IMG/VR virus record: IMGVR_UViG_3300009174_000005
Length of the DNA: 64,000 nucleotides
Direction: 5' to 3' (one strand)
Source: an uncultured virus (IMG/VR IMGVR_UViG_3300009174_000005)
Lineage: Duplodnaviria; Heunggongvirae; Uroviricota; Caudoviricetes
Part shown: in pieces, positions 1 to 64,000 of the stretch
Numbering within the stretch: the first letter of the stretch is position 1
How the letters are laid out: the number at the start of each line of letters is the position of its first letter
Notes under the pieces: generated by a model
What the model saw: only the letters and a program-made list of their open reading frames with translations
The model's database searches: none
What the model was told of the DNA's origin: nothing
Made by a program: the position numbers and the translations under genes

Positions 1-59
1 ATCTGTGCTCATATCAGATAATCTTAAAGATTGCATTCCCTGACAGCCGCGACGCAAAA

Positions 60-302
60 ATGGCAGTACGAATTAGATTAGATCCTAATTTCAGATTTAA
101 ACACGCTGCACAGATCATATTGCAGCAAGTAGGCAGATCTACAAGAACACCTACTGATTTTAGTGAGTGTTTCATTTTAGATGCACACTGGTTGTGGTTT
201 TATCATAAGGCTAGAGAATTGCAACTGTTTCCTAGGTACTTTATGGAAGCTATTCATACACCAGGTAGAATACCTGATTTAACTCTACAGAGGATTGCAT
301 AA
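60..302 (+). CDS. hypothetical protein
   Basis: 80-aa ORF coupled by TAATG overlap to the next ORF. Confidence 0.5.
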   Translation: MAVRIRLDPNFRFKHAAQIILQQVGRSTRTPTDFSECFILDAHWLWFYHKARELQLFPRYFMEAIHTPGRIPDLTLQRIA

Positions 303-514
303 TGGATCAAACCGAAATGCTACAAGAAATGCGCTCTGATTCTCTACTTAACAAAGTACGTCGCGAGATGTCATTCTCAAACACACGTATTGCACAAGCG
401 ACTAGTCAAAAACGCCCACTATCTATAGCTGACCAGAGAATCATGGAGTTTGAAGCTGCACAGCGGATTATTAACATTGTGCAGAATCACGTTGAACAAA
501 GAAAGGTAAGCTGA
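302..514 (+). CDS. hypothetical protein
   Basis: GAGGA SD; tightly packed in operon. Confidence 0.6.
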   Translation: MDQTEMLQEMRSDSLLNKVRREMSFSNTRIAQATSQKRPLSIADQRIMEFEAAQRIINIVQNHVEQRKVS

Positions 515-525
515 TAAGAGGTAAT

Positions 526-726
526 ATGGCTGATCTTGAAGCATTAACACAAGAAGACGTTAGACTGCACCATGAAATAGGTAAATTACGCGATGAAAGT
601 GATAAATTATTCGCGTGTGGTAATCGCACAGCTGCGAGTCTACTAGAGGATCAAATACAAGCGTTCAAGCGACGTAGGTTTGAAATACGTCAGTTACTTA
701 ATATAACAGAAATGGAAGAAAGGTAG
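526..726 (+). CDS. hypothetical coiled-coil protein
   Basis: GAGGT SD; helical composition. Confidence 0.6.
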   Translation: MADLEALTQEDVRLHHEIGKLRDESDKLFACGNRTAASLLEDQIQAFKRRRFEIRQLLNITEMEER

Positions 727-738
727 GTATCCTGTACA

Positions 739-1182
739 ATGCTATTCAAACTAACCGACCAAATTCGTGGCATTCAGTACGTAGAAGCCGACGACAAGCA
801 ATCCGCCTATGACATCGTATGTCCACGTGCGGACGACTTCATTAATTATTACGGCAGCGAGGAGTTATCGAAATACAGTCGTATAGAACTTGACAGGAGA
901 TTTAATTTATTCACAGAGGCTTGCTTCCCTACGTCAATTGAAGTAGTGTACGAGGGTGCAGTGCTGCGAGAGAATGTCAATGCGTTTACGTTTCAAGGTG
1001 CGTTCGTGTGGAGTGGAGAAGACACAGAAAGCGAATCGAGCGAACCGGTAAAGTCTTCTGTAGATAATACAGAATTTATCAAACCTTCACGCAAGCGTGG
1101 ACGCCCTAAGAGATCAAACCCATCTAAAACAGAGGCTAAATCTACCACCAGCAAACGTACAATTAGCAAACGTCGCAAATAA
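739..1182 (+). CDS. hypothetical protein with AT-hook-like basic tail
   Basis: KRGRPKR motif and K/R/S/T-rich C-terminus. Confidence 0.6.
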   Translation: MLFKLTDQIRGIQYVEADDKQSAYDIVCPRADDFINYYGSEELSKYSRIELDRRFNLFTEACFPTSIEVVYEGAVLRENVNAFTFQGAFVWSGEDTESESSEPVKSSVDNTEFIKPSRKRGRPKRSNPSKTEAKSTTSKRTISKRRK

Positions 1183-1273
1183 GGTAATAGTAATAGCCGC
1201 GCGCGCGTGATCGTAATCGAGGAATCCTCCTTGAGCGATCGATAGTAGTAAACCTTTCAGAAAGGTACAACAA

Positions 1274-2395
1274 ATGGCAGTGAGACAAGGTACAGGTACG
1301 CAGGTAGCAACAGCACAACAGACTGTAGTAGCTTCTACAGGCCCCATGATCGCAAGTTTCGATCCGGATGCATTCGAAACTTACGGGCTGGTAGACAAGC
1401 TGACAGGGACTATTGTTGAATCCCTGTATGGTCCCTATGACTGGAATGGTAAGGCTGATCGCTCTAAGGGAGGGTACGCATTCGGGTTATTCGTAGTCAT
1501 CCGGCCAGACCCGGGAGAGTCAACTCAAGATGATCAATTGGTATTCTTGCAGGGGGGGTATCTATCTGCGTGGATTCCGTCAATGGATGGTATCAACCCG
1601 GCAGGAGGTTTAAGCCTACAAGATTGGAAGGATCTAGGCGCTGGTAAGTCAGCAGACGGACAGCTCGCAAATCTACCCCGCGACCCTGCCGATGAGACAG
1701 ACCCCGGGAATCCTTCAGCAGGTAAGAAACTGTATCTACAATTCGGCGGAATCCACGCAATCCCAACAGGTGGCACAGGTCACAAGAATCTAGACAAGCG
1801 ATACAACCTGAAGGATTTCTTGGCGGCGATGTTTGCTTGCACAGGGTTTCCAAAGGAACGTGCTATGACGGCTGGTGTAAGTGTTAACGGACAGCCCCCG
1901 CTAGGCACTCGATTCATGGTAGGTGCTCATGGTCGATTCGACCGCATCCCTGACCCTACGTACCGCGAGCCTACAAACCCCGATCCTAACAAGCGCAAGG
2001 GTGACGGTAAATTCCTTTGCATGACAGAATTCTACGGGTTTGTAGATGGAGTAACTAGTCAACCTGCTAGCGTACAAACGGCGGCACCTGCACAAGCTGC
2101 TGCACCCGCACAAACGCAAGCTGCTACTCCTGCTACTACTGTCCACTCTGCCACACCCGTAGCAGCTACAGCCGATGATCTAGACAGCGAGATTAATGCC
2201 GCTATTATGGAAATCTTAATCGCTAACGGCGGCGTGTACCACAAAGCCGAGCTTACCAAAGAGGTCCCCAAGAAGTTCCAGGCGGATCGAATTAAGTACA
2301 CACAGGTAATGGGCAAAATGATTAAGCCCGCGTTCTTCGTAGATAGTCCGGTTTTCATGCTCGACGAAGCTACCGGCATGGTGTCTGTAGCGTAG
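1274..2395 (+). CDS. putative ssDNA-binding/replication protein
   Basis: 373 aa with AAAGGT SD; beta-rich N-domain, Ala/Pro/Thr linker, small C-terminal domain; replication-module context. Function inferred. Confidence 0.45.
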   Translation: MAVRQGTGTQVATAQQTVVASTGPMIASFDPDAFETYGLVDKLTGTIVESLYGPYDWNGKADRSKGGYAFGLFVVIRPDPGESTQDDQLVFLQGGYLSAWIPSMDGINPAGGLSLQDWKDLGAGKSADGQLANLPRDPADETDPGNPSAGKKLYLQFGGIHAIPTGGTGHKNLDKRYNLKDFLAAMFACTGFPKERAMTAGVSVNGQPPLGTRFMVGAHGRFDRIPDPTYREPTNPDPNKRKGDGKFLCMTEFYGFVDGVTSQPASVQTAAPAQAAAPAQTQAATPATTVHSATPVAATADDLDSEINAAIMEILIANGGVYHKAELTKEVPKKFQADRIKYTQVMGKMIKPAFFVDSPVFMLDEATGMVSVA

Positions 2396-2417
2396 TAAGT
2401 TATATCGTCAATTTTCA

Positions 2418-2487
2418 GGTAGCAAACTCTCGCGTATGAGGGGTTTTCTGGGGATTACCCTTTGTTGTAAGCCGAGAGTTTGCTACC
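2418..2487 (+). other. long hairpin (15-bp perfect inverted repeat)
   Basis: GGTAGCAAACTCTCG 2418-2432 pairs with CGAGAGTTTGCTACC 2473-2487. Confidence 0.8.
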
Positions 2488-2510
2488 GTTTCTAGAAAGG
2501 TGTGCTAATA

Positions 2511-2630
2511 ATGACGATAACAATGCTACACGTTCTAATCTCTGTCGGTTGTGCTGTATCAGGGTATTTGATCGGTCGATATGTTCGCCGTGATACAATC
2601 AACCAGAAAACAATCAATAGGTATCGCTAA
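2511..2630 (+). CDS. small membrane protein (39 aa)
   Basis: MTITMLHVLISVGCAVSGYLIGRYVRR...; AAAGGTG SD; below ORF-track cutoff. Confidence 0.5.
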   Translation: MTITMLHVLISVGCAVSGYLIGRYVRRDTINQKTINRYR

Positions 2631-2634
2631 TATA

Positions 2635-2943
2635 ATGTTAGTTCTGGGTGTTATATTATCTACTGCATTGTCAGCGTTCGTGCTTGGTACGTATTTCGGT
2701 ATGTGGTTGGAACGTACACAAGGCAATAAATCAAACAATAAACCAATAAATAGCACAGTGTTTACCTGTACACGTTGCGGACTACCTATCGGCACGGAAA
2801 CCCATGTAGGTGACGGTGGGCCTAGCGGGAGTAAAGAGGGTAATCAATTTGCACACGCGGAATGCCTAGAACGTGGACTGCCTAAGAAGATACAATATCC
2901 TGATTGGCTCCCTACTAACAGATCAGTAGACACGGGGTCGTAG
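2635..2943 (+). CDS. membrane-anchored zinc-finger protein
   Basis: N-terminal TM segment, then CTRC...HAEC; start moved to ATG 2635, just after the upstream stop. Confidence 0.55.
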   Translation: MLVLGVILSTALSAFVLGTYFGMWLERTQGNKSNNKPINSTVFTCTRCGLPIGTETHVGDGGPSGSKEGNQFAHAECLERGLPKKIQYPDWLPTNRSVDTGS

Positions 2944-2982
2944 CGTAGACTATCCAAGAGAGACGGAGTACTGGAGTAAGAA

Positions 2983-3207
2983 ATGCATTCAACATTCTTC
3001 TATCTAATTATTACGATGGCATCAGTACGTTGCAATAGAGCGCACGTCGACTGTGCCATTGTACCATATCAACAGTGTGTATGTTCCACAGCTAAATACG
3101 TCAACGGTATGTGTTGTTCGTCTGATAGTTGTATACCAGCGGACGCAAATCCTTTAGTATGTATAAACTATCTCACTAACACGTGTAGTCTATGCCTCCG
3201 ATACTAA
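2983..3207 (+). CDS. small Cys-rich protein (10 Cys)
   Basis: GGAG SD; hydrophobic N-terminus; 10 Cys in 74 aa. Confidence 0.5.
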   Translation: MHSTFFYLIITMASVRCNRAHVDCAIVPYQQCVCSTAKYVNGMCCSSDSCIPADANPLVCINYLTNTCSLCLRY

Positions 3208-3797
3208 TAGCAACCGGCTTTCCTCCCGGTCTAAACGATATAGACGGTGCTTCTAACCGTGCTCCTGGAGTGCATGCATCAGATATCATATACTCTATCG
3301 CACTACGTCTAGGCTACAAAAAACAATCTACAACATTTGCGGACCATACTAGAAACGCTTTCATGATTCTAGGGTCTGCACTAGAACATGCAATAGCTTA
3401 CTTTTATTTTAAACGTTTTCCGGGAAGATATCTACACCAGCCGGGTGAGTACACCGTAGATTATATCCACGGTAATCCTGATTTAATCGATTGCGAATTC
3501 CCGGCAGTAGAAGAAATCAAGCTTACGTGGGCAAGTGCTACGCATGACATACTATCTGATCAATATTGGCACTATTGGGTGCAGGTTAAAACGTACTGCT
3601 ATATGGTGGGATTGAATACAGGACGATTGCATATCGTCAACATAACAGGTGGAGGAGAATTCGGATTCGGCCCTGCTTATAGAGTATGGGAATGGGTATT
3701 TACGGATGAAGAATTAAAACAGAATTGGGCAATGATGGTAAATAATCGTGATAAGGTAGCGGAAGAGTTACAGAGTAAGAAGGATGGTGTAAGTTGA
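3192..3797 (+). CDS. PD-(D/E)XK exonuclease (Cas4/RecB-like)
   Basis: HASD...G.ALE...GNPDLID...EEIKLT...QVKTY motifs. Confidence 0.8.
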   Translation: MPPILIATGFPPGLNDIDGASNRAPGVHASDIIYSIALRLGYKKQSTTFADHTRNAFMILGSALEHAIAYFYFKRFPGRYLHQPGEYTVDYIHGNPDLIDCEFPAVEEIKLTWASATHDILSDQYWHYWVQVKTYCYMVGLNTGRLHIVNITGGGEFGFGPAYRVWEWVFTDEELKQNWAMMVNNRDKVAEELQSKKDGVS

Positions 3798-3890
3798 AAG
3801 ACTTTCTAAACAAACTTATCCTAGTTGAGTTGTGCATCCTTACATTTGTAGTGACACTGCTTTTAATTACACACTGGAGGTAAACAGGGT

Positions 3891-4347
3891 ATGATTTATG
3901 TTGCTTCATCGTGGCGTAATCCACTATACGACGGCGTCATTGCAACTCTACGAGCAGCTGGACTAGACTTTTATGATTTCAAAAATCCCCCTAATGGTAA
4001 GGGTTTTAGTTGGCAACAGGTAGGAGGACAACCGCTTTACATGTACAATACTGAGCAAGGCGAGGAACGTGTAGACAACTATTTGAAGATGATTAAACAC
4101 CCTAGAGCCATCGAAGGATATCACTCGGATATTGGATATTGATGCATTACTAGCGGCTGATACCGTCGTGCTTGTGTTGCCTTGTGGTAGATCAGCACAC
4201 CTAGAATTAGGTTTAGCTATCGGTGCTGGAAAACGTACAGCTATTCTATTAACAGACACCCTAGAGCCCGAATTGATGTACAAAGCTGTAGACTTTATGA
4301 CGCCTAGTCTGCCTGCTTTGCTTGAGTGGTTGGGGGTTGGACAGTGA
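3891..4347 (+). pseudogene. nucleoside 2-deoxyribosyltransferase-like protein, frameshifted
   Basis: IYVASSWRN and LVLPCGRSAHLELG halves lie in different frames; removing one copy of the tandem GGATATT (4127-4140) restores ...YHSDIDALLAAD... Confidence 0.8.
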
Positions 4348-4565
4348 CGCCTAAGCAAAACACACCTAGAGAACGTAATTGGTTAGACAGTAACGGTGAA
4401 TTCATCTTCGGCAAGCACGCAGGTTCGACTCCACAAGAATTGATAGACAACGGCGACGAATCCTATCTACGGTGGATCATAAACGATGTTGAAGATTGTT
4501 CACATGAAGACCGCGATATTATCTCACTGGTGTTAGAACAGAACAGCCGTAGAGGTAGACGGTAG
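4326..4565 (+). CDS. DUF3820/ExoX C-terminal-like small protein
   Basis: FIFGKHAG...SYLRWI motif; true start probably the GTG overlapping the upstream stop. Confidence 0.6.
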   Translation: MVGGWTVTPKQNTPRERNWLDSNGEFIFGKHAGSTPQELIDNGDESYLRWIINDVEDCSHEDRDIISLVLEQNSRRGRR

Positions 4566-4737
4566 TGGACAAGACAGAGCTAGCAATTATTTTAATGGGT
4601 TTCTGGCAAATAGGCGTAGGTGTGCAATTTTGGTGGACACTACTCTACACGTAACTTGAGAAGTTCCATACGTACAAATTTGGCGAAGTAGAAGAACGGT
4701 TTAATAAATATCAAATGGAGAAAGAAGGTAGATAGGC

Positions 4738-5676
4738 ATGGGTCTAGTTAAATCAACCGCACCCGCTACGTTAGCACGTTCAACTGTAGACTATGCTACT
4801 AAACCCTCGCCTGAATCAATGTTTCCAGGCTCAGACTTCTACACGCTATCAGAACCTAAACTACAGACCAATTGCCTGATAGCTGGCGAGTCTGGTTGCG
4901 GTAAGACCTCATTCGTTACGTTATTCTGTCCTGCGCCCATCGCAATGATAAATTTTGACCGTCGCGCAAGCGATGCCGTATACCGCGCTGAACAATCTGG
5001 TAAACGCATTCTCTACGCGGATGTCGCCTATCCGCACAATGCAATGGAACTAGACGACAAAGAATCCATGCGCGTAGGCGAAGCGTGCGTAGGAAAAGTA
5101 GTGCGCAACCTAGAATACGCTGTTAAAGAATCTATAGCAGGTAATATCCGTACTATATGTCTGGACACTGGTACGGAATTAGGTGAGATTATCAACATGG
5201 CAACAGCAGGTCGTCCGGATAAGTCAAAATACGGCGATAGAGGCAAATCAAAAGATCTAGCAAATAGACAGTGGGGAGGGATTTACGATCTCGTGCGTGA
5301 TGGACTAGCACATTTTGTGGTTCTATCCAGAGCTAAGGAAATCTGGATAGACGATAAAGGCACAGGCAGATACACTTACAGAGGCTCGCCCGCGATGTTT
5401 GAAGGTGTTGAGTGGGCAGGTGTGCTGAAAGCAGAGAAAACATCTACACTGCGATTAGGTGGAGGACTGGTATTAGGGGGTGCAAATGCAACACCCGCAG
5501 ATGGAAAGATTGTTAGATCTATTCATATGATTAAAGCAGGTGTTAACGGCGGCGAATTAGGACAAACATACACAGAGGCACAGTGGGAAGGTTTCGGCGG
5601 GCCATTTGCGTTTTGCGCAATGATGCAATACATGGGCAGATTCCCTGGTAGCAGCCCAGAGGACTGGTTGAAATGA
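4738..5676 (+). CDS. AAA/RecA-like ATPase (Sak4-like recombinase)
   Basis: Walker A GESGCGKT; Walker B ICLDT; recombination-module context. Confidence 0.7.
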   Translation: MGLVKSTAPATLARSTVDYATKPSPESMFPGSDFYTLSEPKLQTNCLIAGESGCGKTSFVTLFCPAPIAMINFDRRASDAVYRAEQSGKRILYADVAYPHNAMELDDKESMRVGEACVGKVVRNLEYAVKESIAGNIRTICLDTGTELGEIINMATAGRPDKSKYGDRGKSKDLANRQWGGIYDLVRDGLAHFVVLSRAKEIWIDDKGTGRYTYRGSPAMFEGVEWAGVLKAEKTSTLRLGGGLVLGGANATPADGKIVRSIHMIKAGVNGGELGQTYTEAQWEGFGGPFAFCAMMQYMGRFPGSSPEDWLK

Positions 5677-6170
5677 TAATAACGAATGAAGACACAACAC
5701 ATTTATTCGATCCTAGTTTGCCCCCTATAACAGCCTTTAGAGATGAATTTAGATTCTTGTCTAACTTCTGGTCTGCTGAAGTAGACTGGTATAGCTGTGG
5801 TGCTAATCATACGTACTCTACCGTTGAACACGCATATCAAGCTGCTAAGACAGATGACGAAGCACAGCGAGAATTGATTCAATATGCTAATACCCCGGGG
5901 ATAGCTAAGAGAATAGGACGTACAGTGCATATACGCGAAGGGTGGGAAGAGCAAAAATTAGTTGTAATGAGTCTATTACTAATCCAAAAATTTCTTAACC
6001 ACGTAGAGCTAGGCAAGAAATTAAGTAATACAGGTAAGCGTTTACTGGTTGAAGGTAATACATGGGGGGACACTTTTTGGGGTGTAGACGTACGCACTGG
6101 AAAAGGGCAGAATAACCTAGGCGTATCTCTCATGGAAACTAGAATAGAGGTAGTACGATGCAAGTATTAG
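5673..6170 (+). CDS. NADAR family N-glycosidase (YbiA-like)
   Basis: FLSNFW, TVEHAYQAAK, LVEGNTWGDTFWGV, GQNNLG motifs. Confidence 0.92.
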   Translation: MIITNEDTTHLFDPSLPPITAFRDEFRFLSNFWSAEVDWYSCGANHTYSTVEHAYQAAKTDDEAQRELIQYANTPGIAKRIGRTVHIREGWEEQKLVVMSLLLIQKFLNHVELGKKLSNTGKRLLVEGNTWGDTFWGVDVRTGKGQNNLGVSLMETRIEVVRCKY

Positions 6171-6448
6171 ATACCTTTGCACTAGCCGATAAAATAATTG
6201 ACCTTTTAGAAGTAGAAATAACCTGTGAACTTGACGGTGGCAAAGAACCGACAATAGCGTGGGATAAATTAACAGTAGACCACTATACAGATTTACCACA
6301 GACGATTACAAGTCTAGATGAAGACACCCGCTTGATAATCGCAGAGCATATAGAGTATGCCGAGCCTACGGTAGGTATTGATATTCCTAAGAGCTTGCGG
6401 TATAAACTTGAAGCACTAATCAAGGAAGTTTTACATGGGCACGGATAA
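6158..6448 (+). CDS. hypothetical protein
   Basis: GAGGT SD; operon packing. Confidence 0.55.
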   Translation: MQVLDTFALADKIIDLLEVEITCELDGGKEPTIAWDKLTVDHYTDLPQTITSLDEDTRLIIAEHIEYAEPTVGIDIPKSLRYKLEALIKEVLHGHG

Positions 6449-7298
6449 CACACCTACCGTGCTTGTATCCAATGCCGCTGGTAGCAAAGATCTAGTCTTG
6501 TACCCACCGCTAGATACATATGGAGCACTTTGCAACTTACCCTCTACCGATGTATCATTTGTAGGTAATGGACCAGACGGACCACTATTAATAGGTGTGG
6601 AGGTTAAATCACTATCCGACTTGCTATCATCTGTTGATTGCGGTCGATTACAAGCTACGCAAATACCTAAACTCTTAGAATCGCATAATATCTGCTGGCT
6701 TTTAATATACGGCGAATATCGCTGTACCTCAGACGGCAAGTTAGAAGAGTACAAACTAGTAAATAAATCAAAGATATCTCCCACGGTGCGTCCATACTAC
6801 AAATGGTGTCCTGTGACAGTAGGCCAGCGACGCGAAGTACCTTACGGTTATCTGGTTTCATTTTTAACAGGGATAACAGATTTAGGAATTCATTACGATC
6901 ATGTACACGATATAGCTGAATCTGCACAGTGGATAGGTGCACTAGCTAGAAGATGGAATAAACCCTATAACGCGCATGCTTCATTTCGTACTTTCGATAG
7001 ATCTCGCTCGTCTATGCCCCTACGTCCAGATCTCTCTAGGGATACTTTAGCTGATGCTGCTGTCTACGCTGCTCTCCCTGGTATCGGATGGGACCGGGCC
7101 ATCTCCCTAGCGCAAGCATTCTCGTGTGTAGACGCGTTCGTGGCAGCTACCCCCTCTAGTCTTGCCGAGGTAACTACGGTGTCTTCTAACGGCCGTACAA
7201 CGCGCCTAGGACCGGTTCTAGCGAGTAGTCTGCATTCAATGCTTCATCGCGGCACGCCTAACACACCTGCAAACAGCCTCTCTAAAAAATCTCCCTAA
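6435..7298 (+). CDS. ERCC4/XPF-type nuclease with HhH
   Basis: D...IGVEVKSLSDLLSS...GRL..Q; C-terminal LPGIG HhH. Confidence 0.8.
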   Translation: MGTDNTPTVLVSNAAGSKDLVLYPPLDTYGALCNLPSTDVSFVGNGPDGPLLIGVEVKSLSDLLSSVDCGRLQATQIPKLLESHNICWLLIYGEYRCTSDGKLEEYKLVNKSKISPTVRPYYKWCPVTVGQRREVPYGYLVSFLTGITDLGIHYDHVHDIAESAQWIGALARRWNKPYNAHASFRTFDRSRSSMPLRPDLSRDTLADAAVYAALPGIGWDRAISLAQAFSCVDAFVAATPSSLAEVTTVSSNGRTTRLGPVLASSLHSMLHRGTPNTPANSLSKKSP

Positions 7299-7315
7299 AA
7301 AGTAGTCTACAGATG

Positions 7316-7344
7316 TTGACATCAGCCATCTACCCGCGTATACT
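7316..7344 (+). promoter_or_regulatory. sigma70-type promoter
   Basis: TTGACA-N17-TATACT. Confidence 0.8.
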
Positions 7345-7406
7345 TTCTTCCGATGTTGGCGGATAGACCGCTACACATAGATTGTCACTAAGGAAGGAAG
7401 CTACCA

Positions 7407-8009
7407 ATGGCCGTTAAGAAGACTACTCCTGACGTTACAGAAGCGAGTGCTACCCCTGTCACTGCTGACCAAGGTTCCACCGTCCAGACTGCACACGTTG
7501 ACGCTGTAGACGCGTCCACCGCTACCCCTGCTACTGACACTCCTATCGTCCCTAAGCGTGGACGTGGACGTGCCAAGGGGTCTACCAACGACACCTTGAA
7601 GTGGTCTATGGAGATGAAGGCTGCACTCGCCACGCTGGTAGCTGGCAACCCGGGCGCTTTGTCAGCTTCAGACGTGGCAGCTAAGCTAGCAGACGATCCG
7701 GTATTCTCCTCTCTAGTTGTTCATAACACTGAGACTGGCGAGACTGACAGTCTGTTAACCAGTCAGCACGTTATCTCACAAGTTGCTAATCTTAATCGTC
7801 CTGCGCTAGTACGTGTCAAGGACGCTGCTGGAAAGTGGCAAATTAGCAAGGACGCAGATGGTAAGCCCGTAATCGAAGCCGAAGGTCTAGGGCTCGTACT
7901 GCTGAAGCCTGCCGGTAAGACTGCTGGAGCAAAGCCGTCGCGTGCTGCCATGCTTGAGGGGCTGCGTAAGATGCTAGGCAATAAGGCCGGTGAAGAGGTA
8001 GCAGCGTAA
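7407..8009 (+). CDS. putative DNA-binding protein (AT-hook-like plus HTH-like)
   Basis: KRGRGRAKGS motif; strong promoter and AAGGAAGG SD. Confidence 0.55.
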   Translation: MAVKKTTPDVTEASATPVTADQGSTVQTAHVDAVDASTATPATDTPIVPKRGRGRAKGSTNDTLKWSMEMKAALATLVAGNPGALSASDVAAKLADDPVFSSLVVHNTETGETDSLLTSQHVISQVANLNRPALVRVKDAAGKWQISKDADGKPVIEAEGLGLVLLKPAGKTAGAKPSRAAMLEGLRKMLGNKAGEEVAA

Positions 8010-8024
8010 GTTTAAACAATTAAA

Positions 8025-8107
8025 CGCAACGTGGCGAAATTGGTATACGCGATAGACTCAAAATCTATTCCTTTGGGTTAAGGGTTCGAATCCCTTCGTT
8101 GCGACCA
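8025..8107 (+). tRNA. tRNA-Leu (CAA)
   Basis: acceptor CGCAACG/CGTTGCG; anticodon arm ATAGA-CTCAAAA-TCTAT; GTTCGAATC T-loop; encoded CCA. Confidence 0.92.
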
Positions 8108-8121
8108 ATATACAGTGTTTG

Positions 8122-8280
8122 AAGCAACGTGATTACACAGCGGACAAGGTTAAGACAAGCTTACGATAAAGTACGCGGGAGACACAAAGACCATTCTAGG
8201 TGCCGTGTCGCTAATACCGTGAAATACGTAAGCCTAATTCTAGTAGGAAGGCGAGTGACTGACCAGTAATCACGTTGCTT
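8122..8280 (+). ncRNA. unassigned structured RNA candidate A
   Basis: 15-bp perfect closing stem plus nested stems; non-coding gap after tRNA-Leu. Confidence 0.6.
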
Positions 8281-8310
8281 TTATATTAACGAAAGAAAGG
8301 AACACAAGAA

Positions 8311-8928
8311 ATGGATGCTACCTATAGTTCAATCTTTGAAGCAATCTTAGCACGGGCTAGTGGCCTTATGTACGTTATTCCTAATCAAGGTGCACGTGGC
8401 TATCCTATGCCGTCTAACACATCAGACGAATACATCACTTCTACTCTGTATCATCAATTAGGCGCAATCGGCGGTGCTGTAGGAGAGCCGCAGTCAGATG
8501 ACCTAACCCTAGTGTTCGTACGACACCCGTCGAACCCTCTAGGCATTATCAACAATACTGAATATCCCAGAGTTACTACGCAAGACCATACAGCACTAGA
8601 GTATATGATTGTAAACGGCCGTCCTGCTTACCTGTCTGTTATTCGTGCAGGCAACGATGCTTTGAATCTCTCCCCTAATATCCACGTGACGCGTACTCCA
8701 GGCGCACCGGATGAAGGCCATATTAATGATCCTAACGCGGCCGCTGAAGCTGAGGGTAAGCTTGTAGCTGATTTGCTTAATATCATTACCCATCTGGGTG
8801 AGATGTCCACGCTACAAGCGGACGGGAGCGGTGGATGGGAACCTGTGAAGATTAATCAATCTGCACAGTGGCACGCGTTGAAAGTTGCACAGTATTTCAA
8901 GAATCCGTTTGACACGAGAGGTGATTAA
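8311..8928 (+). CDS. hypothetical protein
   Basis: 205 aa; AAAGGA SD; family not recognised. Confidence 0.7.
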   Translation: MDATYSSIFEAILARASGLMYVIPNQGARGYPMPSNTSDEYITSTLYHQLGAIGGAVGEPQSDDLTLVFVRHPSNPLGIINNTEYPRVTTQDHTALEYMIVNGRPAYLSVIRAGNDALNLSPNIHVTRTPGAPDEGHINDPNAAAEAEGKLVADLLNIITHLGEMSTLQADGSGGWEPVKINQSAQWHALKVAQYFKNPFDTRGD

Positions 8929-8932
8929 CGCT

Positions 8933-9142
8933 ATGTTACCAGGACTACAAATCGGACGAATTATCCATTACGTTAGCCCCTACAACAATGAACACCAAGC
9001 TGGTATTATCACAGGTACACACGGTGACACTAGCGAAGTTACTTTTACGCTGTTTGCTTCTGATGGTACGTACTCGGGTGAAACTGCTGTGTATGACGCT
9101 AATTGTGCAGTAGGAACGTGGCACTGGCCAGAGCGTTCGTAA
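8933..9142 (+). CDS. conserved small phage protein (GRIIHY...GTWHWPER type)
   Basis: motif common in phage small proteins; GAGGTG SD before ATG 8933. Confidence 0.7.
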   Translation: MLPGLQIGRIIHYVSPYNNEHQAGIITGTHGDTSEVTFTLFASDGTYSGETAVYDANCAVGTWHWPERS

Positions 9143-9151
9143 GGTTTATAG

Positions 9152-9229
9152 TCGCCCGTAGCTCAGCGGTAAGTCAGCGCCGATCTTATAAATCGGAGGT
9201 CGGTGGTTCAACTCCACCCGGGCGAACCA
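9152..9229 (+). tRNA. tRNA-Ile (UAU)
   Basis: acceptor TCGCCCG/CGGGCGA; anticodon arm CCGAT-CTTATAA-ATCGG; GTTCAACTC T-loop; discriminator A; CCA. Confidence 0.88.
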
Positions 9230-9238
9230 TAAATAAAA

Positions 9239-9489
9239 CAGAGTAAGTATGCAGGTTTAAATACCTTTCCATTTACTCTGTGTATTAGCTACGGCCGTTA
9301 GCGTTATTTGAAAAATAAGGTAGCAGGCTTATTTCAATCTGCCGGACGTAATTGAATATAAGTTAAGCTACCAACGGCAAGTTATGCATCCGGTATGCAT
9401 ACGAGTTACGCACGGGGAGAGACCACGGGACGACTGGCCTAGCTAGCTAGTTACTTGTGGTACCCGTGCGTTGCTATTTGTACCAAATA
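9239..9489 (+). ncRNA. unassigned structured RNA candidate B (three-way junction plus kissing loop)
   Basis: multiple nested complementary stems in a non-coding gap between tRNA-Ile and thyX. Confidence 0.6.
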
Positions 9490-9519
9490 TTTAACTCTTA
9501 ATGAAAGGCAGGCAGACCA

Positions 9520-10347
9520 TTGACTAGTGAACGCGTTACAATATTAGACCATGGGTACGTACAGCTGATAGAATCGTGGGGTAGTGACGAGCGGATTATT
9601 GAAGCGGCACGGATGAGCACAGGGAAAGGATTCTTGGGGTGGGGTCACGCTGTGGAGTGCAAAGAATGCAATGGGAAGGGTTGGCATCATGGAGACTGTC
9701 ACCCTAGAGAAACTTGCGGCGTATGTAATGGTGATAAATGGGTTAAAACAACTGGAGACGAAAAACTCCTCCGTTATCTCTACGAACACAAACACGCTAC
9801 ACCCTTTGAAATGGCAGGTTTAATAATAGAAGTACAAGCACCTATCTTTGTCTTCCGTGAGTGGCATAGACATCGTACGCAATCATATAATGAAATGAGT
9901 GCACGCTATGCCCCGCTACCTGACCTCAATTACATTCCTACTGTAGAACGTCTACTTATCAATAGCAAGTCAAACAAGCAAGCCGGAACGATTAAAGGCG
10001 CTGAGGAGCTTACCGAAGAGAAGGCACTCGTTTTTCGAGCCGCGCTATCATCAATCTATGACTACCAGGAGAAAGTATATCAAACCGCTCTATCTATGGG
10101 CGTCCCAAAAGAACTAGCCCGTATCCACTTACCTGTAGGTCGCTACTCCCGTATGCGTGCTTCTGCCAACCTTCGCAATTGGCTTGCATTTCTAACTCTA
10201 CGCATGGATTCAGCTGCACAGTGGGAAATCCGCCAATACGCTAATCAAGTAGGTGTAATCATATCTCAATTATTCCCTCGCACGTGGGAGTTATTAGATG
10301 ACAGTGTCAATCATCCCACCTGTTATACAAGACTTGCAAAAGGCTAA
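9520..10347 (+). CDS. thyX: FAD-dependent thymidylate synthase with zinc-finger insertion
   Basis: HATPFE, REWHRHR, SYNEMSARY, LRMDSAAQWEIR motifs. Confidence 0.95.
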   Translation: MTSERVTILDHGYVQLIESWGSDERIIEAARMSTGKGFLGWGHAVECKECNGKGWHHGDCHPRETCGVCNGDKWVKTTGDEKLLRYLYEHKHATPFEMAGLIIEVQAPIFVFREWHRHRTQSYNEMSARYAPLPDLNYIPTVERLLINSKSNKQAGTIKGAEELTEEKALVFRAALSSIYDYQEKVYQTALSMGVPKELARIHLPVGRYSRMRASANLRNWLAFLTLRMDSAAQWEIRQYANQVGVIISQLFPRTWELLDDSVNHPTCYTRLAKG

Positions 10348-10398
10348 ATGGTATATCGAACGTGAGATCGAACGATTGGAAAGGTAGACACGTGTAAC

Positions 10399-10602
10399 AT
10401 GGAAGTGTACAAATCAGGTACCCGTGTTAAAGTCAACGGTGACACATTTGCAACTGTAGTAGGCCACTGGCTAGAGTACGATACCTTGCAATATCGTGTA
10501 GTATGGTGGCACAACGGCGAACGCAAGCTAGAGTGGGTATACGATTGTGAGATTGACGAATTAGACCACACAGAGCGAATTGATCTAGGGTTCCGTGTAT
10601 GA
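10399..10602 (+). CDS. small SH3-like hypothetical protein
   Basis: AAGGT SD; ATGA overlap with polymerase. Confidence 0.6.
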   Translation: MEVYKSGTRVKVNGDTFATVVGHWLEYDTLQYRVVWWHNGERKLEWVYDCEIDELDHTERIDLGFRV

Positions 10603-13406
10603 ACGTAGTCTACGGCGCAGGTCACCTCCCTAACGATGTATTCTTAATAGGTGAAGCCCCTGGAGCACAAGAATTCAAAGAGGGAGAACCTTTCGTAGGT
10701 CGTTCCGGTCGCGAGCAAGACACCTACCTATCTAGATTCAACCTACGCACTAGACAATTCTACCGTACTAACTTGTGCAAAGAGTACATAGCAGGGAATC
10801 CAGATCCTACGCCAGAGCAAATTGACTATTGGCAGTCTGAATTATTCGATGAACTTTGCAAATGTCAGCCTAAAATAATCATAGCTGTAGGTCGATACGC
10901 CGCTAGGTACTTTCTAGGAGATTCAACTCTTCTAGATATTGTGCACGGACTACCACATATTGTTTCTCCCTCGTGTCCTGCCGCTAGTTATCTACGCTCT
11001 GATTGCATCATATTACCTATCTTCCACCCTGCTGGAGGATTTTACGACTCAGACGCTAGAGCTGTAATCGCGTGGGATTATGAACAGGTAGCCTATTACA
11101 CTGATCTTATAAAACGTTCTATCTCTATCACACCACGCACAGACCCATTTCTAGGAATAGAAGATTACCGCGAGATCTCACCTTATGATCTAGGTGACGT
11201 GCTACCGCTAGATTCTACACATTTCGCCATTGATACAGAAGGTACTCCCAGCGATCCTTTCAGTCTGCAAGTCTCCTGTGCACCTGGTACCGGCTACACT
11301 TTATTATACGATCATGTAGACTTCTCCATCGCTATAGCTTATTTACAATGCCTAGTAGATAACGGTTGCATAGTAATCTTCCACAATGGCCTATACGATA
11401 TCGAGATGTTGCGCGTAATGGGTTTAAACCTACGCCGCGCAAAGTTCATTGATACCATGTACATGTTATACCTGTTACGTATAGAGCCACAAGGTTTAAA
11501 AGAAGCTGCATACCGCTGGTGTAATATTCGCATGACATCACACAAGGAGACAATAGAACCATTAGGTACTAAACGTCAAATTGAATACCTGCAAGCTGTA
11601 ATCGATCGCTCGGCAGAATGGCCTATCCCTCCGCCTAGAATAGTTATTCAGAACGATGGCACCCCCAAGGTTAAAAAACCTAAGCATGTATCATCACGTG
11701 CTGCCTACACTCTCCGCAATTTCTTGGCTGGTAAAGTAGATAACAAAGGCCGGCCTACCGATCTAGTTAAGTGGTGGAATAATAAAGTATCTAGAGAATT
11801 ACGTAGGCCAGTAGAGCAAGCACTAGGTAAGATTCCATACGGATCTATCAGAGCACTGTACGCTGTAGACGCTAAAGCAGCTATTGACTATTCCTCTAGA
11901 GACCCTGATGCTACCTTACGCTTATACCTACGACTGTCAGACGAGCTATCGCGCCGTGGGCTATCTACTCCTGGCAAACGTCTAACAGATTTACTCTCTA
12001 CAGGTATGGAAGTACTACCAGTATTCGAAGAGATGCAATCTACGGGCATGCCGTGTGATTTATCCCGTTTGCATTCATTAGGCGAAGAGATGCAATCAGG
12101 TATGTACCGTATAGGATCTGAATTATCATTTAAATACTTTGACAATAAACCGTTCAACCCTAATTCGCCCAAACAAACACAGTCTCTATTAAAAAAACGC
12201 GGCTTAGAAGGATCGCAGTTAACCCCTAGCGGCGAGATGTCTACAGGCAAGAAATCAATTGAAGGGTTGCGATTCGTCGACCCTGCTATTGCGTCATTAT
12301 TTGATTGGCGAGAGCACTCACACACCAAAACAGCGTTTATCAATCCTGTATTTGCGTCGTTACCTTATGAATATGCAGGCAATACATCTGATACTGACAC
12401 GGACACTGACACAGACGACGATGATACAGACGCAAACGATACAGAAGATATTTCAATTATACCAGCTGAGTTACAACCGTCTAATCTATGGCGTGTTAGG
12501 TGTCAGATTAAAAACACTCGCACGGCTACCAGACGTCCGGCGGCAGAAGCACCTAATCTATTAGCGCAACCCAAGCATAGCGTATATGGTCGTAAATTAC
12601 GTGCATGTTACAGAGCGCCAAAAGGTAAGATTTTATACGCAGCTGACTATTCGCAGATTGAAGCTAGACTATTAGCCCATGAAACCGCTGATCCATTCTT
12701 GTGTGAACTATTCAACACTCGCGGTGCAGACGGTAAGCCTCGTGACATACACACTGAAACCGCTTCTATTATATTCGGCGTACCTCTAGACCAAGTTGAC
12801 AAAGACACACAACGTACACCAGCCAAACGCGCGTGCTTTGGAATCATCTATGGTATAGGCGGTAGATCCCTATACGATCAATTGCGTATGATGGGGATTC
12901 AAGGCTGGAGCGTAGACAGGTGCAATGAACTAATATACGAGTGGCTGAAACTTTATAAAGGTGTCGATTCATACATTAGGCGTGTATCCAGTAACGTACG
13001 TAGACGTTCAAACGTTCCGCCAAATGAAGACGGGTATGCAACGGTATATGATTGTTGGGGTATGCCTAGGTCTTTACCCGGCATATGGAGTGAAGATGCT
13101 AAAATAGCCGCTGAAGCTGGGCGTCATGCTGTATCTCACAAGATTCAAGGTGGCGCACAAGGAATGATTCAAAACGCTATGTCTGCTTTAAAGTATGACG
13201 TGTTAGATTGGCAGGACTATAACATGGATATTCAATGGTTGATTGAAATTCACGATGAACTTGATTTTGAAATGGACGAGGATATACTGCCCATTGTCGA
13301 GCCTGTGATACTGCACAAGATGAAAACGTGTCATGGGATGAATAACATGCGAGTGCCTGTAGAAGTGGAAGGTAAGGCCAGTATAACGTGGGGTGGGAAG
13401 GAGTAG
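10599..13406 (+). CDS. polA: family A DNA polymerase with N-terminal uracil-DNA-glycosylase domain and 3'-5' exonuclease
   Basis: UDG GEAPG..E...FVGRSG and HPA; exo DTE, HNGLYD, YSSRD; pol motifs ADYSQIEAR, KRACFGIIYG, IHDEL. Confidence 0.93.
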   Translation: MNVVYGAGHLPNDVFLIGEAPGAQEFKEGEPFVGRSGREQDTYLSRFNLRTRQFYRTNLCKEYIAGNPDPTPEQIDYWQSELFDELCKCQPKIIIAVGRYAARYFLGDSTLLDIVHGLPHIVSPSCPAASYLRSDCIILPIFHPAGGFYDSDARAVIAWDYEQVAYYTDLIKRSISITPRTDPFLGIEDYREISPYDLGDVLPLDSTHFAIDTEGTPSDPFSLQVSCAPGTGYTLLYDHVDFSIAIAYLQCLVDNGCIVIFHNGLYDIEMLRVMGLNLRRAKFIDTMYMLYLLRIEPQGLKEAAYRWCNIRMTSHKETIEPLGTKRQIEYLQAVIDRSAEWPIPPPRIVIQNDGTPKVKKPKHVSSRAAYTLRNFLAGKVDNKGRPTDLVKWWNNKVSRELRRPVEQALGKIPYGSIRALYAVDAKAAIDYSSRDPDATLRLYLRLSDELSRRGLSTPGKRLTDLLSTGMEVLPVFEEMQSTGMPCDLSRLHSLGEEMQSGMYRIGSELSFKYFDNKPFNPNSPKQTQSLLKKRGLEGSQLTPSGEMSTGKKSIEGLRFVDPAIASLFDWREHSHTKTAFINPVFASLPYEYAGNTSDTDTDTDTDDDDTDANDTEDISIIPAELQPSNLWRVRCQIKNTRTATRRPAAEAPNLLAQPKHSVYGRKLRACYRAPKGKILYAADYSQIEARLLAHETADPFLCELFNTRGADGKPRDIHTETASIIFGVPLDQVDKDTQRTPAKRACFGIIYGIGGRSLYDQLRMMGIQGWSVDRCNELIYEWLKLYKGVDSYIRRVSSNVRRRSNVPPNEDGYATVYDCWGMPRSLPGIWSEDAKIAAEAGRHAVSHKIQGGAQGMIQNAMSALKYDVLDWQDYNMDIQWLIEIHDELDFEMDEDILPIVEPVILHKMKTCHGMNNMRVPVEVEGKASITWGGKE

Positions 13407-13615
13407 ACTCTATAATGAGAAGATATGAAATAGACGTTGCTTCAGGTCCTATAAGTGCATCAGACATGAAAGTCGAACAAGACTTGTCATATATTTCAGA
13501 TGTTGAGTTATTACGTGCATATAGAGCTAAAGGTGTGTTCGATTTTGAACACTGTCTAGTTATTATTTGCGAGATGTCTAAACGGTGGGCAGACGAGCGC
13601 AAAGATTGCACTTGA
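13388..13615 (+). CDS. hypothetical protein
   Basis: shares SDxELL..Y...E...RW with 25356..25586; start probably ATG 13415. Confidence 0.55.
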   Translation: MGWEGVDSIMRRYEIDVASGPISASDMKVEQDLSYISDVELLRAYRAKGVFDFEHCLVIICEMSKRWADERKDCT

Positions 13616-13641
13616 CACGCTGCACGAATCTCCCATATACT
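13612..13641 (+). promoter_or_regulatory. sigma70-type promoter
   Basis: TTGACA-N18-TATACT. Confidence 0.65.
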
Positions 13642-13705
13642 AATGACGGTTCAAGAGAAGCGGACTGCTACACTACTTCATACAGGAGATACGCCGATGC
13701 AACGT

Positions 13706-13730
13706 GCCCCCAGAAAGTGGGGGCTTTCCT
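13706..13730 (+). terminator. intrinsic terminator
   Basis: GCCCCCA-GAAAG-TGGGGGC followed by TTT. Confidence 0.65.
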
Positions 13731-13819
13731 GTTTACACTCTCATATGTATACTTAAGTCTGGTAACTTACGCCCCATTTTCACCTTTGTAAAGCCTTACC
13801 TCTGTCTCTCTCACATCCC

Positions 13820-13848
13820 TTGACACGTGCTTACATCTGCCGTACTAT
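13820..13848 (+). promoter_or_regulatory. sigma70-type promoter (phage family)
   Basis: TTGACA-N17-TACTAT; upstream GTAACTTACGCC box at 13762. Confidence 0.8.
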
Positions 13849-13875
13849 ACGAGCATAACAAGGGAGAGACGCTCA

Positions 13876-14037
13876 ATGATTAACCTAGGTAATGCAATCG
13901 ACCGTGCTGAGCTTAAGCACTTGCAAGGGTTGCGCTATGATCTCGTAAATGGACGCCAACCCAATCAAAACGATGTAGTACGTGAAATGCTCATTAAAGC
14001 TGTTAACGACGCTATCCAAAAGAAGGTTACAGGCTGA
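13876..14037 (+). CDS. small hypothetical protein (53 aa)
   Basis: MINLGNAIDRAELKHL...; AAGGGAG SD after promoter. Confidence 0.6.
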   Translation: MINLGNAIDRAELKHLQGLRYDLVNGRQPNQNDVVREMLIKAVNDAIQKKVTG

Positions 14038-14042
14038 GAAAA

Positions 14043-14231
14043 ATGAAGAAAAAGACAGTAGAGAAGCTTCGTTTATCCTTAGAAACACTGTGTAGTCTCG
14101 ATATAGTTGACATGGCAGTCTACGGTGGCGTGGAGCCCGATCCCGGTACACCACCAAGCCGTGTTACTGCATACTGTCCAGACCAAACAAATACTGCTAC
14201 ACCGTCAACACCGGGTTGGGGGTATTGCTAA
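14043..14231 (+). CDS. lanthipeptide/RiPP precursor-like peptide
   Basis: leader MKKKTVEKLRLSLETLCSLD...VYGG; 33-aa core with 8 Ser/Thr and 2 Cys. Confidence 0.7.
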   Translation: MKKKTVEKLRLSLETLCSLDIVDMAVYGGVEPDPGTPPSRVTAYCPDQTNTATPSTPGWGYC

Positions 14232-14300
14232 AAACAGCAGTCTGTTTTTATCCGCTAGTATCTGCTAAAACTAGTCAACTTAATGAAAGGAAAAGAAAAG

Positions 14301-14651
14301 ATGAAACGATTTGCTATGCTCTTTGTTCTTTTGGTAGTGCTTACTTGGATCTCGCCATCACCTTCCTACGCTGCCTGCCAAGGTGGCTGGCAACCGCAGT
14401 GCACCAGCACGCCCGGCTACAACAACTGCTTTAACTACGCTTCTTCCGATTATAGCCACTGCCGTAGTCTTTGCTACAGTGATTATTGTTACGACAACGT
14501 ATACTGTGGACCTGGCGGCGGATACGTCTACACTTTGTGTGTTTCGCAATGCGACACGGAAAAAGCATGCGACCAAGACAACTGCCGACAGCGGTATTGC
14601 GAAATCGGATGCAGTCCAGCTGACCCCAACTGGCCTAGCTGCGGCTACTAA
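14301..14651 (+). CDS. secreted 14-Cys mini-protein
   Basis: signal peptide MKRFAMLFVLLVVLTWISPSPSYA; 14 Cys in mature part. Confidence 0.75.
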   Translation: MKRFAMLFVLLVVLTWISPSPSYAACQGGWQPQCTSTPGYNNCFNYASSDYSHCRSLCYSDYCYDNVYCGPGGGYVYTLCVSQCDTEKACDQDNCRQRYCEIGCSPADPNWPSCGY

Positions 14652-14662
14652 CGCTCACTATA

Positions 14663-14684
14663 GGGCCGGGTAGCTTCACGGCCC
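14663..14684 (+). terminator. GC-rich hairpin closing the peptide cassette
   Basis: GGGCCG/CGGCCC; no clear U-tract. Confidence 0.4.
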
Positions 14685-14711
14685 ACCAGTTAAACAAAAG
14701 AAAGGCACAAA

Positions 14712-15143
14712 TTGATTAAGCGACCCGCAGCTAATAAATTAGCGACAGCACTTTCTATCCCTGCGCCTAGTACACCTGTTGCAATCGACCGCGTAACTAC
14801 ACTAGCTGAAATTCCCGACGATGGAATCCGCGAGCTATTCTCTAGCCTTTGCACAGTGTACCTGTCCCTATCAGCTGAAAAGAAACTAGCTGAAAATCGC
14901 CGCGTTACACTCATGCAGGAACAAATCAAACCTACTGCCGAGTTGTACGGCTACAGTAAGATCACAGATGATGCATTTACTCTATACCGTGTTAAAGGCA
15001 AAGCAGGTGCCAAGAAAATCTCAGAACGCAAGCTACTAGAATTAGGTGTTAAACCTGAAGTAATTGCACTAGCTACAGAATACGGTAAGCAAGGAGAATC
15101 GTATTACGTGGTTAGAGGTAAGGATGACGAGGGGGAGGATTGA
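14712..15143 (+). CDS. hypothetical protein
   Basis: AAAGG SD; TTG start. Confidence 0.65.
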   Translation: MIKRPAANKLATALSIPAPSTPVAIDRVTTLAEIPDDGIRELFSSLCTVYLSLSAEKKLAENRRVTLMQEQIKPTAELYGYSKITDDAFTLYRVKGKAGAKKISERKLLELGVKPEVIALATEYGKQGESYYVVRGKDDEGED

Positions 15144-15447
15144 TATGGACATGCTGTATGAATATGATAACTGGGAATCAGGACTTAGCACAGCAAATGA
15201 GTATAGGGGTGATCCTTATATCTCTATTGCTGCTAAGTTGTTTAACGTTTCTATTGAATCTGTAACACCTGCACAACGTAAAGCAGCTAAAGTAGCCGCG
15301 TTTACGTCGAGATCTACAAGTTTAAGAAGTTTAAGCAAAACACACATAGGTGTTGACTTTGGCGCGGGTGTTTCTGAGACGGTAGAACTCAAGTACTCAC
15401 CTAATGAACCTTTATACTCTCTTGGCGCTGAAAACCGTTTACCCTAG
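15124..15447 (+). CDS. mini-protein resembling the PolA fingers (motif B) helices
   Basis: DPYISIAAKLFNVSIESVTPAQRKAAKVAAF. Confidence 0.6.
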   Translation: MTRGRIDMDMLYEYDNWESGLSTANEYRGDPYISIAAKLFNVSIESVTPAQRKAAKVAAFTSRSTSLRSLSKTHIGVDFGAGVSETVELKYSPNEPLYSLGAENRLP

Positions 15448-15814
15448 TCCATTAGTTACTCAACTTCAGAAAGGTACCTATCCTATGCAATTTCGTCCAT
15501 TGAATGTGTTAGAGCGTACAGCTATCCAGTCGGCTACTAAAAAGAACAAACTAGACCGCGAAGATTTACGCTTTCTATGGCAATCTAGATTACGTGTAAG
15601 TTATGAGAGACAATCCGGTGGATTTACTATTTGCATTATTGTACTAACTATCAATACGTTAGTTGCTTGTTCTTCGCTTATGAATTTGTCAGCTACCATG
15701 TTATACCGTGGCGTCTCCCGTAAATCTCGTAATGATGCTTGGAATTCAACTCGCGGCGATATGCTTGCATTCAATCGTGCACTGCAATCTAAAGGAGTTG
15801 AATTACCACTATGA
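15404..15814 (+). CDS. hypothetical phage protein
   Basis: GGFTIC...GVSRKSRNDAWNSTRGDMLAFNRAL; start probably ATG near 15485. Confidence 0.6.
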   Translation: MNLYTLLALKTVYPSPLVTQLQKGTYPMQFRPLNVLERTAIQSATKKNKLDREDLRFLWQSRLRVSYERQSGGFTICIIVLTINTLVACSSLMNLSATMLYRGVSRKSRNDAWNSTRGDMLAFNRALQSKGVELPL

Positions 15815-15983
15815 AATTAACGATGCCGTTATCCCTAAGATTAGCACTCGAAGAATTTGCAGAGAAAGACAACGACACTGTTATAGAAGCTGTGGAATGG
15901 TTAGATGGATCAACCACGTCTATAGATGAGTTAATATTTGTACTTACTCCAGAAGAATACAGAGAGGATTAGACAAAAGTGAC

Positions 15984-16613
15984 ATGGTCGACTCTTTTAC
16001 CACACAATTTGACCGTTCCACCTTAACCCCGGGGCAACGTTCTGCCTTAGATGCACTATTAACTCGCGACTTAAACGAAGATCTAGCATCAGTAGCTAAA
16101 CGTGCACGTGTGTCCCTTGCTACCCTGCAAAAGTACACCAGAGATCCGGTATTTGCTCGTCAATTGCGTCTCGCTGTAGAAGCTGATTTAGGATCTCAAC
16201 GTGCGGCTGTGACAGCTACATTGATAGCAGGCGCGCTAGATTCTGATAACAAAGATCACCTAGGCTATGTAAAGGAATATTTCAAACGTCTAGACGGTGA
16301 GTCAATAACAGTTAACATAGACGATAGCCGACAATCCGACCCTGCCGCTAGTTTCCCGTATCACTTGCTTTCTGTATCAACTCGCAAGTTAATAGTTGCA
16401 GAGATCAAACAAGCAATCGAGCAAGGTAAAGCTGATAAACTACTAGAGGGAGACATTCTAGAAGCTGAATTCGAAGTAGTGCAACATGGACTAGAACCTG
16501 CTATAGTGCAGCCTGTAATAGCTACTATTGCACCTATACCAGGGCCATGGTTAGGGCGTACATGGGATCAATTAACAGAAGATGATTTACAGGAGCCGCA
16601 AGGTAATGAGTGA
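15984..16613 (+). CDS. HTH protein, probable terminase small subunit (phBC6A51-like HTH)
   Basis: LTPGQRSALDAL...VAKRARVSLATLQKYTRDPVF. Confidence 0.55.
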   Translation: MVDSFTTQFDRSTLTPGQRSALDALLTRDLNEDLASVAKRARVSLATLQKYTRDPVFARQLRLAVEADLGSQRAAVTATLIAGALDSDNKDHLGYVKEYFKRLDGESITVNIDDSRQSDPAASFPYHLLSVSTRKLIVAEIKQAIEQGKADKLLEGDILEAEFEVVQHGLEPAIVQPVIATIAPIPGPWLGRTWDQLTEDDLQEPQGNE

Positions 16614-16920
16614 AACCAAGTATTCAATGATGAGGTTTACGCCATTTGCATACCACAAAAACTACAGAGTACGTGATCTAGCAGAAGACGGCGACGCATT
16701 TAGAGAACAAGCACACAAGTGGCCCGCATTCCGCCACGAGATGGAAACTGAATTCTTGACAAGCGTAGTAGGTTGCTTATACTATATTTGTGACTACGTA
16801 GACTTGCGTTTAGACCACGGCAGTGATGAAGCTGAAGCACACGACCGCATTATGAGTATCCTGTCTTCGCCGCATGTACAACGTTTTGTAAAGGACGGCT
16901 CATGGCTTCCAATGGCGTAG
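16582..16920 (+). CDS. hypothetical protein
   Basis: operon packing. Confidence 0.55.
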   Translation: MIYRSRKVMSETKYSMMRFTPFAYHKNYRVRDLAEDGDAFREQAHKWPAFRHEMETEFLTSVVGCLYYICDYVDLRLDHGSDEAEAHDRIMSILSSPHVQRFVKDGSWLPMA

Positions 16921-17183
16921 TAACAAAAGTAACAATAACTATTTCCGCTGATCTAGCGGATACAATTGCCGATTACCTCTCCCATGAGGGATTTACAATC
17001 GAAGCAAACGAAATCAACACCTTATCAATAGAAGCCCGTACTAAAGCCGCGCTGCAACGTCACAATGTTATACCTATCTTGTGGCAGTGTTCCTGCGGCG
17101 ATACTACAGGGTTACAAGACGACGATGTTACGTGTGCTACCTGTCACACTGGATTGATTAAATCAGCTCTTAACAAAGGATAA
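16902..17183 (+). CDS. zinc-ribbon protein
   Basis: CSCG...CATC. Confidence 0.6.
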   Translation: MASNGVVTKVTITISADLADTIADYLSHEGFTIEANEINTLSIEARTKAALQRHNVIPILWQCSCGDTTGLQDDDVTCATCHTGLIKSALNKG

Positions 17184-17190
17184 CGTAATC

Positions 17191-17340
17191 ATGAGTGAAT
17201 TCTACTCCCACAAACGCATATGTGGTAAGCCTGGCATACGTGCTGTGGTAGAGTTTCTATCTTTTAGCTTTCTACTATACTTAGGACAGATTTTCTTGAA
17301 TTAATTTATTGTACCTTTAGAAAGCAAAGAAAGTAGATGA
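17191..17340 (+). pseudogene. small membrane ORF interrupted by TAA
   Basis: AAGGA SD; TAA at 17302; frame continues to a TGA overlapping ATG 17337. Confidence 0.4.
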
Positions 17341-17717
17341 AAATATCAATCGATCTCAACGGCACTTTCTATTACAAGCCCGAATTCTTCCAATGGTTTG
17401 CGTCTGCAATGCAATTAGCAGGCCACACAGTAGGAATCTTAACAGGACATAACGCTACCAGTGAAACACACGACAGAGTAAAACTTGCTAGATTATTTTA
17501 TTTTTACCCTGATTTCTATTTAGGCCGCACAGAAGAGTATCTACCATTTAATGGCGCAAAGTTCAAGTGTGACATGATACGTAAGCATTCTATAGATATT
17601 CACTTTGATGATATGGATTATGACAACCCTGACACTGTACACATTTTCAATGAAAATCTTGACGTATTATCTAAAGTATTTACAGTTAATTGTGTAACCA
17701 AAAAGGATGTAATTTAA
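17337..17717 (+). CDS. HAD-superfamily hydrolase-like protein
   Basis: ISIDLNGT, ILTG, K, IHFDD motifs. Confidence 0.7.
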   Translation: MKISIDLNGTFYYKPEFFQWFASAMQLAGHTVGILTGHNATSETHDRVKLARLFYFYPDFYLGRTEEYLPFNGAKFKCDMIRKHSIDIHFDDMDYDNPDTVHIFNENLDVLSKVFTVNCVTKKDVI

Positions 17718-17849
17718 TTATGAAAATTAGAGACAAACGTTTAAAACTTACCAAGTCTCAACGGCTAATATGTGTGTTATACCACACTTCCCTTTCGCCC
17801 ATAAACCTGATACAATGTCCAGATAACCAGCGGGAGGGGTACAGGTGCT

Positions 17850-18851
17850 ATGCCTCTAGTAAAGTCAAATGTGTTACCGTTTGCAGCGAGCAATAATCAA
17901 TCTGACAATAGCGACGTAGACGATGGAAGTGTAAACTATCAAAATCACTTTGAATCAACCATAGATGAAATAAACCAATCAACTAATTACTCTTTACCTG
18001 CTAAACCTTTATCCCCGCTGATTAGATCACCTGCACCGTTGCAATCTGCCGCACCTACACTCTCGGCTGTTATACCTGCTACACCTCTTGCCGCTAGTAC
18101 TCTAGTACGCACTCCTACAAAACGTAAGCGCGGTAAACGCATACAAAACGAAGATACACATGTAAACATTAAACCTTTAAACCATTCACACACTGCATCA
18201 TTCGACCCTGAAGAATTCCGCGATACATTCGACATTATAAACGAATTAACTTGCCGACGCGATCTCTACTGTTCTGATAGATCAGATATACCTACAACCA
18301 TTTACAATGTACCTTCCTACCTTCGCATCATTCTAAATCGCCTTTCCGCTCGTGTACCTGTCCTACCTAAACCTACGCTATCTGTAACCGCGTGTTGCAC
18401 TCTTGCACGTGGGCTAGAAATTCTATCAGATATCCCCTGCCTACAAGATAATTTAGAAATTCAAGATAGATTCGATTTCGTCGATTGGCTTCCTGTAGAC
18501 TATCTAGACCAAATATCCACATGGTTCAAGACATTTCCATTCAAAATCAACACATTCGGTGGCGGCGAAGAACCTAAGCTACAATTACGATTCTTACCTT
18601 CACAAGTTTCAACGTTAGCAAGTTTAAAAAACAAAATAGGCATCCCTATGTCACCTATTGCAATTACAGCTATGCAGTTTGCCTTGTTAGAAGTAGACTG
18701 CATATCTGAATACCACCCTCGTTTATCCGAATCTACCTTAGTGTTCAAATCGGCACTGGCAATACGCTCTGACATGTCAGATGTTTTAATGTCTGCATTG
18801 CATTCTGAGATGGTAGACGAGGTTAAGCCTGTGCAATCTACAGAGGAGTAG
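17850..18851 (+). CDS. hypothetical protein
   Basis: 333 aa; GGAGGGG upstream; extended -10 TGATACAAT at 17808. Confidence 0.7.
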   Translation: MPLVKSNVLPFAASNNQSDNSDVDDGSVNYQNHFESTIDEINQSTNYSLPAKPLSPLIRSPAPLQSAAPTLSAVIPATPLAASTLVRTPTKRKRGKRIQNEDTHVNIKPLNHSHTASFDPEEFRDTFDIINELTCRRDLYCSDRSDIPTTIYNVPSYLRIILNRLSARVPVLPKPTLSVTACCTLARGLEILSDIPCLQDNLEIQDRFDFVDWLPVDYLDQISTWFKTFPFKINTFGGGEEPKLQLRFLPSQVSTLASLKNKIGIPMSPIAITAMQFALLEVDCISEYHPRLSESTLVFKSALAIRSDMSDVLMSALHSEMVDEVKPVQSTEE

Positions 18852-18856
18852 TTAAA

Positions 18857-19873
18857 ATGCCTGGCACTGCCCACCCTGAGCAAATATACTCTGACATCTT
18901 ATCCGCTCATTACTCGGGATCTAAAATAGCCCATTCGGCTAATTTCTTCACCCCGCCATCAATCGCACACGTGCTAGACGGTTTAGGCTCTATCAATATC
19001 CCTCAGATACAATTACTCTGTTGCTTGCATTATGGCACACCTGCCAATATCAAATTAGCGCGTCAAGCGTTTATCACTCTATGCCATACTGAAGAGTCAG
19101 CTTTCATGTTTACCGAATTACTGTCACCCATATACGGCACCTGGCATCTAGCAGCTAAAGCAGGTGCAGCCGCGTGGGCGTTAACCAATAATGACAGAGA
19201 ATTGTATAATACGCTCGAATCATGGTTACATAATTACTTCGCTCTGCACAGTATGTTATGCACTCCAGACTTTAACCGTATCGTAGCACCAGGCTTGCGC
19301 GCTGGCGGACACACAGCAGACGCTCGCATATGGGATTCGTGGATCTACGCGCACGCATCTAGTAATCAATCTTCAACTAGTGGCACAGTGCAGTGGGAAG
19401 CACGCGGGCGACAGGCTAAATTAGGTATGAAGCAATCTTGGCTATGGGCTCTATTCCACGATCCAATTGTAACTACAGTATTACGCGATTCATTCGCTAA
19501 TGTATCATCGTCTATGTTATTTACGTCTTCCCTGTGGAAGCCTCTAGAGATCGTACGCCGTGCAGTTGTAGACGAATCCGGTAAGATGTTAGAGCTAGCC
19601 GTGTGGCTAGAAGGTGGCAACCCAAACGGTAATACAACCGCGTGGGGTGCTCAAGTATGGCGTGTACAGTCATTACGTACAACAGACGAGGAACATACTA
19701 CAGACGTTCTGACTATGCCTGCTAATGGTGGCCATCGCATCCGTCAACAAGCAGAGCAAATGACAATGACGTATTACCCGCCCACACGTACATTAAGTTA
19801 CCACTCTAACCTGCAAGAATCTACGTATGTAACCCTGACAGAAGGTGGTGAGATAATAACTCGTATAAGTTAG
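18857..19873 (+). CDS. hypothetical protein
   Basis: 338 aa; GAGGAG SD; Trp-rich. Confidence 0.7.
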   Translation: MPGTAHPEQIYSDILSAHYSGSKIAHSANFFTPPSIAHVLDGLGSINIPQIQLLCCLHYGTPANIKLARQAFITLCHTEESAFMFTELLSPIYGTWHLAAKAGAAAWALTNNDRELYNTLESWLHNYFALHSMLCTPDFNRIVAPGLRAGGHTADARIWDSWIYAHASSNQSSTSGTVQWEARGRQAKLGMKQSWLWALFHDPIVTTVLRDSFANVSSSMLFTSSLWKPLEIVRRAVVDESGKMLELAVWLEGGNPNGNTTAWGAQVWRVQSLRTTDEEHTTDVLTMPANGGHRIRQQAEQMTMTYYPPTRTLSYHSNLQESTYVTLTEGGEIITRIS

Positions 19874-19895
19874 CGTGTAGACTTGTAACAATTTA

Positions 19896-19922
19896 AGGGG
19901 TTAGCCAAACCCCTATTTGTTA
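19896..19922 (+). terminator. intrinsic terminator
   Basis: AGGGGTT/AACCCCT followed by ATTTGTT. Confidence 0.55.
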
Positions 19923-19926
19923 CCTC

Positions 19927-19978
19927 GTAACTTCCGCCTTACTTGCCCCTTGACAAGGTAGATTGCGTGCCGTAAGAT
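19927..19978 (+). promoter_or_regulatory. sigma70-type leaderless promoter
   Basis: GTAACTTCCGCC box; TTGACA(19950)-N17-TAAGAT; ATG 6 nt later. Confidence 0.85.
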
Positions 19979-19984
19979 ACGACC

Positions 19985-20191
19985 ATGAAAACCGAATGGA
20001 CTTCTGCTTACAACGTTCACAAGCGCCAGATTGGGCACTTTACCGCTACGGTTTGTTGGGAATCTGGGCAGTTTATTGGCTATTTCGCTAACACTCGGCT
20101 AAAGACCCGTTATGATGATCTAGACAGCTGTAAAGCTGCTGTCCTCAAACTGGCCAAGTCTGTTCTTCTCCGTGCACTGGAGACATTATGA
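19985..20191 (+). CDS. hypothetical early protein
   Basis: leaderless start after promoter. Confidence 0.7.
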   Translation: MKTEWTSAYNVHKRQIGHFTATVCWESGQFIGYFANTRLKTRYDDLDSCKAAVLKLAKSVLLRALETL

Positions 20192-20430
20192 GTACCCGTC
20201 TATCCATCTCCATGATTACTATCCTACTCGAATGCTACGATACAAACGGGTACACGTGTGCAGTAGACAACTTAGCTAAATCGCGTAAATTATACGCATG
20301 GTATAGAGCTTGTCGTGCTCTAGAGAATAGAGATTTGCTATACAAAACATCTAGCGCTGTCTACAGACTTACTGATGCCGGCTGGCAACGTGCAAAGATC
20401 GAATACGAACGCAAACAAGGGGGTAAGTAA
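20188..20430 (+). CDS. winged-helix-like protein
   Basis: RACRALENRDLL...YRLTDAG. Confidence 0.6.
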   Translation: MSTRLSISMITILLECYDTNGYTCAVDNLAKSRKLYAWYRACRALENRDLLYKTSSAVYRLTDAGWQRAKIEYERKQGGK

Positions 20431-20634
20431 ATGCCTGTAAATCCGATCGATGATTCTCTAGCATACGCTCAGTGCAAATCAGGCGACATAGCAGTCTATC
20501 TCGGCCATCGTCGCATCGGTACTATCTCCCGTGTCAGTGTAGGGTATTGGGCGTACTATCCCGCTGGCAGTAAGTCACACGGCGAAGCGTTCTCATCTGT
20601 TAGCAAAGTACAACATTCACTGGAGGCAGAATAA
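20431..20634 (+). CDS. hypothetical protein
   Basis: abutting ORF with SD. Confidence 0.6.
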   Translation: MPVNPIDDSLAYAQCKSGDIAVYLGHRRIGTISRVSVGYWAYYPAGSKSHGEAFSSVSKVQHSLEAE

Positions 20635-20838
20635 ATGCTTTACATACTAGCTTCGCCTTATAACCGTATAGAAGTCCCATTTAGCACCTACAACCACGCT
20701 GAAGCATTCCGCCATGCACGCGCCGAACGCACTATGTACTACTCTAAGCTAGACCCTTGCACATTTACCTATCTATGTGTAGGTCAGATTCGTATATTAG
20801 TGCCACCTTACTTACGCGCTGTGAAAGTGGAGGGCTAA
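20635..20838 (+). CDS. hypothetical protein
   Basis: GGAGG SD. Confidence 0.55.
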   Translation: MLYILASPYNRIEVPFSTYNHAEAFRHARAERTMYYSKLDPCTFTYLCVGQIRILVPPYLRAVKVEG

Positions 20839-20839
20839 A

Positions 20840-21580
20840 ATGTCTCTCACCTATGACGAGGCTGTTGAAAAGATCCGCAAGCTAATGTCTATGGCAGACC
20901 ACGCGAATTCCAACCCTAACGAAGCTGCATTAGCTGCAAGTCGTGCCGCGTCCATTATGCAGGACTATCAAATCTCTGAAGCTGCATTATCTACTGCCTC
21001 TGAAAACTCCTCCATCCCTATAACCTCTCACGTGTTCGAGCGTAATTCTGGTAAAAAAATACACTGGCGTATGAAGGTAGCTGCTGGAGTTGCTAAAGTC
21101 TGTAACTGCATGACATATTGGCACGGCCCAGAAATCAGAATGATTGGACGGGATCTAGACGTCAAAGGTGCACGATACCTATTTGATCTTATCTGCCCAC
21201 AGGTGGAATCTCTAGCACAGCGCGCATGGCAGGCTGAAGGCTACGGCGATACCCGTCGCTTCATGCATGCTTTCCGTCTAGGGTGCTCTGTTACTATCTA
21301 CAATCGCTTAATAGAGCAAGCCAATACTAAGGTAGAACAAATGCGCACAGGTCAATGTGGAAGTTCGCCTAGTGAGTCTAGTACAGCGCTAATGGTAATC
21401 AATCAACGTATAGCTAAAGTAGACGAATATGCGAGTAGATTAGGCTTGAGAACTGGGCGTGGGCCTACTGTCTCTAATCGGAATGCATTAGCTGCTGGCA
21501 AAGAGTACGGCAACCGTGTCAATCTAGGTAACGCAGCTAGAGGCCAATTGAACAGCCCTAAACAACAGATCAGAGGATGA
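20840..21580 (+). CDS. DUF2786-domain protein
   Basis: EKIRKLMSMA...NPNEAALAASRA..IM..YQI; FRLG; AGKEYG. Confidence 0.8.
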   Translation: MSLTYDEAVEKIRKLMSMADHANSNPNEAALAASRAASIMQDYQISEAALSTASENSSIPITSHVFERNSGKKIHWRMKVAAGVAKVCNCMTYWHGPEIRMIGRDLDVKGARYLFDLICPQVESLAQRAWQAEGYGDTRRFMHAFRLGCSVTIYNRLIEQANTKVEQMRTGQCGSSPSESSTALMVINQRIAKVDEYASRLGLRTGRGPTVSNRNALAAGKEYGNRVNLGNAARGQLNSPKQQIRG

Positions 21581-21581
21581 A

Positions 21582-21755
21582 ATGACTATCAAAATTACTG
21601 CCGGTCCTAACTTCGCACAACGCTTAGTCGATGAATTGCAGGTAGTTCAAAACGGCGATACACTACACGTACCTACAGACACACAAGCTCAACTAGCCGA
21701 ACGTGCACTATCTCGCATGGGTAAGCCCAACGTTAAAGTTGTGTGGGGTGTGTAA
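21582..21755 (+). CDS. small hypothetical protein (57 aa)
   Basis: GAGGA SD; TAATG coupling to next gene. Confidence 0.55.
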   Translation: MTIKITAGPNFAQRLVDELQVVQNGDTLHVPTDTQAQLAERALSRMGKPNVKVVWGV

Positions 21756-22171
21756 TGATTATCGCGATTACAGGCGGTCGGATGTACACACCGACTACAC
21801 TAGACATGGATACGTTCTGGCAGATCTGACACAATTTACACCAGCGTGCAATTTTACAAGAAATTGAGCAAGATAGAGAAGTATTCAACCCTCCTATCCC
21901 TATCCTCGTTCACGGTACCGCCCGAGGTGTCGATACCTACGTCTCCAGGGCGGTCTCTCTCGCCGGCTACCCCGTTCTAGGCTTCCCTGTGGACCTTGCC
22001 CTAGACGGCCCCTGGCCTGCCGCTGGGTGCCGCCGTACACACCGTATGCTGGTCACTAGCAAGCCTTCCCACCTGATAGCCTTCCCTGGTAGACGAGGTA
22101 CCGCGTACTGTGTACGTGAGGCAGGCAGATTGCAAATTCCCATTCATTATACACAGGAGAAAGCAAGTTAA
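21755..22171 (+). pseudogene. SLOG/DUF2493 (YspA-like) protein with in-frame TGA
   Basis: MIIAITGGR...LVHGTARGVD...AAGCRRTHRML...IAFPGRRGT; TGA at 21827-21829. Confidence 0.8.
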
Positions 22172-22539
22172 TGGATAAATACGACCGCTCTATCTTTGCA
22201 CGTGAACAAGCAGAAAGTCTAAACTGTGACATTCTTGAAACTACAGATACAACACTATTACTAGATATTGACACAGATGCACAGTATAAAGTGTTCATGC
22301 ACGTATACCCTGAATTATGCCTAGTCGAGCCGTTTGCATCCTATGAAGTACTGCCTAGTTTGCACGGTAATAGGCATATCATAGTACAACTAAGCAAGCC
22401 ATTAGATATTTACCACCGATTGCTATTACATTGCTTGTTGGGCTCTGACCCTATGAGAGAGAAACTGTCACTAGCTAGATATTTAAACGGCGACGATATA
22501 CCGTCTTTACTGTTTCGCCCTAGAAAGGCTGTGGATTGA
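22171..22539 (+). CDS. hypothetical protein
   Basis: LLLDID...SLHGNRH...LGSDPMRE (primase-like DxD/H arrangement). Confidence 0.6.
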   Translation: MDKYDRSIFAREQAESLNCDILETTDTTLLLDIDTDAQYKVFMHVYPELCLVEPFASYEVLPSLHGNRHIIVQLSKPLDIYHRLLLHCLLGSDPMREKLSLARYLNGDDIPSLLFRPRKAVD

Positions 22540-22784
22540 AAATGTCTACCAATTGGATCATATCAATCCTACTCCCCGCTGCTGATTCTAGTTATACTTA
22601 TCTGACAGACCATGTCAGCGACGACGACGAATTAAGCAGTTGGGTTAATAGCTGCGAAGCAATGTGTAAACTAGGTTTACTAGATGTACACGAATATAGC
22701 TACGAAATCACCGAATTAGGCAGGCACGTGGCGTATTGCATTAAGCAATCTACGACAAGCTATGAATTGGAGCATTTACCGTGA
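22536..22784 (+). CDS. winged-helix-like protein
   Basis: CEAMCKLGLL...YEITELG. Confidence 0.55.
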   Translation: MKMSTNWIISILLPAADSSYTYLTDHVSDDDELSSWVNSCEAMCKLGLLDVHEYSYEITELGRHVAYCIKQSTTSYELEHLP

Positions 22785-22841
22785 AACGTAAAATCTTATA
22801 CTCTTCATATCTAATAGAGGTGCTATAGTGAGTAAAGAAGC

Positions 22842-23126
22842 GTGGTCCAATCTATTACGTCTAGACTTGGTTACATTTGCAAAGGATGTCTAGCCATGCA
22901 GTCTAAAACCTGTACCAAATGTGGCTTAACTAAGCACGTTTTATGTTTCGCCGTTCGCAACGCTTCCAAGGACGGTTTATCTCCAATGTGTAGAGACTGT
23001 AAGAGCGAATATAGCAGTACACATAATAGAGCTAACGTAGGCGTCTTAAAAACTAAGCGCCTTAAAAACAATCTCTCAATAGCTTTCATAGAGTATGGAC
23101 TAGACCAAGCAGACAAACGTAAATAG
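22842..23126 (+). CDS. zinc-ribbon protein of the type found at HNH/EndoVII N-termini
   Basis: KTCTKCG...SKDGLSPMCRDC. Confidence 0.65.
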   Translation: MVQSITSRLGYICKGCLAMQSKTCTKCGLTKHVLCFAVRNASKDGLSPMCRDCKSEYSSTHNRANVGVLKTKRLKNNLSIAFIEYGLDQADKRK

Positions 23127-23657
23127 AGCGTAATCAACCTCCCAACCCTGTGTTCCAACACGCTTATCCCTATATACTCTCTATGCTTGTATCCCATACT
23201 CTAGCCGTTTATCCGTCTCCACCACAAACAGCGATACACTAGACATGTACATAGCTACATTTGAATATATCTCACAAGACAAAAATGGATATCTTAACTA
23301 CAGCGGTAGTAGATATCTATAACCTTGGAGTTATATACGCATACCTCGCAAGTCAAAAACAACCACCTTACCTATTTCGGAATTTACGCCTCTGTTACGA
23401 CTTATAGCATATAGCACAAGTGTAATAGACAAGAAGGTTGCCACCTCACTTGTCTGCTAGATTTTTGAAATGACTTGGTATGGCAGAGGTTTAAAGATAA
23501 GACTGAAAGGTAAGTATAGGCTATTTGTCTAGTTGTATGTGGGAATAAGGTTAAGCGCTGTGTTCGAGGGTGGAATATGTCGTATGTGGGTGTAGCATAG
23601 GGAAAGATGGAAAGTGTCACCCGTAGAGGACATTTGTAAAGTCTTGCACTAAGGTAC

Positions 23658-23686
23658 TTGACACGCCAGAATAGGTAGCGTACTAT
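23658..23686 (+). promoter_or_regulatory. sigma70-type leaderless promoter
   Basis: TTGACA-N17-TACTAT; ATG 23693 six nt later. Confidence 0.8.
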
Positions 23687-23972
23687 GCTCCTATGAAAAC
23701 CAAAGAGAACGTAGTGCCTGTACATGACCCGGTAAAGAGTGGAAAAAGCTACCGGATACACTGCGAAATAAACCCGGTCGCACTGACGCGTCTCTAGTCC
23801 TTATTAACGGTGTACATGAGCAAGTTACTTTCGTGTGCATTCATGGTAAGCTAGAAAAAACTCAGTGCGCAGCTTGTGAAACTATTGAGGCGGGCACATG
23901 AGTAAAAGCAATCGTGCGCTGATATGTCTAAAATGATTAAAGATGCTTTGAAACAAGTAATGAGGTTGGATA

Positions 23973-24786
23973 ATGAGCTACGAACATCTCCTACCGATAG
24001 AGGTTGATGGAAAGCCCGTATTCTATCTGGATCTATCTGCGATTCCATATTATAGCGCTATACGTAGAGCACAGTTACACAGTTGCGAGATGCAACAGGC
24101 TAGGCATGTCTTAGCACACATGACTTTATTGTGCTTATTACCTGAACGAGCAAGAACGTGAGCTAGCTTGATTAACTTGCACCAGCCAATAAGGAAGTAA
24201 ACATGTACGTAGACGATAAAACAGCTTGGGACAACGCGGTATACGCTTGGCGTCAATACTTACAAGCTAAAGAACAACACGGGCGGGACACGCCAGAAGC
24301 GTACGAATGTTACCATATATACGAAAGTGCTGTAGACAGTCTTAAACCAGGTTATGCAACTCCTTATGAGGTAAGCTGCGGAGCGGATTAACCATGCTTA
24401 TCGAAATTGATTCCGAATACCGTCAAACAATTAAAGAAGGTGATTTTCTAGTTCTCACTGATAAAGGTTTTGTACGTAGAGCTACTAATCATCAAGTATA
24501 CACTAACAAACGCGCGGTAGTAGGTGTGGCAGTGGAAGACGAATTCGTATTTGGGTGCAGGCGTACGGCTAACGTGGAGATGTATTAAATGGGCACAACA
24601 CAGAAGGACTCACTCTCACGTCGCATAGCGGCTTATGAAACTCGCTTTGATTCTAAGGATCGTAATTCAGGTTTATGGACTCTACTAGCCCATGCGAGGC
24701 AAGAATGGTCTCATGGTTGCTTTGATATTTGCGCGTGTGATCTGGATGAAATTGATTTAATGTTGGCGCTTAAGGCTAGTGCGTGA
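23973..24786 (+). other. four abutting 62-65 aa hypothetical ORFs (23973, 24203, 24394, 24589)
   Basis: each has an SD-like element; no recognisable family. Confidence 0.55.
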
Positions 24787-25106
24787 AATCCCATTCCCAT
24801 TCTCTCCACACACGTATCATCCGCGCCGGTATACGTGTCACCACCTGTCGCTATCGTGTGGTAGCTGTAGGTTTCAATCATACAGGCGCAATCATAGGCA
24901 TAGCGACTAATTCCCCTCGGCTACCTATGCGAGGATTTCATGCCGAAGAAACTCTTATCCGTCGCTCGCCTAGATCGCTAGCACGTATTCTAATAGCCAG
25001 AGTAGGGCATGAGGGTACTCTATTGCCGATAGACCCGTGTGAACAGTGTCAGAGGCTAGCGGCTAAATACAGTATAAAGATCGAAGCGTATAAGGAGTGT
25101 AGATAA
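24783..25106 (+). CDS. cytidine/deoxycytidylate deaminase-like protein
   Basis: HAEE and PCEQC zinc motifs. Confidence 0.75.
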   Translation: MKSHSHSLHTRIIRAGIRVTTCRYRVVAVGFNHTGAIIGIATNSPRLPMRGFHAEETLIRRSPRSLARILIARVGHEGTLLPIDPCEQCQRLAAKYSIKIEAYKECR

Positions 25107-25161
25107 TGCCTAGAGAGGCGTATAGTACAAATGGGCTATACTTGAACTAGAGAAGTAATAA

Positions 25162-25353
25162 ATGCCACGTTTAATACTGTTCGTATGGGACAGTGGCGTA
25201 AATGCTCACATGCAATTAGTTGATATAGACACGTTAGAATGTGGTAAGGTAAAGTTCACATGGTTTTCTTTGCTTACAACACATACAGACAGCGGGCTCG
25301 ATCTAACTACAAGTAATTACTGTAGACTTGTTCAAGTATACAAAGAGGAGTAG
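25162..25353 (+). CDS. hypothetical protein
   Basis: operon packing. Confidence 0.45.
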   Translation: MPRLILFVWDSGVNAHMQLVDIDTLECGKVKFTWFSLLTTHTDSGLDLTTSNYCRLVQVYKEE

Positions 25354-25355
25354 GT

Positions 25356-25586
25356 ATGCCAGATAATACGGCTGAAGATATTGAATCAATACGTCAACGT
25401 GGACAAGCTGCACTAGACGACGTTATTAGACTTGCTAGTATGTCAGATGCTGAATTGCTCAGTGTATACAGTTTGCGTTTTATCCATAATAATTCTGTTT
25501 ACGTACGTGCTGTAATTGACGAATGCGCGGATAGATGGAGTTTCATTCAACAAAGGTTATCAACACTTAAGAAAGGTACACAATGA
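25356..25586 (+). CDS. hypothetical protein (paralog of 13388..13615)
   Basis: GAGGAG SD; shared motif. Confidence 0.6.
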   Translation: MPDNTAEDIESIRQRGQAALDDVIRLASMSDAELLSVYSLRFIHNNSVYVRAVIDECADRWSFIQQRLSTLKKGTQ

Positions 25587-25768
25587 AAGGCTTATCAAAG
25601 TCACACTTTGACGAACGCTCTGAAGCCTGGCAAGGAAGTGACAATGGACAAGAATTCGAGCGATGGCTAGAAGAGTGGGAAAGTTTTTACCCTACTGAAG
25701 TGGACGAATTTGCAGATAATCCTACGATTGAAGCTTTCGAAAATCTTAGAGTAAGCTAAGGCAAGCAA

Positions 25769-26086
25769 ATGGCATTTCGTCAAATACCTACATCACCTAC
25801 AAGCACGCCTGAATCTCGCTTACTAACAGACGTATGCGAGACCTTATTCGGCAATCTAGGCGCGACTGAGTTAGCGTCTCGCTTAGATCCACCTGTTACC
25901 CCTGCTACTGTTCTACGGTGGATGTCGGGCGAAACAACCCCACGTTCAGACGTATGGAGTCAATTAGTGAACGCGCTAGAGGATCATTCTGCACAATGTA
26001 ATCAGCTAGCTAATCAAATAGATGAGATACAATGGCCTAAGACTAGAGCGCAAATGCTTGAGGAATTAAGGGAGTATATCGAATGA
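25769..26086 (+). CDS. XRE-type HTH protein
   Basis: TELASRL...VTPATVLRWMSGETTP. Confidence 0.75.
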   Translation: MAFRQIPTSPTSTPESRLLTDVCETLFGNLGATELASRLDPPVTPATVLRWMSGETTPRSDVWSQLVNALEDHSAQCNQLANQIDEIQWPKTRAQMLEELREYIE

Positions 26087-26454
26087 ATAACAGTGAATAC
26101 ATATTTGCGGATAATACTACTGTACCTGGTGATTACGTCATTATATTAGGTTGTAGTATAGAAGGTAGAGCCGTGTACCCTGCTGACGGTGTGATTATTC
26201 ACTCTGTTGGACGTGCATACAAGCCAGAAGAAAAGCCTCACGTTGAGCTAGCAATCTATAAGCAACGTGGACGTGCTGCGTTACGTGCGTGGGATAACGC
26301 AGTAATAATTGATAGGGATTTTATGACGTCTAAATACTATAGTGAAGACCTTTCTAATAAAAACAAAGAAGCGACTAAGCGATTTAAACACGCTGCTACG
26401 TATGTTAACTTACCAAACGCACAATCGCCGTATGACGTAGGGCGTGGCCGCTAA
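26083..26454 (+). CDS. hypothetical protein
   Basis: ATGA overlap; GGGAG SD. Confidence 0.6.
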   Translation: MNNSEYIFADNTTVPGDYVIILGCSIEGRAVYPADGVIIHSVGRAYKPEEKPHVELAIYKQRGRAALRAWDNAVIIDRDFMTSKYYSEDLSNKNKEATKRFKHAATYVNLPNAQSPYDVGRGR

Positions 26455-26526
26455 CTTACGCCTCACTCTCACAAATGTAAACTCTTATCCAGACCTCTTG
26501 ACACTGTTCCACGCCTGCCTTATTAT
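26452..26526 (+). promoter_or_regulatory. sigma70-type leaderless promoter
   Basis: TAACTTACGCC box; TTGACA(26498)-N17-TATTAT; ATG 6 nt later. Confidence 0.85.
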
Positions 26527-26532
26527 ACGTCC

Positions 26533-26928
26533 ATGAGCAAAGCAAACGACGTTCGTCGCAAGTGGCACGGTAGCAAGTGGATTCGTGTCGAACGCCGTCT
26601 AGGTATCTACATACGTGATGGTATGGCGTGCGTCTGGTGTGGTGCCACGGTAGAAGACCAGCAGACTATCCTTTCGCTCGATCATGTGATCCCGGACGTC
26701 AAGGGTGGTACTCATGAGTCTAGTAACTTAGTAACCGCTTGTAAGCGCTGTAACTCAGCTAGAGGCTGCAAGACAGTCGCCGCGTTCTCTCGTGCGGTTG
26801 CCGAGTACACCAACAACGGTGTAAAGGCTAAGACGATTGAACGGCACGTGCGAGCTTGTGCCAAGCGGTCTATGGTTAAGCCGTTAGAAGTTGCGCGAGA
26901 GATGATAGCGGTAAGGACTGCTAAATGA
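26533..26928 (+). CDS. HNH endonuclease
   Basis: RDGMACVWCG...LDHVIP...GG...NLVTACKRCN. Confidence 0.92.
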   Translation: MSKANDVRRKWHGSKWIRVERRLGIYIRDGMACVWCGATVEDQQTILSLDHVIPDVKGGTHESSNLVTACKRCNSARGCKTVAAFSRAVAEYTNNGVKAKTIERHVRACAKRSMVKPLEVAREMIAVRTAK

Positions 26929-27406
26929 GTGAAGACGAATTCAAGCTAGAACTATCGCAAGCTATCTCTAATGTAGATTTGCGAGCTAAGGTTGTAGAAG
27001 TCGTGCAGGTGTGGAATTACTTCGGCGGTCTATCCATCGTGTTCACTGAACCAGACGAGAACGGCAACGCTACCATAATTGATTGTCAGTTTAATAGAGT
27101 AGAGAAGCAAGTGTAGAACCTATCAAATGGCCTAAATATGGCAGTGACGTGGTCTCTGGAGGGTAGATTATGAAAGTCACTATAAACATGAATGATGAAG
27201 TAGTCGTGCAATTGACTGGCACAGGATTAATCGCGCTAAATAAGCACTGTGAAGACCATAAATACTCTAGTGTTGTCTACAGAGTTAAGCCGTCAACGCC
27301 TGTTAATTTATTCAGATTTACTCTGTGGGAGCTTGCAAATATCTTTGGTGTATACAACGGTTGTGATATCCCATTCATCGATAACGTTATCACTCTGGAG
27401 GGTTAA
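26925..27406 (+). other. two small hypothetical ORFs (26925..27116, 27170..27406)
   Basis: SD elements; operon packing. Confidence 0.55.
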
Positions 27407-27411
27407 ATCAA

Positions 27412-27643
27412 ATGTCTGCCCATCGTTTCCGTCGTCCGTCTGCTACCTACTAAACCATGTAATAACCCTTTCACAGCTTCATACGTCGAACGTGTCAAAT
27501 CGTGGCACCGTGTTATCAAGCAGTATCAATTGCGATTTGGCAAGAATGCAAAAGCGCTTATGGAAGCCTGGAATTCAACCGCGCCTAATGTTACAAAAGT
27601 AGCAAAGAAGAGGGTATCCCGTAAATTGGTTACACCTTACTAA
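27412..27643 (+). pseudogene. basic hypothetical protein frameshifted by a 4-bp duplication
   Basis: GGAGG SD; CGTC-CGTC at 27433-27440; removing one copy gives a 75-aa ORF filling the gap. Confidence 0.55.
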
Positions 27644-27657
27644 GATCGCACAATAAA

Positions 27658-28342
27658 ATGTCAAAACATGAACTAGCTGCGTATCGCTACGGTAAAGCTA
27701 TTACTAAACTATTCCCGCCTAGAGCCGTGGGATTGAATACCGCGACTAGACCACTGGGGTTGAATCCGTTTGATCTATGGACCCCAGTCTACTATGCTTT
27801 TAATTATGGTTACGAAGACGCCGCCAGCGAAATGCATCTAAAAAGGATTAAATAAACATGAGCAAAGATGCATACGTGTACAGAGTTCTCTATCTCATGC
27901 ATGGTGATGAACAAGAGGTAATTGTTAGTACTCTATATGATGTAATGATGGGGTTTTGGGTTACTGAAGATCTAGAATATACTAAAGAAGCTGATGCCAA
28001 GCATTGGATTCCTTATCATGTGGTACTGTGTGTGACAAGGGAAAAGTTGTTATGATAAATCGCGAAGGTTATTTTGTGGTATACCATGCTAACAACGTAC
28101 ACACACGCACATACGCATGCACGGACAAGGCCGGACTAGCTATTCTTATTGAACATTTGACAGGACGATCTATAGATACCTACGAAACGGACAAACGCGG
28201 ATTACCTAGTGTACTTGGTATGTTAATCACGTATCCACTACATATTTACAGTGGTAACGTTGAATCGTTGTTAACCGTAGGCGAAGTAAAGGAAGCGTGT
28301 AAGATGAATATGCGTGAGTTGTATGACGAAGCGAATCAATGA
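27658..28342 (+). other. three small hypothetical ORFs (27658, 27858, about 28052)
   Basis: operon packing. Confidence 0.5.
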
Positions 28343-28385
28343 TTAGTAACAGGTTGTGAAACTAAAACAATAGGAGATTTTAACA

Positions 28386-28577
28386 TTGAATGACTCAAGC
28401 AATGTGGGTTGTACATTCGGATTAGGCTCTGTCTGTGCTGCTATTACGTCAGCTGCCCTAAATCATTCGTTCTGGTGGGGCCTGTTACATTTTTTCTGTG
28501 GCTGGTTTTACATTCTATACGCTGTGTGCCTACGATCGCATGAAATTATTCCAGCACTTAAGGCTATGTTCTCATGA
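28386..28577 (+). CDS. small membrane protein
   Basis: NHSFWWGLLHFFCGWFYILY; AGGAG SD. Confidence 0.7.
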   Translation: MNDSSNVGCTFGLGSVCAAITSAALNHSFWWGLLHFFCGWFYILYAVCLRSHEIIPALKAMFS

Positions 28578-29860
28578 AACTTATCCAAGCAACTATTCAG
28601 GATTTCAAGCGCATATCTATTTGCGAAATAACCCCAGACGGCAATCCCGTAGAGATCACAGGTGCAAACGCACAGGGCAAGTCTAGCCTACTCGAATCTA
28701 TCAAATGGGGTTTCACAGGTAAGGAATCTCCAGGCACGGATATCGTACGCAAAGGATCACCTAGTACAAAAGTACTCCTTACTACTGACACCTTGACAGT
28801 TGAGCGGGTTAAGCAATCAGGTGCTACGGGTAGTAAAGTAGTAATCAAGAATCGTACAGACAACAGCCGCTTACCCTCGCCGCAAGCTAAATTAGACTCT
28901 CTGTCGTTAGGAGGTTTAGCATTTGATCCATTAGCATTCATGAGCTTGAAACCAACCGAGCAACGGGAGACACTGCTACGTGCAATAGGTGTAGATCTCT
29001 CACCATTGACCGCTCAGAGGCTTGAAGAGTACGAAGGTAGGACTGTAGCGGGTAGGGAGTTACGTGCGGCAGAGGCTCGGCTAGCGGCATGCGTACAGGT
29101 GCCAGAGGATACGCCGGATGTAGAGGTGTCGATTGCCAGCCTAACAGAGGAATTTCAAGCAGCACACAGGCAAGCAAATGCTAATTCAGAGGTGCGCGAA
29201 AGAGAGCACAGGTTAGAAGACGCAGCACAGTCAGCATGTATTAGACTAGAAAGCATGTACGTTGAAATTAAGGCATTAGCTGATAAACTTGATTTACTGA
29301 AGCGTAATCACCAAGAAGAGAAAGATAAATACTACAAGCTTTGCTTAGAAGTTGAAAAAGCTAATGAAGAGGTTAACAAGCTTGTAGAACCTGACCTTTC
29401 CGCAATCGCCGCTCGCATCGATAACGTCGAATCTACAAATCGCAACATCCGCGCTAAACGTAATCGTGATTACCTAACACAAGAAGTATTAAAATGCAAA
29501 TCAGCAGTAGACGCACACTCTGAAATGATTGCCACTATTGACAGTCTAAAGGTCGATCTGCTACAATCAACCCCTATGCCTGTAGACGGCTTAACTATCA
29601 CCGATGACGGTATCCTATTCAACGGCGTACCTGTAACCCAGGCTAGCACAGCGGAATCAGTTAGGCTGTGTGTAGCAATTGCAGCAGCTCTAAACCCAGA
29701 ACTGTCAATAGCGTTGATTAAAAACGGTAACGATTTAGACAGTACAACATTGAAAGTGTTTTATGAAGAGTGTGCAGCTAGAGGGTTACAGCCTTTTGTT
29801 GAAAGGATTGTCGCAAGTAGGTCAGATGCTATTGAGATAGAAGAGGGGATTATAAAGTGA
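28574..29860 (+). CDS. SMC/SbcC-like ATPase
   Basis: IQDFKRI, Walker A GANAQGKS, coiled coil, QASTAE signature, degenerate Walker B. Confidence 0.85.
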   Translation: MKLIQATIQDFKRISICEITPDGNPVEITGANAQGKSSLLESIKWGFTGKESPGTDIVRKGSPSTKVLLTTDTLTVERVKQSGATGSKVVIKNRTDNSRLPSPQAKLDSLSLGGLAFDPLAFMSLKPTEQRETLLRAIGVDLSPLTAQRLEEYEGRTVAGRELRAAEARLAACVQVPEDTPDVEVSIASLTEEFQAAHRQANANSEVREREHRLEDAAQSACIRLESMYVEIKALADKLDLLKRNHQEEKDKYYKLCLEVEKANEEVNKLVEPDLSAIAARIDNVESTNRNIRAKRNRDYLTQEVLKCKSAVDAHSEMIATIDSLKVDLLQSTPMPVDGLTITDDGILFNGVPVTQASTAESVRLCVAIAAALNPELSIALIKNGNDLDSTTLKVFYEECAARGLQPFVERIVASRSDAIEIEEGIIK

Positions 29861-30135
29861 AAGGTACTAAACCAGATCTAATACTTATCGACGATTGCAC
29901 TACCCCCTCGACTAAAGAGAGATTCAATGCATTTATTGACGAAACACTGGAGTCACGAGCAGAGCGCTGCATGCAAAGTCGTCTACATGATGTTAAATTT
30001 ATAGCTAATAAAACAGTCCCACCTTTAATTATGGAGCAATCTAATTTCGCAATCAATATACCTGCTGACGTTGAATCACAACCATTCGATGCAGCATTGC
30101 AGTGGTTAAGAGAAAATGGATTAATAGAATGGTAG
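29857..30135 (+). CDS. hypothetical protein
   Basis: GTGA overlap. Confidence 0.5.
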   Translation: MKGTKPDLILIDDCTTPSTKERFNAFIDETLESRAERCMQSRLHDVKFIANKTVPPLIMEQSNFAINIPADVESQPFDAALQWLRENGLIEW

Positions 30136-30343
30136 ACAACAGAAAAAAGAGGGTTATAAAGTGACAGACGACGAACGTGAATGCCTACAGCTGTACCAAA
30201 CAACAGCCGTTGAAACTTTATGTATTGTGTTGATTATGTTAGATGGAGTGGGGTGGACTACGCCACGAACGTTTAAAGAGTACAGCCGTGCAGGTTTAAG
30301 GGTAGACGGGTCAAAGAGGCGTGGATAGAGGAGCCACTACAAA

Positions 30344-30535
30344 GTGATATATAACGGTTTAGCCAATACGCTAAGGCTAGCAAGCCTATTAGGTTTGGTG
30401 TTTGGGTTCCCGATAGGTGTAGTCGCTTTTCAGACTAACGATTATTGGCGTGCGGAAGAAGCTATAATTATTCTCCTGTCTTCGATTTGTTGCGCAGTTT
30501 TGGCTATGGCGTTTAATACGACAAAGGATTCATAA
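30344..30535 (+). CDS. two-TM membrane protein
   Basis: two hydrophobic segments; GAGGAG SD. Confidence 0.6.
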   Translation: MIYNGLANTLRLASLLGLVFGFPIGVVAFQTNDYWRAEEAIIILLSSICCAVLAMAFNTTKDS

Positions 30536-30536
30536 A

Positions 30537-30920
30537 GTGCCTCTGTACAAATACATTCGCTCGTATTGGCGTTCTACCATTCGCGGTATTAGTAATCTAA
30601 TTCGTTACTTACCATCTGTCTGGAATGATACACCGTGGGATTGGGAGGGATTTATTCCTATCTTAGAAACTAAGCTTACTGTATTAGCTGATAACGTAGA
30701 GAATGGTTATACGGCTAGTCGTGATAGAGACGTTAGGCGTATGCGTATTTGCGCTGCACTTTGTAGGCGGATTAGGGAAGATAACTATATATACCAACGT
30801 AGGTATTTCGGGGATTCGCGCGGTAGATATCTTGTTAATGATGATCCTATCTCAGCCCCTTATAGAGATTTCAAGTATCTACTTCGATTGTTAAAGCATT
30901 TTCCAGAATGGTGGGATTAG
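30537..30920 (+). CDS. conserved phage protein
   Basis: NLIRYLPSVWNDTPWDW...WWD terminus. Confidence 0.7.
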   Translation: MPLYKYIRSYWRSTIRGISNLIRYLPSVWNDTPWDWEGFIPILETKLTVLADNVENGYTASRDRDVRRMRICAALCRRIREDNYIYQRRYFGDSRGRYLVNDDPISAPYRDFKYLLRLLKHFPEWWD

Positions 30921-30924
30921 CTCT

Positions 30925-32403
30925 CTGTCTTCCTTCTCTTCTCTATCTTTATACTCTATCGACTCTGCTATCGAAGCGGATAGTCTACCTGACTTTATAC
31001 GCTCAGCGTGGCCTATCATCGAACCTTCTACACCTTTACAATGGAATTGGCATCTAGATGTACTATGCGAAGTTTTGACAGGTATATCTAACGGTACTCT
31101 ACCAGATCATTGGATTATAAACATACCGCCTGGATTTTCTAAATCGACTATTGTCAGCGTGCTATGGCCTGCGTGGGAGTGGGCTACCAAACCTTACTTA
31201 CGGTATCTATTCTTCTCCTACACAGATGCTAACACAATCCGCGATAACGTTAAAGCCCGCAGCATTATAGAATCTGCCTGGTATCAAGATTCATTCTGGT
31301 CTAAGCTTACTCCACCCGTACGTCTATCTAAAGATCAAAACGTTAAAATTAAATTTGAAAACACCAGCAAGGGGTATAGATTTGCCTCTAGCGTAGGTGG
31401 TACTGGTACTGGTGAACACCCTCATCGCATTATTACAGACGACTTGCTTAAAGCCAAAGACGCTACAAGCAAAGTATTCCGCAAAGCTGCAAATGATTTC
31501 ATAGATCAGACTCTCACCACACGCGTGCGTTTAAACCCTGCTGTCATACACGTAGGGCAACGGTTACACGAAGACGACCCTACAGGGCATCTATTAAAGC
31601 AAGGCGACGGGTACCAGCTACTACGTCTACCCATGCGGTACGAGACCGCTAGAACGCTCCCTGATGGCACACTGTACACTCCCGATCCTAGAGACCCGCG
31701 CACATATCCAGGTGAGCTTATGTGGCCTGCTGTGTATCCCGAATCAAAAGTACGTGCACTAGAGATATCTCTTAATCCATATGGTACTGCTGGTCAATTG
31801 CAACAGCGGCCGGTACCTTTGGCAGGTGGATTATTCAAACGTGAGTACTTCTCTCGATTTGTCGACGTCGCGCCTGTGCAAGCTAATAGGTGTCGCGGGT
31901 GGGATACAGCAGCGTCAGAAGCGCACGGCGATCACACCGCGTGTGTTAAACTAGCAATTACAAACGAGGGTATCATATACATAGAGCACGCTTACAGAGA
32001 TCAAATCAGCCCATTCAACGTCGATAAAGTGATGCACCAATACGCAGAGACAGACGGGCGATATTGCAGAATACGGGAAGAACGCGAACCGGGATCATCT
32101 GGAATCACGGTTGTAACACTGCGATCTAGATCATTTATAGGCTATGATTATGCATGGGTTGCAATCGACAGTGACAAGGTATCTAGGTCGAATGCATTCC
32201 GTGCACAGTGTGAAGCCGGTAATGTGGTAATAGTACGTGACTCGGCTAACTATAGATGGAACGAAGCTTACATAAACGCATTGTGTAATTTCATGGGCGA
32301 TGATGAAGACGACGACGATTACGTAGACGCATCTAGTTGTGCGTTCAACTCACTAGGACTAGAGCCTAGGGCAGGAATGTTTTGGGGGAGAGATAAGACA
32401 TGA
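30925..32403 (+). CDS. terL: terminase large subunit
   Basis: DFIRSAWPIIEP...NWH, INIPPGFSKST, IITDD, QRLHEDD, QLQQRP, RGWDTA, DDDDYVDA; start uncertain. Confidence 0.92.
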   Translation: MSSFSSLSLYSIDSAIEADSLPDFIRSAWPIIEPSTPLQWNWHLDVLCEVLTGISNGTLPDHWIINIPPGFSKSTIVSVLWPAWEWATKPYLRYLFFSYTDANTIRDNVKARSIIESAWYQDSFWSKLTPPVRLSKDQNVKIKFENTSKGYRFASSVGGTGTGEHPHRIITDDLLKAKDATSKVFRKAANDFIDQTLTTRVRLNPAVIHVGQRLHEDDPTGHLLKQGDGYQLLRLPMRYETARTLPDGTLYTPDPRDPRTYPGELMWPAVYPESKVRALEISLNPYGTAGQLQQRPVPLAGGLFKREYFSRFVDVAPVQANRCRGWDTAASEAHGDHTACVKLAITNEGIIYIEHAYRDQISPFNVDKVMHQYAETDGRYCRIREEREPGSSGITVVTLRSRSFIGYDYAWVAIDSDKVSRSNAFRAQCEAGNVVIVRDSANYRWNEAYINALCNFMGDDEDDDDYVDASSCAFNSLGLEPRAGMFWGRDKT

Positions 32404-32702
32404 AATTCTATGAATTAGTTAAAGAAAGAAAAACTCTAAACGCTATACGAGATGCTGTAGATGAAATAGAAGTAGAGCAACGTCTAGAGTTAGTATACAC
32501 CCCGGAAGAACATTTCAGATGTGCCGTTCGTACAGTGCTATCCTACGGAGTATTCCCTGGTCCATCTATAATGAATTTATTAGTGGGCTTACAGAGTACT
32601 AATAATCTAAATAGTAAAAGAACTAAATGGCGTAATGATGAATTACTAAAAGCAGGATTCACTAAAGGGCTTGGAAGATACGATCACTGGAGAAAGGGTT
32701 AA
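32400..32702 (+). CDS. hypothetical protein
   Basis: ATGA overlap. Confidence 0.55.
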   Translation: MKFYELVKERKTLNAIRDAVDEIEVEQRLELVYTPEEHFRCAVRTVLSYGVFPGPSIMNLLVGLQSTNNLNSKRTKWRNDELLKAGFTKGLGRYDHWRKG

Positions 32703-32707
32703 ACTAT

Positions 32708-32956
32708 ATGAGTGACAAATCAATCGGTCTACTACGTAATCCTGGTAAATATTCTGTACGCCGCACAGATGGCAAAGACTTACCAGGTCGTACACACGAC
32801 GGTTGTGAATATTTCGTTCTTGATTTAACACACGATAAGTACGCTAGAGAAGCTTTACGTGCTTATGTGCGAAGTTGTGCAATGGACGGGTACAACGATT
32901 TAGCGGTCGATCTGTACAACCTGTTGACAGGGCTTGACTCTACCCTTCCGCTCTGA
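32708..32956 (+). CDS. conserved small phage protein
   Basis: KYSVRRTDG...YFVLDLTHDKYAREALRAY. Confidence 0.7.
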   Translation: MSDKSIGLLRNPGKYSVRRTDGKDLPGRTHDGCEYFVLDLTHDKYAREALRAYVRSCAMDGYNDLAVDLYNLLTGLDSTLPL

Positions 32957-32962
32957 TACACT
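32934..32962 (+). promoter_or_regulatory. sigma70-type promoter with extended -10
   Basis: TTGACT-N17-TACACT with TG at the extended position. Confidence 0.6.
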
Positions 32963-32990
32963 CCCCTTTGCCTGTTCTGCCTCATTTTCA

Positions 32991-33038
32991 GCCGTCCGTC
33001 GAGCCTTCACCCCTCCGCGCTCCGGACGGTCTTTTTTT
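32991..33038 (+). terminator. intrinsic terminator
   Basis: GCCGTCCG/CGGACGGT stem then T7. Confidence 0.8.
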
Positions 33039-33275
33039 GTCTACACCGTATCACTCCATAATAGTATAAAAGTCTAAAAGGTCTAAATGCCTTAAGCTGC
33101 TTAAGTGTTGTTGAGTGGCCCTCTCTGCTGCTATCTGCGTTCCAACACATTCTCGCACGCCACACTTGACGCTTGCCCCTATCTGTGGTATACCGTATAG
33201 CGGGAGCGCAGAATCAAAAACACAAGTGCACGTAATTAAGTCAAGTTGTCAATAGCTAAATAGTACAATCCGTCA

Positions 33276-35306
33276 ATGGCGATCTTAGACGATAAAGGCA
33301 ACGTTATCATAGCGGATTCTGCAATCGTGCAGAGTTCACGTAATGCTTCATCCCTACTAACACGTCGTAGAGCATTAGCAGATAAGATTGGTCTCACATC
33401 ATTTGAAGGCCGCAGGGATCAAAACAAATCACTAGGCTATAAAGAGGTATTAACACCTAGTGATTACAGATACCGCTATACACGAGGCGGAATAGCCGGC
33501 CGTGTAGTAGACATCTTTCCTAAAGCTACTTGGGTTCAAGGTATTAGTATAAACGAAGATCCTAATCCAGACGTTGAAACAGAATTTGAGAAACAAATCA
33601 AACTCATATTCAAACGTCTAGATTTATGGGCTGAGTTACTACGCGCTGATATTTTAGCAGGTTTAGGTCGCTATTCTGTCCTTTTACTTGGCTGTCCTGG
33701 TGATTTTGATTCTCCGTTGTTTATTCCACCTGGCACCGTTCAGCCAATAGGCGAAAAACCTGTTACACGTTTAACATCTCCAGATCAAATAGCGTACGTT
33801 ACACCGCTAGGTGAAGATAAGGCTAAAATTGTAAAAGTAGTGGGCCAAACTCTAGAAGGTAAATTAGACACTACACAACAAAACAATCCACGGTTTGGTC
33901 TGCCTGAGATATATCAATGTACGATAGGTACTTCTACCAGTACAGTAGGTAATAACAACACCACAAATAACGGAACTTTAGTTGTTAACGTACATTGGAC
34001 CAGAGTCATACACTTAGCCCACAATAAATTAGACTCTAAAACATACGGTTCTCCAGACTTAGAACGTGTATGGAATCGTTTAGATGACTTAGACAAGATA
34101 CTTGGTGGCGGATCTGAAGCCGCTTGGAATCTCGCCGACCCTGGTATGATTGCTACTTTAGATCCTACTGTGCCGTTATTGCCAGGAGATGAAGAACGTT
34201 TTGAAGATCAAATTGAAGAGTTCCGCGATAAACAACGTAAGCAGTTATTATTACGCGGTGTTACAGTAGACAGGTTACAAGCAAACGTAACAGGTTTCGG
34301 CTCTAACGCTGATTGCATAACACGGCATATCGCAGCTAGCAACGGTGTACCGTATCGTATCTTATCAGGGGCAGAGGTTGGCAAACTGGCCTCTATCAAC
34401 GATGACGCTACATTTAACGACTCGGCAATAGGCAGGTGGCATAATTTTGGTGCACCGTTGACAGGTTTGGTGGTTCAAACATTTGTCGATATTGGTGTAA
34501 TTATACAACCGAGAGAGTTAGAAATAGTCTGGCCGGAAGAAGAAGAGTTATCAGAAGTCGAGAAAGCTAATGCAGTGGGTACTATTGCGGCTGCAAACGC
34601 GGCACAACATGCAAGTGGACAACCTAATATATTGACGACAAATGAAATTCGTGACAAGTACTATGAATTACCCCCTGTGCCTGATTTGCCCCCATCTACT
34701 GTTGTACCAAATGTAAACGGCGGTAGTGATCCTATGACAGACCCTGTTACAGGCTTACCACGTGCGGCAAGTAATCAACCCTTTACCACACGTGTACTTA
34801 TCATAGGCGGTCCACGTCGCGGCAAATCAACACTCGCCAAGCAATACCGCGCAGCTGGTACTCCAACCTTCTGCGGCGATCCTATAAATCTGGTTAAAGA
34901 TCCTGAATCCGACGTTACTTACTTACCTGCTAATTTGCAGTGGTCTGAATCGTCACAGTACATAGCTGACAATTGGCTCACACAACCCGGCCCATGGTGC
35001 TGTGAGGGTGTAGCAATGGCGAGAGCAGTACGTAAACTAGTTGCAAATGACAAGCAATCTCAATTAAACGGCGTTGAAATAATTGTATTAAACGGTTGCA
35101 CGGCCGAAACTACACCACAGCAGGAAGCGATGGCTAAGGGTGTACATACTGTTTGGTGTGAGATAGCAGATCTATTTCCAGACGCAAAGATTATAGGTGG
35201 TAGTATAGATAATAAACAAGTTGCGGCAGTAGCAAGCGTAAAACACACAAAAGATAAACGAAAGAATTGTTCATCTCCGCCTAGGTTTCACGTACGAGTT
35301 ATGTAG
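33276..35306 (+). CDS. portal protein (DUF1073-like) with C-terminal P-loop NTPase domain
   Basis: YRYRYTRGGIAGRVVD, VHWTRVIH, GVPYRILSGAEVGKLAS; C-terminal VLIIGGPRRGKST. Confidence 0.85.
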   Translation: MAILDDKGNVIIADSAIVQSSRNASSLLTRRRALADKIGLTSFEGRRDQNKSLGYKEVLTPSDYRYRYTRGGIAGRVVDIFPKATWVQGISINEDPNPDVETEFEKQIKLIFKRLDLWAELLRADILAGLGRYSVLLLGCPGDFDSPLFIPPGTVQPIGEKPVTRLTSPDQIAYVTPLGEDKAKIVKVVGQTLEGKLDTTQQNNPRFGLPEIYQCTIGTSTSTVGNNNTTNNGTLVVNVHWTRVIHLAHNKLDSKTYGSPDLERVWNRLDDLDKILGGGSEAAWNLADPGMIATLDPTVPLLPGDEERFEDQIEEFRDKQRKQLLLRGVTVDRLQANVTGFGSNADCITRHIAASNGVPYRILSGAEVGKLASINDDATFNDSAIGRWHNFGAPLTGLVVQTFVDIGVIIQPRELEIVWPEEEELSEVEKANAVGTIAAANAAQHASGQPNILTTNEIRDKYYELPPVPDLPPSTVVPNVNGGSDPMTDPVTGLPRAASNQPFTTRVLIIGGPRRGKSTLAKQYRAAGTPTFCGDPINLVKDPESDVTYLPANLQWSESSQYIADNWLTQPGPWCCEGVAMARAVRKLVANDKQSQLNGVEIIVLNGCTAETTPQQEAMAKGVHTVWCEIADLFPDAKIIGGSIDNKQVAAVASVKHTKDKRKNCSSPPRFHVRVM

Positions 35307-35316
35307 TGGTGATCTA

Positions 35317-37098
35317 ATGCGCGCAGCTACAAAACAGCACTACATAACTTACAAGTTAGCCTCTACAGGTGTAACTTACACTGAAGGTACGTACAACGGT
35401 ATAACCCACATAATAGTTCCTGTGGTACTTTTAATCGGTAATACAGTATTTTGGCCTACAGGTGCGGACGGTTATGAATTAGTCCCTGAATACGTTTTAC
35501 AAGCTGCACCCGATGGGTGGAATGATCGCGCTATTATACCTGTACATCCTGAAGAGTTAGTATCTGCTAACACACCAGCTTACTTAGATTCACAATGCTT
35601 TGGTAGAGTGTTTAATTCGCACTACGTAGACGGCAGATTAAAAGCAGAAGCTTGGCTCAACCCAATAGCGGCAGAGAAGATAGGCCCGCTCGCTACTGAT
35701 GTTATAACTCGATGCAAATTAGGCGAGAAAGTAGAAGTATCAGTTGGCGCACATGTCGCATTTGAGTCTAAGTATGGATCATACAATGGACAAGATTTCG
35801 TAGGTGTTTGGCGCGGGCTCGTGCCTGATCACCTTGCAATAGGTTTAGCAGGTAGTGAAGGTGCTTGTAGTGTTGCAATGGGTTGTGGCACAAATCGTAA
35901 CGCTGTTAAAGGTGTGTTAGATACATCGCTAGATACGTCAATTCGAGAGGAAAGAAATGGTGATGCCAATATGATGAAGAAAACAGACCTTAAATCGTTA
36001 CGTGCGCAACTCAGAAAGTTAATTGCGAATGCTACGTCTACTAGAGCAGCAGGCACTCCAGATAGCGAAGAGCAAGCTGAGCTAATACACTATCAGTCAA
36101 TGCTCACGTTACTAACTGCTGTAGATGGGTTTACGGCGCAAGCACGTACAGCTATAGATCAGCTGATAGCACAGGAAACTACAGATCCTACTAGCACACC
36201 CGAAGATGAGTCCGCGGAAGAGGAAATTGAGTGGGCGTTGTTAGACACTGTCAGCGCCTATTTAATGAGTGCTATTGACTCTATCTATACTGTCATGAAT
36301 TTGACTTATGCATCACTACAGGATAAACGAGCGAAAGAAGCAGCCGAAAACGCTGCAAACGGAATTGTAGATGTGCGTATAGTGGACGACGCTCGGTATT
36401 ACGCCGGTAATCGCAACAACAAAACAGATGCTAAGACGATTCAAAACGTACACGACATGACTATGCAATTAGGCGCGACATGTGATCCCGAAAACGCGAC
36501 GGTCGCGGATGAAACTAAAACCGCTGCAAGTAAGCACGCTTGTGGTTGTCATAAAGGAGACGAATCGATTATGGCCACTAAGAAGGAACTTGTTAACCGT
36601 GTAATAGGTGCTACTGCGAGCCCGTTTACTGAGACTGACAGAAGCAAGTTAGAAGTGTTTGAAGATAAGCAGCTAGAGGCTATGGCTACCGCGTATGAAG
36701 TTAAGGTAGCTGTTGCGGAGCCTGTACCTGTTACCCCTGTAACCCCTGCACCTGTTGCACAGCCTACAGAAGCCGAGCAGATTGCAGCTCTACCCCCTGC
36801 ACTTCGCGATCTAGTCTCGCGTGCAGCTGCACAGGATGCCGTTCTACGTGGACAGTTAACCACAGGTATCAAGGCAGCTACTACAGAGTATCCAGATAGT
36901 GACTTGGCTGCAATGGATATTCCCTCTCTCACTCGTCTAGCGAAGGCTCTGAAGGTAGGTCAGCCCGCTATTAATTACTCTCTGTTAGAGGCTGGCGGTA
37001 ATCCAGTAGTAGAGCCAAAAGCAGCGCGTAAGATACCTAATTCATGGGCTGATGCTGTTGCGGCAAGAGAATCTAAAGGTAGCAACGTAGCTAACTAA
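35317..37098 (+). CDS. prohead protease/scaffold (DUF2213-like)
   Basis: VHP, EVSVG, PDHLAI...GACSVAMGCG; helical scaffold C-terminus. Confidence 0.85.
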   Translation: MRAATKQHYITYKLASTGVTYTEGTYNGITHIIVPVVLLIGNTVFWPTGADGYELVPEYVLQAAPDGWNDRAIIPVHPEELVSANTPAYLDSQCFGRVFNSHYVDGRLKAEAWLNPIAAEKIGPLATDVITRCKLGEKVEVSVGAHVAFESKYGSYNGQDFVGVWRGLVPDHLAIGLAGSEGACSVAMGCGTNRNAVKGVLDTSLDTSIREERNGDANMMKKTDLKSLRAQLRKLIANATSTRAAGTPDSEEQAELIHYQSMLTLLTAVDGFTAQARTAIDQLIAQETTDPTSTPEDESAEEEIEWALLDTVSAYLMSAIDSIYTVMNLTYASLQDKRAKEAAENAANGIVDVRIVDDARYYAGNRNNKTDAKTIQNVHDMTMQLGATCDPENATVADETKTAASKHACGCHKGDESIMATKKELVNRVIGATASPFTETDRSKLEVFEDKQLEAMATAYEVKVAVAEPVPVTPVTPAPVAQPTEAEQIAALPPALRDLVSRAAAQDAVLRGQLTTGIKAATTEYPDSDLAAMDIPSLTRLAKALKVGQPAINYSLLEAGGNPVVEPKAARKIPNSWADAVAARESKGSNVAN

Positions 37099-37134
37099 TC
37101 TACAAAGTAACAAGTGTTTAAGGAGATAAAGTAA

Positions 37135-37617
37135 ATGCCAATCGCAAAGCTTCCACCTAACACAATCGCGTTGACCGGCCGCAGCCGCAACATGATTATA
37201 AACGATATACCCATCCGAGATGTATTAGCTAAACCAGGTCATATAGTAGAAACATTTAACGATACGACTGTCACACCTAACGTACGTGGATGGAGACGAC
37301 ATTCATCCGCTACAGGCATTCCTAGCAAGTTTGTACTCCTAGAAAACGATATCTTTAACAAGGGTGTAGACGATACCTTTGCACTAGGTAATAGTGGCGC
37401 GGTAATGTGTCTTCGTGTAGGAGATGCTATTTGGGGGTTAATTCCTTCAGGTCAGAATATCACACAAGACGATCCTCTACAGTCGAATGGTGATGGTACT
37501 TTCAAGGCCGCAACCGCAACGACTGCCGCCGCTAACGTTGCACACTACAAGGCACAAGAAACCCTCGGCGCTGTCACTACTTTAACCCGTTGCCGTATTG
37601 AAGTTATCGTAGGATAA
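37135..37617 (+). CDS. head decoration protein
   Basis: lies between protease and capsid; KPGHIVE, LQSNGDG motifs. Confidence 0.7.
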   Translation: MPIAKLPPNTIALTGRSRNMIINDIPIRDVLAKPGHIVETFNDTTVTPNVRGWRRHSSATGIPSKFVLLENDIFNKGVDDTFALGNSGAVMCLRVGDAIWGLIPSGQNITQDDPLQSNGDGTFKAATATTAAANVAHYKAQETLGAVTTLTRCRIEVIVG

Positions 37618-37649
37618 CACACCAGTAAGCACACAAGGAGATATGAAAT

Positions 37650-38636
37650 ATGGCACTTGTACGCTCTGCCTCCCCTGAAATATTCGCCGGTGTTCCTCCC
37701 GGCGTTGACCCCGTTGCACATATTCGTGCAGCTTCCCCGCTGCCTGTCCATGCCGAAGAGTTGATAGACGCGGCTGTAACACGCCAAGCGCTAGCACGTC
37801 TAAGCGTGTGGGATGACATTGTTAATGTTTTGAAGCTTACCTACCCTATTGCCGATTGGCTCGGTACCATGGAGATTAAATGGCAGAAGCTAGGCCGCGC
37901 AGGTGGCGCCAAGCGCACTATGTTACCGGACCCTGGACAGATTCGCGGTGAAGACCAGAAGCCTGGTATGGGGCTAGACGGTGTCCCTGTGTTCTGTACT
38001 TGGGATGATTTCACTATCCATCAGCGTTTATTACACGCGTGGGCTCGTCAGGGTCAACAACTCGACACCACAATGGTGGAGCAAGCGACTCGCAACGTAA
38101 ATGAGAGTTTTGAAGATCTCATTTTATACGGTGCGTCTGATATCCTTGATTCGCCATTTCCTGTGTACGGGTTGCTAAACGCGCCGTCTGCTGTTCCAAC
38201 AACCTTTCCCAAGTGGACTGGTTCATCTGTAACAGGTGGTGATATTCTCAAAAATATAATCGCATTTGTTAAACTGGCACAAGGACAACACCACTACGGA
38301 CCATTCCGCGTTTATATTTCAACGTTCTACGGCAACATCCTAGCCGAAGATTACAAGGAATTCGGTACCATCTCCATTCTCGCCCGTCTGTTAGAGAATA
38401 AAAACATAGGTGCAATCGTCCAAGCGGATCTACTTCCTGAGGATAGCGTTGTACTGTTAGACCCCGTATCTACTGTCATTGACGTTGCTATTGGACAATC
38501 ACCTATCGCGCTGAATTGGCAAACAGGTCCAACTGCACTATCAGTCGAGAATTTCCTTGTATTAGGTGTGGCTGTCCCACGTATCAAGGTAGACTCTGTA
38601 GGCCAAGGTGGAATCGTAGTAGCTACAGGTATTTAA
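37650..38636 (+). CDS. major capsid protein (HK97 fold, encapsulin/linocin-like)
   Basis: EDLILYG...YGLLNAP, HHYGPFRVY, VPRIKVD...GIV. Confidence 0.85.
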   Translation: MALVRSASPEIFAGVPPGVDPVAHIRAASPLPVHAEELIDAAVTRQALARLSVWDDIVNVLKLTYPIADWLGTMEIKWQKLGRAGGAKRTMLPDPGQIRGEDQKPGMGLDGVPVFCTWDDFTIHQRLLHAWARQGQQLDTTMVEQATRNVNESFEDLILYGASDILDSPFPVYGLLNAPSAVPTTFPKWTGSSVTGGDILKNIIAFVKLAQGQHHYGPFRVYISTFYGNILAEDYKEFGTISILARLLENKNIGAIVQADLLPEDSVVLLDPVSTVIDVAIGQSPIALNWQTGPTALSVENFLVLGVAVPRIKVDSVGQGGIVVATGI

Positions 38637-38663
38637 GCATAAGCAAGGGAGGTACTTTTTAAA

Positions 38664-38924
38664 GTGTCCATGTTTATTCGTATCATAGACAAAGGGAGTA
38701 AGCGGGGTAGAACATATCCGTGCGACGAAGTAGAATCAGACGGAGATGTTTTAATATCATTTACGCAATCGCCAAGAGAAACTAAGAGAATCCAAGTGCC
38801 TGTAGATGACGAGTCCATAGCCTACCTAATGTCTGAGCGTGGCGATACAATACACACGTTTAGACAGACTAAGGGCAAAAGCACGGTGGACAGCAAAGAA
38901 GAAGATAAGGAGGTCGTTAAATAA
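38664..38924 (+). CDS. hypothetical protein
   Basis: GGGAGGT SD. Confidence 0.6.
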   Translation: MSMFIRIIDKGSKRGRTYPCDEVESDGDVLISFTQSPRETKRIQVPVDDESIAYLMSERGDTIHTFRQTKGKSTVDSKEEDKEVVK

Positions 38925-39289
38925 TGGCTTTATACCGTATGGTGAGAGGTTTATACGGCAGGCAGGAAGGCCCGCGTAATGTAGTGACGTATTCAGCTAC
39001 AGATGTAGATCCCGCAAAACGAGTAGTTGAATTAAGCGACGCCGAAGCGGCTGCATTAGGTGACAGAGTAGAAAAGATAGAACATATAATAGAGAAAACA
39101 GAGCAGCCTAATGATTGGTCTTTCGTATCTGATACTACGGCTGATGCATTAGCCGATACAATCCATACCATGACAGATGTGGAGCATTTAGACGATATGC
39201 GTATATACGAGAACGCCAACAAAGCACGCGTAACTGTATTACGTATGATTGACACTAGGCTAGCTGAGTTAGGGTATACAGCGGAGTAA
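38924..39289 (+). CDS. capsid-adjacent small protein
   Basis: YENANKARVTVL helix motif typical of post-capsid genes. Confidence 0.65.
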   Translation: MALYRMVRGLYGRQEGPRNVVTYSATDVDPAKRVVELSDAEAAALGDRVEKIEHIIEKTEQPNDWSFVSDTTADALADTIHTMTDVEHLDDMRIYENANKARVTVLRMIDTRLAELGYTAE

Positions 39290-39323
39290 GGAGTAAGGTG
39301 CAACCGAGCAACTAAGTATACGA

Positions 39324-39350
39324 ACACACGAGCATACGAGCATACGAGCG
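39324..39350. repeat. short 8-bp tandem repeat (CATACGAG-like)
   Basis: ACACACGAG CATACGAG CATACGAG CG. Confidence 0.7.
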
Positions 39351-39357
39351 CACTATT

Positions 39358-40076
39358 ATGTATCTATCTCCTACACTATCAAACGCAGGGGGGTATCAGC
39401 CCCTATTACTGGTGCGCGGTGTTACGTTCCTGTTTACGTTAACTATAAACCAAAATGGAGGAATTAACACCCCAGTAGACTTAACAGGTGCTACAGTAAG
39501 CGCAGTTATAACCACTACAGTAGGAGACCCTATTACTCTCTCTACGTCGATTAGCGCTCCTACTACCGGTGTTGTAAACGTCTCTCTAGACGCTAAACTG
39601 GTGCTGATCTTAAGGCTGCTGTAGTTACCGTAGAAGAGGGTACTATTTACAACGGTACTACTTGGCGTCAGACATCTATCAACATTACAATAGGCACCAC
39701 TGCCGTTGCATGGGTTTCATTCGGCAATGCTGTAGGTGCTGCTAGCACTTCATCCGCTGGCATTGTCACCATAGCCGATCAAACTGCTGTAGACGCAGGT
39801 ACAGACGCGTTAAAACCTGTAACACCTGCCACTCTAGCTGCGTGGGCGGCAGGTCCTAAGCGATATACTTCAACATTCGGCGATGGCACCAATACCACAT
39901 TCACGTTTAATCACAATTTAAACACTCGATATGTGCGTGTAGAAGTATTTCTAAACTCTGGAAACTACGACACCGTAGCCGTAAATGTGCAGCGTACTTC
40001 AGTAAATCAAGTTACAATTGTTACAGCTCCTACAGTACCGACGACTAGCCAACTAGCTATTTCAATTGGATACTAA
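39358..40076 (+). pseudogene. out-of-frame chimera of a BppU-like N-terminus and a fibre/decoration protein C-terminus
   Basis: PVDLTGATV in frame 1; a 159-codon open frame without an early start (39597-40076) in the -1 frame. Confidence 0.7.
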
Positions 40077-40119
40077 GAACAGGCATTAAAATTGGGTGTT
40101 AAAAGGTGGCTAGCTTATA

Positions 40120-40689
40120 ATGCAATCTTTAGTCGCTAATACAGTAGGGCTGTCGTCTGTTGAAGCAATCTATACTCAACGTGTATTTAGATCGCCCTTA
40201 CAATCGCCTCCATCAGGGTCGACGCCTAACGCTGGTACTGCTTATTTTGTCTATTTAGGACTAGTTGTACTGCCTATTACCCCTAAATATGTACGCGTGT
40301 ATCGGTCTGGTGTGGCCTCGGGTGCTCAAACAGTCGAAATGGGATTCTTTAGTACACCTGCCGCTCCTACATTTGGGCTGAATCAATCCGTCTCTAAGTT
40401 AGTGTCTACGTCTTCATGCTCAGATTTTACGGCTCCCGCTAGTATAAGTCAAAATTCTAGTGCGTTCGCTACAATAATACCCGCTGGAACGCACTTATGG
40501 GGCGGATTACGTTGTACGATGGGTGGTACAGCTCCTACGCTGCAAGGGCTGATACTTGATATGAATATGGGATCTATTTTAGTTACGGCGAGCGCAGCGA
40601 TCCTGACCGGTGCCGGTCCGTGGGCAGGCGTGATTCCTACGCTGAGTACGTCATGGTTAGCGCCGTGTTTATTTGGTACACTTGATTAA
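40120..40689 (+). CDS. minor virion protein (beta-rich)
   Basis: S/T/G-rich; structural module. Confidence 0.6.
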   Translation: MQSLVANTVGLSSVEAIYTQRVFRSPLQSPPSGSTPNAGTAYFVYLGLVVLPITPKYVRVYRSGVASGAQTVEMGFFSTPAAPTFGLNQSVSKLVSTSSCSDFTAPASISQNSSAFATIIPAGTHLWGGLRCTMGGTAPTLQGLILDMNMGSILVTASAAILTGAGPWAGVIPTLSTSWLAPCLFGTLD

Positions 40690-40703
40690 GGAGAAAAAAT
40701 ATA

Positions 40704-41042
40704 ATGCGTAGCACAGCTTTTACTTTCGATTTGCAAACTGATACTGTACAACCAATTACCTTGCCTGTTGGAGCTACTTTACTGACAGATGGCAAGGGAT
40801 TGTTTATGTCTATGTACAATACTACATTCTTGCAGTTTTACACGTTCGATGAAACTGTAGTTGATACAGAAGTTAGGTACTTTAGGTTATTCGATCCACT
40901 TTATTTAGCTAATATCGCGTGGAAAGAAACCCCTCCAAACTACGACATTGATACAGATGCTATGATTATTGGAGCTATTCAGAATACCGGCGGTGACGCA
41001 TTTATATTTTGTGAAGTGCCTGCACCTCCCACACCTGTATAA
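40704..41042 (+). CDS. conserved phage protein
   Basis: AAGGAG SD; QPITLPVGA...EVRYFRLF pattern. Confidence 0.65.
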   Translation: MRSTAFTFDLQTDTVQPITLPVGATLLTDGKGLFMSMYNTTFLQFYTFDETVVDTEVRYFRLFDPLYLANIAWKETPPNYDIDTDAMIIGAIQNTGGDAFIFCEVPAPPTPV

Positions 41043-41058
41043 AGGTTTATAAACGTAA

Positions 41059-41634
41059 ATGCCTACGTTCAATGCGACTCCAGGCGATCCACTAGCCAAT
41101 TCATACGCTACGGTAGCTGAGTTTAGGGACTACTGTACTAGCCGAGTGCCTGTCGTTCCATGGATTGCAACCGCGTCAGATGCATATTGTCAAGCTGTAT
41201 TGATTACAGCCACTAGATTGCTAGATGCTTGCTTTCAGTGGACAGGCATTGCAACAACTGACACACAGGCATTATGTTGGTACCGTGCAGGTATGCTAAG
41301 TCGTAACGGACGAGCGGTAGACTCGCTTACTATACCTCTAGAAATCAAAGCCGCTGATTGTGAAATGGCTGTAAACGTTGGAAGTGGCGATTTATTAGCA
41401 AGTAATGACGCGGCAAAACAAAACGTTTCAAGCGTCGCCGCTGGTAGCGTTAACGTTCACTTTCAAAACGTGGACTCTAGCCACATTGAAGCTGTCAATC
41501 TTGCTATCAGACGTGCAGGCAGTGAATTTAACTATGTGTCAAATTTTGTACCTGATGTTATAAGGATAATGCTTGTACCATCATGGTATGTGCAAGCACA
41601 GATTGTGCTACCTGCGATATTACGGGCGATATAG
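41059..41634 (+). CDS. head-tail adaptor (DnaT-like annotated family)
   Basis: ANSYATVAEF, ATRLLD, WTG...QALCW.R, IPLEIKAA.CE.A. Confidence 0.85.
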   Translation: MPTFNATPGDPLANSYATVAEFRDYCTSRVPVVPWIATASDAYCQAVLITATRLLDACFQWTGIATTDTQALCWYRAGMLSRNGRAVDSLTIPLEIKAADCEMAVNVGSGDLLASNDAAKQNVSSVAAGSVNVHFQNVDSSHIEAVNLAIRRAGSEFNYVSNFVPDVIRIMLVPSWYVQAQIVLPAILRAI

Positions 41635-41735
41635 ATGTCAATATCTATTTATCGTTGTTCGTCGTGCGGTGGGTTTATTATATGGATAGATAAACGTAGA
41701 TATTGTATGGATCAGATAAGCCCAACATGTGAGCG

Positions 41736-42140
41736 TTGATTATGGCATTTCCGTTAGAGATTTTGAAATCTGGCATCCGTACAGCTAACAAGCTGACTAC
41801 AGGCGTGCAATCTGTGTTCACTCTAGAACAGTACACAGGGCAAGGATATGCGGGTGGTAAAACATACGCCGCGCCTGTTGCACTACACGGAGTAGTAGAT
41901 TTCACATCTAAGCCTGTAATTAAGTTATCAGGTGAGACAGTTACAGCGGTTGTAACTATCACAGTTGTAGGGGATATACTGCCGAACGGTGCGGCTGGTA
42001 GAAGAGAACCTGTAGATCCTCGCGATAGAATAATCTTAAGTAATGGATTTACGGGACCTATCATAGATGCACCTGGTAGCGTGCTAGATCCGTCTACCGG
42101 TAGAGGGTTGATTCATGTTATAATGTTGGGTGCGGTATAG
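41736..42140 (+). CDS. head closure/stopper protein
   Basis: position; VDPRDRIIL..G. Confidence 0.7.
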   Translation: MIMAFPLEILKSGIRTANKLTTGVQSVFTLEQYTGQGYAGGKTYAAPVALHGVVDFTSKPVIKLSGETVTAVVTITVVGDILPNGAAGRREPVDPRDRIILSNGFTGPIIDAPGSVLDPSTGRGLIHVIMLGAV

Positions 42141-42170
42141 ACCTAGAAAGAAAAGAAAGGAGAGCACCAC

Positions 42171-42449
42171 ATGCCAAGTATAGATCGTAAATTCAAAATT
42201 AGTGCAACGTCTATAGGTTCAGGTAATACGTATACGGAGGAAAGCGCTGTATTGTTTCTAGCCAAAGACAGAGCATTCCTTCCTACTCTACGTGATTATC
42301 TTAAACACTGCACAGAGCTAGGGGCCGGTCCAGAGCAACTAGAAGCTGTTAAATTAATGATTCAGCGTGTAGAAGTATTCCAAGCGCAAAACGAAACAAA
42401 GATACCAGACGTAGACCCAAATACAGAGTCTATTGCTTTGATGCCGTAA
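42171..42449 (+). CDS. conserved small phage protein
   Basis: VLFLAKDRAFLPTLRDY. Confidence 0.7.
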   Translation: MPSIDRKFKISATSIGSGNTYTEESAVLFLAKDRAFLPTLRDYLKHCTELGAGPEQLEAVKLMIQRVEVFQAQNETKIPDVDPNTESIALMP

Positions 42450-42498
42450 AAAGAAATTGTTAGTTACAAGGCACAACGAAAGGAAATAGGAACCTTTT

Positions 42499-43377
42499 AT
42501 GCAGAGTGAAGAATTCGAGTTTACTACAAGTCGTAGAGTACGAGCGGCAGATTTCAAATCTAAGTGGTTAATTGAACGTGCTGAAGAGTTGTTTGAGCCT
42601 GTTAAGTACCATAGGAAGCTTTGGGAGTACGCGGCAATATGTCAAGTGTATAAAGAACGTATACACTATGAAAGGGTTTACTATTTACAAGACCCTGCTA
42701 CTTTGGACATTGTCTCCCCTGCACATGTGTTGGGTTTTGGCGTAGGTAGAGAACCGTTACCAGCTTGGTTTTCCGCACAGAAGAGCGCAAACGTTATAGC
42801 GACTGATAAATCTTCTACCACGTCAAATAAAGACTGGATTAAGACCAAGCAACACGCAGACGGTTTTATGCAGTTGACTCGTTTACCTAATACCGTTGAG
42901 TCAGAATTTAGCGAACGTGTCCTATATCAATCGGTGGACATGAGCAGAATACCTGATGATCTATTACGCGGCGAATTTGACTTTACGTGGTCTTGCAGTT
43001 CATTCGAGCATATCGGCGGAATTGAAAAGGGTTTAGATTTCTTCTGTAATCAAATGAAATGCTTACGTCCAGGCGGGGTAGCAGTGCACACAACAGAATT
43101 TGATTGCTCGTACGAATTAGGTTCGCCTAGCCCAGCACTGGACACCGTGAATTTGTGTTTGTTTCGCATAACAGACTTACGACGACTAGAAGAGAGATTG
43201 CGTTTACAGGGTGATTTACTGGTGGCGCTAGATCCGTATGTTGATAAGCTACATCCTGCTGATTTATTCATCGATAGAGAGCCTTACACCCATTCTCCGT
43301 ATCACCTTAATATTGCAATTGGCGAGTATGTAACAACGTCGATTATATTGATTGCGATTAGAGGGGGTGTGAAGTGA
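42499..43377 (+). CDS. class I SAM-dependent methyltransferase
   Basis: HRKLWEY, VLGFGVGREP, FDFTWSCSSFEH, LRPGG..VHTTE. Confidence 0.88.
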   Translation: MQSEEFEFTTSRRVRAADFKSKWLIERAEELFEPVKYHRKLWEYAAICQVYKERIHYERVYYLQDPATLDIVSPAHVLGFGVGREPLPAWFSAQKSANVIATDKSSTTSNKDWIKTKQHADGFMQLTRLPNTVESEFSERVLYQSVDMSRIPDDLLRGEFDFTWSCSSFEHIGGIEKGLDFFCNQMKCLRPGGVAVHTTEFDCSYELGSPSPALDTVNLCLFRITDLRRLEERLRLQGDLLVALDPYVDKLHPADLFIDREPYTHSPYHLNIAIGEYVTTSIILIAIRGGVK

Positions 43378-44033
43378 TTATAAACGTAGACGGTCTAACT
43401 GTAGTAATGATTACGTGTCAACAGAGAGAACCTACGTATCTGCACGATACTCTAGCAAGCTTAAGAAAGGCGACGTATACTAGCCTTGGGCTAAGTTTTA
43501 CTATATTTAATGACATAAAAAGGCTAGCTAACAGAAATGCATCTGATGCACTTGAATTTGCGAGTGGTATACAGAGGCCATGGGTGTTATTCTTAGAAGA
43601 CGATATCCAAGTATGTGCTAGATTTTTCGACTCTGTGTCCGCGTGGCTTACCCGTTGGCAGTCACCAGAGTACCGCATATACTCTTTCGGTTGTGCTTAT
43701 CCGGAAGTATCAGAACGTATTCCAGGTCGCGAATCGTGGCCTTATCCAATAGATCAATTCTACGGGACACAAGCGTTTGCAATTCGCCGTGAAGACGCTG
43801 CCACACTTGCAGAGTACCTAGCTACGACAGATGATCCTCCCGGTCAATATGATCTATCAATGCATAAATGGGCACGTAAATTCTACCCTAGTTTAAATTA
43901 CTTCTTGGCGTCTGTACCGTCATTCGTGCAACATATTGGCACTGTATCGTCTATCCGTCCTGATGAACCGTCTTTTACATTCCAATCATTCCCCGGTGAA
44001 GATTGGTCTTATGTAAAGGACGGCGCAAAATGA
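43374..44033 (+). CDS. GT-A fold glycosyltransferase-like protein
   Basis: R..YLHDTLASL, LFLEDDI, PSFVQHIG.VSS. Confidence 0.75.
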   Translation: MIINVDGLTVVMITCQQREPTYLHDTLASLRKATYTSLGLSFTIFNDIKRLANRNASDALEFASGIQRPWVLFLEDDIQVCARFFDSVSAWLTRWQSPEYRIYSFGCAYPEVSERIPGRESWPYPIDQFYGTQAFAIRREDAATLAEYLATTDDPPGQYDLSMHKWARKFYPSLNYFLASVPSFVQHIGTVSSIRPDEPSFTFQSFPGEDWSYVKDGAK

Positions 44034-44266
44034 AAATAAATGTGCTAATCAACGCTCTACAAAGATTAGACGAAAACGAAGAAATAACAGTAATGGGGTG
44101 TGATGTATACGGGTGTGATGTTGATGACTCGTGCAACTTAGCTTTAGTGTCTAGAAAACAAGACGGTAGTTTGATATTGCGCGGTCTTGACTGGCCGCTA
44201 GACAAATTAAGTGAAAAACCTAAAGAATCGTATGAAGACTTAATCATACTAGGTGGTGGTGTGTAA
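44030..44266 (+). CDS. small hypothetical protein
   Basis: ATGA and TAATG coupling on both sides. Confidence 0.55.
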   Translation: MKINVLINALQRLDENEEITVMGCDVYGCDVDDSCNLALVSRKQDGSLILRGLDWPLDKLSEKPKESYEDLIILGGGV

Positions 44267-45453
44267 TGCCCAGTATCTTATGGGTTGGCGACGCTATCGT
44301 CTCATCTGGATTTGCAAAGTGCACACACGCTGTATGCGATCATCTACATTCAATCGGATGGGACGTACACGTATTAGGAATAAATTACTTCGGTGATCCA
44401 CACGATAAACCGTACAATATCTACCCCTGTATGCAGCCTATAGCCGGTGGACACGATTCGTTCGGCGTATCACGTCTGCCTCGTTTAATTCATGAATTAT
44501 CCCCTGATGTTATAGTTTTGTTAAATGATCCTTGGAATATTCCAGCTTACTTAGATTCTGTAACTAAATATTTCAACGGCTCCGATATTGTCGTGCCGCC
44601 TATTTTCGGCTGGCTTGCAGTAGATGCTAAAAACCAGCATGCTAAACCTTTAAACCTTCTAGCGCATGTCGCCGTGTGGACTCAATTCGCGGCAGGTGAA
44701 TTAGCTCTAGGCGGATACACAGGCGAGTGCTCAATCATACCTCTAGGCGTCGACACTTCCATATTCTACCCGCGAGATAAAACAGAATCCCGCTTAGCCT
44801 TATCCACAGGTTGCGATACTGATTTATCATCAGCATTCGTCGTCGGTTGTGTAGGTCGCAATCAACCACGCAAACGACTAGACTTAACCATTCAATACTT
44901 CGCTGAGTGGATTAAACAGTGTGGTATCGACGACGCGTACTTATATCTACATGTCGGGCCTACAGGTGACATGGGCTTTGACATCGTAAGTTTAGTAAGG
45001 TATTATGGAGTACAAGGCAAGGTGCTGGTGGCATCGCCCGAGGTAGGCAAGGGCCTAGATGAGAGTTTAATGCCTGTAGTGTACAGTAGTTTAGACGTGT
45101 TATTGAATACATCACAAGGCGAAGGATGGGGTTTGACAGTGTTAGAGGCAATGGCGTGTGGGACACCTTGCATAGTGCCTGATTGGTCAGGATTAGGGGA
45201 TTGGGCTAGGGGTGTTGCATACTTGGTGCCTTGCACCAGTACGGCAATATCCGCGCCGTTGAACTCACTAGCATATACGATAGGCGGAATACCTGATAAA
45301 CAAATGATGATAGATGCTCTATCGCTGGCTTACAATGCTACACACGTACAAAGTGAAACAGGTATAGTGCTTGCTAAGCGTCTATCTTGGCAATCTACCG
45401 CAAGTAAATTTCAGTCAATGCTGGAAAATGTTTTACAGGATTTAAACGGTTGA
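44266..45453 (+). CDS. GT4 (GT-B) glycosyltransferase
   Basis: SGFA, IPLGVD..FYP, GRNQPRKRLD, EGWGLTVLEAMACGTP. Confidence 0.92.
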   Translation: MPSILWVGDAIVSSGFAKCTHAVCDHLHSIGWDVHVLGINYFGDPHDKPYNIYPCMQPIAGGHDSFGVSRLPRLIHELSPDVIVLLNDPWNIPAYLDSVTKYFNGSDIVVPPIFGWLAVDAKNQHAKPLNLLAHVAVWTQFAAGELALGGYTGECSIIPLGVDTSIFYPRDKTESRLALSTGCDTDLSSAFVVGCVGRNQPRKRLDLTIQYFAEWIKQCGIDDAYLYLHVGPTGDMGFDIVSLVRYYGVQGKVLVASPEVGKGLDESLMPVVYSSLDVLLNTSQGEGWGLTVLEAMACGTPCIVPDWSGLGDWARGVAYLVPCTSTAISAPLNSLAYTIGGIPDKQMMIDALSLAYNATHVQSETGIVLAKRLSWQSTASKFQSMLENVLQDLNG

Positions 45454-45454
45454 A

Positions 45455-45898
45455 ATGTCTAACCCACCTACCTACTACCTAGATATCTTAGCCGTTCAAC
45501 GTCCATTCCCTATTGGCGTTGACGACTCGGATAGACCTATGTACTCTGTCAACTTCCAAGCTACAGCACGCACACCCGTTTATCAATTTGAAGAGGATCT
45601 AGCCGCAATATTAACTTCTGCCTCTATAGGCATATTAGGCGTTAACGTATTCACAAGTCCATCGGCTGAAATACCCTCTGGCAACCCTGCCGATACAAAC
45701 GCCTATATAGTTATACTATCTACAGGTGGGCAAGCATCCGATCACCCTCAGCATACAGACGACACCTCAATAGAACACTTATCGGCACAAATTGAAATAC
45801 GCCATATAGATGCTTTAACCTGTCGCTCTGTAGCATATGCAGTATATTACGCAATAGACAATACTCGAAATGCGTTAATAACAAACATTAACGCTTAA
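45455..45898 (+). CDS. tail terminator/completion protein
   Basis: AVQRPFPIGVDDSDRPMYSVNF; precedes major tail protein. Confidence 0.7.
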   Translation: MSNPPTYYLDILAVQRPFPIGVDDSDRPMYSVNFQATARTPVYQFEEDLAAILTSASIGILGVNVFTSPSAEIPSGNPADTNAYIVILSTGGQASDHPQHTDDTSIEHLSAQIEIRHIDALTCRSVAYAVYYAIDNTRNALITNINA

Positions 45899-45923
45899 CC
45901 AGTAGGAGGTTATAAAACACGCC

Positions 45924-46400
45924 ATGGCAAACTCAGGTGTGGAAGCTGGTCACAATACTATACTGAAAATCGCGTTAGACCCTGTGGGATCGCCGGGTAC
46001 ACGTACGCGAGTCGCACAGGTGTCTAGCAACGTTGACTTTCCCAAGCTCAATAGAAAGGAAACCGAAGTCACAGCAGAAGAGAATACCATCGATGCGTGG
46101 ATCACTGGCGTACTGTCCAGAGATGCTTTTCAGTGGACGGTAAACTATATCTATGACGAGGCGACACACATTGCTTTACAGGGATTAATGGTAAGTAATC
46201 TTACCTTTGGGCTAGAGCTGCAAGGCCCTCCATACCCTGGTAGTGTAACCCCTGCTGGTATTTGGATCATGAGCGGCGTACTAACCGCTTGGCAAGTTAA
46301 GAATCCCATTCGTGTAGGTCAGCGTACGGCAGATGTTATGTTTAGAGCATCTGGTCCTATGATCATCAATGGCGTATTAATCGGTGCTGACGTAGCGTAG
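45924..46400 (+). CDS. major tail tube protein
   Basis: ETEVT...WITG...F.ASGP; AGGAGG SD. Confidence 0.8.
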   Translation: MANSGVEAGHNTILKIALDPVGSPGTRTRVAQVSSNVDFPKLNRKETEVTAEENTIDAWITGVLSRDAFQWTVNYIYDEATHIALQGLMVSNLTFGLELQGPPYPGSVTPAGIWIMSGVLTAWQVKNPIRVGQRTADVMFRASGPMIINGVLIGADVA

Positions 46401-46441
46401 CAGCTTAATAAACTCACACACACAGGGAGGTACTTTTCAAA

Positions 46442-46951
46442 ATGTCGCCTAATCTTACTGCTGCACTGTTCTCCGCTGCAATTGCAAAGACGTATCCAGT
46501 TGAAATTCCTGAATTATCCGGTACTATGTACGTCAAGAAACCTTCAGCGGCGGAAGTATTTGACTTCATAAAGCAATCACAAATTGATAACGTAGATAAG
46601 CAGGAGCTTGTAGTAGCATTTGTGTCGAATCACATCGTAGACGTAGACAATAATAACGCTTTGATATTCAGCGATGCTTTCCCATTATCTGGCCTGCCCA
46701 TTGACGTATTCAACTCGATCACTACTAGAGCTATGGAGTCTCTAGGATTGGCTGCTGCTTCTACTGCTGAGCCCGTACGTGATAACACATTACCAGCTGT
46801 AGACCCTGCTACTGATACTGATGATACATCTACACCACTACACCAATCACCGTCATTAACCCTGGTTACTAATAACACAGACGTACATCAACCTATGAGG
46901 CCAGACGATTTAAACGTTTCAAGCGTGGCGGAGGGTACTACGACCTCCTAA
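46442..46951 (+). CDS. tail assembly chaperone (gpG-like)
   Basis: VEIPELSGTMYVK; slippery site near 3' end. Confidence 0.8.
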   Translation: MSPNLTAALFSAAIAKTYPVEIPELSGTMYVKKPSAAEVFDFIKQSQIDNVDKQELVVAFVSNHIVDVDNNNALIFSDAFPLSGLPIDVFNSITTRAMESLGLAAASTAEPVRDNTLPAVDPATDTDDTSTPLHQSPSLTLVTNNTDVHQPMRPDDLNVSSVAEGTTTS

Positions 46952-47337
46952 GATTTGCATATCGCATCGCTGCACAATTCCAAGTGTGGGACGTACCTTT
47001 ATGGTTGCATTCTATAACGTGGGAACAGTTTCAAACGTGGATGGATTACTATCAAGTAGAGCCATTCGGCGAAGAGCGTGCAGATCTACGCATAGCAACA
47101 TTAACCGCGTTAACGGCTAATATAAATCGCGACCCTGACGAACACCCTGATGCATACTCGCCTATTGACTTTGCACCGTTTCTGTTGCCGATAGAACAGA
47201 CACAAGAAACGGAAGAAGACGCATACGCACGTACGCTAGCACAATGGGAAGACATAAACTTACAAGCGAAAGCTCACCAATACGCTGAGAATCTATTACG
47301 GGCGGCTGCGTTAAAGCGTGAGCAAAAGGAAGCGTAA
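46909..47337 (+). CDS. tail assembly chaperone extension (gpGT-like) via -1 frameshift
   Basis: T-TTA-AAC at 46909-46915; -1 frame reads RFAYRIAAQF...W..YYQVEPFGEERADLR. Confidence 0.85.
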   Translation, partial: FKRFKRGGGYYDLLRFAYRIAAQFQVWDVPLWLHSITWEQFQTWMDYYQVEPFGEERADLRIATLTALTANINRDPDEHPDAYSPIDFAPFLLPIEQTQETEEDAYARTLAQWEDINLQAKAHQYAENLLRAAALKREQKEA

Positions 47338-47338
47338 T

Positions 47339-47704
47339 ATGGCTACGGCAATGTCAGCGGCCGGTTTAATCCGCAATATTAAACAAGCACAGGTTAGGCT
47401 ATCGCAGGCTAAAGATATTGCCGTAGCAAAGGAAGCAAAACACATACTAGACGAGTCACAAAAAGTAGTACCTGTTATAAGTGGCGATCTGAAATCGACA
47501 GGTACCGTAACACCTGTGCAACATATCGACGGCAGTACCATAGCAACAATAGAATACGGCGGAGATAAGGCCCCGTATTCCGTAATAGTGCATGAACGTT
47601 CTACAGGTCAATACCCGAAATACTTGGAACGTCCTCTACGTGCTGAATCATCCTCATCGTTAGCCCGTATGTCTACTACAGTACGTGAAAAGATCGGAGC
47701 TTAA
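47339..47704 (+). CDS. HK97 gp10-like tail/neck protein
   Basis: SQKVVPVISGDLKST, APYSVIVHE, KYLERP. Confidence 0.8.
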   Translation: MATAMSAAGLIRNIKQAQVRLSQAKDIAVAKEAKHILDESQKVVPVISGDLKSTGTVTPVQHIDGSTIATIEYGGDKAPYSVIVHERSTGQYPKYLERPLRAESSSSLARMSTTVREKIGA

Positions 47705-47709
47705 AATTA

Positions 47710-50700
47710 ATGTCTTCTGGTGGCGCTATTGACATAGGCAAGATATCTGGTGGCGTCGAGCTAACTGATCAATTTAGCGCTATAGTAGACAAATTTACAC
47801 AACAAGTAACAGGTATACAAACTAAACATAAGCAGTTATCAGATACTGTAGAAAAAGAAGCCGCTAGACAACAGGCAGCACAGCAAAAAACAGCAGCTGA
47901 GCTTGCAAAGATAATTGAATCGTACCAACGTACAGCATCGGCGCTAGACCCTACTACAGCAGCCACTAATAGATATGAAGCTGCTGCTAGATCTCTAGGT
48001 GCAGCTCATGCAGCTGGTTTAATCTCTCTCGAAAAACATAATCATCTGCTGTCAGAGGCGAAAGAACAGTACCTAAATTCCGGCCACGAAGCTACCACAC
48101 TAACCAGTATCATAGAGAAGGTAACTAGTGCATCCGGCTTATTCGGATCTGCAAGTAAAGAAGCCGCAGAGCACCTAGCACACTCTACGGAAGGTGTAAG
48201 CGCTTACGCAGCAAAACTCTCTGAATTAGGCCCTATAATTGCAGGTATTGCAGCTGCTATAGCCGTCGCAGCTGTGGGATTTGAAGCATTTAAATTTGTT
48301 ACAGAGTACTTAGTTGACGCTGTAGAGGAGGGGTTAAAAACACAAGTTATATTTAATAAACTAGAGACTGCATTACGTGCTAACGGGTCTACTGCCGGCT
48401 ATACATCTCACGAAATAATAGAGCTTAGTGATCACTTAGCATTTCTAACTGGCAAAACAAAAGAAGAAGTAGTAGCCGGCGAGACTATGCTTGCTCGGTT
48501 CCATAGTATCAGCCACGAAGCACTGCCTGAAGCAAGCAAACAAGCATTATTACTCTCTAAAATAAACGGCGATGTTGCGGGATCGTTCACACTAGTTGGT
48601 AAAGCTTTAGAAGGTTCTACTAATTCTTTTCGTGCGTTACAAGAAATCGGTGTTGTACTTCAACCGACGCAGAAGAAATTTCTCTCAGATTTAATCGCGT
48701 CTGGTAAAGAAGCCGAGTACCAAGCTACGGTATTTGCTCTACTCAAGGGACACTTAGGCGAGCTAGCAGATTCATACGGCAATACTTTACCTAGGCAAAT
48801 CGCCAACGCGCAACATATTCTAAGCAATTTTAAGGAAGCAATTGCATCTGAAATCATCCCAGCATTAGAATCGATTACTACAACTATTGTTAATTCATTC
48901 GGTGGATGGGATAAGCTAAACGAAAAGGTTGTTAAGGCAGCACATATAATAGGTAACTTCGTTCGTACTGAGTTATTTGAATTAGCTATATGGTATCAGA
49001 AGAATACAGGGGCACAGGATTTATTCTTCGCCAACATGGAGGATTGGTTAAACAAACTAATTAACTCTATTCTACGATTTGGCGAAATAATACTAATAAC
49101 AGAGAGTAAACTCCCTTCGTGGTTAGTTGGTAGTGGCGCGTCTGAGGCATTAGCCGCGTTTAAAAAGTATGAAGCTGAATCTATCAAAGCTGGTAATGAA
49201 ATGGCTGCGGCGGATCGTAAAGCCGCGCAAGAACACGCAGCTGCTCAGAAATCATTAGTTACTGCGTTTACAGAACACAAACAAGCGTTGGAAGGTACAG
49301 ATAAGCTTTATCCAACACATATAGATCACGTTGATAAACTAGCCAAGTCAACCAACGTTGCTACGTCTGCCCTAGACGTTATGCATGCTGCACTGCAAGC
49401 GTATGCAGATAAAATTGCCGATCTAACCCGTAAGCAATCCGCTCAAATATCAGCGCAAGAATTTTTAACAGATGCACTAGAACACGGTATAGCAGCCTAC
49501 ACGACAGCACAAATAGAACAAGCTAGGTCATCTGCTATTACATCAGCTTTAACACAGGTATACAGCGCGCACAGAGCAGAGATTGAAAAGTTAACAGCTG
49601 AATACACTAAATTATTAGAAGGTAAGAAAACAAAGGAGACAGTAGCAGCGGCCGAAGAAATTAAATCTGCCATTGACAAAGAAAATAAATCGTACACAGC
49701 ACAGGCAGACGAAGTAGGTAAAACAGCGGGTAAGATATTTGACCTCAAGGCTGCTAACGCAAGTAGCTTAGCCACTATTAGAGACGTTATATCGTATAGT
49801 AACACATTAGTAACCGCACAAGCAAAATTAACCGACAGCATCGCTGGAAATACAGACGCATCGCGAGAGAATGCAATACAACAGGAAACACAAGTTAGAT
49901 TTTTAGCCCAATTGACGCCTGCAATTCACGCTAATGCAGACGCTGAGCAAGCACTACACGATAAAATAGAGAACGAAGTCAGGACACGGCACAATCAAAT
50001 AGACAGTATTATAGATGCTACAACGGCACTAGCTAAATTCAACGCATTAGCTAATCAGGCTGATTTTCAAACGGCTGTATCGAGAATAGACTCTAGTGCA
50101 AGCAGTGAATTTCAGAAGTTAGAAGAGAAGTACTTATCATTTATAACAGACGGTGGGAACAAATCAGTAGCACAGGCTAAAACATTTTTAGAAGCTATTG
50201 CGACTGCTACAGGTACGACAGTAGAGCAGGTGATATCAGGTATTAAATCAAGCCTTAAAGCTATTCAAGACGCTGCTACAACAAAATCAATAAGTGATGC
50301 CGGTAAATCTGTATCTGATTTGTATCTTGAAGAGCGTAAAAACATAGAACGTGTAGTAGCTGACGGCGTCGGACATGTTATAAACATTGAAGAAAACGGT
50401 AAAAAGAAACTAGAAGAAATTGATAATAAGTTTATTAATTCTCAGTTATCGTCTTATTCGTCGGCGTTTAGTATTCTATCACAAGAATTTGGCGGAGTAT
50501 TCACCAAAATACTGCGATTTATACAGATACTACAAGAAATACAGACGCTAAAAGAAGACATTACCTCTATCATTGGAGGTTTAACTGGATTAGGGTCTAT
50601 ATTCGGCGGGACTGCTACATCTACCGTAGCGAACACATCTGCAACCGTAGCTAATACAGCTGCACTAACTGCTAATACAGCAGCCGTAGGAACGTCGTCT

Positions 50701-53700
50701 GCAACGTCTACAGGGTCTAGCGCGGCAGGTGGTTTAGGCAGCGCAGGTGGTGCAGGTGGTGCAGCTGGTGGTCTAGCTGTTGCCGCTGCAATTATAGCAG
50801 CGTACTTTGTTGGCAGTCAAATACTCAATATTCGTGATAGGCATGCATTTGGCTCCCCCGGAGCCTATAGCGTACAGAACGGACAAGGGATCGAAACCGG
50901 CGAGACCGCTATAGCAGAAGCTATCAAAGCCTTAGTCAAGAATTTTGAAACTCTCGCAGGTGTAACCGTAACATCACTAGATCAGATAGGTATTAAGGTA
51001 CAAAATAGTGGTAAAGAGTTTCGTGCATACGTAGGTGATACATTAGTAGGCACTTTTACCTCACTTCAAGAAGCTGTAGGCGTCGCGTTACAGCGGGCTT
51101 TCTCTACTGCTACTTTCTCTAAAGCGATAGATCCTGCTATAGCTGAATTAATTTCCTCCAACTATTCAACGGATTTCACACAACTAGCCGCTAATATTAA
51201 AATAGTAACAGACGCAATTAATCAAAATCTTCCACAAGTAGCTGTTAACCTCAGGAAATTAAACACAGACTTTAATACGTCAATAGCAGCAGGACTTACG
51301 GTATTTCTTACTCACGCTTCAGCGGGTTTCAAAGAGTTATTCTCTCTTGATTTAAAGGCGTGGGTTACTGGTATAGAGAATGTACGTGATAGTATCACAG
51401 GTCAAACACATTCCGCGTTTATTCTTTTCGAGCAGCAACGGCAGGCATTTAACGCTGAGAATGACGCACATCGCGCCTCGCTCTTAGCGCAGGTTGCAGA
51501 TACAAAAGCTAAACTACTAGCTGCCGGCGTAACAGTTGCCGCTATAGCACAGATTATGGGGGCTGTTACATCTGCACAAACAGGGCTAAAAGCAATCGCA
51601 GCCGCTAGTCAAGTTGCGGGTGGCCTCGGCAACGGCGGGCCCGGAAACGCAGGTCTAGGTGGAGTAGGACCTGGTATAGAAGGATACGAGAATCCCGCAA
51701 ATCGTCGCCCGGGGGGTGGTGGGCCTGGCGGTACAACTGGTGCAGGTGGCCCCGGTGCTGTATCTCCTACAATTCCCGGAATCAAAGAATTTAACACCGA
51801 TGATCTAAAAGCTTTACTAGCTGAATTAGTCAAAGAATTAGCCTCACTACCGGATGATATCAAGTCTTCTGAATTCAGCGGCAATACAGCATCGGTACAG
51901 TATTTTTCTAATATCCTTAAATCCACTAACGTAGATTTTCTAAGACTTGCTACTAATTTAGCCGCATCTGGTAAGTCTGCCACAGAGTTTACGTCGGACT
52001 TAAAAACAGATCTAGCTAATTATTCACTGACGCTTACAGATCAGCGCAATGCAATTACGGGCACTACTAGATCAGCTAAAGAAGAGCTAGAGATTAAAAA
52101 GCAACAGGGCGTAGCGTTTAACGCGCAATTAGCGCTAGACGAATCGAATCTACAGATAGCAATATTAAAACAAAAAGCAGATATTCTAGCGGGTGAGACT
52201 GCTAGAGCGTTAGCGGCTGCTAGTGTACAGAATGCCCAAGCAATGGGCAACGCTGCTGTAGGGTTGGCAGGTATAACAGCCGCTGTAGCAGGTATTACAG
52301 ACGCGCAGTTAGAAGCGATGAAGCAGAATTTAGCCGCTCTAGAGGGCGTGCTAGATGCATTGAATAAGATAAAACCTATTGATCCTAATGAAATTAAGCT
52401 CCCAAGCAGTAATAAGGGTGGCGGATCTACACAGACACCAGCACAACAGCTAAAAGCCATATTTGATGCCTTTGACAAAGCGCAGCTACCACAGCTAGCG
52501 CAGCAGATTGCAGATATCAACAAAAAATGGGACGACGCGTTAAAACTGGCAGGTAAAAATTCTGCCGCGATTCAACAGATAAACGTAGACAGAGCAAAAG
52601 AAATAGCACTATTAGAAAAGCAAGCTCGCGACACTGCCATAGCAAACGTTAATTCCTTCACGTCGCAAGGTGCTCCTCCAATTACTACACAAGTCACTTC
52701 TATACGCACAACAGCGCAAGGGCTAGTAGACGGGTTACGTGAGCTAAATAAAGAAGGTGCTTTATCCACTTCGCAATTACACTCTCTGGTAGCCGCTATA
52801 CGAGCGGCGACTATTGCCCAAATCGATGCTATAAAGAGATCTGTACTCGAGTCTATTGATACTTTTAGCAATACGTTGCTGAATGCAGGGTTGACAGGTA
52901 CGCTAGCCGGTATTGCTAAACAAGCTGAAACGTTACGCGATTCATTAAATCAACTGGCAGCAGCAGGAACACTTACAGCACAACAATTCTTTGATGCTGC
53001 TGGTAAGTTGATAACAGCAGCGCACGCACAAGAACAAGCAGCATTCAACGATAGTGCTAATTCCCTGCTCTCTAACTTATATGGTTACTTAAAAGATGAT
53101 AAGGATGCAGCAGAATTAAAATACCGTCTAACAGTTGCAAGCTTAGAGATAGATCGGGCAAAACTCGCTCTAGCTGTCCAAATGTACCAACTGGACGGCG
53201 GTATATTGGCAATAATTGATCCACTAATAGCGAAAGTTATCGCGGCTGGCCCTGAGTTATTCGCCACTGGTAAGCCTGATACGAATTTCACAGACCCGGC
53301 TACTGTTCTGTCATTAGCTGCACAACAACAGGCAGACGCGGCTAAACTAATAGCGGATGCCGCAGCCGCGTTTAAAGCGTCTACGGATAAACTCGTAGCG
53401 TACCAACAGTCACTATTAACAAATTCAGCTTTATCGCCGCTTACACCTAGTCAACAATTAGACGCGGCAAAACAACAGGTACAACAAACATACGCAGCTG
53501 GATTGTCGGGCAATATTGATGCACGTAATAACTTTGAAACCATTGCTAATACGTTTTTAGGATTGGCACGTTCACAAAATGCATCAAATAGTTCATACGG
53601 GGTAGCTTTCCAATGGATACAGGATTTACTTAATAATCTGATAGGTAGTAAGAATTTCCAAGTACCAGAGGCACCTAACGTAGTAGGCAGTACACAGTTC

Positions 53701-53961
53701 ACAGGTGCAGGTGGCACTAATAACAGCAATAGTAATATAGGTAATACAGGTGGTGGCAACAACATAGGTATAGGTAGCAATGCAAGCAGAAACGCCGCTA
53801 CTGATTATACGCCAATCGTAAGCGCCGTGTATGAGCACGCTAGACAGAATCGTGAAGACAATGGAACTATATCAAGTCGGCTATCAGCACTAAACATAAC
53901 TGTACAAGCTCAGCAAAATCAACTATCACGAGTACTAAGTGCAATAGAGCGTATTGCGTAA
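47710..53961 (+). CDS. tape measure protein
   Basis: 2083 aa, Ala-rich and helical; follows chaperones; C-terminal LSPLTP.QQL..A...Y...F motif. Confidence 0.92.
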   Translation: MSSGGAIDIGKISGGVELTDQFSAIVDKFTQQVTGIQTKHKQLSDTVEKEAARQQAAQQKTAAELAKIIESYQRTASALDPTTAATNRYEAAARSLGAAHAAGLISLEKHNHLLSEAKEQYLNSGHEATTLTSIIEKVTSASGLFGSASKEAAEHLAHSTEGVSAYAAKLSELGPIIAGIAAAIAVAAVGFEAFKFVTEYLVDAVEEGLKTQVIFNKLETALRANGSTAGYTSHEIIELSDHLAFLTGKTKEEVVAGETMLARFHSISHEALPEASKQALLLSKINGDVAGSFTLVGKALEGSTNSFRALQEIGVVLQPTQKKFLSDLIASGKEAEYQATVFALLKGHLGELADSYGNTLPRQIANAQHILSNFKEAIASEIIPALESITTTIVNSFGGWDKLNEKVVKAAHIIGNFVRTELFELAIWYQKNTGAQDLFFANMEDWLNKLINSILRFGEIILITESKLPSWLVGSGASEALAAFKKYEAESIKAGNEMAAADRKAAQEHAAAQKSLVTAFTEHKQALEGTDKLYPTHIDHVDKLAKSTNVATSALDVMHAALQAYADKIADLTRKQSAQISAQEFLTDALEHGIAAYTTAQIEQARSSAITSALTQVYSAHRAEIEKLTAEYTKLLEGKKTKETVAAAEEIKSAIDKENKSYTAQADEVGKTAGKIFDLKAANASSLATIRDVISYSNTLVTAQAKLTDSIAGNTDASRENAIQQETQVRFLAQLTPAIHANADAEQALHDKIENEVRTRHNQIDSIIDATTALAKFNALANQADFQTAVSRIDSSASSEFQKLEEKYLSFITDGGNKSVAQAKTFLEAIATATGTTVEQVISGIKSSLKAIQDAATTKSISDAGKSVSDLYLEERKNIERVVADGVGHVINIEENGKKKLEEIDNKFINSQLSSYSSAFSILSQEFGGVFTKILRFIQILQEIQTLKEDITSIIGGLTGLGSIFGGTATSTVANTSATVANTAALTANTAAVGTSSATSTGSSAAGGLGSAGGAGGAAGGLAVAAAIIAAYFVGSQILNIRDRHAFGSPGAYSVQNGQGIETGETAIAEAIKALVKNFETLAGVTVTSLDQIGIKVQNSGKEFRAYVGDTLVGTFTSLQEAVGVALQRAFSTATFSKAIDPAIAELISSNYSTDFTQLAANIKIVTDAINQNLPQVAVNLRKLNTDFNTSIAAGLTVFLTHASAGFKELFSLDLKAWVTGIENVRDSITGQTHSAFILFEQQRQAFNAENDAHRASLLAQVADTKAKLLAAGVTVAAIAQIMGAVTSAQTGLKAIAAASQVAGGLGNGGPGNAGLGGVGPGIEGYENPANRRPGGGGPGGTTGAGGPGAVSPTIPGIKEFNTDDLKALLAELVKELASLPDDIKSSEFSGNTASVQYFSNILKSTNVDFLRLATNLAASGKSATEFTSDLKTDLANYSLTLTDQRNAITGTTRSAKEELEIKKQQGVAFNAQLALDESNLQIAILKQKADILAGETARALAAASVQNAQAMGNAAVGLAGITAAVAGITDAQLEAMKQNLAALEGVLDALNKIKPIDPNEIKLPSSNKGGGSTQTPAQQLKAIFDAFDKAQLPQLAQQIADINKKWDDALKLAGKNSAAIQQINVDRAKEIALLEKQARDTAIANVNSFTSQGAPPITTQVTSIRTTAQGLVDGLRELNKEGALSTSQLHSLVAAIRAATIAQIDAIKRSVLESIDTFSNTLLNAGLTGTLAGIAKQAETLRDSLNQLAAAGTLTAQQFFDAAGKLITAAHAQEQAAFNDSANSLLSNLYGYLKDDKDAAELKYRLTVASLEIDRAKLALAVQMYQLDGGILAIIDPLIAKVIAAGPELFATGKPDTNFTDPATVLSLAAQQQADAAKLIADAAAAFKASTDKLVAYQQSLLTNSALSPLTPSQQLDAAKQQVQQTYAAGLSGNIDARNNFETIANTFLGLARSQNASNSSYGVAFQWIQDLLNNLIGSKNFQVPEAPNVVGSTQFTGAGGTNNSNSNIGNTGGGNNIGIGSNASRNAATDYTPIVSAVYEHARQNREDNGTISSRLSALNITVQAQQNQLSRVLSAIERIA

Positions 53962-53975
53962 GGAGGAGTATACAT

Positions 53976-56327
53976 TTGATACCAGGGGCAGATACACCAG
54001 GGACACTAGCAAAATCTGATATATCGCCTGAATTTGACACATCTGTTTTATCACCATTAGTAGGTTTACTCGCCGATCCTACCATAGCACGTGTTTATCT
54101 TATGATCGCGTATCCTTGGGACCCTGTCACAGGCTCGACAGTACCGGTTTATTTGTCTGATTCTGAATTTCAAACAGTGCCTAGCGACAATCCATCAAAT
54201 CAGGTATTCTTCCCTATTTTGCAGTCGGGGTATAATATTCAATTTTCATTATTCGGCACAGATAGTATAACCGCTAGGCCCAAACCTGCTTACGGCGATA
54301 TCACCATTATTAACTCTGACGGGTCTTACGATAATTTAACTAGATACAGTTGGAAAGGACGGGATATAACAATATATCTAGGTCCTGCTAATGCGCCTTT
54401 CGCTTCGTTCACTGCAATATTCAAAGGCACAGCAGCTGGTTTGACTTGGAACCTTACAACTATCAACATTCAATTAGCCGATTTACAGGCGTTATTTGCA
54501 AAACCTTTACAATCAGAACTATACACACCGTCTGCGTTAAGATTCAGCAGCTCAGCTTCAGTAGGGGGGCTAGCAACTATGGCTTCTCCATCTGGCACTA
54601 TGACTATAGAAGGGTGGGCTAAAGCTGGCACATCAGCATCTACTATTAAATGGATTGCAGGGTGGAGAAATCTAGCAGCTCCAGGGGGTAGGGGCGTGTT
54701 CTTTACCACTACAGGGGCTAATAGAGTCGCGTTTGTAGTAGCCAATAACGCGGGTACGGTATTTCAAGCTGTTGACACCGTATCACAAGCAGTCAATACA
54801 TGGTTTCATTATGCCGCTGTGCTAGATGTAGCGGGTGGTAATATGTATCTGTACATTAACCGTGTATTGCGTGCCACAACAGCTATATCAGGCGTGTGGA
54901 CCACTACTCTACCTGTGTTAGGTATAGGCAAATTCCCTGATACACCCGGCGGTAACTTTGACGGTGTAATATCTGAATTGCGCATATGGTCCACGGCAAG
55001 GTCGCTATCACAAATAGGCACTAACATGTATTTATCTTTCAACGGGACAGAAGCAAATCTATATGCTTACTACCCGATGCGCGAAGGTATGGGTACGACA
55101 ACTATCGATAAGACTATAGGCGCGCACACTATGACTATTGGTAACGCATCTTGGGATACTGGCGATTGGCAACAACCGGGAGTGTTAGGACAACCTAAAC
55201 CTGTTACAATAGGTCAAGTACCACAACGGTTGTTACGCTTAGTAGACCCTAATGCACCAGGGTCATTAGTCTATCAAGGCCACCATAGATCAATTCAAGC
55301 GTTTGACGTTGTGTACCACGCAGGTGTTCCACTGGTATTTAACACAGATTACACAGTAGACAATAACCGTGGATATGTATTTTTATTGTTCTCGCCTACT
55401 GGCAGAATAACAGCAGATATGCGAGGGGACAACGTCGGTGGATACGTTTACACACGTGCTGATATCTGTCGCCGAATAGCAGTTGTATACGGAGGTTTAA
55501 TCGATCCTGATCAAATTGATACAGACTCTATAGCACTTACTAACCTACAGGACTCTTCAGTGTACGAGTTCTGGTGTGACGACTCTAGATCAATAGGTGA
55601 TTCATTAGATATGCTAATGGACGGCGGTTGGTGGGTATTTAATAGAACAGCAATATTCAGTATAGGTGTATTGACTGCTCCTAATGATTTTTCACAAGGA
55701 CATTTAACACAGAATGACATAGTCGATAATACGATCATTAGATTATCTACACCTGAGCCGTCAAAACGTCAACGCGTAGGATATCATAGACTAGGGCAAG
55801 TTCAAGCACCTACAGAATTAGCAGGTGCGGTATCAGACGCTAATCGCTTAGCTTATGGACAAGAATATCAGTACGATACGTCTGGAGAGGATTTATCAAT
55901 ATTGACAGGATATCCACTTGCAACGGATATCCCGGTATTGACACAGCGTTACGATAAGGCATCCGCACAAGCTGAGTCACTACGTCGACAGTTGTTATAT
56001 GGCGGCAGACAGGATATCTATAAGGTGACACTTGTAAACGGTTTATTTCAGTATTGGCTAGGCGACACAGTGTCACTGACTTATGTGCAAGAAGTTGCTA
56101 ACCTGCCGGCCGGTGTCACACGCAAACGGTGGGATTTAAACAATAGATTATTCATCGTGATAGGTCTAGTTGAAGCTGTGAGCAGTAGCAGGGATATAGC
56201 AGACGTAATACAATTAACGTTGTGGGGTTTGCAGCCTCCGGGAAGCTTGTTAGTAGACGCTAATACTGGAGATGAATTGCTTATAGACGCTAGCACGGGA
56301 GACGTGCTATTGACAGGAGATAATTAA
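53976..56327 (+). CDS. tail tip/hub protein with inserted LamG (ConA-like) domain
   Basis: YGDITIINSDG, GQPKPVTIG; LamG MTIEGW...WFHYA...FDGVISELRIW. Confidence 0.8.
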   Translation: MIPGADTPGTLAKSDISPEFDTSVLSPLVGLLADPTIARVYLMIAYPWDPVTGSTVPVYLSDSEFQTVPSDNPSNQVFFPILQSGYNIQFSLFGTDSITARPKPAYGDITIINSDGSYDNLTRYSWKGRDITIYLGPANAPFASFTAIFKGTAAGLTWNLTTINIQLADLQALFAKPLQSELYTPSALRFSSSASVGGLATMASPSGTMTIEGWAKAGTSASTIKWIAGWRNLAAPGGRGVFFTTTGANRVAFVVANNAGTVFQAVDTVSQAVNTWFHYAAVLDVAGGNMYLYINRVLRATTAISGVWTTTLPVLGIGKFPDTPGGNFDGVISELRIWSTARSLSQIGTNMYLSFNGTEANLYAYYPMREGMGTTTIDKTIGAHTMTIGNASWDTGDWQQPGVLGQPKPVTIGQVPQRLLRLVDPNAPGSLVYQGHHRSIQAFDVVYHAGVPLVFNTDYTVDNNRGYVFLLFSPTGRITADMRGDNVGGYVYTRADICRRIAVVYGGLIDPDQIDTDSIALTNLQDSSVYEFWCDDSRSIGDSLDMLMDGGWWVFNRTAIFSIGVLTAPNDFSQGHLTQNDIVDNTIIRLSTPEPSKRQRVGYHRLGQVQAPTELAGAVSDANRLAYGQEYQYDTSGEDLSILTGYPLATDIPVLTQRYDKASAQAESLRRQLLYGGRQDIYKVTLVNGLFQYWLGDTVSLTYVQEVANLPAGVTRKRWDLNNRLFIVIGLVEAVSSSRDIADVIQLTLWGLQPPGSLLVDANTGDELLIDASTGDVLLTGDN

Positions 56328-56331
56328 ACCT

Positions 56332-58548
56332 ATGAAGCTGATTATGAAGCTAATTACGAAGCTGAATAAAATCATTACCATTGTTGCCCTTGCTAGTCTG
56401 ACTCTATCAACTTACACGAATATCGCACATGCACAATCGTCAGACATCTGGTCTCTATCACACGCGACGACTGCAAGCACGATTAGAATACCTGTACAAG
56501 ATGCGCCGAACGTGCGGGCTAAATATCTGACAGTCGCAGATTTGCAATATGGTCTAGCGCTGACCTCTGATACACGTTTTGGAGAAGATATATACGCTAG
56601 TACGTATGGGGCCTCTCCATCAGCATCAGCAGCTGTCAATGACGCTGCAATAACAGCCGCGTTAAGCTCTTTGCCGTCATACGGTGGAACTGTTCGTTTG
56701 CCGTGTGGTATACTGTCTGTGTCTGCTACAATTAATATAGGTAACGCCACTACTACTAGTAAATCAACTGTAAACGGCATAACACTGACAGGTTGTGGGC
56801 CTGGTGCTGATTCAATCAACTTAGGCGCTAGTAGCGTATCAGCAGCAACTAGGCTTCAATGGTCAGGCACCACTAACGGAACGATGATGTTGATACAAGG
56901 TCCTGTAGAAGGTGTTACAGTCAAAAACTTAATGCTAGACGCCAATTCAATAGCTGGAACTGGAATACACTCACTTAGATCATTCCATCAAGTTGTTTTA
57001 AACGTGCAAATCATACAGTGGAGACAAACTGCTATTACTATCGACGCAGATAGAGCATACTCTTGTGGGGGGTGTGGCGGTGCTGGCGCACCATTCGATC
57101 AATTATGGGAAATGGTACAAGTAGTAGACCCCGCCACTACCACGTCGTCAGCACTGGCAATAGGGGCTAATGCTAACGTAGCAACAGCTAACACTAATGA
57201 ATTGTCTTTTGTCCGTTGCACATTCGAACGCGGATCGGCTTCCACTGCTTACGGTGTATGGCTTGGCAACACAGATCACGACACGTTTGTACACAGTGAA
57301 TTCTTGCATAGAGGATCTACTACAGGTGCAGCAGTTGTGGTTGCGTCGCAAGTAGGTGCTACAGCCTTTCCTACTAATATTACGTTTGTTGCCACCCCTA
57401 TAATAGGTGGTGTTCTCCAAGATAATACAGCGGCTACGTGGAGCAACACAATACCCGCTGTGATATTTCTGCCTTACTACACGGCAGACAGTCAACAAAT
57501 ACCACCTGTAGGCGCTAACTCTACCACGTTGGATGTTAGGCTTGCCGCAGGTTTTACAGACCAAGGTATGCCGTTATCTGGGAGTGAGCAATTTACACTA
57601 TCTAATAATCAAGGTATGGCAACTAATCAAGTTGCGCTAGGATTAAATGGTATTTTATTTGAAGGATCTACATCTAACTCAAGCGAAGGATTTCTAACTG
57701 TAGTAGATCCTACAGCGGATATAACATGGACCCTGCCGAATGTAAGCGGTACTATCGTAACAACCGGTGACACTGGCACTGTTACGTCAACTATGCTTGC
57801 TAATGTATTACCAGCTAATACAACATCTACGACTAGTCAATACTTCACAGCGTATAATTCTACCACAGGCGTGTACACTAAAGCACAACCGGCTTTTAGT
57901 GATATATCTGGTACTGCTACAGGGGCGCAAACTCCACTGGCTGTGCTATTAGCGGGAACAAGCCAAACACTAGGCTCTAGTGGTAGTGATTTTAGCTTAG
58001 GTATGGTAGGTAATGGCGCCTTATTGCGGCCTGCCACTAGCGGGGCACATATATATATACAAGCGGGTACAGCGTTATCCGGCGGCAGCGCAGCACAGTT
58101 ATCATTCTCTGATATATTTGGTTCGCACATTTGGTTAGATATAGCGGCTAACGGAACGTTGACTACAGGTGCTCATATCGTCACATCCGCTGTAGCGAGT
58201 ATTACTCCTACGATAGCTTGCACAGGTACAGGAACGAGCCCTAGTGCCCCTACGATAGCCGGGACAGACTTAGCTTACGTTGTCACTATAAACACTGGCA
58301 CAGGGACACCAGGGAGCACAGGGACGTGCACCGTGACCTTTGGGACTGCCTACACTACCAACGCCCCCCCTACCGTCTGTATGCTCGTCAAGGGGGCCTC
58401 TACGTGGGGGAATGGTGCTACAATACAAGAGACTACAGAGTCAACGTCTGCACCCGTTTTCACGTGGACGAATCTAGTTGGCGGAATTGCTACCGCACTT
58501 ACTGTATCGACTAGTTACAAGTTCTCATGTATATCAATTGGGCGTTAA
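56332..58548 (+). CDS. beta-helix (pectate-lyase-3-like) tailspike/depolymerase with signal-peptide-like N-terminus
   Basis: YGA...DAAITAAL...GGTVRLPCG; N-terminal K-rich, hydrophobic, AHA motif. Confidence 0.7.
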   Translation: MKLIMKLITKLNKIITIVALASLTLSTYTNIAHAQSSDIWSLSHATTASTIRIPVQDAPNVRAKYLTVADLQYGLALTSDTRFGEDIYASTYGASPSASAAVNDAAITAALSSLPSYGGTVRLPCGILSVSATINIGNATTTSKSTVNGITLTGCGPGADSINLGASSVSAATRLQWSGTTNGTMMLIQGPVEGVTVKNLMLDANSIAGTGIHSLRSFHQVVLNVQIIQWRQTAITIDADRAYSCGGCGGAGAPFDQLWEMVQVVDPATTTSSALAIGANANVATANTNELSFVRCTFERGSASTAYGVWLGNTDHDTFVHSEFLHRGSTTGAAVVVASQVGATAFPTNITFVATPIIGGVLQDNTAATWSNTIPAVIFLPYYTADSQQIPPVGANSTTLDVRLAAGFTDQGMPLSGSEQFTLSNNQGMATNQVALGLNGILFEGSTSNSSEGFLTVVDPTADITWTLPNVSGTIVTTGDTGTVTSTMLANVLPANTTSTTSQYFTAYNSTTGVYTKAQPAFSDISGTATGAQTPLAVLLAGTSQTLGSSGSDFSLGMVGNGALLRPATSGAHIYIQAGTALSGGSAAQLSFSDIFGSHIWLDIAANGTLTTGAHIVTSAVASITPTIACTGTGTSPSAPTIAGTDLAYVVTINTGTGTPGSTGTCTVTFGTAYTTNAPPTVCMLVKGASTWGNGATIQETTESTSAPVFTWTNLVGGIATALTVSTSYKFSCISIGR

Positions 58549-58574
58549 AAATAAGTATTAAAAGGTAATCTGCA

Positions 58575-59405
58575 ATGGGCGTCCCTATCCTAGCCACACC
58601 TGTGCTGTCTGACCTATCAGTTATAACCGGTGGACCCGTAGCAGGGTCTATGCCGTTGACAAATTTGCAAACAGAGCAACCATCGCTACCTTGTAGATTT
58701 ACAGATTTAACCCAAGCGTATTTCACTGTAACACTGCCCAATGCATATAATTTAAACTTGATAGATTTAGCTTACTCGAATGCTAGCTCTAACGCAATGG
58801 TGCGTCGCCGCGCTGCTACAAGCTTATCCGGTTTAACGTCTGCACCTGCGGTTGATATTACTTTACCATTCTGGCCTACAGCAGGTTTAGATATCGCAGG
58901 TTTTACTCGTTTCCCGCATTTAATCTACTCATCTGCTGGTTTTGGCAATTACAAATACTGGCGCTTTGATATTCTCGACACTGGTAACGCAGCCGGATAT
59001 GTGCAAATCGGCCGCTTGATATTAGCAAGTAAATCAGCTAACACGTGTTATGAATTCCCTAGAGGTGTATCCGCCGACGGTACAATAGGTACGAATGAAC
59101 CCTCAGCTAGGCTGGTATCAGGGGGAGGTCAAATCTATCCTACGATCAGAAGTAAAACAGGACGACAGAAATTCACAGTCGTAGGCGTGAAAGAAGTAGA
59201 CGTGTTAAAGACGATAGGGGGTATCCAACGCACTAGAGGTGTAAGTAGATCTGTGTTATTTGTTAAATCTACCACAAATCCAACGTATATTGTTGAAAAA
59301 TCCACGTATGGACTGCTTACTATAGCGGATAAACCATATCGCTCATACGGCGAAGGTACGGGAATAGCATATAATATAGATGGAACAATAGAGGAGATGT
59401 CGTAA
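58575..59405 (+). CDS. distal tail-like protein
   Basis: PLTNLQ, YKYWRFDI.D..N..GYVQIGRL. Confidence 0.7.
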   Translation: MGVPILATPVLSDLSVITGGPVAGSMPLTNLQTEQPSLPCRFTDLTQAYFTVTLPNAYNLNLIDLAYSNASSNAMVRRRAATSLSGLTSAPAVDITLPFWPTAGLDIAGFTRFPHLIYSSAGFGNYKYWRFDILDTGNAAGYVQIGRLILASKSANTCYEFPRGVSADGTIGTNEPSARLVSGGGQIYPTIRSKTGRQKFTVVGVKEVDVLKTIGGIQRTRGVSRSVLFVKSTTNPTYIVEKSTYGLLTIADKPYRSYGEGTGIAYNIDGTIEEMS

Positions 59406-59407
59406 AC

Positions 59408-60334
59408 ATGACGCCTATTAAAGTCACTCCACTAGTCGGAAGTGTTACAGTAACCACAGGTACGGGTGATTATTCGTTGGGTGCTGCAATGCCAGCGCCG
59501 AATAGATCGCTACAGTCAGTACTAGCAGATGGAGATAAATTCCCGTATACGTGCCGCGACGGAGTTAATTTTGAGACAGGCGTAGGTACATATCATGCGG
59601 CGGGTGGAGGGACTGTAACTAGAACGTCTGTAGGGTTTAGCTCAAATGGTAGTAATACGGCATTTAACTGGACAGGTGGGGGTACTCGCACTCTATTCAT
59701 TGATTATGGCTATGGGTTTCTACTACTAGATAATAATCTATCTGACTTGCCTAATCCACAAACCTCTAGAGCTAATCTAGGGCTACCTACTAATATCGAT
59801 TTAACTAGTGTTAACAGTATTGTACCATTGACAGATTCAAGCGGCAGATTACCAGCTGGCATAAACGTTAGCCTGTGTACAGGATTTCCAGCAGCTACAG
59901 CAAGCATTCCAAGCGGCACAGCGCTAGGAGGGTTTTTTCAAGCTGCGGCTCCATCAGGATGGACTAGGATAACTACGTATGATGATTGCTTGATAGGAAT
60001 CGCTAATAACATAGGTACGACAGGCGGAGGTCCTTTTAATGGGGGCACGTTTGTAGCTGGAGGGTGGGACCCTACAAGCGGTGTAACGGTAACAGGGACA
60101 GCTATCAGCATTGCACAGATGCCGGCACACGTACACTCGACAGCATTTGTGTCACAAACGTTTGGCACAGTCTACGCGTCTGGTACGTCCATACCAGCAC
60201 CGCCGTCTACGGGCGGAAGTACGGGGGCAGATACAGCATCTACGGGAGGGGGTGCTACACATACACACACATTGACAAACGCGCAATCATGGCGACCACC
60301 TACACTTAAAACACTTTTATGTTCAAAGAATTAA
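59408..60334 (+). CDS. tail fibre protein
   Basis: TTGTG, FETGVGTY, NNLSDL..RANLGL, collar FFQAAAPSGW, QMPAH.H...H.H. Confidence 0.85.
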   Translation: MTPIKVTPLVGSVTVTTGTGDYSLGAAMPAPNRSLQSVLADGDKFPYTCRDGVNFETGVGTYHAAGGGTVTRTSVGFSSNGSNTAFNWTGGGTRTLFIDYGYGFLLLDNNLSDLPNPQTSRANLGLPTNIDLTSVNSIVPLTDSSGRLPAGINVSLCTGFPAATASIPSGTALGGFFQAAAPSGWTRITTYDDCLIGIANNIGTTGGGPFNGGTFVAGGWDPTSGVTVTGTAISIAQMPAHVHSTAFVSQTFGTVYASGTSIPAPPSTGGSTGADTASTGGGATHTHTLTNAQSWRPPTLKTLLCSKN

Positions 60335-60375
60335 AGAATTAAAATAAACATACATAAGGCAGATAAACATACACT

Positions 60376-60786
60376 ATGAAAACTAAACACCCATTCGCCG
60401 AATCTCAACAATGCACCCGCGTACCAGTTGCCCTTGTACCTGTTACAGATGAGCACCCTGCGGGCCTCAAGTGGGATCGGCCATGTCTATGCCCCGACTG
60501 GCAGGAGCTAGAGCACCAGGTAGGCACTCCAGACGGTTCTACGCGCATTGTACGCGTCAGTGGATGCCTCAAGAAGTTACTCCCTTGGATGCTAGCAGGT
60601 GCAGCTAGGCAGGCGCAAGCAGGATTAAACGAGATAGTAGCAGCGCGGCAGGATATTCAACGGGCGGAAGTTACTACGGCCGCTGGTCTGTATCAGATTG
60701 CAGCGGCCGTAGCACGTAATCAGGAAGTTCAGTTGTTACAACCTAGTACTGACGAACAAATAGAAGTGATTAAACGTTTAACGTAG
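60376..60786 (+). CDS. tail-fibre-associated protein
   Basis: Cys motifs plus coiled coil, following the fibre gene. Confidence 0.55.
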   Translation: MKTKHPFAESQQCTRVPVALVPVTDEHPAGLKWDRPCLCPDWQELEHQVGTPDGSTRIVRVSGCLKKLLPWMLAGAARQAQAGLNEIVAARQDIQRAEVTTAAGLYQIAAAVARNQEVQLLQPSTDEQIEVIKRLT

Positions 60787-61110
60787 TTGATACTCTACCA
60801 ACCTATTGTTATTCGCGTCGTACATAGGCACAAGCACACCAGTAATCACGATTTCTTGATACCCGCTCGTGGGTAGGGAGTAACAAGGCCCTAAGTACGG
60901 ACGTCGACACGTAATAGTCCATGCGCCCGTTGTATTAGTTGAAAACGAGAACGTCATAGCCTGAATATACCCCGAAGCACCGACTTCAGTAACAACAGGG
61001 TTTGTAACCATATAACCGTCTAGTACAAATGATGCGGACGGCGTAGCGTCTCCTCTGCTAGGTAGTAACATAAGCATAAACAACACCACAGCAGCGCTAA
61101 CGTGCTTCAT
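60778..61110 (-). CDS. secreted protein (paralog 1)
   Basis: signal peptide; CRRPYLGPC; GGAGG SD. Confidence 0.75.
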   Translation of the reverse strand: MKHVSAAVVLFMLMLLPSRGDATPSASFVLDGYMVTNPVVTEVGASGYIQAMTFSFSTNTTGAWTITCRRPYLGPCYSLPTSGYQEIVITGVLVPMYDANNNRLVEYQLR

Positions 61111-61136
61111 TTAACTCTGACCTCCCGACTAGTAGA

Positions 61137-61523
61137 TTAGTTATTGATGGTAATGCTAGTCACGTGGAACGTAACCCCGGAAGTCTCGTAGGAAGTGGTG
61201 GTATACCCGTAAACAGAGATTAGATGTCCGGCGGAATTAAGGATAGCAGTGCAGGCGCCTAGATACGGACGTAGACACTGAAACTGCATTGCAGGCGCCG
61301 CACCATAGCCGTATTCTTGGACTTGAAAATTAATATTAGTAACGGCTCCTGCCGCGCCGTAGTAGACTTGTGGTGGCACCGTGAGTGTACCATCTGATAC
61401 GAACGTAGCACCGTGCGCTCTCACAGGTAGAAACGTGGACACAACAACTAACACACTAGCAATAAACATAGGTTTGTACTTTCTATTGCTTACCCTTGCT
61501 GCTTGATACATTCGATGTCTCAC
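61137..61523 (-). CDS. secreted protein (paralog 2)
   Basis: signal-like segment; CLRPYLGAC; start uncertain. Confidence 0.7.
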   Translation of the reverse strand: MRHRMYQAARVSNRKYKPMFIASVLVVVSTFLPVRAHGATFVSDGTLTVPPQVYYGAAGAVTNINFQVQEYGYGAAPAMQFQCLRPYLGACTAILNSAGHLISVYGYTTTSYETSGVTFHVTSITINN

Positions 61524-61645
61524 TTTCTTTAGTTAATTCTCATCAATAGATATTGACTTTCCTACTTACAACCACTTACACCTTGGGAACTAACTACACA
61601 CAACTAGATGACGCAATTTACTAATTGAGCTTATTCCCCCCTTTC

Positions 61646-61981
61646 TTACGGTAGTATATCTGTTCCCTCTGTCAAGATAAAAAAGTCGATTCTATCAGCT
61701 GCTACCAGAGTGTTTGTCCACCTGTCTTCAGTAAAGAAGCGCTCTGGCCAACAGTCCACATGGAATAACCTAGTTGCTTGTTCTTCGCTTAGATTTAGTA
61801 ACTTTTCCGCCGTGTCTGTGTCATCCATAATTACTTCTGCCCATCCACCTATACAATGTGTAGTGGCACAGTTCCAATATCTGGGGTCTTCCCTAGGTGG
61901 ATAGTGAAAATACTGCATGTCGTACTGATTTGGGTGCATCAATATTCGTTCTTTCACTTTAAGCAGAAGTTCAACATTCAT
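61646..61981 (-). CDS. conserved phage protein
   Basis: MNVELLLKV...CATTHCIGGWA...A.RLF. Confidence 0.75.
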   Translation of the reverse strand: MNVELLLKVKERILMHPNQYDMQYFHYPPREDPRYWNCATTHCIGGWAEVIMDDTDTAEKLLNLSEEQATRLFHVDCWPERFFTEDRWTNTLVAADRIDFFILTEGTDILP

Positions 61982-62262
61982 TATACCGTCCTCTCCCGCT
62001 TCATACGTACATTTCCCGCCGCGATCTCTACCGCACGCCTAGGAGTAGATCCTAGCGTCTTTTGAAGCGTAAGCCAATACTCTCTGATAGTTTCATCGCC
62101 AGGTAGAGACCTGCCGTCGTCTTCTCGCTCGCGGATAGTGTCTAGCAGATTATGCATCTGGTCTAGTACTCTGCACGGATCTGTAAGAGACGCACGGTAG
62201 AGACTAAGAGTCAAGGTGTGTACGCTGGTGTTATGTGCCCTAGTTAACAACTCAACAGACAT
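61981..62262 (-). CDS. hypothetical protein
   Basis: coupled operon. Confidence 0.6.
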   Translation of the reverse strand: MSVELLTRAHNTSVHTLTLSLYRASLTDPCRVLDQMHNLLDTIREREDDGRSLPGDETIREYWLTLQKTLGSTPRRAVEIAAGNVRMKRERTV

Positions 62263-62452
62263 TGAGACCCCCTAGTTTCATACCTCGTTTGCGCAGTTCA
62301 CGGCGTACATATCGATTGTTTCTAGTAATCAAGTAAGACATGATTTTAGCAATACGTTCCATAGCGTCAGCACGTGCACGGCGAGATGTAGATTCAGCTA
62401 GTAGGTATTTCTTGCAGACTGGCAGCATGTGTGTATGGGAAAGAGCGTTCAT
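62252..62452 (-). CDS. basic hypothetical protein
   Basis: coupled operon. Confidence 0.55.
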   Translation of the reverse strand: MNALSHTHMLPVCKKYLLAESTSRRARADAMERIAKIMSYLITRNNRYVRRELRKRGMKLGGLNVC

Positions 62453-62686
62453 TTACCAGTTTTCCACGCCATTGACTACGCGATTGTCAATCTGCCAACT
62501 AACAGAGTGCCCCAATTCGCGCGCGAATACTGCCGCATCCTCTATTCTCGTGAAATATTTAATCTTGCTTTCACGTCCGCGTAATGGGTCTATAGGTGTG
62601 GGGTACCAGCGTACACGGGCTTCTTTCACTGTGGGGGTAAACTGTCCGGAATTATTGCGAGTAGATGTACCATTGTTGCTTGCCAT
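62453..62686 (-). CDS. hypothetical protein (leaderless start MASNNG)
   Basis: ATG 62686 six nt after the -10 box. Confidence 0.65.
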   Translation of the reverse strand: MASNNGTSTRNNSGQFTPTVKEARVRWYPTPIDPLRGRESKIKYFTRIEDAAVFARELGHSVSWQIDNRVVNGVENW

Positions 62687-62692
62687 AGACGT

Positions 62693-62721
62693 AAGATATC
62701 GCATGTCGTACACCGTGTCAA
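62693..62721 (-). promoter_or_regulatory. sigma70-type leaderless promoter
   Basis: TTGACA-N17-TATCTT on minus strand. Confidence 0.75.
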
Positions 62722-62747
62722 TAGGGGAAAATAGGGCGTATTAGGGC

Positions 62748-62897
62748 TTATAAGATTCGCACTAAGATAGGGTTATTTTCCACTTTCTTGTATAACTGAC
62801 TGCTAGTGGTCATTGCATGGCGCGCCCTGCGGATTGTGTATATACGTTCATCCTTGCCGTCTGTACGTACTATGTAGTATTCAGTCGTAGTCTTCAT
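62748..62897 (-). CDS. small hypothetical protein (49 aa)
   Basis: MKTTTEYYIVRTDGKDER...; GAGGGAG SD after promoter. Confidence 0.6.
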   Translation of the reverse strand: MKTTTEYYIVRTDGKDERIYTIRRARHAMTTSSQLYKKVENNPILVRIL

Positions 62898-62927
62898 TTT
62901 GTCTGTCTCCCTCTCTTGTATGGACGT

Positions 62928-62979
62928 ATCCTACAACATCGATTTTACCGTGTCAAGGGGCAAGTAAGGCGGAAGTTAC
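62928..62979 (-). promoter_or_regulatory. sigma70-type promoter; 29 bp identical to 19927-19955
   Basis: GTAACTTCCGCCTTACTTGCCCCTTGACA-N17-TAGGAT. Confidence 0.85.
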
Positions 62980-62998
62980 CTACCTCTCTGCTCTCTGG

Positions 62999-63027
62999 TA
63001 GACTTCCCCTCGTCTATCTGCTACTAT
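62999..63027 (+). promoter_or_regulatory. candidate divergent promoter
   Basis: TAGACT-N17-TACTAT. Confidence 0.45.
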
Positions 63028-63113
63028 CCTATAGCAGGTAGGCACTTTAGCAGCGGCAAGGGTCGCTCGATCTCTCAAGCCGGCTCGATCCACTATATGG
63101 AGGTACCTACCCA

Positions 63114-63437
63114 TTGCCAGGCCCACACGACGACAGCACCCGCGCCCCTTTCCCTGTTTGGCTTAAAGAGTTGTGCTATTTCGGCGGTCTCATTATAGCA
63201 TTAGCTGCGTTTCAATTCAATCAATCAAGCGATTTACGCTCAGCACGCGAGGAGATGGCGCACATCTCTTCCGATGTTACCGCAATTAGACAAAGCTTAC
63301 CCGATAAAGAAGTATACGATCTACGGCTAAAAACACTAGATGATAAAATAGGCACGTTACGTGGTGATGTTGAGTTTGAAAAGGCAAAAGCACAAATGCT
63401 AAGAGAACATTTAATAAAGAAAGGTTGGGTAGATTAA
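63114..63437 (+). CDS. TM plus coiled-coil protein (lysis-region type)
   Basis: GGAGGT SD; one TM helix then coiled coil. Confidence 0.6.
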   Translation: MPGPHDDSTRAPFPVWLKELCYFGGLIIALAAFQFNQSSDLRSAREEMAHISSDVTAIRQSLPDKEVYDLRLKTLDDKIGTLRGDVEFEKAKAQMLREHLIKKGWVD

Positions 63438-63668
63438 ATGGCTATTGACACAACTACAGACGGTATTGATCCTCGACTCAATTGTGCAGCTGAAATCTGT
63501 TGTCAACGACAATCGGCAGAATCTAATAAGGCTCTGTGTGATATTCTAGCGGATCTAGGCGTGCCTGCTGATTTGCAAGATACCGTAGCGGCTAACATGC
63601 GTACACGCGGTATTGTGCTCATGCCTACACAACTAGCACATATTATAAAGCGTATTGCATTCGGTTAA
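63438..63668 (+). CDS. hypothetical protein
   Basis: abutting ORF. Confidence 0.55.
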   Translation: MAIDTTTDGIDPRLNCAAEICCQRQSAESNKALCDILADLGVPADLQDTVAANMRTRGIVLMPTQLAHIIKRIAFG

Positions 63669-63684
63669 CAAATCTGTGCCTGAT

Positions 63685-64000
63685 ATGTCTATATCACACG
63701 CTGTGCAAGAAAACGGAGATGCAATACGCTCCGCTGCTGTAGGTGTGCAACGTGACCTATTCATATCGCTAGCATCTGCATCAGGTATTGACACTACACA
63801 AGCTACGCAATTATTTGACGCTGCTGCCTCTCATGGTGTCCGCATATCCTCAGCTGCTAACACAGAGCGTGTAGCGGCTGAAACTCAAACAGATGCAGAC
63901 ATTCTGCGTACAGCTGGACAACGACGTATAAACCTATTATGGGAAGGCACGCAAGCTGGTATAGCTATCAGCGTGTGTTTCGTTGCACTGTTCGTAGCAG
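63685..64000 (+). CDS. membrane protein, possibly holin-like (truncated by window end)
   Basis: open to the window end; GQRRINLLWEGTQAGIAISV then TM segment. Confidence 0.55.
   Translation, partial: MSISHAVQENGDAIRSAAVGVQRDLFISLASASGIDTTQATQLFDAAASHGVRISSAANTERVAAETQTDADILRTAGQRRINLLWEGTQAGIAISVCFVALFVA

Follow-up and report, generated by a model that had tools for sequence, protein, structure and literature searches.

The locus and its genomic neighborhood

The window, that is, the whole 64,000-nt stretch of DNA from an uncultured virus (IMG/VR record IMGVR_UViG_3300009174_000005), derives from a tailed phage. It codes for terminase, portal, head and tail families downstream of the region described here. 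Its ORFs of at least 80 aa that match Pfam or PHROG families are all encoded on the + strand with little space between them, an arrangement that makes co-transcription plausible. A rhizosphere metagenome DNA run is the only sequencing run containing the stretch, and is possibly its source. The region between a nuclease gene and a DNA polymerase gene comprises the following features, with E2 denoting a structured block behind the first of two tRNAs:

6435-7298, + strand: ERCC4-like nuclease gene
Between the ERCC4-like nuclease gene and tRNA-Leu: 200-aa ORF
8025-8107, + strand: tRNA-Leu, anticodon CAA, CCA encoded (ARAGORN, Rfam)
Directly after tRNA-Leu(CAA), before ORF 8311-8928: 203-nt gap
8108-8287, + strand: E2, a 7-nt A/U-rich linker (8108-8114) and then a multi-branched fold of about 170 nt
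8121-8136/8266-8281, + strand: closing stem of E2, 16 bp, followed by TTTTATATT
8311-8928 and 8885/8934-9142: ORFs upstream of tRNA-Ile
9152-9229, + strand: tRNA-Ile, anticodon UAU, CCA encoded at 9227-9229 (ARAGORN; Rfam RF00005, 59.8 bits)
9230-9519, + strand: 290-nt gap, the element in question, beginning 1 nt after tRNA-Ile
9520-10347, + strand: thyX (ORF, Pfam Thy1, 6.6e-41)
Between thyX and polA: 67-aa ORF
10599-13406: polA, coding for a UDG-exonuclease-PolA fusion

With no stop-to-stop frame longer than 40 aa, the gap 9230-9519 is non-coding, and a small protein was dropped as a candidate on this ground. In those PolA relatives that have both genes, at most small ORFs intervene between the ERCC4-like nuclease gene and polA, and the RNA element was not found in this nuclease-polA space of the polA relatives. 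In the window, the corresponding 3.3 kb hold both tRNAs, both structured gaps and thyX. Given that the relatives lack these contents at this place, the 3.3 kb can be regarded as a lineage-specific insert at a variable spot.

The gap after tRNA-Ile is the most structured stretch of the phage

When folded as + strand RNA, 9230-9520 has a minimum free energy (MFE) of -91.9 kcal/mol (z -4.59), which none of 200 dinucleotide shuffles equals; its reverse complement, representing the - strand, reaches -79.6 kcal/mol (z -2.43), and better folding of the + strand is expected of an RNA-level feature. We also scanned the genome with every 250-nt + strand segment in 25-nt steps, regressing energy on G+C: the segment 9226-9475 ranks first of 2551 by GC-corrected folding (-4.16 sd). 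The helix-rich cluster is thus exceptional, being the most structured stretch of the phage, and no second copy of the element was found elsewhere in the window. A direct reading of the sequence recovers, position for position, all the complementarities that the initial annotation had listed when it described a structured RNA with a three-way junction and a kissing loop behind tRNA-Ile. The parts are as follows, the pair probabilities of the helices being means in the full-length, pseudoknot-free ensemble:

9230-9237, + strand: A/U-only linker TAAATAAA, 8 nt, probability of being unpaired 0.94 (0.86 with the tRNA included)
9238-9281, + strand: hairpin H1, with outer stem 9239-9248/9271-9280 and inner stem 9253-9256/9263-9266
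9294-9378, + strand: three-way junction, present in the full-length MFE and centroid
9294-9299/9373-9378, + strand: helix Pa, GCCGTT/AACGGC, pair probability 0.85
9304-9309/9313-9318, + strand: helix Pb, TTATTT/AAATAA, pair probability 0.62
9319-9324/9367-9372, + strand: helix Pc, GGTAGC/GCTACC, pair probability 0.99
9326-9338/9351-9364, + strand: extension of Pc, pair probability 0.95-0.96
9339-9350, + strand: apical loop of the Pc arm, with UGCCGGA at 9340-9346 (GCCGGA at 9341-9346)
9384-9400, + strand: small hairpin, ATGCA 9384-9388/TGCAT 9396-9400, with loop UCCGGUA 9389-9395
9408-9471, + strand: long irregular arm in three segments, 9408-9416/9463-9471, 9422-9429/9454-9461 and 9432-9438/9446-9452
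9408-9416/9463-9471: base of the long arm, ACGCACGGG/CCCGTGCGT
9422-9426/9457-9461, + strand: ACCAC/GTGGT within the long arm
9472-9481, + strand: U-rich tail TGCTATTTGT, directly 3' of the long arm
9504-9522, + strand: thyX ribosome-binding region AAAGGCAGGC and TTG start, probability of being unpaired 0.53-0.59

The statistical significance of the fold lies mainly in two long hairpins. H1, folded as 9236-9286, has a z-score of -4.70, with one of 200 shuffles as good and a pair probability of 0.98, and the long arm, folded as 9403-9475, reaches -36.7 kcal/mol (z -5.04, 0/200 shuffles) with pair probabilities of 0.97-0.99; the base of this arm is G+C-rich, and four G-U pairs occur in the two segments above it. 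The junction and the kissing loop come out weakest. The domain 9283-9402, which holds the junction and the small hairpin, has when folded alone a z-score of -2.07 (9/200 shuffles) and an MFE that corresponds to a different fold, the junction appearing only in the centroid. The modeled three-way junction is a plausible component of the element, and of what had been proposed initially the exceptional structure stands for the region as a whole, whereas its junction and kissing loop fare less well. This concentration of the significance in discrete long hairpins, not in the junction, suits hairpins of the stability or processing type. The U-rich tail after the long arm would amount to a weak terminator at most.

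A candidate kissing contact and the case for a compact non-coding RNA

The apical loop of the Pc arm and the loop of the small hairpin are complementary, as had been pointed out for GCCGGA and TCCGGT: UGCCGGA (9340-9346) and UCCGGUA (9389-9395) can form seven contiguous pairs, four of them G-C, which is one pair more than first noted. When letters were shuffled within the loops (5000 shuffles), at least six pairs with at least four G-C pairs arose in 1.2% of cases for this loop pair and in 1.8% for any loop pair of the element (P 0.018), values that are conditional on the assumed secondary structure and concern a match resting on the palindrome CCGG. There is a further match of 6 nt, between UAGCUA in the 5' strand of the junction (within 9283-9293) and the apical loop of the long arm. 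We regard the kissing contact 9340-9346/9389-9395 as a suggestive hypothesis of the structural model.

These features could be taken to indicate a dedicated compact non-coding RNA, trans-acting or possibly a ribozyme, that is freed from the tRNA-Ile transcript and whose junction core is locked by the kissing contact. In its favor are the junction helices, which pair with probabilities of 0.62-0.99 when the full length is folded as an ensemble, the two loop matches, the first of them with a shuffle P of 0.012, and the stable hairpins at both ends of the region, which would make an exonuclease-resistant design. However, beyond the weak z-score of the isolated junction domain and its preference for another fold, the small kissing hairpin (9384-9400) has a probability of only 0.23 in the pseudoknot-free ensemble. 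Moreover, each of the candidate tertiary contacts has a short palindrome at its center (CCGG and AGCT), and such palindromic cores make chance matches likelier. With the searches described below also bearing on it, we consider such an RNA unlikely.

Structured blocks follow both tRNAs

The tRNA-Leu trailer has a comparable architecture. E2 folds at -52.6 kcal/mol (z -3.42, 1/200 shuffles), and the layout is common to both tRNAs: an encoded CCA, an A/U linker, a structured block and then the ribosome-binding site of the next gene. The structured block after tRNA-Leu precedes an unrelated gene, so the structured blocks track the tRNAs and not thyX. At the level of sequence, when the element was aligned locally to E2 and to the gap at 2396-2580, similarity did not exceed that of shuffles (P 0.61, 0.77 and 0.33, the comparison with E2 giving 0.61).

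The E2 closing stem is a copy of the tRNA-Leu acceptor stem: six of the seven pairs recur at 8123-8129/8273-8279, a match reached in 0/300 shuffles, and the 3' strand of the E2 stem is complementary to the 5' leader and acceptor strand of tRNA-Leu over 13 nt with one mismatch (P 0.003), the 3' strand of tRNA-Leu and E2 having only 6 nt in common. In the tRNA-Ile element, the long-arm base (9408-9414/9465-9471) agrees with the tRNA-Ile acceptor stem at 5/7 pairs (P 0.023), and the non-cognate tRNA-Leu stem matches the same base at 5/7 pairs too (P 0.053). As a control, 30 flanks of 15 other distinct parsable phage tRNAs yielded 5/7 in five cases and 6/7 in none. Judged from these sequence matches, acceptor-stem copying holds for E2 and finds no clear support for the tRNA-Ile element. 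When whole tRNA and whole element were compared with RNAduplex, the result was long loopy duplexes no better than those of shuffles.

The copying in E2 of both tRNA-Leu acceptor strands points to duplication or recombination near tRNA genes, and thereby to a reading in which the block has no RNA function: it would be hairpin-rich filler, a scar of the DNA events that brought in the tRNA and thyX cassettes, or a DNA-level site for protein binding or recombination. The confinement of the block to the lineage-specific 3.3-kb insert and its single-copy, orphan status speak for this, as does the abundance of short palindromes, with TATGCAT occurring twice, 11 bp apart, which could constitute a DNA binding site. 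Yet the + strand folds clearly better than the - strand, and the four G-U pairs of the long arm would turn into mismatches if the opposite strand folded or the DNA formed a cruciform. In a compact phage genome, 290 useless nucleotides would be unusual: in 64 kb there are only 16 gaps of at least 100 nt between + strand ORFs. The gap also lacks iterons or tandem repeats, and the minimum of the cumulative GC skew lies elsewhere, near 22-24 kb; a replication origin was rejected on the same two observations. A non-functional or DNA-level origin, to which a single-copy orphan in a variable insert lends some weight, is in our estimation possible and rather unlikely.

Known RNA families do not account for the element, and a ribozyme finds no support

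The initial annotation had recognized no RNA family in the gap, and this is borne out by Rfam 15 (4227 models, with the gathering score as cut-off), which finds only the two tRNAs in the window. Under permissive filters and at E up to 10, a search of 8900-9800 added one sub-cut-off match antisense to a tRNA and three rows with E of 2.3-8.9, and the whole window at E up to 1 gave nothing further. The failure of any known family to explain the element is another point in favor of the dedicated non-coding RNA. ARAGORN, in its standard and intron-permitting modes, called no tRNA or tmRNA beyond the two tRNAs; its lowered-threshold and mitochondrial runs produced scattered spurious calls, one of them in the gap (9290-9351, mitochondrial mode). 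A tRNA or pseudo-tRNA in the gap was rejected, there being no match to a tRNA model at E up to 10 and no ARAGORN call in standard mode.

A ribozyme had been suggested, and tRNA-adjacent ribozymes do exist in phages, which lends the dedicated RNA some support: the theta ribozymes, minimal HDV-like ribozymes, are described as adjoining phage tRNAs, with a proposed role in tRNA 3' end processing (PMC10879173). According to that account, the cleavage-site G is the first position of P1 and lies no more than 5 nt from the tRNA end, only 4.5% of the theta-associated tRNAs have an encoded CCA, and more than 80% of the theta ribozymes occur in gut phages (PMC10879173). The likeness to our element is the presence of structured RNA directly 3' of a phage tRNA (PMC10879173); the differences are that CCA is encoded here, that the first helix comes 9-10 nt on and starts with C or A, and that no HDV-type family of Rfam matches.

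We ran a lax descriptor of the HDV-like fold, a nested double pseudoknot of P1, P2, P3 and P4 with a catalytic C ahead of the 3' strand of P2, over -5 to +12 of each tRNA end. It returned 10 overlapping candidates after tRNA-Ile, against a shuffled mean of 2.3 (4/100 shuffles reach 10), and none after tRNA-Leu. All ten candidates use H1 as P1, have a G-U-rich P2 and break the Pc arm with its pair probability of 0.99, and their P1 helices start at 9238-9240, 9-11 nt past the tRNA end, with A or C and not with G. We do not assign the element to the theta or HDV-like ribozymes: the G expected at a cleavage site no more than 5 nt past the tRNA is missing, and no core fits well. With no ribozyme family matching and only these weak candidates devoid of the defining features, the ribozyme suggestion finds no support, which also tells against the dedicated RNA.

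The element and its phage are orphans

The only other copy of the element that we found is in a near-identical virus record, which has 94% of the window's sampled words in common. Query positions 2-461 of 9100-9560 are matched there at 100% identity, and a single difference, at window position 9100, separates the two in 3460 bases, a degree of identity that renders this record uninformative on constraint. An exact 30-mer of the junction arm has no match in IMG/VR. Using blastn, 9100-9560 matched in 'distant' mode one of 50,697 phage records, in its tRNA part only, and 9230-9519 matched none of 72,556 plasmid records; 8000-8330 matched 31 phage records, in the tRNA-Leu part only among the 10 matches listed.

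For a more targeted search we assembled 130 loci, consisting of 45 thyX relatives (37-70% identity), 79 polA relatives found via alignment, five tRNA loci and the near-identical record. An nhmmer search with the gap retrieved only the near-identical record from these loci, and thus 0/124 of the loci of thyX and polA relatives. A covariance model, R1, was made from the single sequence of the junction and small hairpin (119 nt); over 1,075,283 bases from 100 sources (the window, 79/79 polA loci, 16/45 thyX loci and four tRNA loci) it recovered only the window itself. The gapped pattern of the two kissing loops returned no match in IMG/VR and 15 matches in prokaryote genomes, with an estimated chance expectation of a few to a dozen matches, and R1, applied to 18 loci from the pattern scans, gave a best score of 11.3 bits (E 0.17), none scoring as a relative. 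This absence of the element from the related loci and from the phage and plasmid records argues against the dedicated non-coding RNA.

The neighboring genes are similarly isolated. Out of 5.8 billion clustered proteins, the closest PolA other than the phage's own has 47% identity. Scans of IMG/VR with single proteins yielded no relatives for either polA or the 205-aa protein encoded upstream, and for polA the JGI metagenomes yielded none as well. A 25-mer of tRNA-Ile has no match in IMG/VR, and a 22-mer of its anticodon arm occurs in three metagenome contigs, all of them tRNA arrays lacking the element. By these sequence comparisons the phage is an orphan. As the element is known from one sequence only, selection on its structure is inseparable from an accident of inserted DNA.

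Relation to thyX and transcription signals

The initial annotation had offered as a further option that the element regulates thyX in cis, which would make it a riboswitch or a protein-binding leader tuning the expression of thymidylate synthase. The position, directly upstream of thyX with no promoter between them, and the length and structure of the leader are in accord with this. Nevertheless, none of the 45 loci of thyX relatives has anything similar, and the lack of the element in thyX relatives argues against a conserved thyX regulator. In 29 of the 41 evaluable loci (two of the 45 have no upstream sequence), the thyX start overlaps the upstream ORF (of at least 80 aa) or lies less than 60 nt from it, and a tRNA directly upstream of thyX is found in 0/45. 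Rfam gives no match to a riboswitch or leader family, and a comparable block precedes an unrelated gene after tRNA-Leu. Within the predicted fold the ribosome-binding region is about half open, not clearly sequestered, and we see no on/off translational switch of thyX in the model. A thyX-specific regulator is accordingly disfavored, and we rate it as very unlikely. A split thyX or an intron was also rejected: the ThyX N-terminus aligns from residues 1-6 with its relatives.

A scan of 7300-10700 called no + strand terminator, its descriptor allowing only loops of 3-8 nt. By eye, U-rich stretches follow the long arm and the E2 stem: TGCTATTTGT after the long arm has six U in 10 positions, and TTTTATATT after the E2 stem has seven in nine. 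The sole promoter-like site beside tRNA-Ile ends on the first base of the tRNA, and hence cannot serve it. With no + strand terminator called and no usable promoter, tRNA-Ile is most simply understood as embedded in a longer transcript that runs into thyX and polA.

A proposed trailer and leader as punctuation of a polycistronic message

Putting these lines together, we tentatively favor, with somewhat less than even confidence, a reading in which the gap is transcribed as a trailer of tRNA-Ile rich in hairpins, serves at the same time as the 5' leader of thyX and provides processing and stability punctuation of a polycistronic transcript. tRNA-Ile would then be part of an mRNA that takes in, in this order, the small genes upstream, tRNA-Ile, the element, thyX and polA. 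For processing of the RNase E type, an unpaired A/U stretch behind an encoded CCA is the expected cut site. Host tRNA-processing enzymes would excise tRNA-Ile, with the 3' cut probably falling in the unpaired A/U linker 9230-9237; the layout, which recurs after tRNA-Leu, fits a release by tRNA processing. Excision of the tRNA would sever the message and leave a new 5' end 0-8 nt before H1.

Bacterial mRNAs whose 5' end is base-paired are protected against 5'-end-dependent decay, and H1 could in this way guard the thyX-polA message that lies 3' of it. The long arm, together with the weak U-rich tail behind it, may act as a 3' stabilizer or a leaky terminator, perhaps also as a site for a double-strand-specific RNase, and would thereby set how much transcription or message reaches thyX. 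As with RNAs from the T4 tRNA region, a structured by-product of ~240 nt may build up. Such a stabilizer role explains less than the structure holds: a single hairpin would suffice, and the five or six helices, the junction and the loop match exceed what is needed. The junction and the possible tertiary contact are not explained by punctuation, and it is for this reason that we retain some probability for the dedicated non-coding RNA.

Single hairpins with functions of this kind are familiar, such as 5'-terminal stabilizer hairpins and intercistronic RNase III hairpins, for example at the sites in the T7 early region. The likeness to the T7-type hairpins lies in long irregular hairpins that separate the genes of a phage transcript running in one direction and in a stable stem near a processed 5' end, which is here a predicted one; the difference is that our gap contains five or six helices including a junction. 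The long arm in particular resembles, by analogy, the intercistronic processing or 3'-stabilizer hairpins of phage transcripts.

Two further systems place structured RNA near tRNA genes. The T4 tRNA region is reported to yield RNAC and RNAD, whose role is given as unknown (PMC3014915). These resemble our element, which lies on the same strand as its tRNA, in being phage-encoded non-coding RNAs among or behind tRNA genes (PMC3014915, PMC9697503), but no sequence or Rfam relation was found, and our element, a predicted RNA, abuts a protein gene of which it may be the leader. In E. coli, the glyW-cysT-leuZ transcript is described as giving rise to the 3'ETS small RNA through RNase E processing, and the tRNA-linked repeats (TLRs) as having for their hallmark 18-19 nt at the 3' end of the element that exactly repeat the 3' terminus of the tRNA ahead of it (PMC8144298). 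Like our element, the TLRs (RtT RNA) and 3'ETS-leuZ are structured RNAs directly behind a tRNA, there freed by processing of the tRNA transcript (PMC8144298). Unlike in the TLRs, however, the 18-19-nt identity is absent from the tRNA-Ile element, whose best direct repeat is 9 nt with one mismatch (P 0.66), and the Rfam searches gave no RtT match. In sum, the sequence of the element belongs to no described family, and in kind it most resembles a known but poorly understood type, the structured RNA that sits behind a tRNA gene and becomes free or exposed when the tRNA is processed, as exemplified by T4 RNAC and RNAD, the TLRs, 3'ETS-leuZ and the theta ribozymes.

A bolder proposal, which we consider quite improbable, is that the element represents a new class of compact phage non-coding RNA, in which a kissing-locked junction with protective flanking hairpins is liberated by tRNA-Ile excision. 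Together with E2 it might then exemplify a wider, undescribed practice by which phages and microbes with small genomes append structured RNAs to their tRNA genes, and such RNAs might decoy or guide host enzymes that process or target tRNAs. The present value of the locus, as one sequence and not an established discovery, is that of a well-defined candidate with exact helices and mutable loops. Phage tRNA genes are usually discussed as tools of codon usage or anti-defense, and their surroundings are rarely examined. If both blocks are processing and stability modules, they would allow phage tRNAs to sit in an mRNA while the message behind them is preserved; as free RNAs, they would join the small unexplained set to which the E. 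coli tRNA-linked repeats belong along with T4 RNAC and RNAD.

A variable insertion site between the nuclease gene and polA

In relatives, the ERCC4-like nuclease gene and polA either adjoin each other or are separated by only small ORFs. In the window, the two are parted by 3.3 kb of lineage-specific cargo (7299-10598), made up of two tRNAs and the structured gap behind each of them, along with thyX and small ORFs. Gene order thus marks this spot as a variable insertion site. The named features of the region are:

6435-7298: ERCC4-like nuclease gene
8025-8107: tRNA-Leu(CAA)
8108-8287: E2, the structured block behind tRNA-Leu
9152-9229: tRNA-Ile(UAU)
9230-9519, + strand: structured non-coding element behind tRNA-Ile
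9520-10347: thyX
10599-13406: polA (UDG-exonuclease-PolA fusion)

The two tRNAs and the E2 block

The 16-bp closing stem of E2 reproduces 6 of the 7 base pairs of the tRNA-Leu acceptor stem, a match attained by none of 300 shuffles. TTTTATATT follows this stem, and the two together look like a terminator. A weaker outer helix of 6 bp (8115-8120/8300-8305) extends to the ribosome-binding region of the next gene.

The tRNA-Ile bears the uncommon anticodon UAU, and its anticodon arm is also present in three metagenome contigs, within tRNA arrays. On the contig L131, the tRNA with the shared arm (1473-1550) is followed 2 nt downstream by a tRNA-Thr and lacks the trailer element. The Rfam model of the Plastid-ycf2 5'UTR matched the reverse complement of tRNA-Ile (9152-9227, - strand) with 48.1 bits, below its cut-off of 65.7. 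The match is an artefact, apparently through the model's likeness to an antisense tRNA.

ThyX and apparent gene interruptions in relatives

Residues about 49-77 of ThyX (window 9664-9750) form an insert rich in cysteine. It contains two CxxC pairs as well as further cysteine and histidine residues, and resembles a zinc-ribbon. Among the patterns that retrieved relatives was a search peptide drawn from this insert. At the loci of two thyX relatives, L041 (2041-3267) and L044 (1885-3477), the tblastn match falls into two segments with 480-770 nt between them. The L041 match is broken at query residue 121/122; the two L044 segments, residues 1-121 and 103-261, overlap. Such splitting is suggestive of an intron, an intein or an inserted gene in thyX.

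Many PolA relatives are interrupted by insertions of 0.5-1.1 kb: L058 (6001-9820), L062, L068, L080, L084, L086, L093 and L095. The L058 insertion contains a homolog (53% identity) of the free-standing window gene 5673-6170 (phrog_1017, unknown function), which may be mobile.

Other non-coding regions of the window

The non-coding gap 2396-2580 is also a strong folder (z -3.43; 0 of 200 shuffles). It holds a 15-bp hairpin (2418-2487) with GGTAGCA at its start and TGCTACC at its end, and its basal pairs are those of the Pc arm, the junction helix of the tRNA-Ile element (9319-9324/9367-9372, extended by 9326-9338/9351-9364). AGGTAGCA occurs 11 times in the whole window against 2.6 expected, a count reached in none of 100 shuffles; most copies lie in coding sequence.

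The longest stretch devoid of a + strand ORF of at least 50 aa is 23127-23972, and the window stays ORF-poor to about 24780. G+C here drops to as little as 0.37, and cumulative GC skew reaches its minimum at about 22-24 kb. The stretch 23127-23972 is a candidate for an origin or a regulatory region.

Follow-up and report, generated by a model that had tools for sequence, protein, structure and literature searches.

At the centre of this analysis lies a gene of 62 codons with an ATG start (14043..14231, plus strand), found in a window of 64,000 nucleotides, the whole stretch of DNA that was analysed. In the ORF translation, its product divides into a leader part, residues 1-29, which ends in Gly28-Gly29 (14043..14129, plus strand), and a core part of 33 aa, which together with the stop codon occupies 14130..14231 (plus strand). 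The former is delimited by alignment to real LxLxKx5L...GG leaders (alignments A2-A4) and by profile scores, the latter by its composition and by the Cys columns of A4. The leader skeleton comprises an MKKK start, the motif K8-L-x-L-x-x-E-T-L-x-x-L19 and the pair G28-G29; the core holds 6 Thr, 2 Ser and 2 Cys, the latter being C45 and, at the very C-terminus, C62. All of this had been listed in an earlier, sequence-only reading, which took the gene for an orphan lanthipeptide precursor encoded by a phage, and the start, the motif, the double Gly, the core counts and the translation were found to be exactly as described there. The core also contains 7 Pro, a feature absent from that description. 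Across the six frames of the window, the pattern KLxLxxET[LI] occurs once, against 0.03 expected from 30 shuffles, and the looser Lx3[DE][LM]x1-3[LIVM]xG[GAS] also once, against 0.73 expected.

The gene belongs to a small cassette. Upstream is a sigma-70-like promoter site, TTGACA-17-TACTAT (13820..13848, plus strand), which agrees with the consensus at 10 of 12 positions. Promoter-like sites number 34 in the interval 8000-20000, a slight enrichment over the 23.7 +/- 4.7 seen in shuffles; since they are barely commoner than in shuffled sequence, the site is best regarded as a consensus match and not as a demonstrated element. The first gene behind it (13876..14037, plus strand; the best of the six frames) encodes an ORFan of 53 aa, is preceded by a good Shine-Dalgarno sequence (AAGGGAGAG) and matches no family in Pfam, NCBIfam or PHROGs. 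Its stop lies 5 nt upstream of the peptide ATG, so that the peptide gene is indeed the second after the promoter at 13820, as previously claimed. Over the stop codon of the latter, folding places a weak, A/U-rich hairpin followed by U-rich sequence (14227..14255, plus strand), a candidate attenuator or terminator with a folding energy of -7.1 kcal/mol (z -1.99); an equally stable fold arises in 9 of 200 shuffles, and a terminator scan did not call the hairpin. The third gene (14301..14651, plus strand) encodes a 116-aa ORFan in which inspection of the sequence suggests a putative Sec-type signal-like N-terminus, with 14 Cys within the remaining 92 aa. No homologue of this Cys-rich protein was found, nor any family in Pfam, NCBIfam or PHROGs. 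Kinship between the peptide and this neighbour was considered and is unsupported (BLASTP E 0.14 at best). An Rfam search over 13300-14800 gave nothing meaningful (one match, E 0.89). The region that follows polA is variable in 13 polA-related IMG/VR phages, and the corresponding loci of these phages hold no homologue of the 53-aa ORF, the peptide or the Cys-rich ORF; weak counterparts of the gene at 14712-15143 do occur in their post-polA region. Thus, the three small genes at 13876-14651 form an accessory cassette peculiar to this phage.

Could the frame simply be open by chance between real genes? Its own ribosome-binding site is weak and the searched databases hold no homologue, as would be expected of a spurious frame; nevertheless, we regard this explanation as highly improbable. 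The codon-usage score of the 14043-14231 frame (0.121) is the best of the six and typical of small ORFs elsewhere in the phage; it exceeds the score of every off-frame control window, 8% of true-gene windows scoring lower. Codon usage therefore supports coding. To this may be added the tight packing of the gene against the previous stop and a family-like architecture that is unlikely to arise by chance. The GC3 of the gene (0.40) equals that of phage genes in general (0.38-0.41), which argues against a recent foreign insert: the gene is either long resident or derived from a host of similar composition.

The window belongs to an uncultured tailed phage of about 70 kb and 44.7% GC, and the only sequencing run listed as containing it is a rhizosphere metagenome (DNA), possibly its source, with no RNA run among those listed. 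Among its genes are a UDG-exonuclease-PolA fusion (10599-13406), a large terminase (31075-32403), a portal (33276-35306) and a major head protein (37650-38636), as well as a 2083-aa ORF of tape-measure size, ThyX and two tRNAs; no integrase family was detected among the 97 window ORFs. A near-identical IMG/VR record of 59.6 kb (G001) is identical to the window over 12543-15728, and thus the locus offers no sequence variation with which to test selection. The polymerase is 37-47% identical to those of many metagenomic phages of 60-76 kb. Close cultured relatives were not found: the terminase is at most 36% identical to those of Erythrobacter and Rhizobium phages, and identity stays below 31% for polA and portal. 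A Shine-Dalgarno core precedes 36 of 50 gene starts, compared with 9.6% of random windows, and the best promoter matches in the phage have TTGACA -35 boxes. Given what is generally known of translation and promoters in Bacteroidota, both traits argue against a host from that phylum, which is thus judged unlikely.

Direct searches place the peptide close to nothing. A word-index search of a 5.8-billion-cluster index returned the peptide itself as the sole match, and phmmer against 1.84 billion protein representatives found no homologue beyond it; a 1110-aa repeat protein matched in the latter is spurious, its six repeats inflating a short chance match. The 45 pattern stretches taken from IMG/VR include no relative of the peptide, and tblastn against GenBank phages and plasmids gave chance matches only (E>=1). 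Two further tblastn matches, in GC-rich actinomycete DNA of bacterial genomes, were rejected as artefacts because each falls within an unrelated ORF or in a different frame from one. Against NCBIfam, Pfam (a copy without PF28317) and PHROGs, the peptide yielded nothing at E<=10. The most pertinent model, NF038153 (lant_leader_L1a, NCBIfam; cut-off 22 bits), reported nothing at E<=10, and so stayed short of its cut-off, both in hmmscan of the peptide and in a six-frame search of the near-identical record G001; none of the NCBIfam class II bacteriocin leader models reports the peptide either. The sequence-only reading had itself named a want of similarity to leader models as evidence against its proposal, and here the outcome goes against it, NF038153, the rest of NCBIfam and Pfam all being silent at E<=10. 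This silence weighs less than it might, since NF038153 also missed phage-borne members in two other genomes, G304 and G307 (see below). In a feature search of the ESM Atlas, clusters of class I lanthipeptide leaders came first, at 0.86 for the whole peptide and 0.76 for the leader (residues 1-30); both values fall below the tool's own bar and serve as a lead only.

A more informative comparison is with genuine members of the family that the leader resembles. Class I LanAs with an LxLxKx5L motif, many of whose leaders end in Gly-Gly, have been described mainly from Bacteroidetes, and their clusters often encode a C39 protease (Walker et al. 2020, PMC7268733). We fetched reference members independently of the peptide: NF038153 scored above its cut-off in two of 301 Actinomycetota genomes (G137 and G004), whose loci together carry six distinct small precursor genes. 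At all three of these loci a LANC_like gene (134-140 bits) directly adjoins the precursors, and 902-aa C39 ABC exporters are encoded on other contigs of the same two genomes. The presence of LANC_like beside the precursors and of C39 exporters in the same genomes indicates that these are true LanA genes. G004 is an unpublished genome that supplies four of the six profile sequences, part of alignment A2, and two of the three loci at which LanC adjoins the precursors; the sequences from G137 show the same features. Ten invariant columns are common to the peptide and these members (M1, K8, L9, L11, E14, T15, L16, L19, G28 and G29; alignment A2), and a BLASTP alignment of 57 aa with a G137 member shows 37% identity (E 1e-4, with composition correction off). 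A profile of the six members, applied to the 2141 ORFs that the window and the 13 related phages have between them, ranks the peptide first, at 21.5 bits for the full length (E 2e-5) and 9.2 bits for the leader alone (E 0.12), the next-best ORF scoring 8.0 bits. With a profile of 11 members, the six bacterial and five viral sequences, the peptide rises to 14.5 bits for the leader (E 0.0024) and 28.0 bits for the full length (E 2e-7); the members themselves, left out one at a time, score 17-49 and 21-88 bits, respectively. Whole-peptide shuffles remained at or below 10.2 bits in 1000 trials. Core-only shuffles had a median score of 23.8 bits, with the 95th percentile at 28.4, where the peptide itself scores 28.0; since they score alike, the order of residues in the core, the shared CPD and TxTP included, lacks significance, and the contribution of the core is one of composition.

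Metagenomes offered a further set of relatives. A scan with the spacing of the peptide returned at least 120 stretches, and the DNA of 80 loci was examined, with at least 86 pattern matches, at least 45 of them at the N-termini of ORFs of 110 aa or less. At least 38 of these ORFs were accepted into the family, after removal of three whose N-termini looked like those of reductases and of four matches due to chance. In the peptide, G28-G29 stands 8 residues after L19, whereas the members fetched with NF038153 have 9 residues between the motif Leu and Gly-Gly; the same 8-residue spacing is found in the 38 metagenome members kept, and thus the shorter distance is natural in the family. About half of the metagenome members in alignment A3 lack a third Gly. 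Their cores contain 1-11 Cys, two or fewer in four of the 38, and C45 and C62 of the peptide coincide with nearly invariant Cys columns of alignment A4. With 8 Ser/Thr and 2 Cys as potential ring-forming residues, the core of the peptide represents a minimal fit to the family. A leader profile built from the metagenome members gives the peptide 20.8 bits, compared with 36-57 bits for the members (a self-inclusive range), and among decoys in which the pattern residues are fixed, about 5% of trials attain the score of the peptide (p about 0.05). Most family members found have a GC content of 60-70%, against the 44.7% of this phage.

The leader is evidently not canonical. The strict motif LxLxKx5L is absent: L9-x-L11-x-L13-x5-L19 retains three of the four fixed positions at the right spacing, with Leu at the position of Lys/Arg. 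Beyond this Leu13, the leader diverges in having Cys17 in place of the usual Arg after ETL, and Glu7 for Lys. Thus, the proposal of a class I lanthipeptide-type leader stands in part: the alignment and the profiles built from real members speak for it, while the missing basic residue and scores well below those of the members speak against it. As the peptide stays under the curated cut-off and lacks the strict motif, we treat it as a divergent relative that falls outside the NF038153 family itself.

How much of this likeness could be convergent or fortuitous? The peptide might be an ordinary intracellular phage ORFan, an amphipathic N-terminal helix with a disordered Pro/Thr-rich tail, that serves host takeover or some other role. 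In keeping with this, it is one ORFan among many in the early genes, the curated leader models are silent, the independent profile gives the leader just 9.2 bits (E 0.12), the conditional decoy p is only about 0.05, the order of the core is insignificant, and the ESM Atlas structure model is disordered (pLDDT 0.36). Yet the peptide is the sole ORF among the 645 of the window to present all ten invariant columns N-terminally together with a family-typical length and a C-terminal Cys; moreover, the full-length profile values of E 2e-5 to 2e-7 were obtained among 2141 ORFs, and whole-peptide shuffles fell far short at no more than 10.2 bits. We therefore judge an ordinary phage protein unlikely. 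A glycocin-like reading, to which the C-terminal Cys and the glycosyltransferases of the phage had pointed, was dropped; the transferases are of the GT4 type and lie 30 kb away in the structural module.

Similar genes recur on other phages. In IMG/VR, two strict back-translated leader patterns were used and 15 matches inspected; as the patterns are very strict, the resulting number of phage-borne members is a minimum. A pattern derived from alignment A3 matched a further 21 viral stretches in IMG/VR, none of which passed the tblastn filter applied to them. The pattern with canonical spacing retrieved five stretches, three of them N-termini of small ORFs with Cys-rich tails, and the pattern with the spacing seen in the window retrieved ten, of which one is plausible. 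Within these phage genomes, NF038153 reported one further member at 22.9 bits and gave 17.2 bits to another, while missing the canonical-looking member of G304 and the probable member of G307. Overall, four genomes (G304-G307) carry five such genes, which fit the family more clearly than the peptide of the window does. When the leader profile made solely from metagenome members was run over 4287 stop-to-stop frames, just these five peptides were recovered, at 16.1-32.8 bits (20.8 for the peptide of the window), and nothing else in the four phage records fell below E 0.1. That these are phages is apparent from their gene content: G305 (97 kb, CheckV 100%), in which the peptide gene adjoins the terminase; G306 (53 kb, CheckV 100%), with terminase, sheath, baseplate and tape measure; G307 (61.7 kb with terminal repeats, CheckV 100%), with terminase, primase/helicase and head protein; and G304, a 26 kb fragment with terminase, Erf and DnaB, whose 45.3% GC is similar to the 44.7% of the window. 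None of the four has the polymerase or the terminase of the window, and tblastn of the G304 peptide against GenBank phages returned no match. LANC_like and Peptidase_C39 are both absent from the six frames of G304-G307; the search for Lant_dehydr_N was likewise empty, with a control that was itself silent. Phages that combine related leaders with variable cores and lack a maturase, which the sequence-only reading had suggested looking for, do therefore exist, at least as judged by LANC_like and C39. The occurrence of similar genes on four unrelated phages suggests that phages may use the peptide-making machinery of their hosts.

The phage of the window, for its part, has no evident means of maturing the peptide. 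Among the 97 window ORFs, Pfam detects no LanB, LanC or LanM, and no radical-SAM, YcaO, C39 or ABC family, which upholds the earlier statement that no lanthipeptide synthetase or transporter gene is present. Six-frame searches of G001 likewise found no LanC and, with a working control, no Peptidase_C39, and the corresponding LanB search was empty with a silent control. The leader consensus reported for C39 exporters is L(-12)x3E(-8)L(-7) with a hydrophobic residue at -4 before Gly-Gly (PMC6363468). In the peptide, V at -4 fits, and the L-x3-D-M block falls at -11/-7/-6, one residue nearer to the Gly pair; family members themselves vary at these positions. An uncontrolled complex prediction that paired the peptide with a C39 domain, taken from the G137 exporter, scored 0.01 against a mark of 0.32, too low to be read either way.

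An alternative is that the peptide is exported by a C39 transporter as an unmodified double-glycine peptide, comparable to class II bacteriocins or pheromones, with a C45-C62 disulphide loop and no lanthionine. Such a product would agree with a Pro-rich core that has two Cys only, and double-Gly leaders are described as serving many unmodified peptides (PMC6363468, PMC7268733); in addition, the product of the neighbouring gene, putatively secreted and rich in Cys, points to an oxidising destination. However, the leader type that the peptide resembles occurs beside LanC genes, the peptide is reported by none of the models for class II bacteriocin leaders, and the positions of the exporter consensus are out of register. 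On balance, an unmodified peptide appears decidedly improbable. The same leader might instead serve as a decoy, occupying the leader sites of the host LanB/LanC or exporter and so blocking a host lanthipeptide, possibly a defensive one. The idea draws on the anti-phage class I lanthipeptide clusters described in Actinobacteria (bioRxiv 10.1101/2024.06.26.600839, PMC12360287), on a peptide that retains the leader's hydrophobic skeleton, its basic residues and most Cys having been lost, and on the location of the gene, which lies in the early part of the genome downstream of a host-type promoter. Conversely, there is nothing to connect leaders of this type with the defensive clade, for which the passages of the source that characterize it give a core motif, TXDXCXXXCXXXC, and no leader (bioRxiv 10.1101/2024.06.26.600839); furthermore, the cores of the other phage-borne members are full and Cys-rich, as those of real substrates would be. 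A decoy thus seems very unlikely.

Our preferred reading, which we hold at about even chances, is that the peptide is a divergent class I lanthipeptide-type double-glycine precursor, maturase-less, carried as phage cargo and dependent on host machinery. In evolutionary terms, the gene would descend from, or have converged on, the LxLxKx5L/GG family of LanAs and would rely on the enzymes of the host. It is possible to outline how such a precursor might act. Host RNA polymerase would transcribe the gene from the host-type promoter, and translation would be coupled to that of the upstream ORF. The N-terminal amphipathic leader would then be recognized by a LanB dehydratase and a LanC cyclase of the host, and a host C39-peptidase ABC exporter would cut after Gly29. 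The predicted product would be an exported, phage-specified peptide of 33 residues, closed by one disulphide or by (methyl)lanthionine rings, two at most. A point against this reading is that an exported peptide would bring no obvious benefit to a lytic phage. Even within this reading, actual processing of the peptide by host enzymes is somewhat doubtful, and its expression, recognition, modification and export, together with any role in competition, exclusion or signalling, are conjectured from the features of the gene and its relatives. More broadly, we tentatively entertain the possibility that unrelated phages repeatedly plug a core peptide of their own into the lanthipeptide assembly and export line of the host, or else jam that line.

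If true, an auxiliary phage gene would supply a substrate and not an enzyme, a new kind of host exploitation. An infected cell would secrete a modified peptide specified by the phage, or would have its own peptide silenced, and phages would constitute a hidden and mobile source of lanthipeptide diversity. RiPP precursors are usually studied alongside their enzymes, and the phage-borne RiPP genes in the literature that we found are complete bacteriocin clusters on prophages. The full-text literature, supplements aside, yielded no report of phage-encoded orphan lanthipeptide precursors without a maturase; in one metagenome survey of RiPPs, viral contigs had been discarded beforehand (PMC11118758).

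Among known systems, the closest are the LxLxKx5L...GG LanAs themselves (NF038153/PF28317; PMC7268733), with which the peptide shares the MKK start, the K-L-x-L-x-x-E-T-L-x-x-L skeleton and a Gly-Gly at the family distance, and among whose precursors the pinensin family is named (PMC7268733). A length in the family range of 50-90 aa, a Ser/Thr/Cys core and the C-terminal Cys column are also held in common. Conversely, the peptide differs from these LanAs in its Leu for Lys/Arg, its sub-cut-off score, its two Cys and its Pro-rich core, as well as in being phage-encoded with no LanB, LanC or C39 nearby. Separation of precursor and enzyme has other precedents. Prochlorosins, for example, are matured in trans by the single enzyme ProcM. 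Orphan RiPP precursors are indeed described as common in bacterial genomes, and resemble the present case in lying far from a maturase, with the enzymes encoded elsewhere (PMC11953309); here, however, two genomes would be involved, the substrate being the phage's and the enzymes the host's. Phage-borne RiPP precursors are also known from the sublancin cluster of the Bacillus subtilis SPbeta prophage, which includes the exporter sunT; yet SPbeta possesses the whole cluster (sunA, sunS, sunT, bdbA/B and sunI), whereas this phage has the precursor only (bioRxiv 10.1101/2020.10.01.322628). According to the same source, biosynthetic gene clusters are extremely rare in virion-derived genomes, and those of prophages are nearly all bacteriocin clusters (bioRxiv 10.1101/2020.10.01.322628). 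The anti-phage class I lanthipeptides named 'lanthiphages' similarly bring class I chemistry into the conflict between phage and host, but they are host-encoded, intracellular, confined to Actinobacteria and built on the core TXDXCXXXCXXXC (bioRxiv 10.1101/2024.06.26.600839). Neither the peptide nor its type of leader is linked to them. Finally, SPbeta-like phages are reported to encode quorum-sensing signals (PMC12360287). The likeness to phage signalling peptides is that of a small, secreted, phage-specified peptide, as the product discussed here would be; the two differ in that the former use a Sec signal and not a GG leader, and they share no sequence relation. The arbitrium peptide AimP, a phage signalling peptide with Sec-dependent export, is the familiar case.

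The peptide gene (14043-14231, +), which encodes a putative, divergent lanthipeptide-type precursor of 62 aa with a double-Gly leader, lies in a hypervariable slot (13407-14711) between polA and the gene at 14712-15143. When this slot was compared across the loci of 13 IMG/VR phages related to the window phage by polA (L004-L016), different small ORFs were found in each, often Cys-rich or zinc-finger-like. The polA product itself (10599-13406, +) fuses three parts, a uracil-DNA-glycosylase-like domain, a 3'-5' exonuclease and a family A polymerase, and contains an acidic insert of Asp/Thr repeats. This fusion is characteristic of a large clade of metagenomic phages with genomes of 60-76 kb, in which 302 proteins match at E<=1e-20. 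The strongest promoter-like match in the region, TTGACA-18-TATACT (11/12 matches), lies in the gap 3' of polA; about 65 nt downstream comes a terminator-like hairpin rich in G+C (-15.3 kcal/mol; both within 13612-13724, +). A short transcript could arise here; a search of this stretch against Rfam returned no match. Immediately 3' of the peptide gene, a Cys-rich ORFan (14301-14651, +) encodes a product with a signal-peptide-like N-terminus of 24 residues, ending in SYA, followed by 92 residues that include 14 Cys. The homologue search for this gene was empty, as were Pfam, NCBIfam and PHROGs for a family; it may encode a second secreted product of the peptide gene's cassette.

Elsewhere in the window, the replication module includes a gene for a NADAR-domain protein (5673-6170, +; 88 bits), adjoining those of a Sak4-like annealing protein and an ERCC4-like nuclease; two tRNA genes, tRNA-Leu(CAA) and tRNA-Ile(TAT), occur at 8025-8107 and 9152-9229 (both +). 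Within the head-tail/structural module sit two glycosyltransferase-like genes, one with a weak PHROG match to glucosyltransferase (43374-44033, +) and the other of the GT4/Glyco_trans_1_4 type (44266-45453, +), whose products may add sugars to the virion or to a structure on the host surface.

LanA-like genes are also carried by an unrelated phage, G305 (complete, 97 kb), where two different genes of this kind (L161 2231-2515 and L163 5273-5572, both -) are separated by 43 kb, one adjoining terminase and a gene for a TROVE/Ro60-like RNA-binding protein. In the actinomycetotal genome G137, found via NF038153, Lant_dehydr_N was not found within 10 kb of the true family precursors (crude ORF calls), and a subtilase gene lies near their locus. 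There, two tandem precursors with differing cores (L018 1281-1677, +) are directly followed by LanC, and a C39 exporter is encoded on a different contig from both.
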